64,000 nucleotides of DNA from Myxococcales bacterium (GCA_045863395.1 BTVJ01000016.1:32001-96000); one strand, 5' to 3'. Counted from the stretch's first letter, positions 1 through 64,000 are shown. Notes: generated by a model not told the origin, from the letters alone. Translations and numbers: made by a program.

Positions 1-422
1 TGCACGTCCCGCAAGAGCAGCGTGCTCGACGCGCTCTCGTGCTCCGTGACGAAGAGCCCGAAGCCCCCGACGACCCGCAGGGTCCCGTCCGCCTGCCCCT
101 CGCTGAGCTCCATGACCGTCGCCGTCGCCCCCGGGATGGTCTGGAAGTCGAGGAGCCCGAAGTGCTCCACGGCGCGCGAGCCGTCGACGCGCTCCGCGTG
201 GTAGCCGTACAAGCTGGCGCTCAGTGAGAAGCTGCTGCCGGGCAGCGTCGCCAGGGCCGCCGGGTTGTAGTGGCCCGCGGAGCCGTCGTCGCCCAGCGCA
301 GTGAAGGCGCCGCCCATGCCCGCGGCGCGCTCCCCGACCAGGACCCCCGAGCGGTGGAACGGGTCCGCCGACGCCTGCGCAGCCCAGATCGCGGCGACGA
401 GGGTGAAGGTGCGCCCCCTCAA
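1..422 (-). CDS. FadL/OmpP1-like outer-membrane beta-barrel protein (partial, runs off left edge)
   Basis: Manual translation from TTG at 422 (overlaps upstream TGA): MRGRTFTLVAAIWAAQASADPFHRSGVLVGERAAGMGGAFTALGDDGSAGHYNPAAL. Signal peptide plus the family GxRAxGMGGA..NPA motif. Not in the ORF track. Confidence 0.7.
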   Translation of the reverse strand, partial: MRGRTFTLVAAIWAAQASADPFHRSGVLVGERAAGMGGAFTALGDDGSAGHYNPAALATLPGSSFSLSASLYGYHAERVDGSRAVEHFGLLDFQTIPGATATVMELSEGQADGTLRVVGGFGLFVTEHESASSTLLLRDV

Positions 423-1762
423 AACCGCACCGCGCCGCCAATGACGGCCGTGAGCTGGTGCTGGACGATGTCGACGCGCTCCCAGGAGATCCCCCCGTCG
501 ACCGCGACCCGCGCGGCGAGCCCCTCTCCGAAGCCGACCAGGTAGCTCAGGGCCAGGGACATCGCCCCGTGCTCGCTGGGCAGCGCAACCCCGAAGGTCG
601 CGCCGAGGGCGTGGATTCGAGCGGGGTGGCGCGGATCCGTCGGGTCCGGCGCAGGCCAGGGGCTGAGGCTGGTCAGGATGCCGCCCCGCAGCGTGACGTC
701 CTCGGTGACCGGAGCCTCGATGCCTGCCGCACCATCGAAGGTCGTGACACGCTGCCGGCTCTGCCCGAAGGGCTGGCTCGGGTTCACGCGCCCCAGACCG
801 TCGAAGGCGGGCAGATCCGGGTCCTGGATGTCCAGGTACGCCGCTTGCGCCACGTGGACATAGAGGTCCGCGGCCACCCGGGTGCCGTCCGGCCCGAGCC
901 ACGCGCCCCCGAGGGCGATGCGCCACGGGTCCCTCCGCTCGGTGCGCAGCCCGGGCATCAAGTCGATGCGCTGCATCGCCTTGCTAGCGCCCGCGCTGGA
1001 GGTCGCGCTCACCGACGAGCCCTCACCGGAGCCGTGCAGGCGGATGGACTCGCTGCGCAGCGAGGCGCCGAGCACCCAGGCCGGGTCGACGGCGATCTGG
1101 AAGCCGACGTCCAGGTGCAGGCTCCCGGCCAGGCCCGAGAACTGGCTCGCGCCCACGAGGAAGCTGCCGTCGGGGGGCTCGATGACCAGCCGGCTCGACA
1201 GGTGGACCTCGTCCAAGGAGTAGCTGGCCATGGCGCCCACCCGCACGGAGTCCGTGATCGCCCACCCCCACGCGGCGGCGAACTGGAAGGTGCGCCCACG
1301 CGTCTCGAAGCCCATGGCGGCCCCGGGGGCGGCCTCCGTCGCGTCGCCCGGCGCCGTCTCCACCTGGCCGCCTGCGCTGCGCTGCTCGGGGACCAGCACG
1401 TTGATCGCCAGGACGTGCCGCCCCTCCCCGTCGCGGGGCACCAAAGGGATCGCCACGCCCAGCGCCGCCGGGAACGTGCTGAACCGCACCACGTCCAGGT
1501 CCAGGGAGCGGTCGCCCACGCGCAAGGCCGCCGCCTGCCGCTGCACCAGGAGCTGATAGGCGCTGACGGACACTGATCCCTGGATGCCGCCGATGGACGC
1601 CAGGCCCGCCGGATTGCGCACGCCGCCCGTCGGCTCGTCCGCCAGCGCCACCGCTGCGCCGCCGGCGCCCGCCATGCGCTCGCCGAGGAGGTGGGTGCCC
1701 CGCACGTCTGCCGCAGCGGGTGCAGCGAGGAGGAGGGCCAGGGTGGAGACCAGCGCGCGCAT
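419..1762 (-). CDS. FadL/OmpP1-like outer-membrane beta-barrel protein
   Basis: Signal peptide MRALVSTLALLLAAPAAA, GERMAGAGGA..NPAGL motif, alternating beta-strand pattern, C-terminal Phe (VRF). Start trimmed from ORF 419..2230. Confidence 0.7.
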   Translation of the reverse strand: MRALVSTLALLLAAPAAADVRGTHLLGERMAGAGGAAVALADEPTGGVRNPAGLASIGGIQGSVSVSAYQLLVQRQAAALRVGDRSLDLDVVRFSTFPAALGVAIPLVPRDGEGRHVLAINVLVPEQRSAGGQVETAPGDATEAAPGAAMGFETRGRTFQFAAAWGWAITDSVRVGAMASYSLDEVHLSSRLVIEPPDGSFLVGASQFSGLAGSLHLDVGFQIAVDPAWVLGASLRSESIRLHGSGEGSSVSATSSAGASKAMQRIDLMPGLRTERRDPWRIALGGAWLGPDGTRVAADLYVHVAQAAYLDIQDPDLPAFDGLGRVNPSQPFGQSRQRVTTFDGAAGIEAPVTEDVTLRGGILTSLSPWPAPDPTDPRHPARIHALGATFGVALPSEHGAMSLALSYLVGFGEGLAARVAVDGGISWERVDIVQHQLTAVIGGAVRF

Positions 1763-1845
1763 GGCCCCATAGGTCCACCGCAAGCCGTTCTTGTCAATCG
1801 GCGCTTGCCCGGCGCGGGACGCGACGCGCGCTTTTCCCCGCGGGC

Positions 1846-1854
1846 TGCTACACT
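1846..1854 (+). promoter_or_regulatory. Possible extended -10 promoter for a near-leaderless transcript
   Basis: TGCTACACT (TGn-TACACT) ends 8 nt before ATG 1863; no Shine-Dalgarno in between. Confidence 0.4.
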
Positions 1855-1862
1855 GCCGGCCC

Positions 1863-4800
1863 ATGAAGGCGCTCCTGCCCATCGCCGCCATCGTCGTCGC
1901 GCTCCTGCCGCTGGTGCTGGCGTGGCTGCTGAGCCGCGTGGCGGGCGCGCGCCGCATCGCCCTCGGGCTGATGATCCTGGGGTCGGCGTACATCATCGAC
2001 GTCAACCTGCTGATGCACGAGCAGTACCGCGGTATGTCCCGCAGCTTCGACGTGGGCACCACGGACCTCCTGGTCCTGAGCCTCATCGTGTACCTGATGG
2101 GGCAGGGCAGCAGCCGCGGCCTGGTGTGGAGGGCCCCCTCCAACCCGGGCTCCGTCACCCCGGTCATGCTGATGCCGCCTGGGCTCCCGTTGCTGCTCCT
2201 CTTCGTGACGATTGCCGCGTTCTCCATCATCGGCTCGAGAGAGCCCCTCTATGGGTTCATGGACCTGTTCAAGCTGGTGCGGGGCCTGGCGGTGTTCTGG
2301 GTGAGCGCCAACCTGCTCGCCGACGACCGGAGCGCCAGGAACCTGCCGTTCTTCCTCCTGATCTTCGTGGGCGTGGAGATGGCGGTGGCCACGAAGCAGC
2401 ACCTCTCGGGGGTCTGGTGGGTTCACGGGACCTTCGAGCACAAGAACAGCTTCGCCATGAGCATGAACCTCATCCTGCCGGTCATGCTGGCGGAGGCGCT
2501 GCGCGCCAAGGGGTGGCGGGGCGCCATCCTGCTCGGCTACGGCGCCGGGGCGGTGGGGCTCATCCTCTCGCGCTCCCGCTTCGGCTGGGCCACGATGGGC
2601 CTCGCCGCGATGATCGTCACGTCGCTCTGCCTGATCCTGACATTCGTCAAGCGCGACCGCTCCCTGCTCCAGCGGCAGGTAGCGGTCCTGGCCCTCGCGG
2701 CCTTTCTGGCCATCCCGGCCATCGCCAAGTCCTTCGACAGCATCGTGACCCGTTGGGGAGAAGACGCGGAGGTTTCCATGGATTTCCGGCACCGCAACAA
2801 CGACATCGCCAAGGCCCTCGCCCGGGAGCATCCCTTCGGCGTCGGTCTGAACAACTACGTGAAGGAGCTGGATCAGCCCATCGGGCGGCTCCTCGACCCC
2901 ATCGACCGGACGGTCGCCCACCACCTGTACCACCTGGTGGCGGCGGAGACGGGCCTGCTTGGGCTGATCTCCCTGGTCGGCGCCATGCTTGCCTTCGTGT
3001 TCATGGCGCTGCGGACCATCGTGCAGGCGGTCAAGCCCTGGTCTCAGACGGTCGCCATCGGGCTCGGGGCCGGGCTCGTGTCGGCCATGCTCCACAGCTT
3101 CGGGGAGAGCGACCTGCTCCGCCGCGAGACCTACTTCATCTTCTGCATGTTGATGGGCTTCCTCGCCGGCATCCACGTGCGCGAGGGGCTGGGCGGGAGG
3201 AGCCTCCTGATGCGGCTCCTCGGGGAGTCGGTGCGGGCGACCCGGCGGCCCGGCTATGGGGTGATCGTGCTCGCGGTCCTGCTCGCCCCCCTGGTGCTCG
3301 CGGGGCCTGCCCAGGCCGCATCTCCGACCGTCACGCCGCTGTCTGCGCGCCACCTGAGGCTCTCCTACTCGGCCCTGATCACGCCGACCCAGGTCCCTCC
3401 CGCGTCCACGTTCCGCATCGAGGGCGCCGCGAGCAAGGTCGTCGAGGTGGGCCTCCACGCCTTCGCCGTGGGCAAGGTGGAGGACCCGTGGCCGCCGAAG
3501 GCCATCATGCGCTACGACCTGCACCTGGTGCTGGACGAGCCCCTGCCCGAGGACAAGGAGGTCAAGGTCATCACGCCGAGCTGGCTCCTGACGAGCCCGC
3601 TGCCGGTGCGCTTCTCGTCTCTGGATCCCTCTCCGGCCATCAAGCTGGCGCAGGTCGGCTTCCTGCCCGAAGACCCGAACAAGGCGGTGTTCATCGGCGC
3701 CTACCTGGGGACGCTGGGGCCCCTGCGCGCGGAGCCCAAGACCTTCGACGTGGTGGACCTGCGAAACAAGGCGGTGGTCCTTCGCGGCACGCCCAAGCGC
3801 ATCGCCGAGGACGACCGCGTCTACCGGGAGGAGATCTGGCGGCTGGACATTGGCGCCCTGAAGGAGCCCGGGCACTACGCCGTGCACGTGCCGGGGGTGG
3901 GGCGATCTCTGGACTTCCGCGTGGGCGCCGACGTGTACGACGCCCCTCTGACCGCGGTGCTGCGCGCCTTCTACCACCACCGCTGCGGCGTGGCCATCGA
4001 CGCGAAGTACACCCGCTTCTCGCGGCCAGCGTGCCACCCCAAGGAGCAGGTGGGCTGCTTCACCCCCGAGCTCGCCGAGACTCCACTGTACGACGGGGAG
4101 AAGGCCGGCGAGTGCCGCGACCTGACCGGCGGCTGGCACGACGCATCGGACTACGGAAAGTACGTGCCGACCGCGACGGTGGCAGTCCACAACCTCATGG
4201 TCGCCTGGCAGGCTTGGCCCGACGCCTTCCCGGACGGGCGGCAGGGGATCCCCGAGAGCGGAAACGGCATCCCCGACATCCTGGACGAGGTGGCCTTTGA
4301 GCTGGACTGGCTGCTCAAGATGCAGCGCGATGACGGCGGGGTCTACCACAAGGTCACCTCCCGCCAGTGGGGGACGGACAAGCCCCCCCATTTGGACCGC
4401 AAGACCTTCGACGTAGCCGAGCGCACCACCCACGACACGGCGCGGGTCGCGGCGGTGATGGCCGAGGGCGCGCGGGTCTTCGCCAAGGTGGCGCCCGAGG
4501 CGGCGGCGCGCTACAGAGCCGGCGCGGAGCGGGCGTGGAGCTTCCTGAAGGCCCACCCGAAGGCCGTCCCGGACCCGGGATTCCGCAACCGCGAGTGGAA
4601 CGGGGGCGGGGAGTACGCGGACCGCTTTGGCGACGACGACGAGCGGGCGTGGGCGGCGGCGGAGTGGATCGCGCTCACCGGGGAGGCGGGCTTCGACCAC
4701 TACGTGGTGGACAAGGTGCCCGAGCCGTACAACGTTCGTGTTCCGCCCCTGTATGTGCGCGACTGGCCTCCTCCCTTCGAGGACTGCTGGCGCTTCGCCT

Positions 4801-5402
4801 TCCACCGCTACGCCCAGCTCAAGCACCCGCAGCGCAACGCGAAGCTGCAGGCGGCCATCCGGGACGCCTGGCGGGTCCGCACCGACGGCATCGAGGAGGC
4901 GAGCGCCGAGGACCCCTACGGCATGGCGTTCCGGCCGCGGCCGGGCGTCCCCTTCGGCTACGGCACCAGCAACGGCCTGCGGTACGCCATGGACGTGGCC
5001 CTGGCCAACGTGCTGCTCGGGCAGACTCCGCGGCGGCGGGAGGCGGCGCTGTCGAACCTTGGCGCGCTCTTCGGGAACAACGGCCCGGGCTTCAGCTTCG
5101 TCACCGGCATCGGCGCGCGGGCCGTCAGGCAGCCCGAGTATCGTCCCAACCTCTTCGACGGCATCGACGAGCCGCTGCCCGGCCACCCGGTGGACGGCCC
5201 CGCCTTGGGGGTCCACTCGTCGAACAGGGACGCCGACAAGAAGCTCTGGCCGCCGCCCGAAGAGTACCCGCCCGGCCAGTACTACTTCGACATGATGGAC
5301 CCCATCATGTCGGAACCCACCATCCTGGAGATGAGCGAGGCCGTGATCGCGTTCGCGCCCTACGCCACGCCCAAGACGTCGCCCGACGGCAGCCCACGCT
5401 GA
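1863..5402 (+). CDS. O-antigen ligase/Wzy-like membrane protein fused to Ig-like domain + glycoside hydrolase family 9
   Basis: N-half is multi-TM with GTFEHKN, LSRSRFGW, HPFGVGLNNY and HHLYHLVAAETGLLG (Wzy_C/WaaL-like). C-half has QVGFLPEDPNKAV (cellulase N-Ig), DLTGGWHDASDYGKY, PDILDEVAFELDWLLKMQ, FSFVTGIG and SEPTI (GH9). Confidence 0.85.
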   Translation: MKALLPIAAIVVALLPLVLAWLLSRVAGARRIALGLMILGSAYIIDVNLLMHEQYRGMSRSFDVGTTDLLVLSLIVYLMGQGSSRGLVWRAPSNPGSVTPVMLMPPGLPLLLLFVTIAAFSIIGSREPLYGFMDLFKLVRGLAVFWVSANLLADDRSARNLPFFLLIFVGVEMAVATKQHLSGVWWVHGTFEHKNSFAMSMNLILPVMLAEALRAKGWRGAILLGYGAGAVGLILSRSRFGWATMGLAAMIVTSLCLILTFVKRDRSLLQRQVAVLALAAFLAIPAIAKSFDSIVTRWGEDAEVSMDFRHRNNDIAKALAREHPFGVGLNNYVKELDQPIGRLLDPIDRTVAHHLYHLVAAETGLLGLISLVGAMLAFVFMALRTIVQAVKPWSQTVAIGLGAGLVSAMLHSFGESDLLRRETYFIFCMLMGFLAGIHVREGLGGRSLLMRLLGESVRATRRPGYGVIVLAVLLAPLVLAGPAQAASPTVTPLSARHLRLSYSALITPTQVPPASTFRIEGAASKVVEVGLHAFAVGKVEDPWPPKAIMRYDLHLVLDEPLPEDKEVKVITPSWLLTSPLPVRFSSLDPSPAIKLAQVGFLPEDPNKAVFIGAYLGTLGPLRAEPKTFDVVDLRNKAVVLRGTPKRIAEDDRVYREEIWRLDIGALKEPGHYAVHVPGVGRSLDFRVGADVYDAPLTAVLRAFYHHRCGVAIDAKYTRFSRPACHPKEQVGCFTPELAETPLYDGEKAGECRDLTGGWHDASDYGKYVPTATVAVHNLMVAWQAWPDAFPDGRQGIPESGNGIPDILDEVAFELDWLLKMQRDDGGVYHKVTSRQWGTDKPPHLDRKTFDVAERTTHDTARVAAVMAEGARVFAKVAPEAAARYRAGAERAWSFLKAHPKAVPDPGFRNREWNGGGEYADRFGDDDERAWAAAEWIALTGEAGFDHYVVDKVPEPYNVRVPPLYVRDWPPPFEDCWRFAFHRYAQLKHPQRNAKLQAAIRDAWRVRTDGIEEASAEDPYGMAFRPRPGVPFGYGTSNGLRYAMDVALANVLLGQTPRRREAALSNLGALFGNNGPGFSFVTGIGARAVRQPEYRPNLFDGIDEPLPGHPVDGPALGVHSSNRDADKKLWPPPEEYPPGQYYFDMMDPIMSEPTILEMSEAVIAFAPYATPKTSPDGSPR

Positions 5403-5429
5403 CTTCCGCTCATTTGCGCGCATCGGATG

Positions 5430-5459
5430 TTGACACGGGCGCCGCCCATGCCCTACGTT
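5430..5459 (+). promoter_or_regulatory. Putative sigma70-type promoter of the DUF4157 operon
   Basis: Perfect TTGACA (5430-5435), 18-nt spacer, TACGTT (5454-5459); GAGG RBS before ATG 5493. Confidence 0.55.
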
Positions 5460-5492
5460 CGGCTTTGGCATCCAACCCCAATGAGGTCCACC

Positions 5493-6785
5493 ATGGCTGA
5501 GCTGGTTCGCGCTTCCGCGCAGGGTCGCACCATTCGCCTGAAGGCCACGGGCTCGGGCTCAGGCCGCCACCTGAGCAGAGAACAGGCCGCGGGCGGCCAG
5601 CCGGACGACCTGCCCACCTCCCCCGAGGGCGCCAGCGTGAGCGCGCTTGGTCCCACCTACGAGGTCCGACCTCCAAGGCAAGGCAGCGAGGGCGAGGGGC
5701 CCATGGTCTCCACGTCGCCCGCCGGGCCCCACATCCAGCGGGACGGGGCGACCTCCATCGGGAGCTACATCGAGCGGACGGCCGGCGGCGGGAGCTCCCT
5801 GTCGAGCCAGGTGTCCCGCGAGATGTCCGGCGCCTTCGGCTACGACTTCAGCGGAGTCAACGTCCACAACGACTCGGCAGCCCACAACGTCTGCCGCAGC
5901 GTGGGGGCCAACGCCTTCGCCACGGGCAACGACGTGTACTTCGCGGCGGGGAAGTACGCCCCGGGCAGCCGGGAGGGCGACCGCCTCATCGCCCATGAGC
6001 TCACCCACGTCGTGCAGCAGAACGGCGGCGGGGTCGCGCGCAGCATCGCCAAGAAGGGCGTGACGTTCAGCACGCCGGGCGACCCCTACGAGACCCAGGC
6101 CGACGCGGTGGCGGAGACGGTCGTCGCCATGAAGTACGGCGGCGACGGCTCGAAGCTCGGCACCGTCAGCCGGAGCCCGTCGGGCTCGGCCCCGGACGTG
6201 TCGCGTGACCTGGACTCCATGCCTTCGACCACCCTCGCGAACGCAATCATCCAGCGCAAGATCGCCGGCGTCCCGGACGTACAGATGGACATCGGCATCA
6301 CCCTCGGCGTGGCGGGGCTCGTGGTGGGCATCGTGGGTCTCGGCGTTGGCTACGCGGCCTTCGGCGGCAACAAGTTGACGAAGTCCTTGAAGGAGCTTGT
6401 GGGCCAGCCCGGCGAGGCGCGGGATGCACACAGGGCGGCCAACCCCTGGCAGCGCAAGTCGTGGACGCCCATGCCACTTCAGCGAGCTGGCTCCATCGCG
6501 GGGCGCTTCTGGTATGGACTCCAGCTCTCCTGGGCTTACAACGGCCGAGAGATCAGCGATGTCGCCGTGGGCTTCGCGCCGGGCACCCAGAACCCGACCT
6601 TCGGCTCGTCGGAGGCCGAGTTCACGATCACGGACAACGTGGGCACGCAGACCAACCCGGCCCTCGGCTACCGGTACAGCGTGGACTATGACCCGGCGGC
6701 GGGCGGCCACTACGAGTACAGCGGGACAGGTCAGTTCAATGCCAGGGGCGGGGCGGACGGCACCCTCAATCGCCGCTCGTTGTAG
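5493..6785 (+). CDS. DUF4157 (eCIS core domain) protein with C-terminal putative effector domain
   Basis: FGYDFSGVNVH..VGANAFATGNDVYFAAGKYAPGSREGDRLIAHELTHVVQQ, then DPYETQAD and IQRK; then a Gly/Val-rich hydrophobic segment and a beta-rich tail. Confidence 0.9.
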   Translation: MAELVRASAQGRTIRLKATGSGSGRHLSREQAAGGQPDDLPTSPEGASVSALGPTYEVRPPRQGSEGEGPMVSTSPAGPHIQRDGATSIGSYIERTAGGGSSLSSQVSREMSGAFGYDFSGVNVHNDSAAHNVCRSVGANAFATGNDVYFAAGKYAPGSREGDRLIAHELTHVVQQNGGGVARSIAKKGVTFSTPGDPYETQADAVAETVVAMKYGGDGSKLGTVSRSPSGSAPDVSRDLDSMPSTTLANAIIQRKIAGVPDVQMDIGITLGVAGLVVGIVGLGVGYAAFGGNKLTKSLKELVGQPGEARDAHRAANPWQRKSWTPMPLQRAGSIAGRFWYGLQLSWAYNGREISDVAVGFAPGTQNPTFGSSEAEFTITDNVGTQTNPALGYRYSVDYDPAAGGHYEYSGTGQFNARGGADGTLNRRSL

Positions 6786-6831
6786 CGCACGGCAGGGCAC
6801 GGGTGCCACGGGCTCGTTGCGGGAGGTCCAT

Positions 6832-7548
6832 GTGAGCAGCGCCCACGACCGCCTGGCGCGCTCCGAGGCGTGGGGGCTCCGGGTGGATCAGTGGCGTGCG
6901 GCAGGGCACCACGACCGAGACGTCTGCCGCGCCGCCACCTACCGCTGGCCCGTGACGTGGGCCGAGGTGGAGGGTCGGGTCAGCCAGACATCCACAGCGC
7001 AGGGCTCCCCAGATCTCCCTCCCCTACCACCCGCCGCACACACGCTCCCGAGTCTGCTCGACGGGCCCACGGAAGAGGCGCCGTGGTGGCTCACGGGCGA
7101 GCTCCCTGAAGCACTGCGCCGCGCCGCATCGTCGCCGCTCCTCGCTGCGTCGCTCCTCCGTGCCGCCGACGCGCGGCCGAGCGGCCTGGCCGCAGCGCGG
7201 GGCCTCGTCACGCTGTCCAGCCTCGCCACCCCGCGCGGCGACCTGACCGTGGACGCCGCCTGGGCGCAACCTCTTGGGGCCGCACTGCGACACGCCCTCC
7301 AGGGCCAGCGGCTCGTCCCGTTCCTCGACCCGCAGCTCTTCGCCGGGCTCGCCGTCGCCGGCATCCACGCGCTCTCCTTCGCGTCTGCCCTCGCCCCGAC
7401 GGATGCGGACCGGGTGGCGCTCTGTGAGGAGTGGGTGGAGCTGCTGCTGGCGGCCGAGGAGCACGACCCGGCCGGAGACTCGCTCGGAGATCGGGCGCGC
7501 CGCCTGGCCCCGGCGATGGCCGGCGTGACCCAGAGGGGGACGCCGTGA
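6832..7548 (+). CDS. Hypothetical protein (helical, Ala/Leu-rich)
   Basis: GGAGG RBS then GTG 6832; stop overlaps next start (GTGA); no recognised motif. Confidence 0.6.
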   Translation: MSSAHDRLARSEAWGLRVDQWRAAGHHDRDVCRAATYRWPVTWAEVEGRVSQTSTAQGSPDLPPLPPAAHTLPSLLDGPTEEAPWWLTGELPEALRRAASSPLLAASLLRAADARPSGLAAARGLVTLSSLATPRGDLTVDAAWAQPLGAALRHALQGQRLVPFLDPQLFAGLAVAGIHALSFASALAPTDADRVALCEEWVELLLAAEEHDPAGDSLGDRARRLAPAMAGVTQRGTP

Positions 7549-9362
7549 GGGTGGAGCTGCTCTTCCCCCCTCTGTTCAAGGCCAGCGAGCCGTACATCGC
7601 GCTGCCGCTCCTCGTGGGGTTCCTGCGCGAAAACGGCGTACCGGACGTGCAGGCGCGGGACCTGAACCTGGACTACGTCTACCACCTGATGGAGGATTCG
7701 ACCCTCGCTGAGGCAGGGCGGGAGCTGCTCGGGCGCCCTCCCGCGGGCACGTGGCTCGACGACGCGGAGCGCACCCTGGTGGGCGCCGCGCTCACCCACG
7801 TGCCCGTGCTGCGACGCTGGCTCCCGGAGTCGCTGGAGCTCTACAGAGCCCACAGGGATCCCGAGGCGCTCCGCGCCATGCCGCGCCAGCAGGCGCAGAG
7901 ACAGGCCGCCCAGTTCGAGCTCGTCTTCGAGATGCTCTTCGAGGTGTACTCCGCCCTCCACTACCCCTGGCGCATGGAGAACCCCATCACGAGGCGGGAG
8001 GCGGTGCTGTCCAACGAGACATGGACGATGGACGAGTCCAACAACGTCCCGTGGCGGGACTGCCTGGCCTGGGACCACCCGCGCAATCCGTTCCGCGCCT
8101 TCTTCGAGTCGTCCGTGGCGCCGGGCCTTGCGGAGCGGCGCCCGTCCGTGGTCGGGATCTCGCTCATGTTCCGGCAGCAGCTCCTCGCGGCGTTCACCCT
8201 GGCCGCGGTCGTGCGGAGAGCCCTCCCGGAGGCCCATATCTGCCTCGGAGGCGCGCTGTTCAGTGACCTGGAGCACTATCTCTTCACCGCGCCCGCCGTG
8301 CGGGACGCCGTGTTCCAGCACGTGGACTCCGTGGTGCTCGGACCCGGCGAGGTGCCGCTGCACGGGCTCATCCAGGCGCTTGGAGCGGGCGCCGCCGTGG
8401 AGGGGGTCTCCAACGTGCTCACCCGCGCCGGCGTGGAGCGGGCGTCCGGCGGTGACATCGCCGGCAGCATCGAGGAGCTGAGCGGCTTCGACCCGGCCGG
8501 GCGCGAGTCTGCCGAGCTCGACCGCTTCGCGACCCCCATCTTCTTCGATGGACGGCTCGACCGCTACCTGTACCGCACGCGGGAGCTGACGATTCCCTAC
8601 CTGACATCCTACGGGTGTTACTGGAACAAGTGCTCCTTCTGCAAGTACCGGGAGCAGGTCCACCGCTACTCGCCCAAGCCCGTGGACACGGTCGTCCAGG
8701 ATCTGCGAGCCTTGTCGGCGCTGCACGGGAGCCGACGCTTCCACTTCAGCGATGAAACACTATCTCCCTCTTACTGCAAGCGCCTTTCGGCTGGATTGAT
8801 CGACGTCGGTTCACCGTTCGCGTGGTCGGGCAACGCGCGCTTCGACCCCGGCTTCACCGTGGAGCTGGCCACCGCAATGCGCAGGTCCGGGTGCGAGTAT
8901 ATCTCGTTCGGCCTCGAGTCCGGCTCCCAGCGAATCGTCGACCGCATGGGCAAGGGCACCCGCTCCGAGGTCGTCGAGCGGACCATGGAGGCATTCCGCG
9001 CTGCCGGGCTGCCCGTGAACCTGTATCTGTTCGTTGGCTTCCCCGGCGAGACGGAGGAGGACATCGCGCTGACCGTCGCGTTCCTGCGGCGCCACCGGGA
9101 GGCCATCACGGATCTCTCGGTGGGGCCGTTCACCCTCTACAAGGGGACCGGGGTGTTTCGAGACCCTGCGCGGTACGGAATCCGGGACGTGGAGCAGGGA
9201 GAGCTCCGGGACCCCGAGGTGCTCCGCTGGGTCTATCACTACGAGTTGGCCGAGGAGACTGGTGGCCTGATGCCCGAGGAGGCCATGACGAAGTATCTGG
9301 TGCACCACCGTGACCTCTTCGGGCAGATGGGCGAGGGCCTCTCACCCGATGGCACCTGGTGA
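7545..9362 (+). CDS. Cobalamin(B12)-binding radical SAM protein
   Basis: GCYWNKCSFC (CxxxCxxC); N-terminal FPP..PYIALPLLVGFL; B12-domain-like VVGISLMFRQQL..HICLGGA..GPGEVPL; FSDETLS, SFGLESGSQRIVDRMGKG, LFVGFPGETEED. Confidence 0.9.
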   Translation: MRVELLFPPLFKASEPYIALPLLVGFLRENGVPDVQARDLNLDYVYHLMEDSTLAEAGRELLGRPPAGTWLDDAERTLVGAALTHVPVLRRWLPESLELYRAHRDPEALRAMPRQQAQRQAAQFELVFEMLFEVYSALHYPWRMENPITRREAVLSNETWTMDESNNVPWRDCLAWDHPRNPFRAFFESSVAPGLAERRPSVVGISLMFRQQLLAAFTLAAVVRRALPEAHICLGGALFSDLEHYLFTAPAVRDAVFQHVDSVVLGPGEVPLHGLIQALGAGAAVEGVSNVLTRAGVERASGGDIAGSIEELSGFDPAGRESAELDRFATPIFFDGRLDRYLYRTRELTIPYLTSYGCYWNKCSFCKYREQVHRYSPKPVDTVVQDLRALSALHGSRRFHFSDETLSPSYCKRLSAGLIDVGSPFAWSGNARFDPGFTVELATAMRRSGCEYISFGLESGSQRIVDRMGKGTRSEVVERTMEAFRAAGLPVNLYLFVGFPGETEEDIALTVAFLRRHREAITDLSVGPFTLYKGTGVFRDPARYGIRDVEQGELRDPEVLRWVYHYELAEETGGLMPEEAMTKYLVHHRDLFGQMGEGLSPDGTW

Positions 9363-9865
9363 GGGAGACGATGACAGACGGCTTCCCGCTGGAGGACGAG
9401 ATGCTGCGCTTCTGGCGTGCCCGATCCGACTATCTGGGGGTCCTCGGCCGACTCCACGGCGCGCGCGGCGAGACTGCCCGAGCCACCGACTGCCTCACTC
9501 GCCGCGCGGCCCTCGCTCACCATCTGAGAGACGCGGGGCGCCAGCTCGACGCCCTGGCCGGCCTCTCGGACGTCGCAATCGCCGCAGGTCGCCCGGGAGA
9601 CTCGCTCTGGGCATTGCAGCGTGCGGCCCCCTTGGCATCGGACGCCGGTGTCGACGAGCTGGCGGCCGCCCTCGGTCGGGCGCTGCCGGCGTGGGCTGGA
9701 GCCCTCCCAGCCCGGGAGGTCCTCGGTGCGCTGGGCGCGATCCTGGGCGACGCTCCAAGCGGCGCCCTCCGCGCGGCCCTTGCCGGCGCCCTGCGAGCGC
9801 TCGGTGATCCGGCTCGGGCAGCGGAGCTGGAGTCCCCACCACCTTCGGAGGTCGAGGCCCGATGA
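9359..9865 (+). CDS. Small TPR-like hypothetical protein
   Basis: 4-bp overlaps at both ends; helical repeat pattern (LGRLHGARGETARA..LAGLSDVAIAAGRPGDS). Confidence 0.6.
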   Translation: MRETMTDGFPLEDEMLRFWRARSDYLGVLGRLHGARGETARATDCLTRRAALAHHLRDAGRQLDALAGLSDVAIAAGRPGDSLWALQRAAPLASDAGVDELAAALGRALPAWAGALPAREVLGALGAILGDAPSGALRAALAGALRALGDPARAAELESPPPSEVEAR

Positions 9866-11745
9866 GCACCACACTGACTCCCGCCGAGCGATACTCCATC
9901 GGGCTCAGCGTCCTCCTCAACATGGGCTCGCTGACCACCTTGAGCCGCGAGTCTGGGCTGTCGCTCCGGCAGCTCCAGGAGCTGCGGGACGACTTCCTCG
10001 CCGCAGCGCGCCGCGGCCTGGAGGGCGGGGATGGGCCAGCGACCGCCCTGCCCGTGGAGCTGGCGCTCCACGAGCTCCGCCTGGCGGGCGACTTCGAGGC
10101 GGTGGGCGACGCGGAGGCGGCGGGCGCGGCCTTCCAGCGCGCCATCGCCCTCGACCCGGGGAGCGGCCTCGCGCGCAAGGCCTGGGGCATCCACCTCTTC
10201 GGGCAGCGCCGCCTCGACGAGTCCCGGGGAGCCCTCGAGGCGGCCCTGGAGCGCCTCGGCGAGGACGGAGAGTGCGACTGCGTGCTCGCCATGGTGCACC
10301 GCCTGGAGGGGCGCGACAGGGAGGCGGAGCGCCTGCTCGCGCGAGGCACGCGGAGACCAGGGCTCCCCGACTACCTCCTCGGGCCGCTGGTCGATCTGCA
10401 CCTGGATCTCGGGCGCACCCAGGAGGCGCTGCTCTTCCTGGAGCGGGAGCGCGCCCTCCGGGATGGCGCGGGCGGGGCGCAGGCCGCCTATGCCCACGCG
10501 ACGCTCCTCAAGCGGCTCGGGCGCTTCGAGGAGGCCGCCGAGATCGCGGAGGGGGCAGTAGAGTCCAGTGGCGCCGTGCCGCTGGTCCTCCTGCTCGCAT
10601 CCCTGGAGGTGCTCTGCCTGGACCGGCCGGCTCGTGGCATCGCGCGGCTGCGCCAGCTCGTGGATGCGTGGCCCGCAGATCCGCTGCCGCGGCTCGTGCT
10701 GGGAGAGATGCTGCTGGCTACGGGGGCCCATGCCGAGGCGGAGCAGGAGCTGCTGCGGGTGCTCTACCGCGGGCCTGCCAACGGGCGCGCCATCCAGGCG
10801 ATCACCGACCTGTACCTGAGCGCCGGGAACGCTGAGAGGCTCCGCCACATCGGCGCGGAGCTGCGGAGGGAGGGCGAGGGGGTCTACGGGGGCCTGCTCA
10901 TCGCCCAGGCCCACGTGGCAGAGGGGCGCTTCGAGGACGCGCTCCGCGAGCTGACGGGCCTGCGAGAGCAGGTGCCGCACAACGTGGCGGTGCTCGTCCT
11001 CATCGCCCACGTGGCGTTCGAGACCGGCGACGAGGGGAGCGTAGGGTCCGTGCTGGGGGCGCTGGTCGACCAGCTCGCCCGGCGCCGCGGGCTCAGCCCC
11101 GAGGAAGAGCAGGCGGCGCTGTCCCTCTGCCGCTACCTGCGCCTCAACGGCCGCCCCGACGTCTCGCTCCGGGTCCTGGACGCCCTGCCGCGACCGGCCG
11201 CGGGCGCCCCCGGAGTCGAGGTGGAGCGTGGGCTCTGCCTGGCTGAAGCCGGCCGCACCGAGGAGGCCCTCGTCGCCCTGACGGCGGTGCAGCAGCGGGA
11301 GCCCTTCGACGGTATCCACGGCACACGCCTCGCCTACCACCTGCTCCACCACCACGGGGACGCCGAGCGGGCCCGCGCCGTGATCACGGCGACCCGGCGC
11401 CAGGCGCGCCCGAGCGAGGAGTTCGCCGTGAGCCTGTGCGCGACGTACCTCGCGCTTGGCTCGCTCCCCGAGGCGCTGGACGTGGTCCACGAGGCGTTTC
11501 TCGCCCGGAGCAAGGTCCCGGTGGTGACGACGGAGCTTCACCGCGCGGTGCAGGGGCACAGTGGCGACCTGACGACTCCCCAGCAGCTTGCCGCACACGT
11601 CGTGATGATGCTACGGGCCCGGTCTCCCGAGCGCGCGGCAGAGCACCTGGCCGCCGCGCGGCAGCTTGCCCGCACCGAGGCGGAGCGTTCCGTGTGCGAC
11701 CAGCTCTCGCGCGCGTCGCAGGTAGCCGAGGAGCGGGTGCCGTGA
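9862..11745 (+). CDS. Tetratricopeptide repeat protein with N-terminal HTH-like segment
   Basis: Multiple TPR units (AFQRAIALDPGSGLA, LLKRLGRFEEAA, AEGRFEDAL, AEAGRTEEAL); N-terminus SLTTLSRESGLSLRQLQELRDDF resembles an HTH. Confidence 0.8.
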   Translation: MSTTLTPAERYSIGLSVLLNMGSLTTLSRESGLSLRQLQELRDDFLAAARRGLEGGDGPATALPVELALHELRLAGDFEAVGDAEAAGAAFQRAIALDPGSGLARKAWGIHLFGQRRLDESRGALEAALERLGEDGECDCVLAMVHRLEGRDREAERLLARGTRRPGLPDYLLGPLVDLHLDLGRTQEALLFLERERALRDGAGGAQAAYAHATLLKRLGRFEEAAEIAEGAVESSGAVPLVLLLASLEVLCLDRPARGIARLRQLVDAWPADPLPRLVLGEMLLATGAHAEAEQELLRVLYRGPANGRAIQAITDLYLSAGNAERLRHIGAELRREGEGVYGGLLIAQAHVAEGRFEDALRELTGLREQVPHNVAVLVLIAHVAFETGDEGSVGSVLGALVDQLARRRGLSPEEEQAALSLCRYLRLNGRPDVSLRVLDALPRPAAGAPGVEVERGLCLAEAGRTEEALVALTAVQQREPFDGIHGTRLAYHLLHHHGDAERARAVITATRRQARPSEEFAVSLCATYLALGSLPEALDVVHEAFLARSKVPVVTTELHRAVQGHSGDLTTPQQLAAHVVMMLRARSPERAAEHLAAARQLARTEAERSVCDQLSRASQVAEERVP

Positions 11746-11784
11746 CCGCCTGTGCAGCGCCAACAACCCGAGAGGAGGACAGAC

Positions 11785-12018
11785 GTGAAGCGTGACCCGT
11801 CCCTGGTAGGGCTCTTGATGATCGTGGCCGGCCTGCTGGCGGGCCTGCTCCCCGCGACCGTGCTGGCCCAGGTGCCGGACACCGGGGCAGCCAACGCCCA
11901 GACGGCGATCATCCTGAATGGAGCAGGCAACGTGATCATCGGCGTCGGGCTCATCATCGTCGCCTTGGGGCAGCGTCGGCTCAGGGCGCGCATCGACCGG
12001 CTGGAAGCGGGGCGCTGA
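11785..12018 (+). CDS. Small hydrophobic protein (signal peptide/TM plus second TM)
   Basis: GAGGAGG RBS then GTG; 77 aa with two hydrophobic segments and a basic tail. Confidence 0.7.
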   Translation: MKRDPSLVGLLMIVAGLLAGLLPATVLAQVPDTGAANAQTAIILNGAGNVIIGVGLIIVALGQRRLRARIDRLEAGR

Positions 12019-12022
12019 CCCG

Positions 12023-14152
12023 GTGCAGCCCTACCACTCGCCCTACGAGCTGCTCCTCGACCAGATCGAGCGGGCCTTCCTGCTGACCGAGCGGGCCGTG
12101 CGCCAGCCGTGGACCGCCCCGGGTGGGCCGCGCCAGGCGCCCGCGTCGCTCCTGCGCCTCCTCGGCGCCGACCGGGTGGGGGACCCGACCGAGGAGCAGC
12201 AGCGAGTCGCGCGCATCGAGGGGGAGCTCGGCGACCTGCAGGACGTCACCACGGCGCGTCTCCAGGCAGCACGGCTCGCAGGCCCCTCCCTGCCCGCCAT
12301 CGTGCGGCACCTCGGGCTCGACGCCCTCCAGACGGACCTGCTGCTGCTCCTGCTGGCCTACGAGCTGGACGCGCGCTTCTTCGCACTCTACGCGCACCTC
12401 CAAGGAGAGCGGCGTCGTCACGGCGTGGACGCGGCGGTCCTCGCCGAGATCGTGTGCCCCACGCCGTGGCTCCGCGCGCGCCTCCTCGAGGAGATCTCGC
12501 CCCGGGGGACCCTGGTCGCCCACCGGCTCGTGGAGGTGATGCCCACGGACTCGCAGAGCCCGCCCCCCTTGGTCCTGACGCCGCTGCGGGTGCACCCGGC
12601 GGTGCTCGACTTCGTGATGGGGGCGCCCCCGGCCCCCGTCCCCTACCGGGTCATCGTGACGCCCACGCTCGGCCCGTCCGACCTGGTGCTGGGCGAGGGG
12701 GCGGCCGCTGCCCTGGAGAGCCTGCGCGGCCGCCTCGCCGCGTGGGACAGCGCCCCAGCCCTGCTCCTCCACGGCCCCGAGGGCACGGGGAAGCGCTCCT
12801 TCGTGGGCGCCCTCTGCAGGGACCTGGGCCTCGGCCTGTTCGAGCTGGACCTCGGGCGCGCCTCCCCGGAACCGGAGACCTTCGACGAGGAGGTGCGCCG
12901 CTGGCTCGTCGAGGGCACGCTCTACCGCGCCGTCTGCCTCGCGAGCCCCCTCGACGCGCTGATCGCCCCCGAGGGCGCGCCGGCGGACCCGCGGCTGCGC
13001 ATCCTCGCCCAGCATGTGGACGCGAGCGCGGGCCCCGTCGCCCTGTCGAGCCGCACGCCCTACCCGCTCCACCGGTGGTTCCGCCGCCCCACCTCCAGCG
13101 TGTCCCTCGGGCGCCCCACGGCGGCCATGCAGGAGTCCCTCTGGCGCGCCGAGCTGGGGAGAGCCGGCGCCTGGCTGCCCACGGAGCAGGTCCAGGAGCT
13201 GACCGTGCGCTACAACGTGTCAGGCGGAACCATCCGGGGCGCCATCGACCAGGCGGTGCGGTGGCGCGGCCCCCTCGCCGCGTCGGGGGCAGTGTTTGAC
13301 GTGGTGGAGCAGAGCCTGCGGCGCCACGTGGGGACGCGCCTGTCGGAGGTCGCCACCCGCGTCCAGGCGCTGGCCACGCGGGAGGACCTGATCACGTCGC
13401 CGGAGCTGATGGACCGCGTCGACGCGCTGCTGGCCCGAGTCCACCACCGGCACCAGGTCCTGGGCGCCCAGGGCATGGGCCGGCGCCTGCGCCTCGGGGC
13501 CGGCGTCACGGCCCTCTTCTGGGGCCCGCCCGGCACCGGCAAGTCCATGGTGGCCGGCGTCATCGCCCGCGAGCTGGGCTTCGAGCTCTACCAGGTCAAC
13601 CTGTCGGGCATCCTCTCCAAGTGGCTCGGCGAGACGGAGAAGAACCTGGCCCGCCTCTTCGACGAGGCGGAGACCGGCCACGTGATCACGCTCTTCGACG
13701 AGGCGGACAGCCTGTTTGCGACCCGCACCAGCGACGACTCGCCCCAGGGCCAGGCCAGCGTCCAGCGCATCAACTTCATCCTCACGCGCCTGGAGACCTT
13801 CCGGGGCTTCGCCATCCTGACCTCCAACCGGGAGCAGGCGGTGGACCCCGCCTTCAAGCGCCGCCTCAACGCCAGCGTGTACTTCCCCATCCCGGATCTG
13901 ACGGTGCGCGAGCGCATCTGGACCCACATGCTCGCGGGCCTGGGCGACGACCTCCCCGTGGAGCTGCTGGCCCGCTGCGAGCTCTCGGGCGGCTACATCA
14001 GGAACGCCGTGGCCACCGCCGCCTTCCTCGCAGCGCGCCGCGGCCAGCGGGTGAGCCCCCCCATCGTGCTCGCGGCGCTGCGCCAGACCCTCGACGACCT
14101 GGGCCACGTCGTCCCCATGTGGCTGATCGAGGCGGCGGCGGCGGACGCCTAA
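12023..14152 (+). CDS. AAA+ ATPase with tandem AAA domains, eCIS-associated (Afp15/Pvc15-like) architecture
   Basis: N-terminal [19 protein letters not shown] region; Walker A GPEGTGK and [32 protein letters not shown]; Walker [26 protein letters not shown]. Confidence 0.85.
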
Positions 14153-14311
14153 GGGCCCGTGCAGTAATAACCTGATCCACCGAGGGCGCTGATGCGCCCC
14201 GCTGGGGGTTCGACGAGACCGCAGGCAGGGCCTTGTCCTTCCAAGGTCTCGGCGGGCCGCCAGCGGGGATGCAGCGGCGGCCGAATGGACAGGTTATTGC
14301 TGCACGGGCCC
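14153..14311. mobile_element. 159-bp non-autonomous MITE (IS5/PIF-Harbinger-like ends)
   Basis: 22-bp terminal inverted repeats GGGCCCGTGCAG(T/C)AATAACCTG at 14153-14174 and 14290-14311 (21/22 match); TAA direct repeats at 14150-14152 and 14312-14314; nested internal inverted repeats; no transposase. Confidence 0.8.
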
Positions 14312-14889
14312 TAATACAGCTTCGGCTCGTTACCCGGGCGCCACTTGATGTTGCACCCCAAGGAGGCGCGCTGCACCTCCAAGGGCGGCTCCCCTGCCAG
14401 GCAAGCGTCGATGGCTCGGGCAAGGTCCGCGCCCGTGACGGGGACCCCGTTGCTGGGGCGGGAGTCGTCGAGCTGGCCCCGGTAGACCAGGCGACGGCCC
14501 TGATCGAAGAGGAAGAAGTCCGGGGTGCAGGCGGCGTGGTAGGCGTGGGCCACGTCCTGGGTGTCATCGAAGAGGTACGGGAAGCGCCAGCCCTCCGCGC
14601 GCGCAAGCTCCGCCATGTGCTCCGGGCCGTCCTGGGGGTGTGTCTCGACGCTGTTCGCGTTGATGGCGACCACGGCGAGGCCGCGGTCCATGCGGTCATG
14701 GACCAGGCGCGCCAGGGTCTCGCGCACGTGGATCACGTACGGGCAGTGGTTGCAGATGAACATCACCAGCAGGGCCGGCGCGTCCATGAAGTCCGCCAGG
14801 GAGACCGTGCGGCCGGTGACCGTGTCGCGCAAGGTGAAGTCGGGCGCCGGAGTGCCGAGCGGGAGCATCGTCGATGGGGTGCGGGCCAT
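14311..14889 (-). CDS. Thioredoxin-fold AhpC/TSA family protein
   Basis: LGTPAPDFTL, FICNHCPYV (CxxC), ACTPDFFLFD, YRGQLDDSRP, SLGCNIKW. Confidence 0.9.
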   Translation of the reverse strand: MARTPSTMLPLGTPAPDFTLRDTVTGRTVSLADFMDAPALLVMFICNHCPYVIHVRETLARLVHDRMDRGLAVVAINANSVETHPQDGPEHMAELARAEGWRFPYLFDDTQDVAHAYHAACTPDFFLFDQGRRLVYRGQLDDSRPSNGVPVTGADLARAIDACLAGEPPLEVQRASLGCNIKWRPGNEPKLY

Positions 14890-15075
14890 GGGGTCCTCCA
14901 AGTCATGGTCAAGGAGCGCCGTCGCGGCGCTGGCGGGCTCGCCGACGTTACACTGGGGCGCACCCCCGCCGCTTGCCTTGCCCGCCGGTTCCCTTGCACG
15001 GCGGACCATACCACACGTTCGGGACCCCGCCAGCCCCCGGACGGCTCGCGACGCTCTCGGCCCACCGCGCAGGCG

Positions 15076-15936
15076 TCACCCCAGCACCCGCGGCCCCTTG
15101 AGGCGCCCCGCCACGTACCCGACCCTCTGGAGGGTGCGCACCAGCGGCGAGCATACGAGCGATGCGCCGTCGCGCGACAGCAGGCAGGCGGGCACGTCGC
15201 GAGCGACGTCCCGGACCACCCCCGCCAGCGTGCGCCCCACGCGGAGGGGGCGCTCTCCGGGCGGGAAGATGGCGGCGTCGGCCCGGCCCTCCTCGAAGAA
15301 GCGCTTCCAGGTCTCGCGCAGCGTGTAGTTGTGCGAGTGCTCCGCTGCGGCCCCAGGGACGTACCTGATGCGCAAGCCCCGCTGCTCGGCGTCCCGCGCC
15401 CACTCGAGGTCCTCGGAGTACTGGACCGCCTCGCTGAACGGGCGCTCCAACAGCACCGAGCGCCTGAACGCGCTCGCCGCCATGCTGAAGAAGGGGCGCC
15501 ACGGCGGAGGCTCCGCTCCAAAGGCTTGGGCGTAGTCGATGCGCACCAGCGTCGTCGCGTCGGCGCGAGGCACCTGCCGCCCGTAGACGGCGTCCGCCTC
15601 CCCCCCGCGCAGTGGCTCCGTCAGATCGGCGAGCCACCGCTGCCCGAGGGGCACGGTGTCGCTGTTGAGCATCACCAGCACGTCCGCCCGCGCCTCACGC
15701 ACACCCCAGTTCAGGACGCGCCCCGGGTTGTAACCACCCTCCGGGACGTCCAGGACCCGCGCACCCCGCTCCTCGAGCAGCTCCCGCGTCCCGTCCGTCG
15801 ATGCGTTGTCCAGGGCGATGAGGTCCCACGTGAGTCCCCGCTGGGCAGCGAGCCCGTCCAGGGTTCGCCGGATGATCGGCATGTCGTTGCGCGCGCGCAT
15901 CACGACCGTAGCCTGGACCTCAGAAGCCCGCTTCAT
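15076..15936 (-). CDS. Glycosyltransferase family 2 (rhamnosyltransferase-like)
   Basis: VVMRARN, DNASTDGT, LNSD, YGRQVP, YSEDLEW, HSHNY. Confidence 0.85.
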   Translation of the reverse strand: MKRASEVQATVVMRARNDMPIIRRTLDGLAAQRGLTWDLIALDNASTDGTRELLEERGARVLDVPEGGYNPGRVLNWGVREARADVLVMLNSDTVPLGQRWLADLTEPLRGGEADAVYGRQVPRADATTLVRIDYAQAFGAEPPPWRPFFSMAASAFRRSVLLERPFSEAVQYSEDLEWARDAEQRGLRIRYVPGAAAEHSHNYTLRETWKRFFEEGRADAAIFPPGERPLRVGRTLAGVVRDVARDVPACLLSRDGASLVCSPLVRTLQRVGYVAGRLKGPRVLG

Positions 15937-16008
15937 GCCTTGTCGCCTCCCTTCGAGGAGTCTACCATCCACACTCGCGCCGAGAGATGGTGGCGCAGAG
16001 GGTGGCCT

Positions 16009-17205
16009 GTGCGGATCCTGTTCGTCAACCGGTCGGCGCGCTTCCAGGGCGGAATCGAGGCGGACGTGCACGTCGCCGCCGGAGGCCTCGCTGCGCGCGG
16101 TCACGAGTGCCACCTCCTCGCCTTCGACGCCGACGTGGACCCGACGTACACCGCGCCCTTCGCCTCCGCGCACATCGCCCCGTCCGACGAGGCCCGCGCC
16201 CTGGCGGCGCGGGTGGACGCCGTGGCGCCCTCACTGGTCTACCTGCACAAGGTCGAGGATGCGTCGGTCCTCGGGCTCCACGCCCTGATGGCCTCTCCGC
16301 GCCGCGTCCCGGTCGTCCGCTTCGTACACGACCACGATCTTCATTGCATGAGGCGGCACCGCTACCTGCCCATCACCTTGGACGTGTGCACCCGCCCCGC
16401 CGACCTGCTCGGCTGCCTCCGCTGCGGCGGCTTCTTCGAGCGGAGCCGCGAGGGCCTCCTCCCGCTCCGGTGGCGCCCCGTCACTGCGCGCCTGAAAGAC
16501 CTGGCCGCGACGCGCGCCCTCACGCGCGTGCTGGTCGCGAGCCGCTTCATGGCCGAGGAGCTGCGCAGAAACGACGTGCCCGAGCACCTGGTGCGCGTGG
16601 TCCCGCTCGGCGTCCCCGACGCCCCCGTCCCTCCACCTGCGACATCCCGGGGGCGCGTCGCCTTCGTCGGCCAGCTCCTGCGCACCAAGGGCGTGGACCA
16701 GCTCCTGCGCGCGCTGGCGGAGACCCCGTCGGAGACGACCCTGGACGTCGTCGGTGACGGCGCCCAGCAAGGAGAGCTCCGAGAGCTGGCGGAGCGGCTC
16801 GGCGTCGGCGGCCGCGTCGCCTGGCACGGCCGCCTCGACGCGGCCCAGGTCGCCCGGGTCCTCGCGTCAGCCGCCATCGTCGCGTTCCCCTCCCGCTGGC
16901 CGGAGCCCTTCGGCCTCGTCGGCCTGGAGGCCATGCGCGCGAGCCGCCCCGTGGTCGCCTTCGACGTCGGCGGAGTGCGCGAGTGGCTGGAGCATGGCCG
17001 GACGGGCCTCGTCGTCCCCGCGGGCGACGCCCTCGGCTTCGCGCGGGCCCTCCGCCGCCTGGTCCGGGATCCGGCTGGAGCGCACGCCATGGGGAACCTG
17101 GGCCGCGCGTCCTACGAGCGCACGTTCCACGTCGACCGGTATCTCGACCGACTGGAGCGCCACCTCGTCGAGGCGACCTTGGGCTCCGAGGATGGACCCG
17201 CGTGA
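16009..17205 (+). CDS. Glycosyltransferase family 4
   Basis: GTG start, RILFVN..GGIE; FVGQLLRTKGVD; PSRWPEPFGLVGLEAM. True gene is the 3' part of ORF 14233..17205. Confidence 0.9.
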   Translation: MRILFVNRSARFQGGIEADVHVAAGGLAARGHECHLLAFDADVDPTYTAPFASAHIAPSDEARALAARVDAVAPSLVYLHKVEDASVLGLHALMASPRRVPVVRFVHDHDLHCMRRHRYLPITLDVCTRPADLLGCLRCGGFFERSREGLLPLRWRPVTARLKDLAATRALTRVLVASRFMAEELRRNDVPEHLVRVVPLGVPDAPVPPPATSRGRVAFVGQLLRTKGVDQLLRALAETPSETTLDVVGDGAQQGELRELAERLGVGGRVAWHGRLDAAQVARVLASAAIVAFPSRWPEPFGLVGLEAMRASRPVVAFDVGGVREWLEHGRTGLVVPAGDALGFARALRRLVRDPAGAHAMGNLGRASYERTFHVDRYLDRLERHLVEATLGSEDGPA

Positions 17206-18344
17206 AGATCGCCACCACCGCCTTCGCCACGGACGCCGGGCGCTCGGGCCTGTCCGTGTACCTGCGGGAGCTCACCTCGGCCCTGCTCCACGAGCCCCAG
17301 GTCGAGCGAATCACCGTGTACGGCCCACCCGGCATCGACGCTCACCTCCCCGCCGGTCCCGGGGACCTGCGGGTGGTGGAGCTCCCATCGCTCCTGGACC
17401 GCCGCGCCGCCAACGTGCTCTGGCACCAGACGGGCCTCCTCGCCCGCCTCCTGCGCGACCGCCCTGACGTGGTGCACTTCCCCGTCGCCAACCGCAGGGC
17501 CGCCATCGTGCCGGCCATCCCCACGGTCGGGACGGTCCACGACCTGGGGGACCTGGCGGTCGCCAACAAGTACGGGTGGGGCCGGGAGCTCTACCTGACC
17601 CACGTGGTGCCGCGCGTGCTCCGCGGCCTCGACCGCCTCATCGCCATCAGCGGCAGCACCCGGGACGACCTGAGAGCGACCCTGCGGACGTGCCCGCCCA
17701 TCGACGTGGTGCACAACGGCATCGACCACGGGCGGTTCCGCGTCGTGCCCCAGGCCGAGGCGTGGCACCGGCTTCGAACAACCCTTGACCTGCCTGCTCC
17801 CTATGTGTTCTATGCTGCCCGCCTGGAGCACCCGGCGAAGAACCACGCGCGCCTGATCCGAGCGTTCGTCGCGGCCCGCGGCCGCGGCGTCCCCCATCGC
17901 CTGGTCCTGGCCGGCGCCGAGTGGCCGGGGGCCGGCCCGGTGCTGGAGCTGATGGAGCGGCACCGGGAGCATGTCGTGTGGCTCGGGTTCGTAGAGGCGG
18001 CGCAGCTCCCGCTGCTGTATGCAGGGGCGGACATGACCGTGTTCCCTTCACTCTACGAGGGCTTCGGTCTGCCGGTCCTCGAGTCAATGGCCTGCGGGAC
18101 GCCAGTGCTTGCGTCCAACGCCTCGTCCATCCCCGAGGTGGCGGGTGGTGCCGCGGCCCTCGTGGACGCGACCGACGAGGTGGCCCTCACCGACGCCCTT
18201 GTCGCGCTGCTCGGCGACGAGCGGAGGCGCGCGACGCTGAGGGCGTTGGGCCTGGAGCGCGCCGCGGCCCATAGCTGGCAGGCGACGGCCCGCTTGACGC
18301 TGGCGAGCTTCGAGGCTGCCAGGAGGGAGTCCCAGAGACCTTGA
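17202..18344 (+). CDS. Glycosyltransferase family 4
   Basis: TVHDL, KNHARLIRAF, FPSLYEGFGLPVLESMACGTPV; GTGA coupling. Confidence 0.9.
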   Translation: MKIATTAFATDAGRSGLSVYLRELTSALLHEPQVERITVYGPPGIDAHLPAGPGDLRVVELPSLLDRRAANVLWHQTGLLARLLRDRPDVVHFPVANRRAAIVPAIPTVGTVHDLGDLAVANKYGWGRELYLTHVVPRVLRGLDRLIAISGSTRDDLRATLRTCPPIDVVHNGIDHGRFRVVPQAEAWHRLRTTLDLPAPYVFYAARLEHPAKNHARLIRAFVAARGRGVPHRLVLAGAEWPGAGPVLELMERHREHVVWLGFVEAAQLPLLYAGADMTVFPSLYEGFGLPVLESMACGTPVLASNASSIPEVAGGAAALVDATDEVALTDALVALLGDERRRATLRALGLERAAAHSWQATARLTLASFEAARRESQRP

Positions 18345-20359
18345 AGCTGCCGTGGACCGACATGCCGCCGCCGGCGCAGCCCACGATGCGGCTCCCGGAC
18401 GCGCCCCCCGACGAGGACCGCCAGAAGCTGGACGTCGGCCGCGTCGCCCGGGGCATCGTCATGCGGGGGCGCCTGATCCTCGCGGTCGCAGGTGCGTCCT
18501 TCGTGCTGCTCGGCACCGCGGTCTTCCTGGCTACGGCGGGAACCTACCAGGCCGAGTCGCGCATGCTCACCCGGTCGGCCCGCGAGGTGCTCGCGGGGAC
18601 GCCGCTCGCATCGGGCAGCCTCCCCGACGCCAACCCCGACGCCATGGAGGAGACCGTCGCCGTGCGCCCGGTGCTGGAGCGCGCGGCCGCGGCCCTGGGC
18701 GACATCACCCCGGAGGAGCTGAGGGACATCATCTACGTCGACGCGGTCCCCCGGTCCCGCATCGTGCTGATCGGCGCCACGTCAAGGGACCCGGCCCGCG
18801 CCGCGTCCATCGCCAACGCCACGGCGCACGCCTTCCTCGACTTCCAGACCGAGCGCTTCCGCGAAGAGGTGGTCAACGCGGAGACACTGCTCAAGTCCCG
18901 CGCCGCCGACGCCCGCGACCGCCTGACCCGCAACCAGGACGAGCTGGCCGTCTTCGCGGCCTCGAAGGGCCTCTTCGACCCGGACACGGAGATCAGCTCC
19001 CTGCTGGCCGAGACGACCGCCACGGAGACGCAGATCCGGGCCGCGAGGACTGCCCTCGAGACCGCGCGGAGCCGCCTCGACTACGTGAAGGGCAAGCGCG
19101 CCAGCGAGGCGTCGACCGTGACCACCACGACCACTGCGCCGCCGGCCCGCGCGCAGATCGCCGAGCTGGAGGTGAAGCGCCGCGCCCTGCTCGCCCGGTA
19201 CACGCCAGAGCACCCGCAGCTCCAGGAGCTGGACGCGCAGGTGGCGGTGCTCGAGGCCGAGGAGAGGTCCAACCGCCGCCCGTCGGTGCAGAGCACGACC
19301 CAGGAGCCGAACCCCATCTACCAGCAGCTCTACCTCACCGAGGTGCAGACCGAGATCGAGGTCCGGTCGTCGGAGGCGCAGCTCGCCGCCCTGGAGCGGA
19401 CCCGCGACGAGCTGTCCGAGCGCGCGCGCAAGCTGCCTACCCTGCGGGCGGACCTGACCCAGCTCACCATCGAGCGGCGGGCCGCGGAGACCACCCTGGA
19501 CGACACCATGCTCGGGCTGGCGCGCGTGCAGGAGCTTCGCGGCGCGCAGACCCCGCTCTACGAGATCATCGAGGAGGCGCAGACCCCCGTGTCACCCCAG
19601 CGTGGCCGCACGCTGCTCGGCGTCGTCATCGTCGCCGCCCTGTCGCTGATCGGCGGGTTCGCGGTCGCCCTGATCGCCGAGGTGCGCGACGACCGGATCC
19701 GCGAGGTCATCGAGCTCGAGGACCTGGGCACGGCCGTGCTCGGCGCCATCCCCCCCGCCGGGCGCGGGGCCGTGGGGCACGAGGAGGCGCTGAGGCAGCT
19801 CGCCTTCTCCGTGCGACGCCTGTGCGTGGAGGGTGACCGGCGCTGCGTCCTCGTGACCAGCGCCACCGAGGGGGAGCACAAGACCGCAGTCGCGCGCGGC
19901 GTGGCCGAGGCGCTGACCGGCTGGCTGCGCCCCGTGGTGCGCATCGACGCCAACCTGCGGGACCCGGACGCGCCGCCGGGCGGGCTCGACGCCTGGCTCC
20001 GCGGGGACCTGGAGCACGCGCCGGTGGGCCGCGGGGGCGCGGGGCTCGGGGTCATCCTCGGGGGTCACGCAGGCAACCAGGCCCCGGCCCTGCTGTCCGA
20101 CCCGCGCATGGACGAGCTGCTCTCCTCAGTGCGGGAAGCGTTCCGCGTCGGCATCATCGACGGGCCTGCGCTGCTGCCGTCGGTGGACGCGGAGATCCTT
20201 GCCGAGAAGGCAGACGCGGTGCTCCTCGTGGTCCGCGCCTTCCACACCCCGCGCCCCCAGGTGACCGCCGCACTGGCGCGGCTGCGCTCGGGCGGCTCCG
20301 TGGTCCTCGGCGCCGTGCTGACCGACTCCCGGGCGGGCGCCCGCAAGGAGGTCGCATGA
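18341..20359 (+). CDS. wzc: Polysaccharide co-polymerase / Wzc (GumC)-like chain-length regulator
   Basis: Two TMs flanking a coiled-coil periplasmic region with YTPEHPQL; C-terminal P-loop-like VTSATEGEHKT, IDANLR, IIDGP. Confidence 0.8.
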   Translation: MKLPWTDMPPPAQPTMRLPDAPPDEDRQKLDVGRVARGIVMRGRLILAVAGASFVLLGTAVFLATAGTYQAESRMLTRSAREVLAGTPLASGSLPDANPDAMEETVAVRPVLERAAAALGDITPEELRDIIYVDAVPRSRIVLIGATSRDPARAASIANATAHAFLDFQTERFREEVVNAETLLKSRAADARDRLTRNQDELAVFAASKGLFDPDTEISSLLAETTATETQIRAARTALETARSRLDYVKGKRASEASTVTTTTTAPPARAQIAELEVKRRALLARYTPEHPQLQELDAQVAVLEAEERSNRRPSVQSTTQEPNPIYQQLYLTEVQTEIEVRSSEAQLAALERTRDELSERARKLPTLRADLTQLTIERRAAETTLDDTMLGLARVQELRGAQTPLYEIIEEAQTPVSPQRGRTLLGVVIVAALSLIGGFAVALIAEVRDDRIREVIELEDLGTAVLGAIPPAGRGAVGHEEALRQLAFSVRRLCVEGDRRCVLVTSATEGEHKTAVARGVAEALTGWLRPVVRIDANLRDPDAPPGGLDAWLRGDLEHAPVGRGGAGLGVILGGHAGNQAPALLSDPRMDELLSSVREAFRVGIIDGPALLPSVDAEILAEKADAVLLVVRAFHTPRPQVTAALARLRSGGSVVLGAVLTDSRAGARKEVA

Positions 20360-21372
20360 GGCGCTCCCCGCTGCTGCTGCTCGTCGCACTGGCCGCGTGC
20401 GGCCGTTCGTTCACGGAGGCCGACCAGACCGTCGAGGAGGCCAACCTGCGCTTCGAGCAGGCCATGAACGTGCCGCCGCCCGACCTGGCGCCACTGCGCA
20501 CGCCCGACGCCGCCGAGTACCGCATCGGCGCCGGCGACCGCCTGGAGCTGGAGGTCCCGAGCGCCCCGGAGCTCAACCGGGCGGGCCTCCTCGTGCGCCC
20601 CGACGGCCGGATCACGCTGCCGCTGGTCGGCGACGCCAAGGTGAGCGGCTTGACGCCCGCGCAGGCGTCCGCGGTCGTCTCGCAGGAGATGGCGCGCTAC
20701 CTGCGACGGAGCGCCGTGGTCATCGGCATCGGGGAGGCGCAGGGGGCGCGCCTGCTCGTCCTCGGGGCCGCCGCCAACCCGGGCGCCTTCCCCCTGCGGG
20801 GCCCCACCACGCTGCTGGAGGCAGTCGCCGAAGCCGGGGGTATCGCGGGGACCCCCACGGGGGGGCCGGCCGCCGACCTGCAGCGCTCCTACCTGCTGCG
20901 GGAGGGGCGCATCGTTCCGGTGCGCATCGACCGCCTGCTGGCCGGCGACATGAACCAGAACATCTACGTGCGCGGCGGGGACATGCTCTACCTCCAGCCC
21001 GCGGCGACGGGCGAGGTCTTCGTGCTCGGGCAGGTGCAGAGCCCCCAGGTGGTCCCCGCCGACTCCAGCCTCACGCTGCTCAAGGCCCTCACCCTGGCCG
21101 GGGGCGTGACCCGGGACGCCAAGGACAGCGCGGTGCGCATCATCCGGGGCTCGCTGCTGGAGCCGCAGATCTACCTCGTCGACTCGCAGGACATCACCGC
21201 CGGCCTCCGCCGCGACGTGCGGCTCATGCCTGGGGACATCGTGTTCGTGACCACCACCGAGCTGTCCGACTGGAACTACCTGCTCGGGCAGATCACCCCG
21301 ACCCTCCAGTCGGCGTTGTCGGCCCGGTATCTCATCGAGGGCCCGAACGGGCTGATCTTCGAGGGCAACTGA
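20356..21372 (+). CDS. wza: Polysaccharide export lipoprotein (OPX/Wza family)
   Basis: Lipobox LAAC; EYRIGAGDRLEL..VRPDGRITLPLVG (Poly_export); SLBB repeats; C-terminal WNYLLGQITPTL helix. Confidence 0.88.
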   Translation: MRRSPLLLLVALAACGRSFTEADQTVEEANLRFEQAMNVPPPDLAPLRTPDAAEYRIGAGDRLELEVPSAPELNRAGLLVRPDGRITLPLVGDAKVSGLTPAQASAVVSQEMARYLRRSAVVIGIGEAQGARLLVLGAAANPGAFPLRGPTTLLEAVAEAGGIAGTPTGGPAADLQRSYLLREGRIVPVRIDRLLAGDMNQNIYVRGGDMLYLQPAATGEVFVLGQVQSPQVVPADSSLTLLKALTLAGGVTRDAKDSAVRIIRGSLLEPQIYLVDSQDITAGLRRDVRLMPGDIVFVTTTELSDWNYLLGQITPTLQSALSARYLIEGPNGLIFEGN

Positions 21373-22437
21373 GTGGAGCGCTTCACCGCCCTGGGGGGCC
21401 CGGCGGTCGAGGCGCGCATCGCCAGCGACCTGGACGTGTGCATCCGAGGCATCCGCGACGCCCTGCGGCCCCTCCCCATCCGCGGCGTCGTGATCGGGGG
21501 CGGCCTCGGGCGTGGTGAGGGCGGGATCCGCAGGGAAGGCGGGGAGGAGCTCCCCTACAACGACTACGACCTGTTCGTCGTCGTGGACGCCCCGTCCCTG
21601 CTCCTCTCCATGGTGCGCCCTCGCGTCAACCGCCTTGCCGCCGCGCTGACCACCTCGCTGAACGTCGAGGTGGAGATCGGCGTACTGCGCCCCACCGATC
21701 TCGCGGCCGCGCCGCCCACGCTCATGATGACGGATCTGCGCGCGGGCCACCGGGTGCTCGTCGGGCCGCCGGACCTGCTCTCCGCCATGCCCGCCGGGCG
21801 GCCGCTCGCGCCGGTGGAGGCGTCGCGCCTGCTCCTCAACCGCGGCGCGCTGCTGGTCATGGCGCGCCAGCTCGTCGACGGCGGCCCCCTCGGACCTCAA
21901 GAATGGGAGCGCGTCGCCCGATACGTCCGCAAGTCCGTGCTGGCGCGGGGAGACTCCTGGCTCATGCTGCGTGGCCGCTACCTGACCGGCGCGCAGGCGT
22001 GCGCCGAGCGCCTGGCTGCGGAGGGTCCGCCGGACCTCGCCGACGCCTATGGTCGCGCAGTGCGGGAGCGGCTGGGTGGGATCGAGGCTCCGGGAGACCC
22101 CGGCGAGAGCCTCCGTGCGGAGGCGGAGGCGCTGGTCGGTGCCTTCGGGGCAGCCGAGTCGGCCCGCCTCGGCGGCTCATGGCCGCCCTTCAGGACCTAT
22201 GGCCGGACCGTGCTGGCCGCGGAGGGCGCGAGCCCCGCGCGGGAGCGCCTGCGGGTCGCGCGCCATGCGGGCCCCGGGGCCCTGGTCGGAGGGCGCCCGT
22301 GGGCCCGCTGCGCCGCACTGCTTCCGTGGGTCCTGGCGGGCGAGGCGACGGGAATTGCGCCGGGCTGCGCGCTGGGACCCGCACGAACGCAGGGCGACGC
22401 GGTCCGCTGGCTCGCCCTCTGGCGCGCCAGCGCGTAG
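21373..22437 (+). CDS. Nucleotidyltransferase-fold hypothetical protein
   Basis: VIGGGLGRGEG..YNDYDLFVVV resembles the pol-beta superfamily hG[GS]..DxD motif. Confidence 0.6.
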   Translation: MERFTALGGPAVEARIASDLDVCIRGIRDALRPLPIRGVVIGGGLGRGEGGIRREGGEELPYNDYDLFVVVDAPSLLLSMVRPRVNRLAAALTTSLNVEVEIGVLRPTDLAAAPPTLMMTDLRAGHRVLVGPPDLLSAMPAGRPLAPVEASRLLLNRGALLVMARQLVDGGPLGPQEWERVARYVRKSVLARGDSWLMLRGRYLTGAQACAERLAAEGPPDLADAYGRAVRERLGGIEAPGDPGESLRAEAEALVGAFGAAESARLGGSWPPFRTYGRTVLAAEGASPARERLRVARHAGPGALVGGRPWARCAALLPWVLAGEATGIAPGCALGPARTQGDAVRWLALWRASA

Positions 22438-22463
22438 AGTCAGGACGACCAGGAGCGCTCAGG

Positions 22464-23645
22464 ATGCCGGAGACCCTGCACATCAACGTGTTCGTGGACG
22501 CGCTGGGGTGGCGCATCGCCGCCCCGCGCAACCTGTTGCCCGAGCTGGACGCGGTGCGCCAGCCCGTGCGCACGGTGCTGGGCTACTCATCCGCGGCCGT
22601 GCCGACCATCCTCACCGGGGTCCTGCCCCGGGTGCACGGCCAGTGGTCCTTCTACTTGTGGGGCCCCGAGGCGTCTCCTTTCCGCTGGCTCCGCCCCCTG
22701 TCGGTGCTCCCCCACCGGGTCGCCGCGCACCACCGCGTCCGGCGCCCCATCAGCGCCGTGGTCAAGCGCGCGCTGGGTTACACCGGCTACTTCAACCTCT
22801 ACGCGGCCCCCTTCAGCCGCGTGTGGCAATGGGACTGGTGCGAGAAGGAGGACCTGTTCGCCCCCGGCGGGGTCAATGGCCACGCGACGATCTTCGACGC
22901 GCTGGACGAGGCCGGCGTGCGCCACCACCGCTCCGACTGGCGCAGGCCCGAGGACGAGAACATCGCGGCAGCGATCACCGCGGCCAAGGACCCGCGCACC
23001 GGCTTCGTCTTCGTGTATCTGGCGGGCCTCGACGCCGTACTTCACAGGTACGGGCACCCGGGCGCCGACCGCCCGGAGGGCGCCGCCCGCTACGAGGACG
23101 CGGTCCGCCGCATCGTCGCCGCAGGCAAGGGCGCCCACGACGACGTGAGGGTGTGTGTGTTCAGCGACCACGGCATGGCCGAGGTGCACCGGGTGGCGGA
23201 CCTGCGACACGCCGTCGAGGCGACGGGCCTCCGGTACGGCACCGACTACGCGGCCATCTACGACTCCACCATGGTCCGCCTGTGGTACCTGCGGCCGGAG
23301 CACCGCCCCCGGTTGGAGCAGGCGCTGGCGGCGACGGGCGCGGGGCGGTTCCTGTCCGAGCACGACCTGGCGGCCTCGGGCGCCGACTTCCCGGGTCACC
23401 GTTACGGCGAGGGCATCTTCCTGTGTGATCCGGGCGTGCTCGTGGTGCCGAGCGACATGGGCCTCACCCCCATCGCCGGGATGCACGGGTACGGGGAGGA
23501 CGACCCGGACTCCGACGCCGTGCTCCTGAGCTCCCACCCGCCTGCGGCGCCCGTGCGCCGGATCGACGACCTGAACCGCATGATGCGCGCCCAGGTGGGC
23601 CTCCCGCCCGCCCCCGGGGCGACGCCTCTCGAGGAGGCCGCATGA
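22464..23645 (+). CDS. Alkaline phosphatase / nucleotide pyrophosphatase superfamily protein
   Basis: FVDALG, GYSSAAVPTILTG, LDAVLHRYG, FSDHGM, GMHGY metal-ligand motifs. Confidence 0.8.
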   Translation: MPETLHINVFVDALGWRIAAPRNLLPELDAVRQPVRTVLGYSSAAVPTILTGVLPRVHGQWSFYLWGPEASPFRWLRPLSVLPHRVAAHHRVRRPISAVVKRALGYTGYFNLYAAPFSRVWQWDWCEKEDLFAPGGVNGHATIFDALDEAGVRHHRSDWRRPEDENIAAAITAAKDPRTGFVFVYLAGLDAVLHRYGHPGADRPEGAARYEDAVRRIVAAGKGAHDDVRVCVFSDHGMAEVHRVADLRHAVEATGLRYGTDYAAIYDSTMVRLWYLRPEHRPRLEQALAATGAGRFLSEHDLAASGADFPGHRYGEGIFLCDPGVLVVPSDMGLTPIAGMHGYGEDDPDSDAVLLSSHPPAAPVRRIDDLNRMMRAQVGLPPAPGATPLEEAA

Positions 23646-24472
23646 TCTCTCAGCCCGTCGCGCAGTATGCCGACTTTCCAGCGACCGACGGCCGTCCCGA
23701 GCCGGTCCTTGGCTCCCTGCGCCGGGTGGAGGTGCTCGGGGTGCCGGTGGACACCCTCTCCCGGGCCTCCTTCTGCGGGGCAGTGGAGGAGCTGATCGCC
23801 CGACCGGCGCCCTCCGTGCTCGCCCCCGTGAACGTGGACATCCTGAACCAGGCCGTCGGCAACGGGCGGCTGCGAGGCTTCCTCCGCCGCGCAGACGTCG
23901 TCTACGCGGACGGGGCCGGCGTGGTCCTCGGCGCCCGCCTGAGCGGCGGGAACCTCCCGGGCCGCCTGACGGCCGCCGACCTGATCCACGACCTGTGCGA
24001 GGCATGGCGGGACGGGCGCCACAGCATCTACTTCCTGGGCGGCGCCCCGGGGGTCGCCGAGAGGGCGGCCGACGCGCTTCGGGAGGCCCACCCTGGCGCC
24101 CGCATCGCCGGTACCTGGCCGGGCCACCTGTCACCGCAGGAGGAGCTGCGCGCATTGGCGGACATCGCGCACCGTCGCCCCGACGTGCTGTGCGTCGGCT
24201 TCGGGACCCCCATCCAGGAGGACTTCGTCGAGCGCCATGCCGAGGCCCTCGCGCACGTGCCTTTGATCTGGCCCGTGGGGGCCCTGACGACGTACATTGC
24301 TGGCGCCGTCCCGAGAGCACCGGCCTGGATGGGCGACGCGGGGCTCGAGTGGCTCTTCCGCCTGTCCCTGGAGCCGCGGCGGCTGTTCCGCCGCTACGTG
24401 ATCGGAAACCCGCTGTTCGTGGCGCGCGTGCTGGCCCAGGCCGTGGGGCGCGCGCGCAAGGAGAGGTCGTGA
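23642..24472 (+). CDS. WecB/TagA/CpsF family glycosyltransferase (GT26)
   Basis: VLGVPVD, YADGAGVV, YFLGG, VGFGTPIQE, PRAPAWM..GLEWLFRLSLEPRRLFRRY. Confidence 0.9.
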   Translation: MISQPVAQYADFPATDGRPEPVLGSLRRVEVLGVPVDTLSRASFCGAVEELIARPAPSVLAPVNVDILNQAVGNGRLRGFLRRADVVYADGAGVVLGARLSGGNLPGRLTAADLIHDLCEAWRDGRHSIYFLGGAPGVAERAADALREAHPGARIAGTWPGHLSPQEELRALADIAHRRPDVLCVGFGTPIQEDFVERHAEALAHVPLIWPVGALTTYIAGAVPRAPAWMGDAGLEWLFRLSLEPRRLFRRYVIGNPLFVARVLAQAVGRARKERS

Positions 24473-24474
24473 CC

Positions 24475-25287
24475 ATGAAGACCGTGATCCTGTGCGGCGG
24501 CAAGGGGACCCGCCTCCGCGAGCACACGGAGAGCATCCCAAAGCCGCTGGTGGAGATCGGCGGGCGCCCGATCCTCTGGCACCTCATGAAGCTCTACCTC
24601 GCCCAGGGCTTCGGGGACTTCGTGCTCGCGCTCGGATACAAGGGGGACCGCATCAAGCAGTTCTTCCTCGCCGAGCTGGACCAGAAGGCGGGCGACTTCC
24701 GCCTCGTGCAGTCCAACGGCACGCCGGCCATCGAGCCCCTGCGGTCCTCGTCCGAGCCGTGGGACATCGTCTTCGCCGAGACGGGCCTGGAGACGGACAC
24801 GGGCGGTCGCCTGCACCGCGTCCGCAGCTACGTCGGGGACGGGACCTTCGGGCTGACCTATGCGGACGGCCTGGCCGACATCGATCTCGGCTCCCTTGCG
24901 GCCTTCCACCGCTCGCATGGGCGTCTGGCGACGGTCACGGCCGTGCGCCCCCAGTCCACGCTCGGGCTGCTGGACCTGGCGGACGGCAACGTGGTGCGCG
25001 GCTTCCGAGAGAAGCCGCGCCTCGACCACCTGATCAACGGCGGCTTCTTCCTGCTGGAGCCGGGCGTCTTTGACTACACCACGCCGTCCTGCAACTTCGA
25101 GCGGGACGTGCTGCCCCGCCTCGCCGCGGACGGCCAGCTGGTGGCCTTCCCACACGAGGGCTACTGGGCCTGCATGGACACCTACAAAGACAACGTCACC
25201 CTCAACGAGCTGTGGCAGCAGCAGCGTGCGCCGTGGAAGCTGTGGAGCGACAACGGCGCTCGTGGGGCGGACGGAGGAGACAGATGA
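24475..25287 (+). CDS. rfbF: Glucose-1-phosphate cytidylyltransferase
   Basis: MKTVILCGGKGTRLREHTESIPKPLVEIGGRPILWH, TGGRL, TYADGLADID, INGGFF, YWACMDT. Confidence 0.88.
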   Translation: MKTVILCGGKGTRLREHTESIPKPLVEIGGRPILWHLMKLYLAQGFGDFVLALGYKGDRIKQFFLAELDQKAGDFRLVQSNGTPAIEPLRSSSEPWDIVFAETGLETDTGGRLHRVRSYVGDGTFGLTYADGLADIDLGSLAAFHRSHGRLATVTAVRPQSTLGLLDLADGNVVRGFREKPRLDHLINGGFFLLEPGVFDYTTPSCNFERDVLPRLAADGQLVAFPHEGYWACMDTYKDNVTLNELWQQQRAPWKLWSDNGARGADGGDR

Positions 25288-26264
25288 GCGACTTCTGGAA
25301 GGGACGCCCGGTGCTCGTGACCGGGGGGGGCGGCTTCCTCGGGAGCTGGCTGGTCAAGCACCTGGTGGACCGGGGCGCGTCCGTGGTCTGCCTGCTTCGG
25401 GACACGGTCCCCGAGAGCGGCCTCCGCATGTTGGGCCTGGAGGACCGCGTCCAGGTGGTGCGCGGCGACATCATCGACTACGCGTGCGTCGAGCGCGCCC
25501 TCAACGAGTATGAGACAGACACGGTCTTCCACCTGGCGGCCCAGGCGCTGGTCGGGACGGCGAACCGCTCCCCTCTGTCCACCTTCGAGACCAACATCAA
25601 GGGCACCTGGGTGGTGCTGGAGGCCGCACGCACGATCTCGACCGTGACGCGCACCGTGGTCGCCTCGTCCGACAAGGCCTACGGCAGCGCCCCCGACCTC
25701 CCCTACCGGGAGGACCACCCCATGGCGGGGCTGCACCCCTACGACGCGTCCAAGTCCTGCACCGACATCCTGGCGCGGACCTACGCCCACACCTGGGGCA
25801 TGCCGGTGACGGTCACCCGCTGCGGCAACCTGTACGGCGGCGGAGACATGAACTGGAACCGCATCGTGCCGGACACCATCCGGGCGCTGTGGGAGGGGCG
25901 CGCGCCGGTCATCCGCAGCGACGGCACCTTCGAGCGGGACTACCTCTACGTGGAGGACGCCGCGCTCGGCTACCTGCGGCTCGCGGAGCGCACGCCGGAC
26001 AAGGACGTGCGCGGCAAGGCCTTCAACCTCGGGCTCGGGCGCCCCGTGACGGTGCTCGAGATCGTGGACCAGCTCATCGCCATCCACGGCAAGCCGGTCG
26101 AGCCCCAGGTGCTCAACCAGGCGAAGGCGGAGATCCACAGCCAGTATCTGGACTGCACCCTCGCGCGGGAGCTCCTCGGGTGGACCCCCGCGCACGATCT
26201 GAGCGCCGGACTGCGCAAGGCGTGGGACTGGTACTCGGGCTGGCTCGACGCACACCGCAGATGA
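25284..26264 (+). CDS. rfbG: CDP-glucose 4,6-dehydratase-like NAD-dependent epimerase/dehydratase
   Basis: FWKGRPVLVTGGGGFLGSWL, HLAAQALV, SSDKAY, PYDASK (YxxxK), RCGNLYGGGD; coupled to rfbF. Confidence 0.8.
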   Translation: MSDFWKGRPVLVTGGGGFLGSWLVKHLVDRGASVVCLLRDTVPESGLRMLGLEDRVQVVRGDIIDYACVERALNEYETDTVFHLAAQALVGTANRSPLSTFETNIKGTWVVLEAARTISTVTRTVVASSDKAYGSAPDLPYREDHPMAGLHPYDASKSCTDILARTYAHTWGMPVTVTRCGNLYGGGDMNWNRIVPDTIRALWEGRAPVIRSDGTFERDYLYVEDAALGYLRLAERTPDKDVRGKAFNLGLGRPVTVLEIVDQLIAIHGKPVEPQVLNQAKAEIHSQYLDCTLARELLGWTPAHDLSAGLRKAWDWYSGWLDAHRR

Positions 26265-27778
26265 CCGACGAGCGGCTCGCCCGCGCGGTGCCCTGGACAG
26301 TCCTCACGCGCATCGCGACGCTGGCGTCCACGCTGGCCGTCTCCGCCATCCTCTACCGCTCGCTCAGCGGAGAGCGCTTCGGCCTCTACACGGTGCTGCG
26401 CTCGGCGCTCCAGTACACCGTGCTGCTCGTGTCCTTCGGGCTCGACCGGAGCCTGCTGCGCTACTTGCCCGAGGCTCGGGCCAGGGACGCCCTCGGAGCC
26501 GTCGCGAGCATCGGCAGGCGGGTGGTCTGGGTCCAGCTCGCCCTCGCCGTGCTCGTCGGTGCCCTGACGGTCACCTTCGCGCAGCCCATCGCCGCGCTGC
26601 TCGGAGCGGCGGAGGGCGCCTCTTCGGTGGCGGAGCTGCGCCTGCTCATGCTGATCGTCGCCGTGGCGACCGCCTTCACCGTGGCCTACCAGACGGCGTC
26701 GAGCGTGTGCATCTCGGCCTACCGGACGGAGGTGGTCTCCGGCGCGTCGGCGGTGCGCGGCCTGCTCTGGGTCGGCGCCACGGCCCTGCTCATCGCGCTG
26801 GATCTGGACGTCGCCGGCGCGCTCTGGGCCGAGGCCCTCAGCATGTGCGTCGCAGCGGTCGGGCTCGGGGTGGCGGCCGCGCGCCTGCTGCACCAGGAGG
26901 GAGCGGGAAGGCCGCCCGTGCCCGCGCAGCAGGTGGTGGCCCGGCGGCGGCAGCTCGCCTACGCGGGCGTCATCGTGTGGTCCGGCGTGGTGAACCTGAT
27001 CGTGTCCCGCCAGTCCGAGGTGTTCTTCCTGGCCCACTGGCACGGCCTGACCGTGTCCGGCGACTACGACCTGTGCTACTCCTACCCCCAGCTCGCTCTG
27101 GAGTTCGTGCCGCTGGCCGCGGCGCCCGTCGTCACGAGCGCCATCGCGGAGGCCTTCGGCCGGGACAGGAGCAGCCTCAAGGCCGCGACCGAGCGCTACT
27201 ACCGGCTGCTCGGGCTCCTCTCCATTCCGGTGGCCGTGCTCGGCGTGCTATGGTCCGACCTGCTGCTGGTGCTGCTCTTCGGGGGCCGCATCGCGCCCTC
27301 CGCCCACTGGGCGCAGGTCTTCTCGGTGATCCACCTGGTGCCGCTCGTGTTCGTCCCACTGAGCACGGCGCTCATGACGGTGGAGAAGGCGCACAAGGTG
27401 TTGCACCTCGGCCTGCTTCAAGTCGCGACCAACATCGGCCTCGATCTGCTGCTCATCGAGCGTTGGGGCTTCGCAGGCGCGGTTGCCGCCGTCTCCATCA
27501 CCCTCGTCACCATGACCCCCATCACCCTGTGGGTTGTCGGCCGGCAGGTCGGGGGCACCTTCATCCCGGCGGGTTACTTCGCCCGCGTCCTGATGGGATG
27601 CCTGCCCGCCGTGGCCGTGGCCGTGGCGCTCCGGCTCCTGCTGCCCTCGGGCGTGGCGCTCGTGCTGGGCATCCCCGCGTCCACTGCGCTCATCGCGCTG
27701 GGGCTCAGGCGCGCCGGCGCCCTGGGCCCCGAGGAGCTGGACTTGATTCGTCGCGTGCGGCTCCGGGGGAGGACCTGA
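26261..27778 (+). CDS. wzx: Oligosaccharide flippase (Wzx family)
   Basis: Many TM segments, FGLY..FGLDRSLLRY, NIGLDLLLIERWGFAGAVAA; sits in polysaccharide cluster. Confidence 0.8.
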   Translation: MTDERLARAVPWTVLTRIATLASTLAVSAILYRSLSGERFGLYTVLRSALQYTVLLVSFGLDRSLLRYLPEARARDALGAVASIGRRVVWVQLALAVLVGALTVTFAQPIAALLGAAEGASSVAELRLLMLIVAVATAFTVAYQTASSVCISAYRTEVVSGASAVRGLLWVGATALLIALDLDVAGALWAEALSMCVAAVGLGVAAARLLHQEGAGRPPVPAQQVVARRRQLAYAGVIVWSGVVNLIVSRQSEVFFLAHWHGLTVSGDYDLCYSYPQLALEFVPLAAAPVVTSAIAEAFGRDRSSLKAATERYYRLLGLLSIPVAVLGVLWSDLLLVLLFGGRIAPSAHWAQVFSVIHLVPLVFVPLSTALMTVEKAHKVLHLGLLQVATNIGLDLLLIERWGFAGAVAAVSITLVTMTPITLWVVGRQVGGTFIPAGYFARVLMGCLPAVAVAVALRLLLPSGVALVLGIPASTALIALGLRRAGALGPEELDLIRRVRLRGRT

Positions 27779-29031
27779 TGCGCACCTTCCAGGTCCTGCG
27801 CCGCCTCGTCTGGGGCCAGTGGGGGGGCATCGAGACCGTCGTGGTGTCCCTGTCTCGGGCCCTGCAGCGCGCCGGAGTCGAGACGGAGGTCCTGTGTACG
27901 GCGGCCCTCGACCGGCCTGGGGAGGAGGACGCGGACGGCCTCCACATCCGCCGCTTCGCCTACAGCTACCTGCGCGCGCCGCTGATGCGCCGAGACCGCG
28001 ACGCGCTGGATCGGAAGGGGGGCAATCCTCTCGTCCCTGGACTGATTCGAGCGATCCTGAGCCAGAAGGAGCTGGATCTCGTCGCCTGCCACACCATGGC
28101 GCGCATGGGTGGCTCCGTTCGAGCGGCGTGCCGCATGCGTGGCATCCCCTACGTGGTGACGCTGCATGGCGGCTACTTCCATGTCCCCAAGAACGAGCAG
28201 GTCCAGCTCCGGGCGCCTACCCGCCGATCCGTCGACCTGGGGCGCCCCCTCGACCTCGCGTTTGGGGCCTCGCGCTACCTCGCAGACGCAGCGGCGATCC
28301 TCTGCCTTGCCGAGGACGAGCTTCACGCCTGTCGGGAACGACTCCCGGGCGTGCCCTCGTATCGGCTGCGCAACGGGGTCGACACGGATCGATTCGCGGG
28401 GGCGACGGCCGGGGACGGCCTGAGCTTTCGCCGCCGCCACGGCATCCCGGACGACGCGCCCCTCGTCCTGTGCCTCGCCCGGGTCGACCCGCAGAAGGGG
28501 CAGGACGTCCTCCTGCGCGCAACGGCGCGGCTCATCAGGCGCCACCCCGCGCTGCACGTGGCGGTCGTCGGCCCGGAGACCGTGGCCTCCTTCGCCGAGG
28601 AGCTCCGCAAGGCTGCGGGCGCGGCCGGGCTCGCCGACCGCTTCCGCCTCGTGGGGCCCGTCGGCTTCTCCGACCCGGCGCTCCCGGGTGCCTACCGGGC
28701 CGCCGACATCTTCGTCCTGCCGTCGCGGCACGAGCCCTTCGGGGTCGTCCTCCTCGAGGCGTGGGCTGCCGGTCGCCCGGTCGTGGCGAGCGCGGTGGGC
28801 GGTATCCCAGGGTTCGTCGAGCACGAGCGCACGGGCCTGCTCGTCCCGTCCGACGACGAGGTCGCCCTCGCGGCGGCGCTGGATCGTGCCCTCGGAGACC
28901 CATCCCTGCGGCGCGCCCTGGGGCAGGCCGGGCAGGCGGAGGCCCGAGCGCGCTTCGACTGGGCAGCCATCACGGCGGAGGTCCGGTCCATCTACGACGA
29001 CGCGGTGCGGACGACGCGGCGGCGCTGGTAG
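27778..29031 (+). CDS. Glycosyltransferase family 4
   Basis: WGGIE, TLHG, ARVDPQKGQD, LPSRHEPFGVVLLEAWAAG. Confidence 0.9.
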   Translation: MRTFQVLRRLVWGQWGGIETVVVSLSRALQRAGVETEVLCTAALDRPGEEDADGLHIRRFAYSYLRAPLMRRDRDALDRKGGNPLVPGLIRAILSQKELDLVACHTMARMGGSVRAACRMRGIPYVVTLHGGYFHVPKNEQVQLRAPTRRSVDLGRPLDLAFGASRYLADAAAILCLAEDELHACRERLPGVPSYRLRNGVDTDRFAGATAGDGLSFRRRHGIPDDAPLVLCLARVDPQKGQDVLLRATARLIRRHPALHVAVVGPETVASFAEELRKAAGAAGLADRFRLVGPVGFSDPALPGAYRAADIFVLPSRHEPFGVVLLEAWAAGRPVVASAVGGIPGFVEHERTGLLVPSDDEVALAAALDRALGDPSLRRALGQAGQAEARARFDWAAITAEVRSIYDDAVRTTRRRW

Positions 29032-29055
29032 GGTCCTGCGGGACCTGCAGGACCC
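29031..29055 (+). terminator. GC-rich hairpin at end of polysaccharide operon
   Basis: GGGTCCTGC / GCAGGACCC 9-bp stem with 7-nt loop right after the TAG; no U-tract. Confidence 0.4.
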
Positions 29056-29146
29056 AGTGCGGAATCCGCACGCCCCGCGCCAGCCCTGGGCGCGCCCACA
29101 AGGTCCAACTCGCTGCAATCACGTGATTGTCACCGCCTCCCTGGGT

Positions 29147-29162
29147 TGGCCTGCGTGTTGCT
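29147..29162 (+). promoter_or_regulatory. Putative sigma54 (-24/-12) promoter
   Basis: TGGC-CTGCGTG-TTGCT has exact TGGC-N7-TTGC spacing, about 40 nt before ATG 29204. Confidence 0.55.
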
Positions 29163-29203
29163 ATCGTCGCGAGCAGAGACGCTGCCGCCACGTGGAGGCC
29201 GAG

Positions 29204-30337
29204 ATGAGAGCGCGAGTCGCATGGGCCGGCGTCACGGCCCTCCTTGCTGTGGCAGCGTGCGACCCAGGTGGCAGTGAGGCGCCCGACGGGTCGCAGCCCC
29301 CTCTGGTCGACGCGGTGGACGATACGGACCAGGCAGGCGGCGAGGGGGCTACTGACGCGACGACGGGCGCCGACACGGGCGGCGGCCCGGACCTCGGCGC
29401 GACACACGACGGCGCCCCTGGCGATGCCTCCGTGGCGCCCGAGGACACGCAGTGGGCGGTGGGCGACCCGGCGGTCCTGGTCGGCGCCTTCCAGATCGCG
29501 CTCGTCCAGCCCGTTCCCGCAACGGCGACCAGCGACGCCGTGCCAGGCTTCACCTCCTTCCTCGGCAAGGTCTTCGACGGTCCGACCCCGGACACCACGG
29601 TGTGGGACCTGGTCTCCGCGGACGGGGGCTGCCGGCTCCTGACGCCGCGCGCGCCATGGTGTGAAGGTGGGTGTGGCCCCGACGCCTGCGTGGAGGATGG
29701 GGTCTGCCACCCGTGGCCCAAGGCCCGGACGGTGGGGACGGTCCAGGTGAGCGGCGTCAAAGGGCCCGATGGCAAAGCGACGCTCGCCATCGACCCCATC
29801 GGGACCTCCTATCAGCCGACGGGGGGCACCCTCCCCTACCCGGCCTTCGGCGCGGGCGACCCGATCATCGTCGCCGCCGCCGGGAGCGACCTCTGCGGCC
29901 CATTCGAGGCGCAGGCGTCGGGGGTCGCGCCCCTGGAGCTGACGTCCGGGCCCGTAGGGATCGTGCCGGGGACTCCGCTCGCGCTGACCTGGGCAGCGCC
30001 GGGACTCACGGTGGGGGCAATGATCCACGTCAAGGTGGACCTCAGCCACCACGGAGGGTCCAAGGGGCTGCTCCTCTGCGAGGTCGAGGACACCGGGGCG
30101 CTGACCGTGCCCCTGGCGCTGTCCGACGGCCTGGTGGCGCTCGGCTACTCGGGGTTTCCGACCATCGTGGTCACGCGCCGCTCGACCGGGTCCGCGGTCA
30201 TCCCCCCCGGGCGCGTGGACGTCGTCGTCTCGTCCGCGGTGGAGCTGCCCGTGTCACTCCCGGGGCTCACGTCCTGCACCGATGACGCGGACTGTCCCCC
30301 TGGAGAGGCGTGCCAGTTCGACTTGAAGTGCCAATAG
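29204..30337 (+). CDS. Lipoprotein, hypothetical (Cys-rich)
   Basis: GGAGG RBS; lipobox VAAC; D/G/A/T linker; C-terminal CTDDADCPPGEAC. Confidence 0.8.
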   Translation: MRARVAWAGVTALLAVAACDPGGSEAPDGSQPPLVDAVDDTDQAGGEGATDATTGADTGGGPDLGATHDGAPGDASVAPEDTQWAVGDPAVLVGAFQIALVQPVPATATSDAVPGFTSFLGKVFDGPTPDTTVWDLVSADGGCRLLTPRAPWCEGGCGPDACVEDGVCHPWPKARTVGTVQVSGVKGPDGKATLAIDPIGTSYQPTGGTLPYPAFGAGDPIIVAAAGSDLCGPFEAQASGVAPLELTSGPVGIVPGTPLALTWAAPGLTVGAMIHVKVDLSHHGGSKGLLLCEVEDTGALTVPLALSDGLVALGYSGFPTIVVTRRSTGSAVIPPGRVDVVVSSAVELPVSLPGLTSCTDDADCPPGEACQFDLKCQ

Positions 30338-30396
30338 GGAGGTGCCGGCGGGTGCCGCACCTGGAGCCTGATCAACTTGGATTGGGAGACTCGGCG

Positions 30397-31569
30397 ATGA
30401 GAGACGCGACGAGGGCGGTGGTGGTTGCCGCGCTCCTGTTCGGTGCGTGCGACGGCGACGGAGCGGACGCCGGCCTCGGCGTGGACGGATCGGCCTTCGA
30501 GGGGGCCGATGGGGCGGCCGGGGACGCGGGCGGCGGCGAGGCGACGGGCGGAGAATCCGGGGGCGGCAAGCCGGCGGCGGACGCGCAGGGGAGTGTGAGC
30601 GACTCCCAGGCGGGATCCGCGGGCGGGGGAGCGGGTGACGCCCCAACCGGAGCGGGAGGAGACTCCACCGGCGACCCGGCCGCTGACGCAGGCACGGCCA
30701 GCGGCGGAGCGGGCGGGACGGACACCAGTCCAGGCGGGACCTCAGACGGCGGAGCCAGCGGCGGCACGGCGGACGCGGGCGCGACGGCCGACCTCCCCCA
30801 CTTCAGCTTCTTCGTGACGAGCTACGAGTCCATCCAGGAGCTGTCGGGCAGCGTCAACGGCTTCGGTGGCGACCTGCGGTTCGGGGAGAGCGGGCCCGGG
30901 GCTGGGCTCCGGGGAGCGGACGCCATGTGCGCCGTCATCGCGGAGATGAGCATGCCCGGCGCGGCCGCCAAGCAGTGGCGCGCCTTCCTGAGCGTGACCG
31001 CCGACGAGAGCGGCGCGCAGGTGGACGCCATCGACCGGGTCGGCGAGGGGCCCTGGTACGACCGCGTCGGGCGGCTCGTGGCCCTGACCAAGGCGGATCT
31101 CATCAGCGAGCGCCCGAAGGGGGCGGACGCGGCCATCCTCAACGACCTGCCCAACGAGTGGGGGGTGCCGAACCACCAGCCAGACCCCACCAAACCCAAG
31201 GTGGACAACCACGACACGCTGACCGGCAGCAACGCGCAGGGCAGGCTCTTCAGCGCCACGGCCACATGCAAGGACTGGACGACCTCTGATGGGTCGACCG
31301 CCAACGGGAAACCGCGCGTGGGGCACACCTGGCCCACGCAGACGGGAGGGGGCGGCCCCGGAGGGGGCCCCGGCGGAGGCAAGCCGGGCGGCGGGGGCGG
31401 CCCCAGCGGCGGCGACGGCAGCATGGCGCACTGGATCTCCGCCCTCAACGAAGCGGGCTGCGGCGCGGGCGTGAATCTCATCGAGTCGGGCGGGCCACCG
31501 CCAGGATCCACCACCGTCGGGGCCGGTGGCGGGTACGGCGGCTTCTACTGCTTCGCGCTGATGCCCTGA
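30397..31569 (+). CDS. Lipoprotein with endostatin/DUF1554-like (C-type-lectin-fold) domain
   Basis: Lipobox FGAC; Gly/Asp linker; FFVTS..GLRGADAMC..WRAFLS..AIDRVGEGPWY..HDTLTGS..FYCFA. Confidence 0.7.
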   Translation: MRDATRAVVVAALLFGACDGDGADAGLGVDGSAFEGADGAAGDAGGGEATGGESGGGKPAADAQGSVSDSQAGSAGGGAGDAPTGAGGDSTGDPAADAGTASGGAGGTDTSPGGTSDGGASGGTADAGATADLPHFSFFVTSYESIQELSGSVNGFGGDLRFGESGPGAGLRGADAMCAVIAEMSMPGAAAKQWRAFLSVTADESGAQVDAIDRVGEGPWYDRVGRLVALTKADLISERPKGADAAILNDLPNEWGVPNHQPDPTKPKVDNHDTLTGSNAQGRLFSATATCKDWTTSDGSTANGKPRVGHTWPTQTGGGGPGGGPGGGKPGGGGGPSGGDGSMAHWISALNEAGCGAGVNLIESGGPPPGSTTVGAGGGYGGFYCFALMP

Positions 31570-31570
31570 G

Positions 31571-32632
31571 TCACGCGACGGGGACGACGAAGAGGTCCTG
31601 CGCCGGCAGCCCCACCACCCCGTCGGTGCCCACCCTCAGCGCCAGCTTCCGCGCCACGCGGGCGCCGACCTTGATCTCGAGGGTCGCCCCCGTCGCCGCG
31701 AGAAAGCGCAGGTGCGCGGACTCGCCCAGATCGAGCACCGCCTCGTAGCGCCCCTGGAGCAGGGCCTCGTCGGGCCTCGGCGGCTCCCCGGGGACACGGA
31801 GTGCCACGTGCTCCGAGCGGATGCCGACCAGACAGGTGCCACGCGAGAGGGGGCCGGGAACCCGGAGTGCGCCGCCGAGGGGTGCGCAGTCGACCGCGTC
31901 AGGCCGCGTGACTTGCGCAGGAAACAGATTCTTGATTCCCAGAAAGCGCGCCACGCCTTCCGTGGCGGGACGGCGGTAGACAGACTCCCGAGCTCCCTGC
32001 TGTTGTGCGCACCCGGCAATCAGGACCGTGATCTGTGCGGCCAGGACGTAGGCCTCGCTCAGATCGTGCGTGATGAGAACCACGGTCAGGCCCCGCTCGT
32101 GGCGGAGCCCGTCGAGGAGCCACCACAGCTCGCGGCGGAGGGTCTCGTTGAGCGCTGCAAACGGCTCGTCGAGCAACACGATGCGCGGGTCCGCCACCAG
32201 CGCGCGCACCAGCGCCACGCGCTGTCGCTCTCCGCCGGACAGCGTGCCCGGGTAACGCCCCAGCAGGGGGGCGATGCCCGTCGCCTCGACGAGGCGCGAT
32301 ACGTGAGGATCGGCCTCCGAGAGTCGGTGGCCGCGAGCGCGAGCGCTGTACGCGAGATTCTCCCGCACGGAGAGGTGCGGAAACAGGCCGAGGGTCTGGG
32401 GTACGTAGCCCATGCGTCGGCGCTCCATGGGCCACTCGGTCACGTCGTCCCCGCCGAGGCGGACCCGCCCCGCGAGGAGGGGCGCGGCCCCCAGGATCGC
32501 CCGCAGCAGCGTGGTCTTGCCCGATCCGGACGGCCCAAGCACGGCGTGACACTGCCCGGACGGCACGTCGAGCGAAACGTCGTGAAGCGTGAAGGCACCG
32601 GCGCGGGCCTGGAGTCCCCGGACGTCAAGCAT
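31571..32632 (-). CDS. modC: Molybdate/tungstate ABC transporter ATP-binding subunit
   Basis: GPSGSGKT, LSGGERQR, LLDEPF, ITHD; C-terminal TOBE-like region. Confidence 0.85.
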   Translation of the reverse strand: MLDVRGLQARAGAFTLHDVSLDVPSGQCHAVLGPSGSGKTTLLRAILGAAPLLAGRVRLGGDDVTEWPMERRRMGYVPQTLGLFPHLSVRENLAYSARARGHRLSEADPHVSRLVEATGIAPLLGRYPGTLSGGERQRVALVRALVADPRIVLLDEPFAALNETLRRELWWLLDGLRHERGLTVVLITHDLSEAYVLAAQITVLIAGCAQQQGARESVYRRPATEGVARFLGIKNLFPAQVTRPDAVDCAPLGGALRVPGPLSRGTCLVGIRSEHVALRVPGEPPRPDEALLQGRYEAVLDLGESAHLRFLAATGATLEIKVGARVARKLALRVGTDGVVGLPAQDLFVVPVA

Positions 32633-33401
32633 GGGCTGGGCTCCGAAGGAGGCGCCGCGCGACGAAGAGCGAACCGAGGCCGATGGTGACCAGCACGAGG
32701 ATCAGCGCAACGGTCCCCTCGATGTCGGCGGTGGACAGGCGCAGGAAGATGGCGACGGGCAGGGTCTCCGTGCGCATGGCCATGGTGCCGGCAACCATCA
32801 GGGTCGCCCCGAACTCTCCCATCGCCTTGGCCCAGGCCAGGATGAGGGCCGCCACCATGCCACGGCGCGCAAGCGGCAGGGTGACCGTGAAGAACACGTG
32901 GCGTGGGCTCGCGCCGAGGGTCCGGGCGACGGTCTCCAGCTCTGCCGGGACCTCGTCGAAGGCCGCCTTGAGCATGCGCACGGCGACGCCCAGGATGGTG
33001 ACGAGCTGCGCCAGCACGATGCCCGCAAACGTGAACACGAAGCGGACCACGCTCTGCTGCACCCACTCACCGAGCGGATTGTTGAAGAAGATCAGAAGGA
33101 TGGCGCCAAGCGCCGCCGGTGAGACGATGATGGGAAACTCCAAGAGGGTCTCCACCGCCTCCTTGCCGCGAAACGAGTAGCGGGACAAGGCGTAGGCCGC
33201 GGGGACCGCGATCACCAGGGCGATGACGGTGGCCACCGTCGCCGCGAGCAGGGACAGACGCACTGAGAACAGCGTCCGCTCCGACGTCAACGTCGAGGAG
33301 AGGGTGTCTCCGTCGAGGAACCACGTCAGAGAGAGGATCAGGCCCCCATACAGGGCGAGCACTGCCAGCGCGGCGGCGATGCTGGTGCGGCGGAGGCTCA
33401 C
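32625..33401 (-). CDS. modB: Molybdate/tungstate ABC transporter permease
   Basis: GTG start overlapping modA stop; EAA-loop ELETVARTLGAS; AKAMGEFGATLMVAG. Confidence 0.85.
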   Translation of the reverse strand: MSLRRTSIAAALAVLALYGGLILSLTWFLDGDTLSSTLTSERTLFSVRLSLLAATVATVIALVIAVPAAYALSRYSFRGKEAVETLLEFPIIVSPAALGAILLIFFNNPLGEWVQQSVVRFVFTFAGIVLAQLVTILGVAVRMLKAAFDEVPAELETVARTLGASPRHVFFTVTLPLARRGMVAALILAWAKAMGEFGATLMVAGTMAMRTETLPVAIFLRLSTADIEGTVALILVLVTIGLGSLFVARRLLRSPAHA

Positions 33402-34303
33402 CGCGGGCCGGTCAGCCACGATGAGGGGACCTTGAACTCGCCGCCGACGGGGCGCTCGGCCCCGAGCCACGCGGTGGCATCCTTGGCGCTCGCGAAGTAG
33501 TGGTGTCTCGCGAAGATCGCCTGTCCCTCCGTCCCCGCCAGGAAGTCGATGAACCGCTGGGCGGCTGCCCGGTCCTTGGTGAACCGGGAGATGGCGACGG
33601 GAATGTACCCGATCCTGGGAACCTGTGCGGCAGATAGACGGACTGTCTCGATTCGCTCGGGGTCCCAGTGCTCGAAGACGCTCCACCCGATGACCGCGTC
33701 GGCCATCTTCAGGGAGATGGCCGTGGCGGTCTTCTCGCAGGACTCGGTATAGTTGATCAGATTCTTGCGGAAGGCGGACCGCTCCTCGGGGGTGAACTCA
33801 CGCTCGATGATCTCCACGGCGAAGGCCCCGACACAGACACCCTCCGGGTTGGCGATGGCCACCCGCAGCCCGGGCCGGGTCAGATCCCTCAGTGTGCGGA
33901 TCCCGTGGGGATTCCCCCGCTGCACGTTGATGGCAGAGACCAGGTAGACGATGACCCGCTCCGTCTCCGGGAGGACGTCTCCGTCCCGCTTGGCCTTCTC
34001 CATGTAGTCCGACGACCCTGGGAAGTAGATGTCCCCCTCCTTCGCGAGCTTCATCTGGGCCAGGACGGTGCCCGAGCCGCCGAAGATGACGTCCAGCTTC
34101 ACGCCGGTCGCCTGCTCGTAGGCCCGGACCGCCTCCTCCGTCGGCGGCTTGGAGGCCGCACCAGCGTAGACGAGGAGCCGCGCGGGCGCGTCGGGGGTGG
34201 ACGGAGACGCTCCACTCCGGCTGCACGCGGGGGTGAGGGCGGCGATGACGATTGCCAGGGCAGCGAGGGGCATCGGCGCGGGTCTCCAAGTCGCTCGATT
34301 CAC
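33398..34303 (-). CDS. modA: Molybdate/tungstate ABC transporter substrate-binding lipoprotein
   Basis: Lipobox TPAC; VYAGAASK, FGGSGTVLAQ, VQRGNPHGI, IANPE; exact start uncertain. Confidence 0.85.
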   Translation of the reverse strand: MNRATWRPAPMPLAALAIVIAALTPACSRSGASPSTPDAPARLLVYAGAASKPPTEEAVRAYEQATGVKLDVIFGGSGTVLAQMKLAKEGDIYFPGSSDYMEKAKRDGDVLPETERVIVYLVSAINVQRGNPHGIRTLRDLTRPGLRVAIANPEGVCVGAFAVEIIEREFTPEERSAFRKNLINYTESCEKTATAISLKMADAVIGWSVFEHWDPERIETVRLSAAQVPRIGYIPVAISRFTKDRAAAQRFIDFLAGTEGQAIFARHHYFASAKDATAWLGAERPVGGEFKVPSSWLTGPR

Positions 34304-34334
34304 AGCGGTTGTCCTTGTGTCGAAGCGATCATCG

Positions 34335-35435
34335 TCACGCCGCCTCTACGTCCGCCACACGCCGCCCGGTCTCCGCCAGGTCGTAGCCCAGGGCAGACAG
34401 CTCGCGACGGACGGGCGCCGACACGAGCGCGTCGAGGAGGCGCTCCACGCGCCCATCGGTGAGCAGGGACCGTGGAAGCACCAGGTCGTACCGCTCCTCG
34501 GCGAGCGGCAGGAACCGGAGCCCGAAGGCCATGGCCGCGTCCCGGGTCGCCACCCCCACGTCCGCGGCGCCCATGACCACCGCGCGGGCCACCTCCAGGT
34601 GCCCGGGGGCCCGCAGCGGCGTATCGGCGAGCGTGACAGGGAGGCCCGTGGCCCGAAGCTCGCGCTCCAGCAGACGCTGGGCCCCGGCGCCGCCCTCACG
34701 CCCCACGAGCCGGACGCCGGGATGCGCCAGGTCCGCCACGGAGCGCGCGCCCTCGGCGCCCCCCCGTGTGACGAGCCCCGCCTCCCACCGCGCCAGGGTC
34801 ACCAGGGTCAATGCGTCCCGCGCGCCGAGCCGGCGAACGTCGGCGACGTTGGCGTCGCCAGAGCCGGTGTCCGCCAGGTGGACACCTGCGACGTGCGTCT
34901 CTCCACGGGCCAGGGCGGCCAGCGCGGCACCGCTCGACGAGGCGAACCAGAGGAGGCGCCCGATGCCACGCCCGTTGAGCCGGTCCGCCAGCAGGCCCAG
35001 GGCAGCCGCGCAGCCCATCACGACCAGGTTCTGCGCTGCGTCGGCGAGCGGTCGCATGGGCTCGACGATCACCGCGGCGCCTCGCGTCGAGACGACGAAG
35101 CCGTCGGCGGACAGGCGCAGCCCGTCTCCCCCGAGAGGCAGGGACACCCACCGCCCGCCGACGTGGGCGAGGGCGACCCGCCCCAACGAGCCGGGCACGG
35201 CAGAGGCCATCTCGATGGCCTCGTGAGGCGCGCCGAACAGCTCCTCCACGCGACAGCCGAGGGCCCCCGCGATGCGCAAGGCCACGTCGACGCCAGGCAC
35301 CGCTCGCCCCGCCTCGATGGCCCCGACGCTCTGCCGCGACAGGGAGACCAGCTCGGCGAGGCGCCCCTGCGAGACCCCCCGCTCCTCTCGCACCCGCCGC
35401 ACCCGGTTTGACTCACGACCAGCCATGGAAAGCAT
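34335..35435 (-). CDS. XRE-family HTH regulator with C-terminal molybdate-binding PBP domain
   Basis: NRVRRVREERGVSQGRLAELVSLSRQSVGAIEAG (HTH_3); SSGAALAALARGETHVAGVHL, REGGAGAQ, ERYDLV (PBP_like). Start may be 35426. Confidence 0.85.
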   Translation of the reverse strand: MLSMAGRESNRVRRVREERGVSQGRLAELVSLSRQSVGAIEAGRAVPGVDVALRIAGALGCRVEELFGAPHEAIEMASAVPGSLGRVALAHVGGRWVSLPLGGDGLRLSADGFVVSTRGAAVIVEPMRPLADAAQNLVVMGCAAALGLLADRLNGRGIGRLLWFASSSGAALAALARGETHVAGVHLADTGSGDANVADVRRLGARDALTLVTLARWEAGLVTRGGAEGARSVADLAHPGVRLVGREGGAGAQRLLERELRATGLPVTLADTPLRAPGHLEVARAVVMGAADVGVATRDAAMAFGLRFLPLAEERYDLVLPRSLLTDGRVERLLDALVSAPVRRELSALGYDLAETGRRVADVEAA

Positions 35436-35544
35436 GCTTTACATCATGACGCGCATACGTGCAAGCCCCTCCCTCTCCTCGGCGGCCTCCCATTGGGCAT
35501 GTGGTGGGTGTACCATGGCCCCGATGGGCGGAGAGGAGGCTCGC

Positions 35545-36591
35545 ATGAAGCTCGGTTGGACTCGCTGGTACGGGGCACTGTGCTTCGCCGGGTGTACCGC
35601 CGGGTCAGGCACGACCCAGGGCACGGACGGGAGCTCCGTGGGAGACACGGCCATCACGACGGACGCGGGCGCGGAGACCGCCGGCGGGGACGGCGCCGGC
35701 GGGGACGGCGCCGGCGGGGACGGCGCGGGCGCCTCAGATGCGCCCCATGACGACGCGGTCGCCGATGCATCCTCCACCCTGGATGGAGCCGCGGACGGGA
35801 GCCCGGGGCTCGACGGCGCTCCCGCCGTGGACGCCGGTCCCGATGCGCGCCTCCTGCTGGTGGCGGTCCAGGAGTCAAGCAGCCCTGGCAACGAGGGCTA
35901 CGCCTTCGCCTGGGTGGAGAACCCACCCTTCCACATCCCGCTCGGTCCGGCCACGCTGGTCCGCGGGGACTGCGCGTATCACCCGGCCCTCGTGCCGGTC
36001 CCGTGCGAGCCCGTGTGCCAGGCCCCCACGTTCTGCGGCCTCGATGGCACCTGCCAGATGCACGAGGAGCGCTTCGACGCCGGCGCGATCACCATCGCTG
36101 GACTCAAGTCAGCCGTGACGCTGGTCGCAAGCGGGCCGTACCACTACTACAGCGCCGCGCTGGACCCTGAGCCCGCCGGCGGCGAGCTGTTCGACGCAGG
36201 CACCCTCATCACCGCCACGGGCCCGGGCACTGCGCAGTTTCCCCCCTTCGTGGCCGCTGGCACCGGCGTCGCAGACATGGAGACTCCCCTCCCGTGCGCC
36301 CTCGATCCCCAACCCGGGGAGGACCTGCTGGTCACCTGGACCCCCGGGGACACCCCATCCGTCCGCTTCCAGATGCAGAGCGGCAACCACGGGGAGCAGT
36401 TCAGCCACATCATGTGCGAGGCTCCAGACACCGGCGGGCTCATCGTGGACGGAGAGCTGCTCACGCTGTACCTGGCCGACTGGCACCCGCTGGAGTCGTG
36501 GCGCCTCAGCCGAACGGTCACCCAGGAGACGACCCTGCCGGGCGCCCGGGTGCGCGTGGTGGCCGGGAGCACCGCAGGGTGCAACTACTGA
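35545..36591 (+). CDS. Lipoprotein, hypothetical; apparent distant paralog of 29204..30337
   Basis: GAGGAGG RBS; lipobox FAGC; shared Cys cluster and TW..HG..CE.xDTG.L.V pattern. Confidence 0.75.
   Translation: MKLGWTRWYGALCFAGCTAGSGTTQGTDGSSVGDTAITTDAGAETAGGDGAGGDGAGGDGAGASDAPHDDAVADASSTLDGAADGSPGLDGAPAVDAGPDARLLLVAVQESSSPGNEGYAFAWVENPPFHIPLGPATLVRGDCAYHPALVPVPCEPVCQAPTFCGLDGTCQMHEERFDAGAITIAGLKSAVTLVASGPYHYYSAALDPEPAGGELFDAGTLITATGPGTAQFPPFVAAGTGVADMETPLPCALDPQPGEDLLVTWTPGDTPSVRFQMQSGNHGEQFSHIMCEAPDTGGLIVDGELLTLYLADWHPLESWRLSRTVTQETTLPGARVRVVAGSTAGCNY
35680..35724 (+). repeat. Coding tandem repeat, 15 bp x3 (AGGDG)
   Basis: GCCGGCGGGGACGGC three times in the lipoprotein linker. Confidence 0.85.
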
Positions 36592-36664
36592 GACGGAGGG
36601 ATGAGGGCCGCCCCACGGGGGCGCCGTGCCCGTCCTGAAAAGTGACCCAGGTGGGCGGGAGAGG

Positions 36665-39600
36665 TCAGGGCCGCGTGTACTTGGACACGTCCCCGCCGAG
36701 AGACTCGATGCTGTCGATGAGGAGCTGGGCGGTGTACTTGACGTTGTGGGCCCAGGCGCCGGGCTCCTTCTGGTAGAGCTGGAAGTTGAAGGCCGCCTTC
36801 ATGAGCGCCGGCGTCCAGCCCTTGTAGCTGTTGGCCGAGACGATCTCCGTCGGCTGCCCCACGCCGTCGCCGTTCGTGTCCGCGAAGAAGTAGGGGTTCG
36901 TGTGGCCATCGTACACCACTGGCTTGCCAGTACCCGCGGCCACCGCCTGGATCTGGGCGTATAGATCGTCTGCCAGCGACGACAGCTCCTCGCCCAGGGG
37001 CTCCGCCTTGTTCCCGTCGCCGTCGATGTCGTAGTTGGTCAGCAGGCGGTAGGCCTTGTAGTTGTTCGTCCCGTGGCAGGAGTTGCACCACGCGACGTTG
37101 TCCTCCACCGTGAACGAGTGCTTCGTGTTGACCGGCGAGTGGCACTGGACGCAGGCCGTGCCGCCCAGGTGGGTGGACTTGCCCGCGTAGGTCTTGCCGT
37201 CGAACTCGTAGCCCACCCCCGCCTCGCTGCCAAGGAGCGTCGCCGCCGCGGGCAGATAGTGGACGTTGCGGAAGCCGAGCCCGCCGCCGGCGATGTAGTC
37301 GTCCACCGTCTTCTTGGACTCCCGGCCGCTGTGGCACGTGGCGCAGAGGTTGTCTGCAGGCGTGAGGCTCGTCACCACCTTGGACCCCGGGAAGGTCACC
37401 GACGAGACGGCATGAAGCGCGTAGCCCGGCACCGTGGAGTGACAGGTGGCGCAGGTCAGCCCGTTGCCCGGCGCAGACGCCTTCGTGATGCCGTAGGTGT
37501 GGAAGAAGCGGTTGCCCTCCCCCGAGTGGCACTTGCTGCAGTTTGCGGGCACCGCGCCCTGTGCGTCCCAGTTGCGCCACGGGCGCGCGCCGCCGTCGAA
37601 GTGGCCGCCGTCGCCCCGGTCACCGGCAAAGCCCGTCGTGGCAGGGAGCGCGCCGTTCAGGTCCTCGATGGAGTCCACCATCACCTGGATGACATACTTG
37701 CCGTTGTGGGCGAAGGTGCCCGGGTCCTTCTGCCAGTACTGGTAGTTGTAGGCGGCGCGCAGGAGCCGCGGCGTGAAGCTCACATACTTGTTGGCGTTGA
37801 CCGCCTCCTCCGCGCTGGCGACCCCGTCGCCGTCCGTGTCGATGAAGAAGTACGGGTGGGTGTGGCTGTCGTACACGATGGCCGTGCCCGCCACGTCCTT
37901 CGCGTAGGCCGTGATGGCCTTGAGCAGCTCGGCCCCGAGCCCGTCCATCTCCTGCTTGATGCTCTCGCTCCGGTTGCCGTCGCCGTCGTAGTCGCCCGTG
38001 GAACCGAACATACGAATGGTGCCCTCGATGGACGCGACGTCCGTCACGCCCGTGTGGCACTGGGCGCACTCGTCGAAGCGCAGCTCCAGCGTGTGTTGGT
38101 TGTGGCACCCGGTGCAGGCCCGGTAGTTCTCGACGTGGTGGTTGCGCTTGTCGTAGAGCTTGCCGGCGTACTGGTAGGCGCCCTGGACCTCGCTGCCGAG
38201 CAGGGTCGCGCCCGCCGCCAGGTAGTGGATGTTCGTGAACGACAGCGCCGCGGAGACCGTGTCGTCGTCCGCCAGGGCCGCCGCGGTGATCTTGTCGTCC
38301 ACGTCCGGCGTAGACGCGCGGCCCTGGTGGCAGGTCATGCACCGGGAGTCCGCGCCGTAGCCAGTGATGGTCACGCCCGACGGGAAGGTGACCGTGTCCA
38401 GCTTCTGCGTCGCGGCGTTGTGACAGGTCTCGCACGAGACGACCGTCCCGGTCGGGGCCGGCTTGTCGACGATGCCCACTGCGCTGCCGTCCCCCCCAAG
38501 GAAGTCGATGTACCCCGGGCTGGAGTGGCACTTGGCACACCCGGTGGGGATGGCCCCCTGCGCGTTCCAGTTGTTGAACGCGAGCGCCGTGGAGTCCGCG
38601 TGGGCCGACTTCACCCACTGGTCGAAGAACGGGGGCTGCTGGGGGTCGTAGTTTCCGACGACGACGATGCCCAGGGAGCCCGTGGCGCCCGTATCGACAC
38701 CCGTGGCAGAGATGATCGCCTCGCCGGGCTCGTTGCCGTGGACCAGCCCGTCCGCGTCGACGGGCGCGACGCTCGGGTTGCTGCTCTGCCAGGTGTAGCC
38801 GGAGTCGACGCCGTTGACCGTCGCTGCGCTCAGCGCCAGCGTCCCGTTGAGGTCGACCGTGAAGTCCCCGACCACGGACACGACCGGGACGGGCAGCGGC
38901 ACGTCCGCCGCCACCACGATGGTGTGCTTGTCGGTGGCCTTCGTGTCCTTGCCCGTGGCCGTGATCACCGCCACGCCGTCGCCGTTGGCCGTCACGACGC
39001 CGCCCACGTCCACGCTGGCGACGCCACCGTTGCTCGTCGACCAGTCGTAGCCGCTGTCCTCGCCGTTGACCGTCACCACCGAGAGCACCGTGGTCTGGCC
39101 GGGCTCGAGCAGGGTCTCGCCGTCCACGATGACCACCGGTGTCGGGGGAGGAGGCTCCACCGGGGGCTCCGGGTCCTTGCGCACGACGATGCCGTGCTTG
39201 CCCTCTTTGCCCGTGTCCGCGCCCTTGGCCGTGATGATCGCCTCACCGTCCGCGACGCCGGTCACGACGCCCGCGGTCACCGTCGCCACGGCGGGGTCGC
39301 TCGACGACCACACGTAGCTCCCGTCCTCGCCGTTGGCCGTGGTGGCGGTCAGGGTCAGCGTCTGCGTGGGCTTGAGGAAGTTGCCGCCCGTGACGGTCAC
39401 CACCACCTCCGGGTCGGGCGGCGGTGGGATGATCACGGGCTCCTCCGCGACCACGATGCCGTGCGCCCCCTGCGCCCCGCTGTCGACGCCCGTGGCCGTG
39501 ATGGTTGCCACGCCGCTCTTGACGGCGGTGACGAGGCCCTTGCCGTCGACGGTCGCGACGTCCGTGTTCTGGGAGGCCCACGAGTAGCCCGTGTCCTCGC

Positions 39601-40051
39601 CGTTGAGGGTCTCGGCGGTCAGCGCGACCGTGCCGCCCACCTCCACGGCGTAGTCGCCGGTGACGCGCACCACCGGGGTCGCGGGATCGACGACGCCCGG
39701 GGTCTCCGGAATGGCGGTGACCACCACGCCCCGCTCGCCGCTGAGGAGAGACGTGACGCCGGTCGCCGTGATCGTGACGACGCCCGCCTTCACGCCCGTC
39801 ACCACTCCATCGGCGACGGTCGCGATGGCCTCGTCGCTGGACGCCCAGGTGTAGCCCGAGTCCTGACCGTTGCGCGTCTCTGCGGTCAGCGTGATCGACT
39901 TGCCGACCTGGACGTCGAAGTTGCCCCCGATGACGACGCGCGCCTCCTCGACCTCCACCGTCTCGGTGACCGACTCCGTGTCGCCGCAGCCCGCGAGCAC
40001 CAGCGCGCCAAGCCCCGTCGCGAAGACCACATGCCTTGCCCACCTCGTCAT
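36665..40051 (-). CDS. Lipoprotein: five Ig-like (BIG2-type) repeats + decaheme c-type cytochrome
   Basis: Lipobox LAGC; five YxWxSS...VA[TSP]V Ig repeats; ten CxxCH motifs (CAKCH, CETCH, CMTCH, CTGCH, CAQCH, CSKCH, CATCH x2, CVQCH, CNSCH). Confidence 0.9.
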   Translation of the reverse strand: MTRWARHVVFATGLGALVLAGCGDTESVTETVEVEEARVVIGGNFDVQVGKSITLTAETRNGQDSGYTWASSDEAIATVADGVVTGVKAGVVTITATGVTSLLSGERGVVVTAIPETPGVVDPATPVVRVTGDYAVEVGGTVALTAETLNGEDTGYSWASQNTDVATVDGKGLVTAVKSGVATITATGVDSGAQGAHGIVVAEEPVIIPPPPDPEVVVTVTGGNFLKPTQTLTLTATTANGEDGSYVWSSSDPAVATVTAGVVTGVADGEAIITAKGADTGKEGKHGIVVRKDPEPPVEPPPPTPVVIVDGETLLEPGQTTVLSVVTVNGEDSGYDWSTSNGGVASVDVGGVVTANGDGVAVITATGKDTKATDKHTIVVAADVPLPVPVVSVVGDFTVDLNGTLALSAATVNGVDSGYTWQSSNPSVAPVDADGLVHGNEPGEAIISATGVDTGATGSLGIVVVGNYDPQQPPFFDQWVKSAHADSTALAFNNWNAQGAIPTGCAKCHSSPGYIDFLGGDGSAVGIVDKPAPTGTVVSCETCHNAATQKLDTVTFPSGVTITGYGADSRCMTCHQGRASTPDVDDKITAAALADDDTVSAALSFTNIHYLAAGATLLGSEVQGAYQYAGKLYDKRNHHVENYRACTGCHNQHTLELRFDECAQCHTGVTDVASIEGTIRMFGSTGDYDGDGNRSESIKQEMDGLGAELLKAITAYAKDVAGTAIVYDSHTHPYFFIDTDGDGVASAEEAVNANKYVSFTPRLLRAAYNYQYWQKDPGTFAHNGKYVIQVMVDSIEDLNGALPATTGFAGDRGDGGHFDGGARPWRNWDAQGAVPANCSKCHSGEGNRFFHTYGITKASAPGNGLTCATCHSTVPGYALHAVSSVTFPGSKVVTSLTPADNLCATCHSGRESKKTVDDYIAGGGLGFRNVHYLPAAATLLGSEAGVGYEFDGKTYAGKSTHLGGTACVQCHSPVNTKHSFTVEDNVAWCNSCHGTNNYKAYRLLTNYDIDGDGNKAEPLGEELSSLADDLYAQIQAVAAGTGKPVVYDGHTNPYFFADTNGDGVGQPTEIVSANSYKGWTPALMKAAFNFQLYQKEPGAWAHNVKYTAQLLIDSIESLGGDVSKYTRP

Positions 40052-40404
40052 CTTGCCTACCTCCAGCATCCTGCGCGCCCCGTTTCGGGCGCCACACCGT
40101 CGCTCCCCGGCGTTGCCGAGCGGCGTGCCCATGCAAGCTGAAGCACCCACCACTCAATGCTCCTCATAGCACAGGCGCGCGAAGATCGGTGCAGCGCCGC
40201 GTCACTTTCTGCCTTGACCCAGATCAAGGCCCGCTGGCACGTTCTGTGTTCGCGCAGAATTGACGCCACGGTTGCGCACGACCCTGGGCGCGAAGCCCTG
40301 CGCAGCGACCCGCGGTCTGTCCTGGGCACCTCACCAGCCGATCGTTCCTGGTTGAATCCTGACCTGCCACGGTACAAGCTACCGCGAACCCGGAGGACCA
40401 CGAC

Positions 40405-41277
40405 ATGCTCCAGCGCCCGCCTGCCCCGCCACACCGTGAAGTGTTCGCCGACCCAACGCCGCTCGGCCTCATCGGCCTGGCGGTGGGCTGCGCAGCGCTC
40501 GTGCCCATCGCCTTCGGGTACGCGCTGACCCCGGCGGGCCTCAAGACGGCGGCCATGTTCTGCTTGTTGTTCGGGGCCGGGTGCCAGCTCGTGGCGGGCC
40601 TGCTGAACTTCGCCAACCGCAACCTGTACGGCGCCACCCTGTTCACGGCCTTCGCCTTCAACTGGCTGATGAACTGGTGGGCCCTCGACGGCCTCGCGAG
40701 CGGCTTCGCCCCCGACCACACGGTCGTCCTGGCTACCGAGGTCACCTTCCTCATGATCTTCCTGGTGATCACGTACGGCTTCGGCTTCTACAGCAAGGTG
40801 CTGTTCCTGTTCCTGCTCGACATCGACGTGCTCTTCGTGGCCAAGATCGCCGGCGCCGTGCTCCACACGCGGGCCTTCGAGCCCGTCGTCGCCGTCTGCA
40901 CCGTGGCGCTCGCGTTGATCGCGCTGTGGCTGGCCTTCGCCATCCTGGTCAACCCGGTGGCGGGGCGGGCCGTCTTCCCCATTGCCGGGCCCCTGTTCTT
41001 CGCGCAGCCGGCTCCAGGCTTCAGCGATGGCCCCCGGCGAGCCATCTTCGACACGCTCTACGCGCACTGGAGGACGCACGCCTTCACCCCCATGGACCTG
41101 GACGAGCTGGGCCGTCACATCGGGCAGGACGGGCTCCTCCCGCACCTGCACTACCTGGAGGAGCTCGGCGGGCTGGTCTTCGAGGCGGCCCACCCGGACG
41201 GACGCCCCCAGGCAGTGCGCCTCACCGCCGCAGGCATCGATCTCTACGAGCAGCGGGTGCTGCTCAAGAACGCCTGA
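40405..41277 (+). CDS. GPR1/FUN34/YaaH (SatP-like) acetate/succinate channel with C-terminal soluble extension
   Basis: FADPTPLGLIGL (family A[ND]PxPLGL motif), FGAGCQLVAG, six TMs, then about 80 aa soluble domain. Confidence 0.75.
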   Translation: MLQRPPAPPHREVFADPTPLGLIGLAVGCAALVPIAFGYALTPAGLKTAAMFCLLFGAGCQLVAGLLNFANRNLYGATLFTAFAFNWLMNWWALDGLASGFAPDHTVVLATEVTFLMIFLVITYGFGFYSKVLFLFLLDIDVLFVAKIAGAVLHTRAFEPVVAVCTVALALIALWLAFAILVNPVAGRAVFPIAGPLFFAQPAPGFSDGPRRAIFDTLYAHWRTHAFTPMDLDELGRHIGQDGLLPHLHYLEELGGLVFEAAHPDGRPQAVRLTAAGIDLYEQRVLLKNA

Positions 41278-41286
41278 GGAGGCGCC

Positions 41287-42378
41287 ATGGCCCGCTGGGT
41301 GATGGGGCTCGCCGCGCTGCTCTCCGCGTGCTCGGCCCCCTCCGAGGAGACCGCCGATGTCGGCCCCTGGCAGATCTGGTGGGACGTGGGGCAGGGAGCG
41401 GACACCGCGTCCACGGGTGATGGCGGGCCCGGGGACGCCGGCGGGCCCGGGGGCGCGGGCGGCGCCGACCTGGGGGTGACCGACGTCCAGCAGGAGGCTC
41501 CGGAGGACGCCGCCGCGGACGTGGCCTCCCCCGTGGACTCTGGCGCTCCGTTGGACTCGGAGGCCCCGGCGGACACCGCCCCGGACGCTGGCCCCCCACC
41601 GCTCCTCGTCGACTCCGACAACGACGGCATCCCGGACGTGGCGGACCTCTTCCCGTTCGACAAGGACCTGCCGGGAACGGCCTACGGAGGCGTGGTCTAC
41701 GCCCACACCGCGGACGAGCTGTGGCGCATGGACGTCAAGACCTACAAGCTCGACTTCGTGGCCTTCTTCGGGTGGCCCGCGGACGGCGGCGTCCACGAGA
41801 TGACCGACATCGCCATCGACCGCTACGGGGCCCTCTACGGAGTGTCCTTCTCGGCGGTCTACTCCTGCCACCCGCAGAAGGGCAAGTGCCTGCGCATCGG
41901 GACGCTGCCCACCAACTACAACGCGTTGACCTTCGTGCCGCAGGGGCTCCTCGACGAGGACAAGGACGTGCTCATCGCCATCGGAAACGGGGGCGAGTGG
42001 ACGCGCCTCGACCGGACGGGCGAGACCTTCACGGCCACGAACCTCGGCAAGTACGGCGCCATCTACACGTCGAGCGGGGACGCCTACTCCATCAAGGGGG
42101 TGGGCACCTACGCGACGGTCAACAAGAGCGGAGACTCCTCGGACTGGCTCGTGGCCGTCCACCCGGCGTCGGGACACGTGACCGCCGAGATCGGGCGCCT
42201 GGACGGCTTCAGCTCCATGTTCGGGCTCGCGGGGTGGACCGACCGGGCCTTCGGCTTCGACGAGGGCGGCGCCGTAGTGGTGGTGGACACGGGCACCGGC
42301 AAGGTGGTCAACACCATCCAGAGCACGCCCAAGAAGTGGTGGGGGGCCGGCGTGAGGACGTACATCCCGGCTCAGTGA
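41287..42378 (+). CDS. Lipoprotein with thrombospondin type-3-like Ca motif and beta-propeller-like domain
   Basis: Lipobox LSAC; DSDNDGIPDVADLFPFD; MTDIAID..WWGAGV. Confidence 0.75.
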   Translation: MARWVMGLAALLSACSAPSEETADVGPWQIWWDVGQGADTASTGDGGPGDAGGPGGAGGADLGVTDVQQEAPEDAAADVASPVDSGAPLDSEAPADTAPDAGPPPLLVDSDNDGIPDVADLFPFDKDLPGTAYGGVVYAHTADELWRMDVKTYKLDFVAFFGWPADGGVHEMTDIAIDRYGALYGVSFSAVYSCHPQKGKCLRIGTLPTNYNALTFVPQGLLDEDKDVLIAIGNGGEWTRLDRTGETFTATNLGKYGAIYTSSGDAYSIKGVGTYATVNKSGDSSDWLVAVHPASGHVTAEIGRLDGFSSMFGLAGWTDRAFGFDEGGAVVVVDTGTGKVVNTIQSTPKKWWGAGVRTYIPAQ

Positions 42379-42396
42379 GGCCGGCGAGCCGGGGGG

Positions 42397-43839
42397 TCAG
42401 TTTCCCCCACGCACCATGACGCCGCGGTAGGTGCCGGCGCGGTCCGTCCAGGTCTCTGTGACGAGCTTCAGGTCGCCGTCGAAGTGCGCGAGCGGCACGT
42501 CATTGCTCGAGAGCTTGGCGGTGGCGACCAGGAAGCCCTCCCCGAAGGCCGTGACGCCGTACTGGGGCTTCCAGTCCTCGATGGGCGCCGACTTCTTGCT
42601 GAGCTGCCCCGCGGGCTCCAGCAGCACGAGGTAGCCGGCCCCGGAGACCGTGTGACGACCGCCGAGGATCACGCCCTTCGGGGCGGCGGCGCCCCGGTAG
42701 ATGGTGAGCGGGATGGACGTCGTGTTGTCTCCGTAGTCGCCGAGGATCGCGCCCTTCTTGTCCAGGGCGTAGAGACCCCAGGGCATCACCCCGTCGTCGC
42801 AGAGCACCGTCTGGAGGCTCGGGAGCTGGATGAGGCACTCCGCCTGGGGTCCCTGGAAGCCGAAGGAGATGGTCTCGACGTAGGTGCCGTCGTCCTCGTA
42901 GACCAGGAGCTTCTCCGACGGCCCCCCCACCCAGATGCGCCCGTCCGGCTGGTGGCGCAGCATGGTGTACGCGCCCCAGATGCTGTAGAGGCCCAGGCCC
43001 GTTTTGTCCTTCGTGTCGAACGAATACAGGTGGTTGCCCTCGGGGTCGAACACCTCGACCCCCGGCTGGTGGCGGCTCCCGACGGCGATGCGACCCGCGT
43101 CCAGCTCCAGGAGCGACCAGGGGTTCCCGTCTGCCTGGCCCGAGAAGTACGTGCTCGGGATGCCCTGGCTGATGAAGGTGCCGTCGCTGCGAAACACCTC
43201 GACCACGTCGGTGGTGATCTCCGTGACCCACACGTTGCCCAGGACCTTGACCGTCGCCGTCCGCTGCGTCGAGCAGCCGCCGTCGCTCACGGTCAGGGTG
43301 AACGTGACGGTGGTGGTGCGAAACGCGCGGTCCACCTGATCCACGACGAAGGTCCCCTCGCCTTCGCCGGCCGGAGTGAAGAACTGGCCCATGGCTGGCG
43401 GAGACACGGTGACGGAGACCGTGGCGGAGTCACCCGCGGTCAGGACCAGGCCGAGCTGTGCCGCCTCGCCGAACCGCAGGTACTTGGGGGAGCCTGCGAG
43501 GCCGAAGCCGTCGATGACGATGCCCGGGCAGCCCAGGTCGGGCACGTCGGGCTCGACCGGCACGTCGGGCGTCGGCGTGGAGTCCTCGCCGGCAGTCGTG
43601 TCCACGGTCGCCGTGTCGGCCTCGACCGTGTCGGCCAGCGAGGCGTCCCCCGGGGCGGCGCCCGTGTCTCCTCCGGCGGTCGCGTCGGGGGCCGTCACGT
43701 CGCCCGGGCCGGTGGCGTCTGCCCCCCCGTCCCCCTCGACGAAGCTCGGTCCGCCCGGCCCGATGTTCGTCCCGTCCCCCTTCTTCTCGGCGGTCAGGCA
43801 GCCCGTGATCAGGGCGAGCGCCACGATGGAGATCCGCAT
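42397..43839 (-). CDS. Lipoprotein with Ig-like and NHL/beta-propeller-like domains
   Basis: GGAGG RBS; lipobox ITGC; D/T linker; GNVWVTE..VEVFRSDGTF repeats. Confidence 0.7.
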   Translation of the reverse strand: MRISIVALALITGCLTAEKKGDGTNIGPGGPSFVEGDGGADATGPGDVTAPDATAGGDTGAAPGDASLADTVEADTATVDTTAGEDSTPTPDVPVEPDVPDLGCPGIVIDGFGLAGSPKYLRFGEAAQLGLVLTAGDSATVSVTVSPPAMGQFFTPAGEGEGTFVVDQVDRAFRTTTVTFTLTVSDGGCSTQRTATVKVLGNVWVTEITTDVVEVFRSDGTFISQGIPSTYFSGQADGNPWSLLELDAGRIAVGSRHQPGVEVFDPEGNHLYSFDTKDKTGLGLYSIWGAYTMLRHQPDGRIWVGGPSEKLLVYEDDGTYVETISFGFQGPQAECLIQLPSLQTVLCDDGVMPWGLYALDKKGAILGDYGDNTTSIPLTIYRGAAAPKGVILGGRHTVSGAGYLVLLEPAGQLSKKSAPIEDWKPQYGVTAFGEGFLVATAKLSSNDVPLAHFDGDLKLVTETWTDRAGTYRGVMVRGGN

Positions 43840-43868
43840 GGTCGTACTGCCTCCTCTGGAGGTGACGG

Positions 43869-44915
43869 TCAGAAGGTGAGCCCCCAGCGCATGGAGGCGC
43901 CGGCAGCGGTGGTGGGGGGCGCCGGGTCCCCGGTCTCCCACAGCAGGACGGTGGGGACTACCATGAGCACTCCGACGCCCGCCATGACGTAGGAGCCGAT
44001 CTGGAGCTCGTCGCCGGTGGCGATCAGGTCGTCGAAGCGCGCCGAGTAGCCGGGCTCTTTGGGGTCGAGGCCGTCCGCGGTCTTGAAGCGGTCGTAGGCG
44101 ACGCCGTAGAGGACACCCGCGGTGACCAATGAGGCGATGCCCACCCCCGCGGTCACCCAGCCCCAGTTGAAGGGCTCGGCGACGACCGCGACGGGCTCGC
44201 CCCCCGTGAAGGCCTCGACCTCGAGGACCTCGCCGGCCTCGACCCGCGCCGTGTGCGTCCAGGGGGGGCGACCCTCGGCGGACACCTCCACTGTGTGGAT
44301 GCCCGCAGGCACTGACAGCGCCAAGGGGGCGACCCCGGCGGGGCGCTCGTCGACGCGAACGGTGGCGGGCAGCACGTCGGAGCGCACGCGGAGGGTGCCC
44401 ATGGGGGCGGGCGCCTCCAGGACCAGCAGGACCTCCGACCGGGCTCCGGCCTTCGCGGTCACGTCGAGGCGCGCCGTCCGCTCCCCTGCGCTCGCCGCGA
44501 GCGTGTGACGGCCAGGCGGCAGGCAGAGCGGCGTGGGCCGTGCCGCGCCCCCAACGGTCACGGGTGCCGGCTCCGACGTGGTCACGGTGACGAACGCGCG
44601 CCCCGCCATGGGGCACAGGCGCTCGATGGCTTGTATGGCGGGAGCGGGGTCCGGCGCGACCGCGCGGTGGCGCTCCCAGGCGTCCACCGCGTCGGCGAGC
44701 CGGTCCAGCTTCTCCAAGGTCTTCGCGGTGTTCAGCAGGTAGCGGGGGTCGGGATCGGCGTCCCAGGCGGCCTGGAACGCGGCGAGGGCCTCGGCGTAGG
44801 CGCCCCTCCCGTAGGAGATCTTCCCCTGCTCGTTGAGGGACTCTGCGGTCTGCGCGAGGACCGGAGGCGCCACGCACAGCAGGGCGAGCACCAGGAGCGC
44901 GAGCGTGCGGTTCAC
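43869..44915 (-). CDS. TPR + PEGA domain membrane protein
   Basis: Signal peptide; TPR (GAYAEALAAFQAAW); PEGA (LRVRSDVLPATVRVD..GIHTVEVSAEG); C-terminal TMs. Confidence 0.8.
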   Translation of the reverse strand: MNRTLALLVLALLCVAPPVLAQTAESLNEQGKISYGRGAYAEALAAFQAAWDADPDPRYLLNTAKTLEKLDRLADAVDAWERHRAVAPDPAPAIQAIERLCPMAGRAFVTVTTSEPAPVTVGGAARPTPLCLPPGRHTLAASAGERTARLDVTAKAGARSEVLLVLEAPAPMGTLRVRSDVLPATVRVDERPAGVAPLALSVPAGIHTVEVSAEGRPPWTHTARVEAGEVLEVEAFTGGEPVAVVAEPFNWGWVTAGVGIASLVTAGVLYGVAYDRFKTADGLDPKEPGYSARFDDLIATGDELQIGSYVMAGVGVLMVVPTVLLWETGDPAPPTTAAGASMRWGLTF

Positions 44916-46690
44916 TGGAGACCGTCCTCCTCCGCCTTCTTTCTTGCTGCCTCGTCGTCGGGGATCAGGCGCACGGAGACCTCGGGACGGTCTGCTCGGA
45001 GCTGGACCGTCCGGCGCTCATAGCCGCGCTTGCGGACGGACACGGAGAGGCCGTCTCGCGGCACCGCGACGACCAGCGGCGTCGCCCCGAGCACGCCGCG
45101 ACCGTCCCGCACCTCGGCGCCCGGGGGGACGGAGAGCAGGGTGACCTCGGTAGCGGTCGGCCCGTGGGAGCTTGCCGCGACCAGGGAACCGTGAGTAGCG
45201 GCCACGGTCGATGCCGCGTCCGCGACGGCCTCCACGGCGCCTCTGGGCGTCTCCGCGGCGACTCCGGGCGTCTCCGCAGCGCCCCCGGGCGTCTCCGCGG
45301 CGCCCTCGGGCGTCTCCGCGGCGCCCCCGGGCGCCTCCGCAGCGCCCCCGGGCGTCTCCGCAGCGACTCCGGGCGCCTCCGCAGCGACTCCGGGCGGCGC
45401 CGCAGCGCGTCCGGGCGTCTCCGCAGCGCCTCCGGGCGTCTCTGCAGCACGCCCAGGCTCCCCCACCGGGCCGCCGGACACCGCCCGGGCGCCCTCCACC
45501 GCACCGCCGGACGCAGCCACCACCCCGGTCGGTCGTGCAGCATCCGACGGCTGCTCGGGCCACACCAGCGCGGCGACCCCTCCGAGCACCGCCACCCCGA
45601 CGAGCGCCGCGACGACGGCCGCGCGCCCCCGCCGGGACCGCCGCAGCGCCATCACGGACTCGGCGGTGGTCGTGTCCGCGGCCGGCTCGACGCTGCCGAG
45701 GCGCGCCCTCGCCGCGGCCACGGCGGGCCTCCCATGCACCCGCTCCCGCTCGACCCGCGCCAGCTCCGCGAGCAGCGCCGCCGCATCCGCCGGCCGCTCG
45801 GACGGGCGCTTGGACAGGCACCGCAGCACCAGCTCCTCCATGCCCCCGGAGAGGGGCCGCCCGCCCATGAGCGACCGGATCGGGCGCGGGGGCGTCTGGA
45901 CGTGGTGCACCATGACCCCGACCAGGCTGTCCGCCTGGAAGGGCGTGGACCCGGTCATCATCTGGTACAGGAGCACGCCCACGCTATAGACGTCGGACGC
46001 AGGGGTCACACCCTCGCCGGTCACGTTCTCGGGGCTCATGTAGTCCGGGGTGCCGCAGACCATGCCGGTCTTCGTCACGGGCCCCTCCGAGACCGGCTCG
46101 AGGCTCTTGGCGACGCCGAAGTCCAGCACCTTGACCAGCTCCCGCTCGGTGCCCGGCCGCAGCAGGAAGACGTTGTCGGGCTTGACGTCGCGGTGGACGA
46201 CGCCCTGCTCGTGGGCCTCGCTCAGCGACTCGCACACCTGGGTGGCGATGCGGCTCGCGCGCTCCTCCGCCATGGGGCCGCCGCTCTGGAGGGCCTGCCG
46301 CAGCGTAGCCCCCGACAGCAGCTCCATGGCGATGAACAGCATGCCGTCGGCGGTGCGCCCGAAGTCGTACAGCGACACGGTGTGGGGGCTGCCGAGGCGG
46401 CTGGCGAGGCGCGCCTCGGCCAGGAAGCGCTTGACCGCGTCCACGTTCTGGCCCAGCTCGGGCCGCAGGACCTTGAGGGCGACGTCCCGGTCCATGGAGT
46501 GCTGCGTCGCGACGTAGACCGCGCCCATGCCCCCCTGGGCGAGCAGCTTGCGGATGGTGAAGCGCCCCTCGATGACGCGGCCCTCGAGGCCCTTGAGGGG
46601 GTCGCCCATCACCCGCGCGCCGTCGGCGGGACAGAACATCACCTCGGGTCCGTAGACCCGCGAGCACTGGGGGCAGACGTGATCGGCCAT
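44912..46690 (-). CDS. Membrane Ser/Thr protein kinase (Zn-ribbon N-terminus, PEGA-like C-terminus)
   Basis: CPQC..CPADG; LAQGGMGAVY, VALK, HRDVKPDN, KVLDFG, GTPDYMSPE, SDVYSVG; TM; repeats. Confidence 0.92.
   Translation of the reverse strand: MADHVCPQCSRVYGPEVMFCPADGARVMGDPLKGLEGRVIEGRFTIRKLLAQGGMGAVYVATQHSMDRDVALKVLRPELGQNVDAVKRFLAEARLASRLGSPHTVSLYDFGRTADGMLFIAMELLSGATLRQALQSGGPMAEERASRIATQVCESLSEAHEQGVVHRDVKPDNVFLLRPGTERELVKVLDFGVAKSLEPVSEGPVTKTGMVCGTPDYMSPENVTGEGVTPASDVYSVGVLLYQMMTGSTPFQADSLVGVMVHHVQTPPRPIRSLMGGRPLSGGMEELVLRCLSKRPSERPADAAALLAELARVERERVHGRPAVAAARARLGSVEPAADTTTAESVMALRRSRRGRAAVVAALVGVAVLGGVAALVWPEQPSDAARPTGVVAASGGAVEGARAVSGGPVGEPGRAAETPGGAAETPGRAAAPPGVAAEAPGVAAETPGGAAEAPGGAAETPEGAAETPGGAAETPGVAAETPRGAVEAVADAASTVAATHGSLVAASSHGPTATEVTLLSVPPGAEVRDGRGVLGATPLVVAVPRDGLSVSVRKRGYERRTVQLRADRPEVSVRLIPDDEAARKKAEEDGLQ
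45239..45448 (-). repeat. Coding tandem repeat, 21 bp x about 10 (AAETPGG consensus)
   Basis: AAETPGG/AAETPGR/AAAPPGV/AAEAPGV... in the kinase extracytoplasmic region. Confidence 0.9.
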
Positions 46691-46829
46691 GAGCACTCCT
46701 CGGCGGACGCCCCGGGCGCCCCCCGAAACGGCGCGGAGCCTATCACGGGGCACGACCGCAATTCGAGCCCAACGATGGGCTACTTCAAAGGTTGCGCGGA
46801 GCGGTCGCCTGGGGGCATAGTCCACAACC

Positions 46830-47729
46830 ATGATCCCCACTGACCACGAGCGAGCGCGACCACACCTCCGGGTGCTCCCGGGGCTGCTGTTCCTGGCCCT
46901 GCTGGGCGGGTGCAAGGACTCCCCGCCCACCACCGACCAGGCTCCCACGACGACCACTGGCGCCCTCACGGCACCGGCGGAGCGTCCCCTCCCCGCGTTC
47001 GCCGGCCTGCTCTTGGACGTGGACGGTGACCGGATCCTCGTCGGCACGCCCCTGCCCGCCCCCGAGAACGCCGACCCCATGATGGAGATGACGGTCCGCC
47101 TGCTCGTCCGCGGCGTCCCGACCCCCTGGCCGCTCGACGACCGCCCCCTGAGCCACGCGCGCCTGCTGCCGGGCGGCGCCCTGGGCATCACCATGCGCGG
47201 CGACCTGGTGGTGGCGGACGCCACGGTCACCCGCGTGGACGGCGAGGCCATCGGCCCCGTGGGCGCCTCCGCCGACGGCCGCACCCTGGTCTACTGCAAG
47301 GGCGAGGCCCCCTCCCTGGAGGTCTGGCGCGCCGACTACGACGGTGGCTGGACCACGCGCCCCGTCACCACCGCGATGGCCCCCACGTGGTCGCCCGCGG
47401 TGTCAGGAGACAGCGTCGTCTACGCGTCCGCCCACTCCGGCGTCGCGGCGCTCTGGCGCGCGGACGGCGGCGCCCCTCGCCAGCTCACGAACCGCGACGT
47501 GACGTTCACACCAGGTCAGGCGCCCCACCTCGACCCGTTCCCGGCGTCCCTCACCCCCACCCTGTTCGACGGCGACCGCATCGTCTTCGAGGGGGAGCAG
47601 GGCGTCGTGGTCATGACTGGCGAGGGCCGCGTCCTGCGCCAGGAGACCGGGCGCGTCCCCCACCGCTTGGGGCTCGGCTACGGCGTGGTCCGGGGCAACG
47701 CGATCCACCCCCTGGAGGTGGCCCCATGA
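46830..47729 (+). CDS. Lipoprotein with TolB/WD40-like repeats
   Basis: Lipobox LGGC; SADGRTLVY, WSPAVSGDSVVYAS, PRQLT. Confidence 0.65.
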   Translation: MIPTDHERARPHLRVLPGLLFLALLGGCKDSPPTTDQAPTTTTGALTAPAERPLPAFAGLLLDVDGDRILVGTPLPAPENADPMMEMTVRLLVRGVPTPWPLDDRPLSHARLLPGGALGITMRGDLVVADATVTRVDGEAIGPVGASADGRTLVYCKGEAPSLEVWRADYDGGWTTRPVTTAMAPTWSPAVSGDSVVYASAHSGVAALWRADGGAPRQLTNRDVTFTPGQAPHLDPFPASLTPTLFDGDRIVFEGEQGVVVMTGEGRVLRQETGRVPHRLGLGYGVVRGNAIHPLEVAP

Positions 47730-49321
47730 GGTGGCTGCTGGCGGCGTGGGTCCTGCTCCTGGCGACGGACGCCTCCGCGGTGCGGCACCGGCGCCCGTTC
47801 CACCCCTCCATCAAGCTCGGCCACGGCTTCGACAACAACTACGGCGCCGCGGGCTGCGTGGACTGGGGCTGCGGCGGCACCTGCTACCACACCCACACGG
47901 GCAGCGACTTCCCCATCGGCATCGGCAACGACGTGCTCGCCGGCGCCGGCGGTACGGTCATCGAGACCTCCCAGGGCTGCGCGGACTGGGGCTACCGCGG
48001 CAACCCCTGCGGCGGCTACTGCGGCAACTTCGTCCGCATCCAGCACGCCGACGGCAGCCGCACCCTCTACTGCCACATGCGCAACGGGTCCATCGCCGTC
48101 GGCAAGGGGCAGGGGGTCTCCTGCGGTCAGAAGATCGGCGAGTCGGCCAGCTCGGGCAGCTCCACGGGCCCCCATCTGCACTTCGGCTGGCAGCCCGGCG
48201 GCGGCAGCTCCAAGGACTCGTTCTCCGGGAGCTGCTCCGGCACCTCCGGCGCCTGGGTGGACCAGGGCCCCTACCCTGGCTACCCGGGCGCGGGCTGCGA
48301 GCAGAGCTGCGACTGCTCGCCGGGCCAGACCCAGACGGAGGGCTGCGGCAAGTGCGGCACCCGGTCCCGCTCCTGCGGCGGCGACTGCAAGTGGGGCGGG
48401 TGGTCCGGCTGCGGCGGCGAGGGGCCGTGCAGCCCAGGAGAGACCCAGTCCCAGGCCTGCTGCGACTGCGGCCAGCAGGCCCGCGCCTGCGGCGGCAACT
48501 GCCACTGGGGCGAGTGGGGCGGCTGCTCCGGCCCCAACCCGCCCGGGCCGCCGCCCTGCGACACGGGGGTCCCCGGGGTGTGCGCCGTGGGCGAGATCCA
48601 CTGCATGAACGGGTGCCTCGGCTGCGCCCAGGCGGTGGAGCCGACCCCCGAGGTGTGCGACGGCCTCGACAACGACTGCGACGGCCCCACCGACGAGGAC
48701 GCCAAGACGCTGGGGAATCCCCCACCCCCGTTCGCAGCCGCCCTGGAGGACCTCTCGGCCCCGGGCGCCATGCCGGCGGGGCAGCCCGGCATCGTCTGGG
48801 CGGTGTTCCGCAACGTGGGGACGGCGCCCTGGCCCAAGGCCGCCACGTGGCTCCAGGCGACGGCGCCCGGCGGAACCCCGAGCCCGCTGTGGGACCCGGC
48901 CTCCTGGGCGGCATGGGATGTTGCCGTTGCCGTACCGACCGAGGTGAAGCCCGGGGAGGCGGCGTTCCTGACCTTCCCCATCCAGATGCCGCTCGCGAGC
49001 GCCCCGACGGCGACGACCTTCGCGGTGTCCGTGGACGGCAAGCCCCTGGCGTGCCCGTCGCCGGGCTTCGATCTCGCCCCGCTTTGGCTGGTACCGCCGA
49101 CGACGGGCCCGTCCGGCGGCGGCGCCAAGCCTGGTCCCGAGGACGCCGGCGCGATGGACTCCGAGGCCCCCGAGGACGACTCGTCGTCCCCCGGCGAGCC
49201 AGCCTCCATCGCGGACGTCGCCCCCGAGGGTCCGACGACCGGCGGGTGCGGCGCCACCGGTGGCGGGGCTGCCTGGGTCCTGCTCCTGCTCGCCCTCGCC
49301 CGGCGCCGTCGCGCGCACTGA
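47726..49321 (+). CDS. M23 family metallopeptidase with Cys-rich repeats and MYXO-CTERM-like tail
   Basis: HTGSDF (HxxxD), TLYCHM, STGPHLHF; CGKCG/WGGWSGC repeats; EVCDGLDNDCDG; tail GGCGATGGGAAWVLLLLALARRRR. Confidence 0.88.
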   Translation: MRWLLAAWVLLLATDASAVRHRRPFHPSIKLGHGFDNNYGAAGCVDWGCGGTCYHTHTGSDFPIGIGNDVLAGAGGTVIETSQGCADWGYRGNPCGGYCGNFVRIQHADGSRTLYCHMRNGSIAVGKGQGVSCGQKIGESASSGSSTGPHLHFGWQPGGGSSKDSFSGSCSGTSGAWVDQGPYPGYPGAGCEQSCDCSPGQTQTEGCGKCGTRSRSCGGDCKWGGWSGCGGEGPCSPGETQSQACCDCGQQARACGGNCHWGEWGGCSGPNPPGPPPCDTGVPGVCAVGEIHCMNGCLGCAQAVEPTPEVCDGLDNDCDGPTDEDAKTLGNPPPPFAAALEDLSAPGAMPAGQPGIVWAVFRNVGTAPWPKAATWLQATAPGGTPSPLWDPASWAAWDVAVAVPTEVKPGEAAFLTFPIQMPLASAPTATTFAVSVDGKPLACPSPGFDLAPLWLVPPTTGPSGGGAKPGPEDAGAMDSEAPEDDSSSPGEPASIADVAPEGPTTGGCGATGGGAAWVLLLLALARRRRAH

Positions 49322-49341
49322 CCACCAAAGGAGCTTCTCCA

Positions 49342-50001
49342 ATGAACGTGATCCTCTTCGGCGCCACCGGCATGGTCGGGCAGGCTGCCCTGCTGGAGTG
49401 TCTGGACGACCCGGGCGTGGAGCGGGTCCTCGCGGTGGGCCGCCAGGCGACGGGCCGGGAGCACCCCAAGCTGCGCGACCTGGTCCACGCCGCCTTCACG
49501 GACTACACCGCCGTCGAGGACCAGCTCCGCGGCTACGACGCCTGCTTCTTCTGTCTGGGGGTCTCCTCCCTCGGCATGAAGGAGGCGGAGTACACGCGCA
49601 TCACCTACGACTTCACTCTCTCCGCGGCGCAGACCCTGGCCCGCTTGAACCCGGGCATGGCCTTCCTCTACGTGACCGGCGAGGGCACGGACAGCACCGA
49701 GCAGGGCCGCTCCTGGTGGGCCCGCATCAAGGGCCGCACGGAGAATGACCTCCTCAAGCTCCCGCTCGCGGCGACCATGCTCCGCCCGGGGTACATCCAC
49801 CCGATGCGAGGCATCCGCGCCCGCCACGGCCTCACCCGCGCGGCCTACGTGCTGGGCGGGCCGCTGTTCCCCCTCATCCGCCGGCTCGCCCCAAGCCACA
49901 CGACGACCTCGGTGCAGCTCGCGAAGGCGATGCTCCACATCGCCCGCCACGGCCACCCGAAGCGCATCCTGACCACGGACGACATCAACGCCATCGCCTG
50001 A
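49342..50001 (+). CDS. NAD(P)-binding epimerase/SDR family protein
   Basis: AAGGAG RBS; ILFGATGMVG; DACFFCLGVSS. Confidence 0.85.
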   Translation: MNVILFGATGMVGQAALLECLDDPGVERVLAVGRQATGREHPKLRDLVHAAFTDYTAVEDQLRGYDACFFCLGVSSLGMKEAEYTRITYDFTLSAAQTLARLNPGMAFLYVTGEGTDSTEQGRSWWARIKGRTENDLLKLPLAATMLRPGYIHPMRGIRARHGLTRAAYVLGGPLFPLIRRLAPSHTTTSVQLAKAMLHIARHGHPKRILTTDDINAIA

Positions 50002-51723
50002 TCAGGGCTCCTCGAAGCGCACCCGCAGGAAGACGAAGCGCTCGTATCCCGTGTTGTCGAGGACGATGGGGGTCGGGGCGTCCAGGGTCAGCGACGCGTG
50101 GCCGTTCAGGGCGAGGAGCCACGAGCCGTCGGGCTGCGGGGAGGCACCCGCGAGGAACGGGGAGGTCATCCACTTCGTGTGCCACGCGACGAGCTGCCCC
50201 GCACGGACGAGCTGACCGCCAGGAGTCCACCGGGCCAGGACCCAGGAGGTGGAGTCGGCGTCGTCGGTCTGGGGTGGGGCGTCGAAGGTGAGGGAGGCCG
50301 GAGGCTCTCCCAAGGTCCACGTGCCGCCCGCCCAGGTCTGCGTGTTGCTCCACCACCCCCCGCCGGGCCAGGGCCGCGCTCGCGGAGGCAGCGTCTTGGC
50401 CCCGAGGAAGGCGCCCCCCCACGAGAACCGGACGTCCAGGGTGCCGTCGCCGCCGTAGCCGCAGGAGAGCTCCCCGTCCTCCACCACGAACTCGACGGCC
50501 CCCTCGAGACCCACGGTCACACCGCCGGCATCGAGGTTCAGCCAGGTGGGGGCGCGGAGCCACCCATAGTGCTGCACGCGCCGCGCGAGGGTCACGTCCC
50601 CAGGCCCTGCCCAGGCCGCCACGAAGAGGTCCATGGCGGGGTCGTCGTCCGAGGACTTGGCCTCGAGGGTGGGGCCCGCCTCGCCCCCAAAGACCGCCTC
50701 CACCCCGAGCGGATAGCCGCCGAAGTCGCCCACCGCGACGAAGCCTGCCCCGTGGCTGGCGAGCATGTTCACGCTGCTGGCCGCCGTCCCAGCGATGGGC
50801 TCGACCCACTGGACGCTGAGGTCCGGCCGAAGCCGCGCGATGAAGCCACGCCCCGGGTAGAAGACCTCCGCCGGGACGTCGATGACCGTCCCGTCCTTGA
50901 AGGTCGCCTGCTGGGCCAAGTGCCCCCCGATGAGCCAGCCGCCGTCGTCCAGTGGCAGGACCGCGCGGACCTCGAGGGCCGGACCCTCCGCGAATCGGCG
51001 CATGTCGAGCACCAGCCCCTCCGGCGACATCACGGTGAAGGCGGCGCCGACAGTCTCCTCCGAGCGGTCGATGACGTCCGGGGTGCCCGGGTTTCCGACC
51101 AGCGCCTTGCCGCTGGCCGCCACCCCGATGCGCCCGTCACTGGCCTCCGCGGCGACACCGAGGCAGCCGTCGCACACATGGCGGGCGAAGCGCAGTGTGC
51201 CGTCGGGACGCACGCGAACCGCCATGTGGTGAAGGTAGGTGACGTCATCCGTGGAGACGGTCACGTCTCCGACCGTCACCTCCCCGGCGAAGGCGCCTCC
51301 CACCAGAAGGTCGCCGTCCGCGAGCGACAGGGACGTGCTCGCGAGCACGCCGTTGCTGCCCGGCGTCGACTGGAGGGCCCAGTCGATGCCGATGGCGACG
51401 CGCTCGGGAGTCACCGGGAGCTCGACGGCGTCTGCGGCATCGAGGCCGCCCGTGTCTGCGCCCCCCCCTCCGCCTCCGTCCGTACCCCCGCCAGCGTCGC
51501 CTGCCGCGCCGTCCGGGGCGTCCTCCAGGCTCGTGTCCCCGGGGCTCCCACCACCGTCCGTCCCGCCCTGCACGTCGGGCGCAGGCGCCACGTCCCCCAG
51601 GGCCGTCCCCCCGTCCTGCGAGACATCCTGCCCCGCTTGCCCCGCGTCCACCGCCCCGCCGGAGGGAGCGTCGTCCCCACCACACGCCAAGAGCACGACC
51701 AGTCCGACCCAAGCTCGTGTCAC
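50002..51723 (-). CDS. Lipoprotein, beta-propeller-like hypothetical
   Basis: GTG start, lipobox LLAC, D/G linker, repeated GFIARL..DLFVA..WVLARW pattern. Confidence 0.65.
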   Translation of the reverse strand: MTRAWVGLVVLLACGGDDAPSGGAVDAGQAGQDVSQDGGTALGDVAPAPDVQGGTDGGGSPGDTSLEDAPDGAAGDAGGGTDGGGGGGADTGGLDAADAVELPVTPERVAIGIDWALQSTPGSNGVLASTSLSLADGDLLVGGAFAGEVTVGDVTVSTDDVTYLHHMAVRVRPDGTLRFARHVCDGCLGVAAEASDGRIGVAASGKALVGNPGTPDVIDRSEETVGAAFTVMSPEGLVLDMRRFAEGPALEVRAVLPLDDGGWLIGGHLAQQATFKDGTVIDVPAEVFYPGRGFIARLRPDLSVQWVEPIAGTAASSVNMLASHGAGFVAVGDFGGYPLGVEAVFGGEAGPTLEAKSSDDDPAMDLFVAAWAGPGDVTLARRVQHYGWLRAPTWLNLDAGGVTVGLEGAVEFVVEDGELSCGYGGDGTLDVRFSWGGAFLGAKTLPPRARPWPGGGWWSNTQTWAGGTWTLGEPPASLTFDAPPQTDDADSTSWVLARWTPGGQLVRAGQLVAWHTKWMTSPFLAGASPQPDGSWLLALNGHASLTLDAPTPIVLDNTGYERFVFLRVRFEEP

Positions 51724-51788
51724 GCTGCCCTCCTCGTCCGAGAGGGGGACACCGTGCCACAGGAGGGGCCGCGCAATCCAGAGGGGGG

Positions 51789-52772
51789 TCAGTACACCTC
51801 GACCAGGAAGCGGTCTGTCGGGCGCAGGTCCCGCTTGCCCACGTCGTTGCCCCACGCCGACGGAGGGACACCCGCGATGTGATCGGAGAGGTTCAGATAC
51901 CCCTTGTGGAGCCCCGCCGCCACGAGCACCTGGTAGACGCCCCAGTCCATGCCGGCGAGACCGCACATATAGAGGATGGTGCGCCGGCTCTCGAGGACGG
52001 GCCGGAGCTGCGCCAGCTCCCGCTCCATGTACTTGTGCAGGTAGATGCCCCTCCCCCCGGGTCCCTCGCGGCTGATCACCGTGTGGTAGTGGAAGTTCGG
52101 GTGCTCCGCGGCGAGCTGCGTGAACAGCTCGTGGTAGATGAGATCCGAGGTGTAGGGGAAGCCCGAGATCAGGTGAATCTGGCTCCGGGCCGCCCCCTGC
52201 GGGCGGCGGAGCAGCTCCAGGGCCATGGCACGGAAGGGCGCGATGCCCGTCCCCGTCGCCATGAACACGTAGTCGTGCGCCTCCACGTCGACCGGCAGCA
52301 GGAACCGCTTGCCCGCGGGGCCGGTCACCCAGACGTCGTCGCCCTCGCGCAGATCGCACATATGATTGGAGCACACCCCCAAAAAGAGGCGGTGATCGCC
52401 GGGGTCGTCACCAGGCCGCTGAGGCGCGCGCTCGTCGATGAGGCGCTTGACGGACGTGGAGATCACGTTGCCGGCGCCGTCCTCCCCCCAGGACGGGGAC
52501 GCGCTGGAGTAGAGGCGCACCGCGTGGGGCTTCCCGGCATCATCGAGCCCTGGCGCGACCACCCCGAAGGCCTGGCCGGGCAGGAAGGAGCCCGCCAGGG
52601 GGGTGCCGCTCAAATCCACGCAGAAGTGCCGCACGAAGCTCGCGGACTTCTTCTTGCCGAAGGTGCACAGCTCGTTGCTGGCGACCCGGGCGCGGACCGG
52701 CTCCGACGCTGGCACGATCTTGATGCGGGCGTCTGGCATCACGGGGAGGTGAGGATCAGCGTTTCTCGGCAT
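51789..52772 (-). CDS. Ferredoxin-NADP(+) reductase, plant/PetH-type
   Basis: RLYSSAS, GVCSNH, TGPAG, MATGTGIAPF, YMCGL, C-terminal VEVY. Confidence 0.88.
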   Translation of the reverse strand: MPRNADPHLPVMPDARIKIVPASEPVRARVASNELCTFGKKKSASFVRHFCVDLSGTPLAGSFLPGQAFGVVAPGLDDAGKPHAVRLYSSASPSWGEDGAGNVISTSVKRLIDERAPQRPGDDPGDHRLFLGVCSNHMCDLREGDDVWVTGPAGKRFLLPVDVEAHDYVFMATGTGIAPFRAMALELLRRPQGAARSQIHLISGFPYTSDLIYHELFTQLAAEHPNFHYHTVISREGPGGRGIYLHKYMERELAQLRPVLESRRTILYMCGLAGMDWGVYQVLVAAGLHKGYLNLSDHIAGVPPSAWGNDVGKRDLRPTDRFLVEVY

Positions 52773-53066
52773 GGGTGCTCTCCCTTTCTCACATGAGGGG
52801 CGCCCCACCGCCGGGACGCCCCGGATCTGCGGTCGACACTAGGACCCCCAGGAGGGAAAGACAAGCAGGATCGGAGGCCCGGTGGCCGCCCCCACCCGCC
52901 GTGATACCGTGCCCCAGTCACCGCCCCCCCGGTCCGACGGAAACAACGCGGTGACGCGCGCAAACCGTCTCGACCCCCGCGCCGACTTGGGCTATGGTGG
53001 GCGCCGCTGCCACGGCCCTCGCTGGCCCACCCGGGATGGCGGCACCGACACCGAGGAGGACCTCCG

Positions 53067-54239
53067 ATGAGACGATGGACGGGAGCGCTTCTGGCCGCGG
53101 GCGTCTTGGCGGCGACGGACGTGGCCGCGGATCCGACGGGCAGCGCGAGCGCCGCCGCGGACGACTTCGACGACCTGGACGACGAGCCGGAGCTGGACGA
53201 CCCGCTCTCCTGGCAGATAGGCACCATGCTCGTGCTGCGTCCGGTGGCGCTCATCCAGGCCCAGGCCGCCCCCTACGTGGGCGACGACGCCTTGGTGGTG
53301 ACGGGGGACGCCGCGGACAGCGAGGGCTTCCGCCTCCGCCGCGCCCGCCTCGGCTTCTCGGGTGTCGCCGCCGCCATCGTCCCGTTCCAGGTGTCGGGGG
53401 AGCTGGCCGGCGACACCGCCCGCCTGGTCGACGCCTGGGTGGGCGTCGTGCCGAAGCCCTTCGTGGGCCTCTACGCGGGCGCACGCAAGGTGCCCTTCAG
53501 CCGCTCCGCCATCATGGGCGCGGACCGCACGGCGCTCATCGAGCGGCCGTTCGCCGTGCGCGCCATGGCCCCCTTCCGCCAGGTGGGCATGTCGCTGGAG
53601 GGCGACATCCTCGGGCCGATGCTCCACTACAGCGTGGGTCTCTTCAACGGCTTCCAGCGCAGCGACCTCTTCGGTGAGGGCTACACGGAGAACGCGGCCG
53701 CCTTCGGCAACCGCTTCGACGAGCTGGCGGTGGCGGGGCGTCTCTCGACCGCCCCCCTGGGCGAGCTCGGCGAGTCCATGGCGGACCTCGACCACTCCAG
53801 CTTCCGCTTCGGCGTCGGGTGCAGCGCCTTCTACAGCGACGGCGGCACGCGGGACATCATCGGCGTCGAGGGCGACTTCCTGATCCACTCCCACGGCTTC
53901 CACTTCCTCGGCGAGTTCCTGTGGGACACCGCGGAGCCCGAGAGCAAGCCCACCCAGGGCAGCACCCAGCTCGCCAAGGTCGAGCGCATGAGCGCCGTCG
54001 GCGAGCTCGGCTACGTGGTGCTCCCGCGCATGCTGTCCCTCTCGGCGCGGGTCGAGTGGATGGACCCCAACACGGGCATCGACGACAACGGCGACCAGGT
54101 CGCCATCTCCGCCGGCTTCGCCTTCCACGTCTGGGAGGACTACGCCAAGGTCCAGGCCGAGTTCGTCCACCGGGAGGAGCTCAACGGCCCGAGCCTCGAC
54201 AACGACGCGATGGTCATCCAGGTCCAGCTCGGGCTGTGA
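53067..54239 (+). CDS. Porin, OprO/OprP-like
   Basis: Signal peptide; GFRLRRARL, LVDAWV, KVPFSR, IERP, GLFNG; C-terminal QVQLGL. Confidence 0.75.
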   Translation: MRRWTGALLAAGVLAATDVAADPTGSASAAADDFDDLDDEPELDDPLSWQIGTMLVLRPVALIQAQAAPYVGDDALVVTGDAADSEGFRLRRARLGFSGVAAAIVPFQVSGELAGDTARLVDAWVGVVPKPFVGLYAGARKVPFSRSAIMGADRTALIERPFAVRAMAPFRQVGMSLEGDILGPMLHYSVGLFNGFQRSDLFGEGYTENAAAFGNRFDELAVAGRLSTAPLGELGESMADLDHSSFRFGVGCSAFYSDGGTRDIIGVEGDFLIHSHGFHFLGEFLWDTAEPESKPTQGSTQLAKVERMSAVGELGYVVLPRMLSLSARVEWMDPNTGIDDNGDQVAISAGFAFHVWEDYAKVQAEFVHREELNGPSLDNDAMVIQVQLGL

Positions 54240-54247
54240 GGTCCCCC

Positions 54248-57200
54248 ATGAAGACCCGACTGTTGCTGCTCGCCCTGGTCTTCGCGGCGGGCTGCGCCGA
54301 CGAGGGCGGGACGCTCCGCGCCAAGCAGATCGACTCGCGCTTCGAGGTGGTGGGCGGGCCCGTCGCCATGGCGGACGTCGGCGACTTCCTGCTCGAGAAC
54401 GATCAGATCCGCGTGGCCATCCTCGGGGCGAAGCACTCGCCGGGGCCGGGCGTGTTCGGCGGCTCCATCGTGGACGCGGACATCCGCCGCAAGGACCAGC
54501 GCTTTGCCGAGGGGCGGGGGCGCGACCGCTTCGCCGAGCTGTTCCCCGTCGCCAACCTGCTGGTGCCGGACCCGACGGCCACCGAGGTGTTCGTCCTGTC
54601 CGACGGGAGCGACGGCAAGGAGGCCGCGATTCGGGTCCGGGGCCAGGGGCGCTTCCTCTTCGAGGCGATCAGCGTCCTCAAGACCTTCAGCGACATCCTG
54701 GGCATCCTCTTCAACAACGTGAAGCCCGACGTCACGTTCCAGACGGACTATATCCTGAGGCCCGGCGACCGCTTCGTGACCATCCGCACGACGCTGGAGC
54801 TTCCGGTGAAGGCGGACCTCACCAAGTGCCCCGAGCTCGACTGCCCCGGCAAGACCGACTCCTGCGCGCACGGCCCGGGCCTCGACGCGGACCTGTGCCC
54901 GACGTGCGAGTGCGCCGAGTCCCGCCCCATGCCCAACTACACCGCCCCGATGGGGCTGTTCAGGGCGATCCTGGGCGACAACCGGGGCTCGGCGGACGCA
55001 GAGCTGCGGGGCGGCCTGGCGGCGGGCGACTTCGTGTTCTTCGGCAACCAGAACGACATCTTCGCCCCGGGCATGGGCTTCGACGAAGAGAAGAAGGTCT
55101 TCGACAACATCTTCGAGGGCAAGGACACCTTCGAGGCTCCCATGGAGTTCGAGTTCGTGGCGGCCTCGGGCGGGGACGTGAGCTACGGCTACTTCACGAA
55201 GCCCGAAAAGGACAAGGACCCGTCCAAGGTGCTCGTGCCTCTGTTCACGAGCGCGTCGACCGCCTTCCTCACCGCCGGCATCAACTGCCTGAACGCGGAC
55301 ACGGACGACGCCGACTGCGACCAGATCCGCGTGTTCACCTACGAGCGCTACTTCGCGGTGGGCGACGGCGACATCGCCAGCGTGGCCCAGATCGCGTGGA
55401 AGCAGCGCGGCACGGACACGGGGCGCGTCCGCGGCCACGTGATCTGGGGCGAGACGGCGCAGCCCGTGCCCAACGCGCGGGTCTTCGTGTTCACGAACCC
55501 CGACCCGAAGAAGGCGTGGACGAGCGTGGACGAGCTGGCCGAGGCGAACATGGCGGTGGGGAGCGACCCCGGGCTCCTGGTCACCATGGACGCCGACAAG
55601 GGGCTCGATCTGGTGGAGGACGGCGACTTTGCGTCGGACGTCCCGGCTGGCGACTGGGTGGTGGTGGCGACGGACGCGAATGGCACGGTGGTCTCCCTCC
55701 CCATCGCGGTCAAGGTGCAGAAGGGCAAGACGGAGGTGGTGATCCCCGCGCTCCCGACACCAGCGCGCCTGGCCTACCGGGTCATGGACGAGACGGGCGG
55801 CCTGACCCCCGCGAAGATCACGCTGCGGTCCCTGGACGCGGACGGGCAGCCCCTGGAGCGGGACGGCCTGCGCCGGGTCTACATGGGCGACTCGCGCTAC
55901 GGCAACGGCATCCGCCACACGATCTCGACGACGACGGGCATCGGGGAGGCCCTGGTGGAGCCCGGCCGCTACGAGGTGATGGCCTCGCGGGGCTTCGACC
56001 GGGCGATCCACCGCGTCGAGGACGTGACCTTGAAGAGCGGGCAGCTCTTCCGTTTCGACGCGAGCATCCCGAAGGAGGTTGACACCAACGGCTGGCGCGG
56101 TGGCGACTTCCACCTTCACGCGCTGCCGAGCTTCGACAGCGGCATGCCGCTCGACATGCGCGTGACGACGGCGGTGGTCGAGGGCCTCGACATGGCCGTG
56201 GCCACGGACCACGACGTGCTGACGGACTACAAGCCGGCGCTGCGGGAGCTGATGCTGGAGTCCTACCTGGGCACCGCCATCGGCGCCGAGGTGTCCACCC
56301 TGGAGCTGGGGCACTTCATCGGGTTCCCCTTGGAGTACGACGAGCTCAAGATCCCGGACCACGGCAACCCGGACTGGACCTGCCGCTCCGGCGGCGAGAT
56401 CATGGACTCGCTGCGGGCGGTGGCGGCGCCGGGATCGGACCCGGTGGTCATCGTGGCCCACCCGCGGGATGGCACCATCGGCTACCTGGACCAGTTCGGC
56501 GTCAACCCCTACACCATGAACCGGGACACCCCGCTGGTGGAGGAGAACAACGTCCTGATGCGCACCATGGAGTGCAATTGGGATGCGATGGAGGTCTTCA
56601 ACTCCAAGCGCTTCGACCTGGTGCGGACGCCGAGCATCGAGGAGGTCACGGACTTCAACCGCTGCCTGGCGCGCATCGACGCCTCCGAAGACGAGGCCGC
56701 CCTGGACGCGGCGTGCCCCGAGCTGTCCGACAAGCGCCTCGCCGAGTGCAAGCCCGGGGAGCGCTTCGCGGTCTGCCGCCACCGGAACCGCACGGAGCTG
56801 GCGTGGGCCATCTCCAAGCGGATCCTGACCCGGACGCCAGAGGAGCAGGAGTTGGTCTGGGGCTTCGACATGACCGTGGACGCGGCCGAGAAGCTCTGCG
56901 ACCCGAAGGGGCTCGGTGACAAGCCGCTGCCCGACGAGCGGAAGCACCTGCCGTGCGTGCAGCACGTGGGGCAGATAGACGAGCTGTTTCGGTTCTTCGA
57001 GTACGGGCTGACCCCCACGCTGGTCGGCGGCTCGGACAGCCACAGCTTCCAGCGGGAGCCCGGCACCCCGCGCACCTGGTTCCGCAGCGACGCGGGGTCT
57101 CCGCACACCATCGACGCGGACGAGACCGCGGCCACCCTGAAGAAGGCCAACGCCTTCGCCACCTACGGGCCGTTCATCCGCATGTCGGTGGACGGCAAGA

Positions 57201-57841
57201 CCTTCGGGGAGGTGGCGTCCGCCAAGGCCGGGGGGACGAAGAAGGTGCAGCTCCGGGTGGAGACCGCGAGCTGGTTCGGCGTGGAGCGGGCCGAGGTCTA
57301 CGTCAGCGGCAAGCTCGTGAAGGTCATCGAGAAGGACGTGGACCCGGAGCGCATCGTGGACATCGACGAGACCGTGGACATCGAGCTGCCCGACCACGAC
57401 TCGTGGGTCGCGGTCGTGACCATGGGCCTCGACGAGAAGCACCTCATGCGGCCGACCATCCTGGACGTGCCCTTCGGCGAGCTCCAGCTCCCGCGCGTGG
57501 CGGCGCTGGCCTTCCAGAACCTGGAGTTCTTCGCGGGCATCTTCCCGCCGAGCCCCCCGGTCCCCGACTGGTTCCCCGTGCCGGCGTTCGCCATCACCAA
57601 CCCCATCTGGCTCGACACGGACGGCGACGGCAAGTACACGGCGCCCAAGGGCGACGCCCCCTTCTGCAGCAAGCCGTGCGTCCCCGTCGCGGAGGGCGCG
57701 GAGCCCACGGAGGAGCAGAAGACCCAGTGCCCCGAGGGCCAGGTCTGCCTCGCCGTGGAGAAGGTGTGCGGCATGGACATCCAGACCATGTGCGAGATGA
57801 AGGACTTCCGGCCCGTGGGCATGACGGACGGGAAGCTGTAG
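54248..57841 (+). CDS. Large lipoprotein, PHP-domain (CehA/McbA-like) metallohydrolase
   Basis: Lipobox AAGC; GDFLLENDQIRVAI; GDFHLH, TDHD, GAEVS..GHF, AHPR, GSDSH, TYGPF. Confidence 0.8.
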   Translation: MKTRLLLLALVFAAGCADEGGTLRAKQIDSRFEVVGGPVAMADVGDFLLENDQIRVAILGAKHSPGPGVFGGSIVDADIRRKDQRFAEGRGRDRFAELFPVANLLVPDPTATEVFVLSDGSDGKEAAIRVRGQGRFLFEAISVLKTFSDILGILFNNVKPDVTFQTDYILRPGDRFVTIRTTLELPVKADLTKCPELDCPGKTDSCAHGPGLDADLCPTCECAESRPMPNYTAPMGLFRAILGDNRGSADAELRGGLAAGDFVFFGNQNDIFAPGMGFDEEKKVFDNIFEGKDTFEAPMEFEFVAASGGDVSYGYFTKPEKDKDPSKVLVPLFTSASTAFLTAGINCLNADTDDADCDQIRVFTYERYFAVGDGDIASVAQIAWKQRGTDTGRVRGHVIWGETAQPVPNARVFVFTNPDPKKAWTSVDELAEANMAVGSDPGLLVTMDADKGLDLVEDGDFASDVPAGDWVVVATDANGTVVSLPIAVKVQKGKTEVVIPALPTPARLAYRVMDETGGLTPAKITLRSLDADGQPLERDGLRRVYMGDSRYGNGIRHTISTTTGIGEALVEPGRYEVMASRGFDRAIHRVEDVTLKSGQLFRFDASIPKEVDTNGWRGGDFHLHALPSFDSGMPLDMRVTTAVVEGLDMAVATDHDVLTDYKPALRELMLESYLGTAIGAEVSTLELGHFIGFPLEYDELKIPDHGNPDWTCRSGGEIMDSLRAVAAPGSDPVVIVAHPRDGTIGYLDQFGVNPYTMNRDTPLVEENNVLMRTMECNWDAMEVFNSKRFDLVRTPSIEEVTDFNRCLARIDASEDEAALDAACPELSDKRLAECKPGERFAVCRHRNRTELAWAISKRILTRTPEEQELVWGFDMTVDAAEKLCDPKGLGDKPLPDERKHLPCVQHVGQIDELFRFFEYGLTPTLVGGSDSHSFQREPGTPRTWFRSDAGSPHTIDADETAATLKKANAFATYGPFIRMSVDGKTFGEVASAKAGGTKKVQLRVETASWFGVERAEVYVSGKLVKVIEKDVDPERIVDIDETVDIELPDHDSWVAVVTMGLDEKHLMRPTILDVPFGELQLPRVAALAFQNLEFFAGIFPPSPPVPDWFPVPAFAITNPIWLDTDGDGKYTAPKGDAPFCSKPCVPVAEGAEPTEEQKTQCPEGQVCLAVEKVCGMDIQTMCEMKDFRPVGMTDGKL

Positions 57842-57866
57842 GGGGCTATCGAGAGGAGGCGGCACA

Positions 57867-59351
57867 ATGGAACGATGGCTCATCGTGCTGCTGCTCGTCT
57901 CGTGCAAGGGGTCCTCGCCGCCCGATCCTGCGAGCCCCACCCGGGGAACAGCGCAGTCCCCGTCTACGGCGACTCCCGAGGGGGCAGCCGGAGGCTCCGA
58001 GCCCCGGGAGGCCGCGCAGGTCACTCCCGGGCCCGAGGCCCTCGTGAGTGAGGCGGAGCTCACCCCACTCCAGGCCGCGCTGAACGCCTTCGTCACCGAG
58101 AGTCAGGCCCGTCGCTGCTCCGTGCCCCCGTTGCGCGGAGAGGCGCGCCCTGGGAGGGCGGACGCGGCCATCGAGGCGATCCTGCGACCGAGCACGCCTG
58201 AGCTGGTGGCGTGCGCCGAGGCCGCGGAGAGGCACCGGGACGCGCTCGCGAAGCAGGCGGACGGGGAGCCCGATCCGGAGGTCCTGGAGGTGGTCGAGGC
58301 GTGCGACGCCCTCGACGACGCGGTCCACGCGGCCGCGGCCCACGAGGACGCCTGCTCTCCCTATCTCGCTGGACGCCGCGGGCTCCCGAAGATCCTGCGG
58401 GCCCTGGCGCTTGGGCGCGCCGTCGCGGCGCGGGCCCAGACCCATGCCCGCGCTGGGAGGCAAGAGGAGGCGCTCTCCCTGGCGCTGGACTGGCTCCGGG
58501 TTACGCAGCACCTCTCGCGGGGCCCCGGGGCACCGCTGCTCGCCGCCATGGCGGGGAACGCCGCCGTGGACACGATGATCCAGGGCGTGGTGGCGCCGCT
58601 GCTCGGGCCTGGGGCCTCGGCGACGCTTGCAGAGCGGGCGGAGCGGGAGCTCGCGCTGCTCCTCGACGGGGAGCCGCGCTTCGCGGACCTGCTGGCCTAC
58701 GAGCGCTACGCCCTCCCTCTGCAGACGGTCCTGCCGGGCCTGCGCGGCCGGGGCTGGGAGCCTCCCGGCGGCTTTGACGAGGGAGGGCGACCCATGGAGG
58801 GCGGCACCCTTGGGGCCGAGTTTCCAGGCGTCGGCGAGCGCGAGGCCCTCATGCTTGCCTGGATTGCCATAGACCGAAACGGGGAGCGCATGACCGCCGC
58901 CTGTCCCCCGGAGGCGACCCTGACGGAGTGTCGCACCGGGCTCGCCCGGCTCCAGGACGCGACGCTGGCGAAGCAGCCGAAGGGCCTTGGCTCGCTGCTG
59001 GCGGTCGCGGCCGCGGAGGACCAGCGGGCCGCAGTCCGAGACCAGATCCTCACGATCCTCGAGTCCATCGCCCAGCCGTCCTTCGCGCGGTACGTGGACC
59101 ACCTCGCCCTGCGCCGCTTCCAGCTCGCCGCAGCCCGCGTGCACGCGGCGGTGGCCGTGAGCCGCGCCCGCACGGGCACCTGCCCGACCGTCGCGGAGCT
59201 GGAGGCGCCCCACTGGGCCGAGCGCCTCCAGGTCCCAGGCGTGGCCGAGGCGATGACGGTGGAGGCGAGCGACGTGGGCATCGTGCTGACACCGCCCGCC
59301 GAGATTGTGGATGGAGCCCGACGGTACGTGGTGACCTGCGCCGGCCGGTGA
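57867..59351 (+). CDS. Lipoprotein, hypothetical (helical)
   Basis: GGAGG RBS; lipobox LVSC; no recognised domain. Confidence 0.7.
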   Translation: MERWLIVLLLVSCKGSSPPDPASPTRGTAQSPSTATPEGAAGGSEPREAAQVTPGPEALVSEAELTPLQAALNAFVTESQARRCSVPPLRGEARPGRADAAIEAILRPSTPELVACAEAAERHRDALAKQADGEPDPEVLEVVEACDALDDAVHAAAAHEDACSPYLAGRRGLPKILRALALGRAVAARAQTHARAGRQEEALSLALDWLRVTQHLSRGPGAPLLAAMAGNAAVDTMIQGVVAPLLGPGASATLAERAERELALLLDGEPRFADLLAYERYALPLQTVLPGLRGRGWEPPGGFDEGGRPMEGGTLGAEFPGVGEREALMLAWIAIDRNGERMTAACPPEATLTECRTGLARLQDATLAKQPKGLGSLLAVAAAEDQRAAVRDQILTILESIAQPSFARYVDHLALRRFQLAAARVHAAVAVSRARTGTCPTVAELEAPHWAERLQVPGVAEAMTVEASDVGIVLTPPAEIVDGARRYVVTCAGR

Positions 59352-59543
59352 CCACAGGGACCGCATGGCCAGACCCTCGCTCCTCGATCCAGCCGAGCCG
59401 ACGACCGCCCCGCCAGCGTGGCATCAGCCTCCACGGCCGCGCCCCATCGTGAGGTCGAGGCAGGATCCTGCGACGCAGCCGGGCTCGCAACGAGGTGCTC
59501 GTCCCGCTATCATCCACGGCTCACCCTGAACCGGAGGTCACCC

Positions 59544-60335
59544 TTGAGAGCTACGACGCCCAACGCACGCACCCAGCAGACTCCCCCCGCAGCGTCTCCG
59601 GGTGGGCCCGACCGGCTCCCCGGCCGCTCCCCATCGCTCGCCTCAGCCGCGCGGTGGAGCCTCCCGCTCGCCGCACTCCTGGCGCTGGCGCCAGCCGCCC
59701 ACGCCGACGTCCCCTCCCCCGCCGGCTTCAGCATCGACGAGTCCGGCTGCGCCAGCGGCGGGCCGACGACCTCGTTCTTCGCCGACGGATCGGTGGTCAA
59801 GGAGGACTGCGGCGACGACTGCCCCAACATCCTGGAGGGGACCTGGAAGCTGAGCGGAACGACCATTACGATCCAGTACACCCGCGCCTTCTACGGAAAG
59901 GGCGACAAGCCAGCTCCCGGCCCGACCCCCGCCCGGACCATCTACGAGAACTACGCCGGAGTGAGCAAGCCGGTGGCCACGACCGAGACCATCGAGTGGT
60001 CGGGCACGGACGCGGGCGAAGGGTGCGAGGCCATCGTGCGGCACAAGGCGACGCCGGGCGCGCGGGCGGCCCTCAAGGGCTCCTTCGTGGCGTCGTGGCC
60101 GGAGCTCTCTGCACGCGAGCTGACCCGCGAGGAGCTGGCCGGGCGCTCGAAGAAGGAGCTGGCGCTCATGCGCAACGAGATCTTCGCGAGCTACGGCTAC
60201 ATCTTCAAGAAGGCGGAGTACAAGCGCCACTTCGGCGCCGTAAAGGGCTACCAGGCGCGCTTCACCGACGTCGGCCAGTTCTTGAGCCCCATCGAGCACA
60301 AGAACGTGGCGCTGATCAAGGAGCTGGAGAAGTGA
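59544..60335 (+). CDS. Secreted YARHG-domain protein
   Basis: C-terminal ELALMRNEIFASYGYIFK..LSPIEHKNVALIK; GGAGG then TTG start (uncertain). Confidence 0.75.
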   Translation: MRATTPNARTQQTPPAASPGGPDRLPGRSPSLASAARWSLPLAALLALAPAAHADVPSPAGFSIDESGCASGGPTTSFFADGSVVKEDCGDDCPNILEGTWKLSGTTITIQYTRAFYGKGDKPAPGPTPARTIYENYAGVSKPVATTETIEWSGTDAGEGCEAIVRHKATPGARAALKGSFVASWPELSARELTREELAGRSKKELALMRNEIFASYGYIFKKAEYKRHFGAVKGYQARFTDVGQFLSPIEHKNVALIKELEK

Positions 60336-60880
60336 GCGGGGACCGGGCGGGCCGCGGGGTGTGGGCCTCCGTCCTCCGGGGCCTCAACGTGGCGGGGGCC
60401 CGCCCGGTGTCCATGGCAGCCCTGCGGGGAGTCTACGAGGGGCTGGGGTTCCGCAACGTCCGGACCTACGTACAGAGCGGCAACGTCGTCTTTCAGGGGC
60501 CGCCCGATGAGCGAGATGCACTGGAGGCGAGGATCCAGGCGGCGCTTGGGGAGACTCTCGGTCTCCCGGACGTCGACGTCTTCCTGCGGGCACGCGACGA
60601 GCTGGAGCGGCTGGTTCGAGCAAACCCGTTCCTCGCCATCGAGTCCGACCCCACGAAGCTCCACGCCACCTTCCACGGCCCGCCGACGCGGGAGCCACCG
60701 GCACCTGTCTCCGGCCGCGACACCTTCGTTCTCGGCGACGGCGCCGTCTACGTCCACTGCCCGGATGGCTACGGCCGCACCAAGCTCAACAACGCCTGGT
60801 TCGAGCGCGCGCTGGGCACCCGCGCGACGACCCGCAACTGGCGGACGGTCACGGCGCTGCTGGATCTGGTGGGCGGCTGA
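60332..60880 (+). CDS. DUF1697 family protein
   Basis: LRGLNVAG..MAALR, VRTYVQSGNVVF, TTRNWRTV. Confidence 0.85.
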   Translation: MSGDRAGRGVWASVLRGLNVAGARPVSMAALRGVYEGLGFRNVRTYVQSGNVVFQGPPDERDALEARIQAALGETLGLPDVDVFLRARDELERLVRANPFLAIESDPTKLHATFHGPPTREPPAPVSGRDTFVLGDGAVYVHCPDGYGRTKLNNAWFERALGTRATTRNWRTVTALLDLVGG

Positions 60881-60991
60881 CGGGGGCGGCTCCTGGCCGA
60901 CGGTGCTCGATGCCGGGCAGCGGGCGTCCGGACACCAGAGTCGCGACATTGCATGATGCGCATCGTCGCGCTCCGCGCTATCCTCGCCGCC

Positions 60992-62461
60992 ATGAAGATC
61001 CTCTTCGTCTCCTCCGAGGTAGCTCCCTTCGCCAAGGCCGGCGGCCTGGGCGACGTGTCCGCGGCCCTGCCGCGCCAGCTCGCGGCGCTCGGGCACGACG
61101 TGCGCGTCGTGATGCCCCTCTATGCGCGGGTGCGGCAGCCGGGGCGCGCGTTCACCGAGGTCATGCCGGACGTCACCTTCACCATGGGGCCCCGGGAGGT
61201 GCGCTTCTCGGTGGCGGAGGCGCCGCTGCCGGGCACGCGCGTACCCGTGTACTTCGTGCGGTGTCCGTCGCTGTTCGACCGCCCCGAGCTGTACGGCTCC
61301 GGCGAGGACGAGCACCTGCGCTTCGGGGTCCTGAGCTGGGTGTCGCTGCTGATCTGCCAGCACCTGAAGTTCGCCCCCGACATCGCGCACGTCAACGACT
61401 GGCAAAGCGCGCTCGTGCCACTCCTGCTGCGCTCCCTGTTCGCGTGGGACCGCCTGTTCGCCGAGACGCGGTCCGTTCTGACCATCCACAACCTGGGCCA
61501 CCAGGGCACGTTCGGCGCGCACGCTGCCTACGAGGTCGGCCTGGGCCCCGCGCTGAACCTCGTCCATGGAGACCACCTCGCCGCGGGCCGCTTCGGCTTC
61601 CTCCTGAGCGGGATCCTGCACGCCAACGCCATCACGACGGTCAGCCCGACCTACGCGCGAGAGATCCAGACCCCGGCCCACGGCGTGGGGCTCGACCCGT
61701 TCCTGCGGGCGCGGCGGGACGCGCTGTTCGGGATCCTGAATGGCATCGACGAGGCGGAGTGGAGCCCCGAGGTGGACCGCTACCTGGAGCACCCCTACTC
61801 GGCCTACGACCTGACCAACAAGGAGCTGTGCAAGCGCGACCTGGTGCGGTCCATGGCCCTGCCCTACCGCCCCGAGGCGCCCGTCCTCGGGCTCGTGACC
61901 CGCCTCGTGTGGCAGAAGGGGCTCGACCTCTGCATGGGGGTGCTCCCCCGCGTCCTGCGCACCCGCGGCGCCCAGCTCGTGGCGCTCGGCAAGGGCGAGC
62001 CCAAGTACGAGTGGTTCTTCCGCTCGCTGATGAAGGTCTTTCCCAAGCAGGTGGCCTTCCAGGCGGCCTTCAGCGAGGAGCGCGCCCACGCCATCGAGGC
62101 GGGCGCGGACCTGTTCCTGATGCCGTCCCGCTACGAGCCCTGCGGCCTGAACCAGATGTACAGCCTGCGCTACGGCACCCCGCCCGTGGTGCACCGCACC
62201 GGCGGCCTGGCTGACTCGGTGCGACCGTTCGTTCCCCCCGACGGCGGCAGCGGCACCGGCTTCGTGTTCAACGACTTCGACGAGTCTGGGTTCGCCTGGG
62301 CCCTGAACACGGCGCTGGACACGTGGATCTCGACCCGGGGCGAGCACCGCGAGCACTGGCGCGCACTTCAGCGGCGCGGCATGGCAGAGCCCCTCGGCTG
62401 GCAGCACCGCATCGGGGAGTATCTGGACGTGTACCGCTTCGTGGCGCCCGGGCGGGAGTGA
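60992..62461 (+). CDS. glgA: Glycogen synthase
   Basis: MKILFVSSEVAPFAKAGGLGDV (KxGG), HVNDWQ, TIHNLGHQG, MPSRYEPCGLNQMYSLRYGT. Confidence 0.93.
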   Translation: MKILFVSSEVAPFAKAGGLGDVSAALPRQLAALGHDVRVVMPLYARVRQPGRAFTEVMPDVTFTMGPREVRFSVAEAPLPGTRVPVYFVRCPSLFDRPELYGSGEDEHLRFGVLSWVSLLICQHLKFAPDIAHVNDWQSALVPLLLRSLFAWDRLFAETRSVLTIHNLGHQGTFGAHAAYEVGLGPALNLVHGDHLAAGRFGFLLSGILHANAITTVSPTYAREIQTPAHGVGLDPFLRARRDALFGILNGIDEAEWSPEVDRYLEHPYSAYDLTNKELCKRDLVRSMALPYRPEAPVLGLVTRLVWQKGLDLCMGVLPRVLRTRGAQLVALGKGEPKYEWFFRSLMKVFPKQVAFQAAFSEERAHAIEAGADLFLMPSRYEPCGLNQMYSLRYGTPPVVHRTGGLADSVRPFVPPDGGSGTGFVFNDFDESGFAWALNTALDTWISTRGEHREHWRALQRRGMAEPLGWQHRIGEYLDVYRFVAPGRE

Positions 62462-62467
62462 CTCTCG

Positions 62468-64000
62468 CTACTGGCAGATCCCGCCACCCGCGGTCTCGAT
62501 CTCGGCGTGGATGGTCCAGTAGCCCGCGCCATACTGGCTGGACGAGACCCAGGAGTAGGACGTGAGGCACCCAGCCCCCGGCCAGTAGGCGCCGCACGCC
62601 TTCAAGATGGACGTGCCGAATCCAGTCGCTGTGTGATACGCCGCCAGACCCAGATAGGCAGCGCACCGGACCCCGACTCGCAGGGCCTTGCCATCGGGGA
62701 TCACCACCCCCGCGCCGCCGTTCACCACCAGCTCCTGGAAGGCGACGGTGCCCTGAGCGACGTTGCCGGTCCAGAGCGCCGCCGCGTTCTCGGTCGCGGT
62801 CCCCACCGCATACACGTAGGCCTGCACCCCCGGCTTGGTGGCGTCCATCTTCACGTAGATCTTCTTGACCGTCACAGGTCCCACCACCTTCGGGAAGACG
62901 ATGGCGACCTCCTCCTGCTCCGCGAGCTGGTTGAAGGACGACTGGCTCCCGCTCGGGTTGTACCCGTACCACGTCGTCGCACCCACGTCCTGCACCTCGA
63001 CGCTGGCCGTCGCCGCCGCGCTCTCCAGCTCCCCGTCCGTCGCCTTGGCGAAGCACGACCAGACCTCGCACGCCGCCGTCGCCGACGCCGGCACCGTGGC
63101 CCCCGTCTGGGCCGTCGGGACGCCGTCTTTCTGCCACGAGTAGACGTAGGAGACCGGGTCGCCCTCCGGGTCCACGCCCGGTGACTTGATGGAGCAGGTC
63201 AGGGAGTCCGACACCGTGGGAATCAACGGCTTGATCTCCACCACCGGGGGCGTCGGTGCGCTGTTCGCCGGATTGCACACCCCGACCCCGTGGCTCGCCC
63301 CCACGATGACGCCGTCGTTGGCCTTGCCGCTGGCGTCATAGGCGATGGTCGCCTTGTCCGCCTCGAAGCGGAAGTAGGCGAGGGTCGAGAGATCGGGGCT
63401 GAACGAGACTTTGGGTGCAAAAGACGCCGCGTAGCGCGCGGTGGAGGAGACCCGCACCTCGTCGAGCGTCCCCGCAAAGGGGCTCGTCTGGGCCCCGTCA
63501 TTGCCCAGCACGAGAGAGCCGCCTCCCTCGAAGGCTACGCCGACGGTCATGACCTCGTCGGGCTGCTTCTGGCCCCCGACGAACAGCCGAAGGTTGCCGC
63601 CATCGTAGGTCATGGCGACGTGCGTGTAGAGACCGGCGGGGAGCCCGTCCGTGGCGGTCACGGTCCATGAATTTGCGCCGTCTCCAATGGCAGCGACCGG
63701 AGCCCCGCCGACCAGCGACAAGCGGAAGCCCTTGCCGCCCACCATGCGCTCGGCGATGACCCCGGAGTCGCCAGTCCGGCGCACCCACGTCTCCACGGTC
63801 ATTGCCCCCCCCGGGAACACCAACGTCGGCGCTGCCGCCACGAGCACCTGGTGCGTCGCTCCTCCAAAGACCACGCCGGTCCCCGACAACAGAGACACGG
63901 TGTCCGTCCCGGGCTCGCTCTGCCCGCCGTCTCCGTCGCTCGCCACCGCCGAGCACGTCCACTGGCCGCATTGGGTGGTCAGCGCCCCGTCCAGGGACGG
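62468..64000 (-). CDS. LamG-like jelly-roll + Ig-like extracellular protein (5' end beyond window)
   Basis: MTVETWVR, YTHVAMTYDG..LRLFVGG, FAGTLDEVRVS; DPEGDPVSYVYSW; frame stays open to the window edge. Confidence 0.8.
   Translation of the reverse strand, partial: PSLDGALTTQCGQWTCSAVASDGDGGQSEPGTDTVSLLSGTGVVFGGATHQVLVAAAPTLVFPGGAMTVETWVRRTGDSGVIAERMVGGKGFRLSLVGGAPVAAIGDGANSWTVTATDGLPAGLYTHVAMTYDGGNLRLFVGGQKQPDEVMTVGVAFEGGGSLVLGNDGAQTSPFAGTLDEVRVSSTARYAASFAPKVSFSPDLSTLAYFRFEADKATIAYDASGKANDGVIVGASHGVGVCNPANSAPTPPVVEIKPLIPTVSDSLTCSIKSPGVDPEGDPVSYVYSWQKDGVPTAQTGATVPASATAACEVWSCFAKATDGELESAAATASVEVQDVGATTWYGYNPSGSQSSFNQLAEQEEVAIVFPKVVGPVTVKKIYVKMDATKPGVQAYVYAVGTATENAAALWTGNVAQGTVAFQELVVNGGAGVVIPDGKALRVGVRCAAYLGLAAYHTATGFGTSILKACGAYWPGAGCLTSYSWVSSSQYGAGYWTIHAEIETAGGGICQ

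Follow-up and report, generated by a model that had tools for sequence, protein, structure and literature searches.

The window analysed here is a stretch of 64,000 nt from contig C16 of a Myxococcales bacterium (GCA_045863395.1 BTVJ01000016.1:32001-96000), and our interest lies in its positions 5430..14152. The host is an uncultured myxobacterium from wastewater. As the earlier note had described, gene calls and translations place seven co-directional genes (g1 to g7) in this stretch, all on the + strand (Table 1; preferred starts were picked by their Shine-Dalgarno sequences). The genes are closely spaced. Two neighboring pairs share 4 bp, g2-g3 at 7545 (GTGA) and g4-g5 at 9862 (ATGA), and short gaps of 46, 39 and 4 nt separate g1 from g2, g5 from g6 and g6 from g7. 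A third overlap, claimed at 9359, holds only for a GTG start of g4 that has no ribosome-binding site. The claim that the operon has its own TTGACA promoter is not supported: the hexamer is present upstream of g1, its best -10 partner is TACGTT, and a consensus scan of 5200-14400 returned no promoter-like site (0 versus 0.2 expected). Inside the operon, the + strand carries no promoter-like or terminator-like site. The codon-position GC pattern is weak in g2 and in g4, where it is the GC3 signal that is weak.

Table 1. Features of the operon and its flanks (positions counted from the first letter of the window)
Feature	Position	Strand	Start, Shine-Dalgarno sequence	Description
TTGACA hexamer	5430..5435	+		upstream of g1; promoter role unsupported by consensus scan
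g1	5493..6785	+	ATG 5493, GAGG	430-aa PVC-type DUF4157 protein
g2	6832..7548	+	GTG 6832, GGGAGG	238-aa helical protein
g3	7545..9362	+	GTG 7545	605-aa cobalamin-type (class B) radical SAM protein
g4	9371..9865	+	ATG 9371, GAGGGAG (alternative GTG 9359)	164-aa Ala/Leu-rich helical protein
g5	9862..11745	+	ATG 9862	627-aa TPR protein
g6	11785..12018	+	GTG 11785, GAGGAGG	77 aa, two hydrophobic helices
g7	12023..14152	+	GTG 12023	709-aa WHD + double AAA ATPase
Palindromic dispersed repeat, 161 nt	14152..14312			directly after g7 stop; nested inverted repeats

The operon sits within an exopolysaccharide (Wzx/Wzy polysaccharide) gene cluster. The repeat that follows g7 is predicted to fold very stably (-128.5 kcal/mol, z -11.7) and may act as a terminator. 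It is not specific to the operon: the genome has 39 matches to it, a count that includes self-matches on the reverse strand.

The g1 protein is of the eCIS kind to which it had been assigned. It matches the Pfam family eCIS_core/DUF4157 (PF13699) at 105.4 bits (cut-off 22; E 1.8e-30), and its translation contains HELTHVVQ, which conforms to the zincin signature HExxHxxQ as defined in PMC3482391 (section 13). DUF4157 is strongly eCIS-specific, with an odds ratio of 2614 in the available text of PMC8213781. The protein is built from an N-terminal segment of about 92 residues rich in G, S, P and E, the DUF4157 zincin, a Gly-rich hydrophobic helix and a beta-rich C-terminal domain of about 150 aa. 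Residues 1-92 have pLDDT values under 50 in the AF2 model. A search of 1.84 billion representatives with the C-terminal part recovered seven homologs, all metagenomic (five full-length and two fragments), and DUF4157 is retained in all five full-length proteins and in one of the two fragments. Alignment of the full-length relatives shows that the hydrophobic helix and C-terminal domain are conserved and that the N-termini are unalignable. We read g1 as a DUF4157 domain flanked by a probably disordered N-terminus and a variable C-terminal domain. A search of 400 other genomes of the phylum did not find the C-terminal family.

The g3 protein appears to belong, as proposed, to the cobalamin-dependent class of radical SAM enzymes, and C-methyltransferases of peptides and proteins are among the families nearest to it. 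It scores 61.9 bits to Radical_SAM (PF04055; cut-off 29.5), with a B12-binding (PF02310) match of 25.5 bits that is below the cut-off of 32.1. The usual radical SAM cluster motif is CX3CX2C; that of g3 is CX4CX2C (C358, C363 and C366), with all three cysteines conserved without exception across 59 sequences. The top NCBIfam matches, both far below cut-off, are to the PhpK family TIGR04479 (1.4e-30, 106.1 bits versus 600) and the RiPP C-methyltransferase family TIGR03975 (4.9e-30, 104.6 bits versus 281.85). The AF2 model (pLDDT 87) predicts a Rossmann-type cobalamin domain and a radical SAM barrel, with a helical insertion of about 150 residues in the N-terminal domain. Foldseek matches this model to the cobalamin enzymes MgmA, OxsB, TsrM, TokK and CysS with E-values between 1e-14 and 1e-10, the top three being MgmA (E 3.6e-14), OxsB and TsrM. 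MgmA is a protein glutamine C-methyltransferase. There is no Pfam match to PqqD or an RRE in g3, and weak PqqD or winged-helix matches occur at the C-termini of its homologs P0004 and P0007.

Only three close relatives of g3 were found; its relatives include one of 92% identity and others of 47-48%. The gene combination described in the earlier note is not conserved around more distant homologs: no match to any of the other six proteins of the operon (threshold E 0.01) turned up at 117 loci whose radical SAM homologs have at most 38% identity. The neighbor families at such loci are taxon-restricted and each is found at 22 of 101 loci at most. Among homologs of about 31-34% identity, YcaO is encoded at 18 of 101 loci and TfuA at 11 of 101, as neighbors of actinobacterial homologs. 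Since some distant homologs thus sit with YcaO and TfuA, it is plausible from such sequence context that g3 modifies a peptide or protein. Effector maturation by g3 is unproven, the evidence pointing neither for nor against it.

Neither g2 nor g6 matches any family in Pfam, NCBIfam or PADLOC; g2 may be an immunity or adaptor protein, and g6 may serve in immunity or as a membrane adaptor. A homolog of g2, P0072, is 75% identical, and the longest contigs of P0072 and of the 92% identical g3 relative have the same length, 6789 bases; one close relative has kept g2 and g3 together. Only a weak, below-cut-off Pfam match to TPR_MalT (E 0.002) is seen for g4, for which a search of its own genome found no homolog. 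By comparison g5 is a clear TPR protein (TPR_19 at E 7.3e-19, along with further Pfam TPR families), for which no homolog beyond itself was found at useful E-values; its top NCBIfam match, far below cut-off, is to the EPS-linked TPR protein PrsT. In PADLOC, g7 resembles IetA and TRIP13 only as AAA proteins do in general, g3 has a weak match to PDC-M51A (1.8e-7) and the other five proteins have none, so the operon shows no specific defense-system match. There is no leader-core-like gene that could encode a RiPP precursor in the operon, and the gaps leave no space for another small gene.

The g7 ATPase combines a WHD domain (PF22977, E 3.2e-20) with AAA domains (E 1.2e-29), the second of which has GPPGTGKS and DEAD motifs. 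Its best PDB sequence match is Cdc48/p97, at about residues 520-690 of those chains. Its best full-length plasmid matches are eCIS-embedded and have the same PF22977-AAA pair, an architecture shared by the ATPases in the CIS operons of Rhodococcus pWB1 and Nostoc pn3. The description of g7 as Afp15/Pvc15-like holds for the architecture. In a tree of 17 rows with an arbitrary root, the five eCIS-embedded references form one clade (95/98), and g7, on a long branch (1.67), pairs with its paralog own_C30 (85/94) beside that clade, on the eCIS side of the tree. Eight of the 12 ATPase paralogs of the genome group in a clade of their own, separate from the eCIS references, in the same arbitrarily rooted tree.

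The statement that the window lacks CIS structural genes stands: none of the structural Pfam families is represented among its 53 called proteins, and six-frame genome searches found no sheath, tube, Baseplate_J or gp25 match on the operon's contig. The search of the rest of the genome suggested in the earlier note revealed a split CIS on two other contigs, C80 (Pvc16_N, two sheath genes, two tube genes, a LysM hub and GPD) and C18 (gp25, Baseplate_J and Tail_P2_I). Neither contig carries an ATPase homolog. Thus g1 is neither in nor beside the structural locus, and with the CIS genes on other contigs, action of the operon in trans is possible.

DUF4157-then-ATPase is a recurrent unit. It is found at canonical loci in the phylum, and the genome studied here has five instances, with five of the 12 full-length ATPases of the g7 kind adjoining DUF4157 genes. 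A sixth paralog is coupled to a 2105-aa ADP-ribosyltransferase protein, and one accompanies a DUF2201 metallopeptidase/VWA protein. Other dyads of the genome have small genes of other kinds, lying between the two members or next to them (CpXC, and unknown proteins 254 and 259 aa long). In another genome of the same order (G002), six ATPase loci adjoin DUF4157 and none is on a sheath contig. We sampled 81 genomes of the phylum, 25 with Pvc16_N and 56 without. The WHD domain is present in all 25 of the former, and full-length-sized WHD frames occur in six of the latter. In classes other than that of the window, 9 of 15 CIS-positive genomes have the ATPase no farther than 6 kb from Pvc16_N, and in eight of these nine a DUF4157 frame of 194-326 aa is directly beside it; within the class of the window, ATPase and Pvc16_N share a contig in none of 10 CIS-positive genomes (G000 included). 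Because the small DUF4157 gene directly precedes the ATPase gene by the structural operon in 8 of those 15 genomes, the operon resembles a detached, expanded version of this two-gene unit.

Our preferred reading, held tentatively and at a little under an even chance, is that the operon is such a detached and expanded eCIS unit, most likely serving the split CIS of the genome in trans. Published CIS-dependent secretion of DUF4157 proteins, as described in the available text of PMC11566945, provides a precedent. The operon would on this reading be an unusual variant of a known toxin-delivery cassette, a proposal that is unproven. The g1 protein would be a PVC-type cargo or toxin with its disordered N-terminus as loading signal, its zincin as releasing domain and a membrane-active C-terminal part. 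Loading or unfolding of g1 would fall to g7, and g2, g6 or both might be immunity or accessory proteins. The genes g3-g5 would be a lineage-specific addition whose products modify, probably by C-methylation, one of the cassette's proteins (g1 is the likeliest) and keep the modified protein ready for g7. The domain identities, the arrangement of the operon, the CIS on other contigs and the repeated DUF4157-ATPase pairing are observed, whereas loading in trans, the immunity functions and everything assigned to g3 are inferred.

Several observations count against this reading. The radical SAM link is not conserved, g5 has no homolog, and the C-terminal family of g1 was not found in the 400 other genomes of the phylum. 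The g7 protein lies on its long branch outside the five-reference eCIS clade. The hydrophobic helix of g1 is unusual for a protein that is threaded into a tube lumen. There is no recognizable RRE in g3 and no precursor-like gene in the operon, the surrounding Wzx/Wzy cluster means that some of the genes might serve a polysaccharide pathway, and six sampled genomes have full-length-sized WHD frames without Pvc16_N.

Part of this evidence would fit a composite operon, in which a CIS cargo-loader pair acquired an unrelated radical SAM-TPR module between its genes, the module acting on a small molecule, lipid, glycan or unlinked peptide with no tie to g1 or g7. We consider this unlikely but deserving of serious weight. 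The tight packing of the genes, with two 4-bp overlaps and no internal + strand signal, argues against it, as does the persistence of g2-g3 in a close relative, and the nearest characterized relatives of g3 have peptides or proteins, not glycans, as substrates. On the other side are the many unrelated contexts of the radical SAM homologs, with their taxon-restricted neighbors and without matches to the six other operon proteins, the different small genes of the other dyads, the polysaccharide genes all around the operon, and the distant PrsT similarity of g5. The polysaccharide genes, which concern the envelope, also bear on an eCIS-independent machine, a conflict, quality-control or envelope system without a contractile particle, in which g1 would be a membrane-anchored zincin and g7 a Cdc48-like unfoldase working on g1, or together with it, at the membrane, with the radical SAM and TPR proteins as partners. 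The helix between DUF4157 and the C-terminal domain in g1 and its five full-length relatives is consistent with this, as are the 12 ATPase paralogs (eight in a separate clade) of a genome with a single CIS, the WHD frames in genomes without Pvc16_N and the paralog with the DUF2201/VWA protein. We nevertheless think it improbable, given the WHD domain in every sampled Pvc16_N genome, the position of g7 and own_C30 on the eCIS side of the tree, the eCIS specificity of DUF4157 (PMC8213781, available text) and a CIS in the genome with no ATPase of its own.

Most improbable by some way is a RiPP-like cluster, in which g3 would modify g6 or part of another product, g1 would act as leader peptidase, and export or folding would be assisted by the TPR and AAA proteins. 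The similarity of g3 to TIGR03975, YcaO and TfuA beside its actinobacterial homologs, and the weak C-terminal matches of P0004 and P0007 are what suggest it. Against these, g6 is a two-helix membrane protein and not leader-core shaped, g3 lacks an RRE and scores far below the cut-offs of the RiPP families, gaps of a few tens of nucleotides or less have no space for a further small gene, and we know of no DUF4157 protein that acts as a RiPP peptidase.

Comparison with known systems places the detached-unit reading in context. Like MgmA, the PoyB/PoyC-type TIGR03975 enzymes and PhpK, g3 has a predicted cobalamin Rossmann-type domain and radical SAM barrel. It differs from cobalamin radical SAM methyltransferases in its cluster motif, its insertion and its below-cut-off B12-binding score, and no known type of substrate is encoded near it. 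In the archaeon Halogeometricum borinquense, DUF4157 proteins belong to the CIS-dependent secretome, three secreted ones being named apart from two placed at the CIS cluster, and toxic ones are neutralized by the gene immediately downstream, the position held here by g2 (PMC11566945, available text). The same text mentions no radical SAM protein, TPR protein or dedicated ATPase beside these toxins.

The g1 protein shares with the AlgoCIS cargos Cgo1 (498 aa) and Cgo2 the layout of a disordered N-terminus, DUF4157 and a variable C-terminus, as set out in the available text of 10.64898/2026.05.27.728243. As with the cargo and loader of eCIS and PVC systems (Pvc15 with Pnf and Pdp1; Alg15 with Cgo1 and Cgo2), a WHD-AAA ATPase is encoded in the operon. 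In contrast to these systems, the operon is on a different contig from the structural genes, five extra genes, including those for the cobalamin radical SAM and TPR proteins, lie between g1 and g7, and g1, whose loading is only proposed, has a hydrophobic helix. A parallel in gene order is the small-DUF4157/ATPase pair beside Pvc16 in other classes of Myxococcota, in which DUF4157 is likewise upstream of the WHD-AAA gene and on the same strand. The DUF4157 protein of that pair is short, matches Pfam weakly and is encoded abutting the ATPase gene and the structural operon, whereas g1 is longer, matches strongly and lies 5.2 kb from g7. The DUF4157-ATPase pair is a known unit, and the radical SAM part of the operon is rare.

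The seven-gene operon begins with a DUF4157 protein (g1) and ends with an AAA+ ATPase (g7) whose family architecture is that of extracellular contractile injection systems (eCIS), and it lies away from any such machine: as the earlier note had observed, CIS structural families are matched by none of the 53 proteins called in the window. Structural genes are nevertheless present in the rest of this genome (G000, 8.77 Mb in 186 contigs), where a CIS is found in two pieces, a sheath/tube/hub locus on contig C80 and a baseplate locus on contig C18, neither contig carrying a g7 homolog. We read the operon as a detached and expanded cargo-loader cassette with a radical SAM (rSAM)-TPR maturation add-on, an interpretation that we prefer while giving it somewhat less than an even chance.

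Genes were called from codon-position G+C (the window has 72% G+C overall) and open frames, with the likely starts set by ribosome-binding sites. This recovers the seven co-directional plus-strand genes described previously, between 5.4 and 14.2 kb. Of the 4-bp stop-start overlaps described with them, those at 7545 (GTGA) and 9862 (ATGA) are real, whilst that at 9359 exists only for an alternative start of g4. The TTGACA taken to mark the operon's own promoter is present at 5430, but a consensus scan passes zero promoter-like sites. The element after g7 contains nested inverted repeats (23 and 24 nt) and folds into a hairpin of -128.5 kcal/mol (z -11.7). It is a dispersed repeat outside the system: its 39 genomic matches are spread over many contigs, frequently at their ends, and it resembles a MITE or a REP-like element.

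Features of the operon, of its surroundings and of related loci in the same genome
Feature	Position	Strand	Description
g0	1791-5402		1179-1203-aa fusion of O-antigen-ligase/Wzy_C membrane domain, CelD_N and GH9 glycoside hydrolase; upstream of operon
g1 (DUF4157)	start ATG 5493	+	ribosome-binding site GAGG
g2 (helical)	start GTG 6832	+	ribosome-binding site GGGAGG
g3 (rSAM)	start GTG 7545	+	ribosome-binding site AGGGGGA
g4 (TPR-like)	start ATG 9371 (alternative GTG 9359)	+	ribosome-binding site GAGGGAG
g5 (TPR)	start ATG 9862	+	ribosome-binding site GAGG
g6 (membrane)	start GTG 11785	+	ribosome-binding site GAGGAGG
g7 (ATPase)	start GTG 12023	+	ribosome-binding site weak
Palindromic dispersed repeat, 161 nt	14152-14312		directly 3' of g7 stop
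Downstream part of polysaccharide cluster	14311-29028 (to about 29 kb)		AhpC, GT2, three GT1 genes, Poly_export/SLBB, WecG, nucleotidyl transferase, epimerase/dehydratase, flippase
Multihaem protein	36668-40030	-	1121 aa
CIS piece 1	C80 (L119 6323-19091)		Pvc16_N, two sheath genes, two tube genes, 1573-aa protein, tube-LysM protein, GPD
CIS piece 2	C18 (L146 8443-15041)		gp25, Baseplate_J, Tail_P2_I, then two FHA-domain proteins
Sixth ATPase locus	C46 (L130 6424-15041)		
CpXC protein	C30 (L121 9141-10013)		
CpXC protein	C50 (L124 12270-12899)		
C17 ATPase paralog	C17 (L133 9218-12773)		

The operon is enclosed by a complete-looking Wzx/Wzy-type polysaccharide cluster. In G002, a genome of the same order, the two halves of the upstream gene g0 are split into neighbouring genes (48% identity each); a synteny comparison of the two genomes gave no match downstream of the operon. 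Further along the window, a protein on the opposite strand carries Big_2 domains together with domains of the multihaem cytochrome c7/c3 and MtrC/MtrF-like types. Near-identical operon DNA occurs in 20 runs belonging to 11 studies, which carry the labels wastewater, sludge, bioreactor or aquatic. Among the contigs of four runs compared with the operon, those of one run, from a different study, span 1500-14181 almost identically, and none shows an operon-less form; the joints listed in that comparison, each side being 20-53 letters long at 80% likeness, seem to be noise contributed by other organisms.

The g7 ATPase joins a WHD (PF22977) to an AAA domain, and among solved structures Cdc48/p97 match it best. 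PF22977+AAA is also present in two ATPases that are among its best full-length matches in 72,556 plasmids: that of Rhodococcus pWB1, directly upstream of Pvc16-sheath-tube-baseplate genes, and that of Nostoc pn3, which follows a DUF4157 protein of 2074 aa that stands behind a gene with the annotation 'phage tail protein'. The assignment of g7 to the eCIS-type ATPases holds for its architecture, but in a 17-row tree it falls beside, not inside, the single clade formed by five eCIS-embedded references (95/98); there it pairs with a paralog from contig C30 (85/94), in a placement that its long branch makes uncertain, and a separate clade (100/100) is made up of eight further paralogs.

Such ATPases are numerous in this genome, which encodes 12 full-length g7-like proteins and nine DUF4157 genes. 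Five of the ATPases, on C16 (the window's contig), C30, C37, C1 and C50, adjoin DUF4157 genes, and in four of the five cases the partner has an open frame some 1250-2700 aa long. Another ATPase, the sixth, shows translational coupling to a protein of 2105 aa that ends in an ADP-ribosyltransferase domain and in which Pfam detects no DUF4157. CpXC zinc-ribbon proteins adjoin two of the DUF4157-ATPase pairs as a recurrent third partner. The paralog with the top WHD score, on C17, unlike the DUF4157 pairs, has as neighbours a SWIM-finger protein and a DUF2201 metallopeptidase/VWA protein. The picture is the same in G002, the only other genome of the order that is reasonably complete: DUF4157 gives 18 matches there and g7 gives 22; six of its ATPase loci adjoin DUF4157, none of them on sheath contigs.

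The wider distribution was surveyed in a sample of 81 genomes from the phylum, each at least 90% complete, by searching them for WHD, Pvc16_N and DUF4157, which are found in 39, 25 and 30 genomes respectively; the genomes are drafts of 50-490 contigs, in which fragmentation may hide some links, and kin among them are not independent. WHD is present in all 25 Pvc16_N genomes and in 14 of the 56 that have no Pvc16_N, with frames of at least 650 aa in six of these 14. Its copy number is 1-5, except in G000 (15 matches) and a second genome, G013 (20 matches). In other classes a WHD gene lies at most 6 kb from Pvc16_N in 9 of 15 CIS-positive genomes, and in eight of these nine a short DUF4157 frame (194-326 aa) is directly beside the ATPase. 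In the window's class, WHD and Pvc16_N share a contig in none of the 10 CIS-positive draft genomes, G000 included. We interpret DUF4157-then-ATPase as an ancient unit of such systems which, in the window's class, has moved out of the structural operon and multiplied, and that the operon described here retains the order of this unit with five genes inserted.

The g1 protein matches DUF4157/eCIS_core at 105 bits and contains HELTHVVQ, the PVC-metallopeptidase signature as given by Zhang et al. 2012 (PMC3482391). Its AF2 model, built from 8 sequences, is poor (mean pLDDT 49.9): the first ~92 residues are modelled without confidence, and the zincin domain is followed by a Gly-rich hydrophobic helix and then a seven-stranded C-terminal part. 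Only 7 relatives of this C-terminal part occur among 1.84 billion representatives. DUF4157 is carried by all five that are full-length and by one of the two fragments, and the alignment keeps the hydrophobic helix and the C-terminal domain, indicating that g1 belongs to a small but real family. The C-terminal part has no match in plasmids, viral contigs or 400 other genomes of the phylum, and an ESM Atlas search with it and with g2 gave no usable match, the structural rows being mostly TM <0.5 on low-confidence models. A loading signal common to g1 and the genome's other eight DUF4157 proteins was considered and rejected, the g1 N-terminus being dissimilar by eye; a helical N-terminal region common to three giant DUF4157 proteins adjoining ATPases is, also by eye, absent from g1.

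There is no family match for g2, but a 75%-identical protein exists, and the longest contig for it and for a 92%-identical rSAM relative is alike 6789 bases, which indicates that g2 is real, is kept beside g3 and evolves faster than g3. A complex prediction for g3 with g2 scores 0.01, which we count neither for nor against binding. The g4 protein is weakly TPR-like, g5 is a clear TPR protein with no detectable relatives, and g6 has two hydrophobic helices in 77 aa; g2, g4, g5 and g6 have no paralogs in their own genome at E 1e-4.

The g3 protein is a radical SAM protein with a B12-binding score under the cut-off. Its model (pLDDT 87) is closest to the cobalamin enzymes MgmA, OxsB and TsrM, its nearest NCBIfam families are the PhpK and TIGR03975 methyltransferases, at scores far under their cut-offs, and its cluster motif CX4CX2C is invariant in 59 sequences. 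Only three relatives exceed 45% identity (92, 47 and 48%) among 5.8 billion clusters, all on short metagenomic contigs; none above 38% occurs in 185,579 species genomes, JGI metagenomes or 400 other genomes of the phylum, and viral contigs hold none. Neighbour families at 101 of 117 loci of distant rSAM homologs are taxon-restricted, and include YcaO at 18 loci and TfuA at 11, in actinobacteria; these loci are probably thioamide-type RiPP clusters. At L067, L081 and other actinobacterial loci (L045-L116; Micromonospora, Streptomyces and relatives), the cobalamin rSAM homologs beside YcaO/TfuA have a GCYWxKC motif. These neighbours, together with weak PqqD or winged-helix matches at the C-termini of two distant g3 homologs, suggest that the clade leans to peptide or protein substrates. 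A RiPP cluster is still the account of the operon that we find hardest to credit, g3 itself having no recognition domain and no precursor-like gene among its neighbours.

The gene neighbourhood is not conserved: at the 117 loci of distant rSAM homologs, the other six operon proteins are without a match (tblastn, E 0.01). What the earlier note observed is largely correct, and its proposal of an effector-maturation system is right in part, as an eCIS-type cargo-loader unit apart from its machine; the link that it draws to RiPP-like chemistry has co-transcription in one narrow lineage as its sole basis. The rSAM is only weakly tied to the DUF4157-ATPase cassette. That the rSAM module is a passenger would sit well with the unshared neighbourhoods and less well with the co-transcription, and is an unlikely but serious contender. 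An eCIS-independent membrane system would suit the hydrophobic helix of g1 and its relatives, less so the presence of WHD in all 25 Pvc16_N genomes, and we consider it improbable.

Under the cargo-loader reading that we prefer, the TPR scaffolds might assist the cobalamin-dependent rSAM in the chemical maturation of CIS cargo or of its loading signal, and a cargo-dedicated Afp15-like ATPase would then pass the matured cargo to a structural particle encoded elsewhere. We regard this full sequence of steps as a long shot. If true, radical-SAM modification would be seen for the first time in a phage-tail-like secretion pathway, and the scheme would fit a class-wide pattern of the loader ATPase leaving the structural operon, multiplying and becoming effector-specific; in the library searched, no paper contains both 'DUF4157' and 'radical SAM'. 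Efforts to engineer eCIS particles as protein-delivery vehicles are held back by the open question of how their cargo is selected, made ready and loaded. Should the ATPases be effector-specific loaders acting in trans on an ATPase-less structural locus, they would offer a natural system for loading specificity, and should the rSAM modify cargo, post-translational chemistry would be added to injection-system biology. If neither holds, the operon is another polymorphic toxin cassette with a passenger enzyme.

Separation of the cargo-loader unit from its machine is typical of this lineage, and a functional precedent for it has been published. Geller et al. 2021 (PMC8213781) describe DUF4157 as one of the core domains of eCIS and connect it with toxins. 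CIS-dependent secretion is reported for five DUF4157 proteins, of which two are placed inside the CIS cluster or immediately upstream of it and three are named apart from these; the toxic ones are countered by a downstream partner (Sci Adv 2024, PMC11566945). For the AlgoCIS cargo, a preprint gives the N-terminus the role of loading signal and Alg15 that of loader, and describes loading as able to proceed without DUF4157 (2026, 10.64898/2026.05.27.728243).
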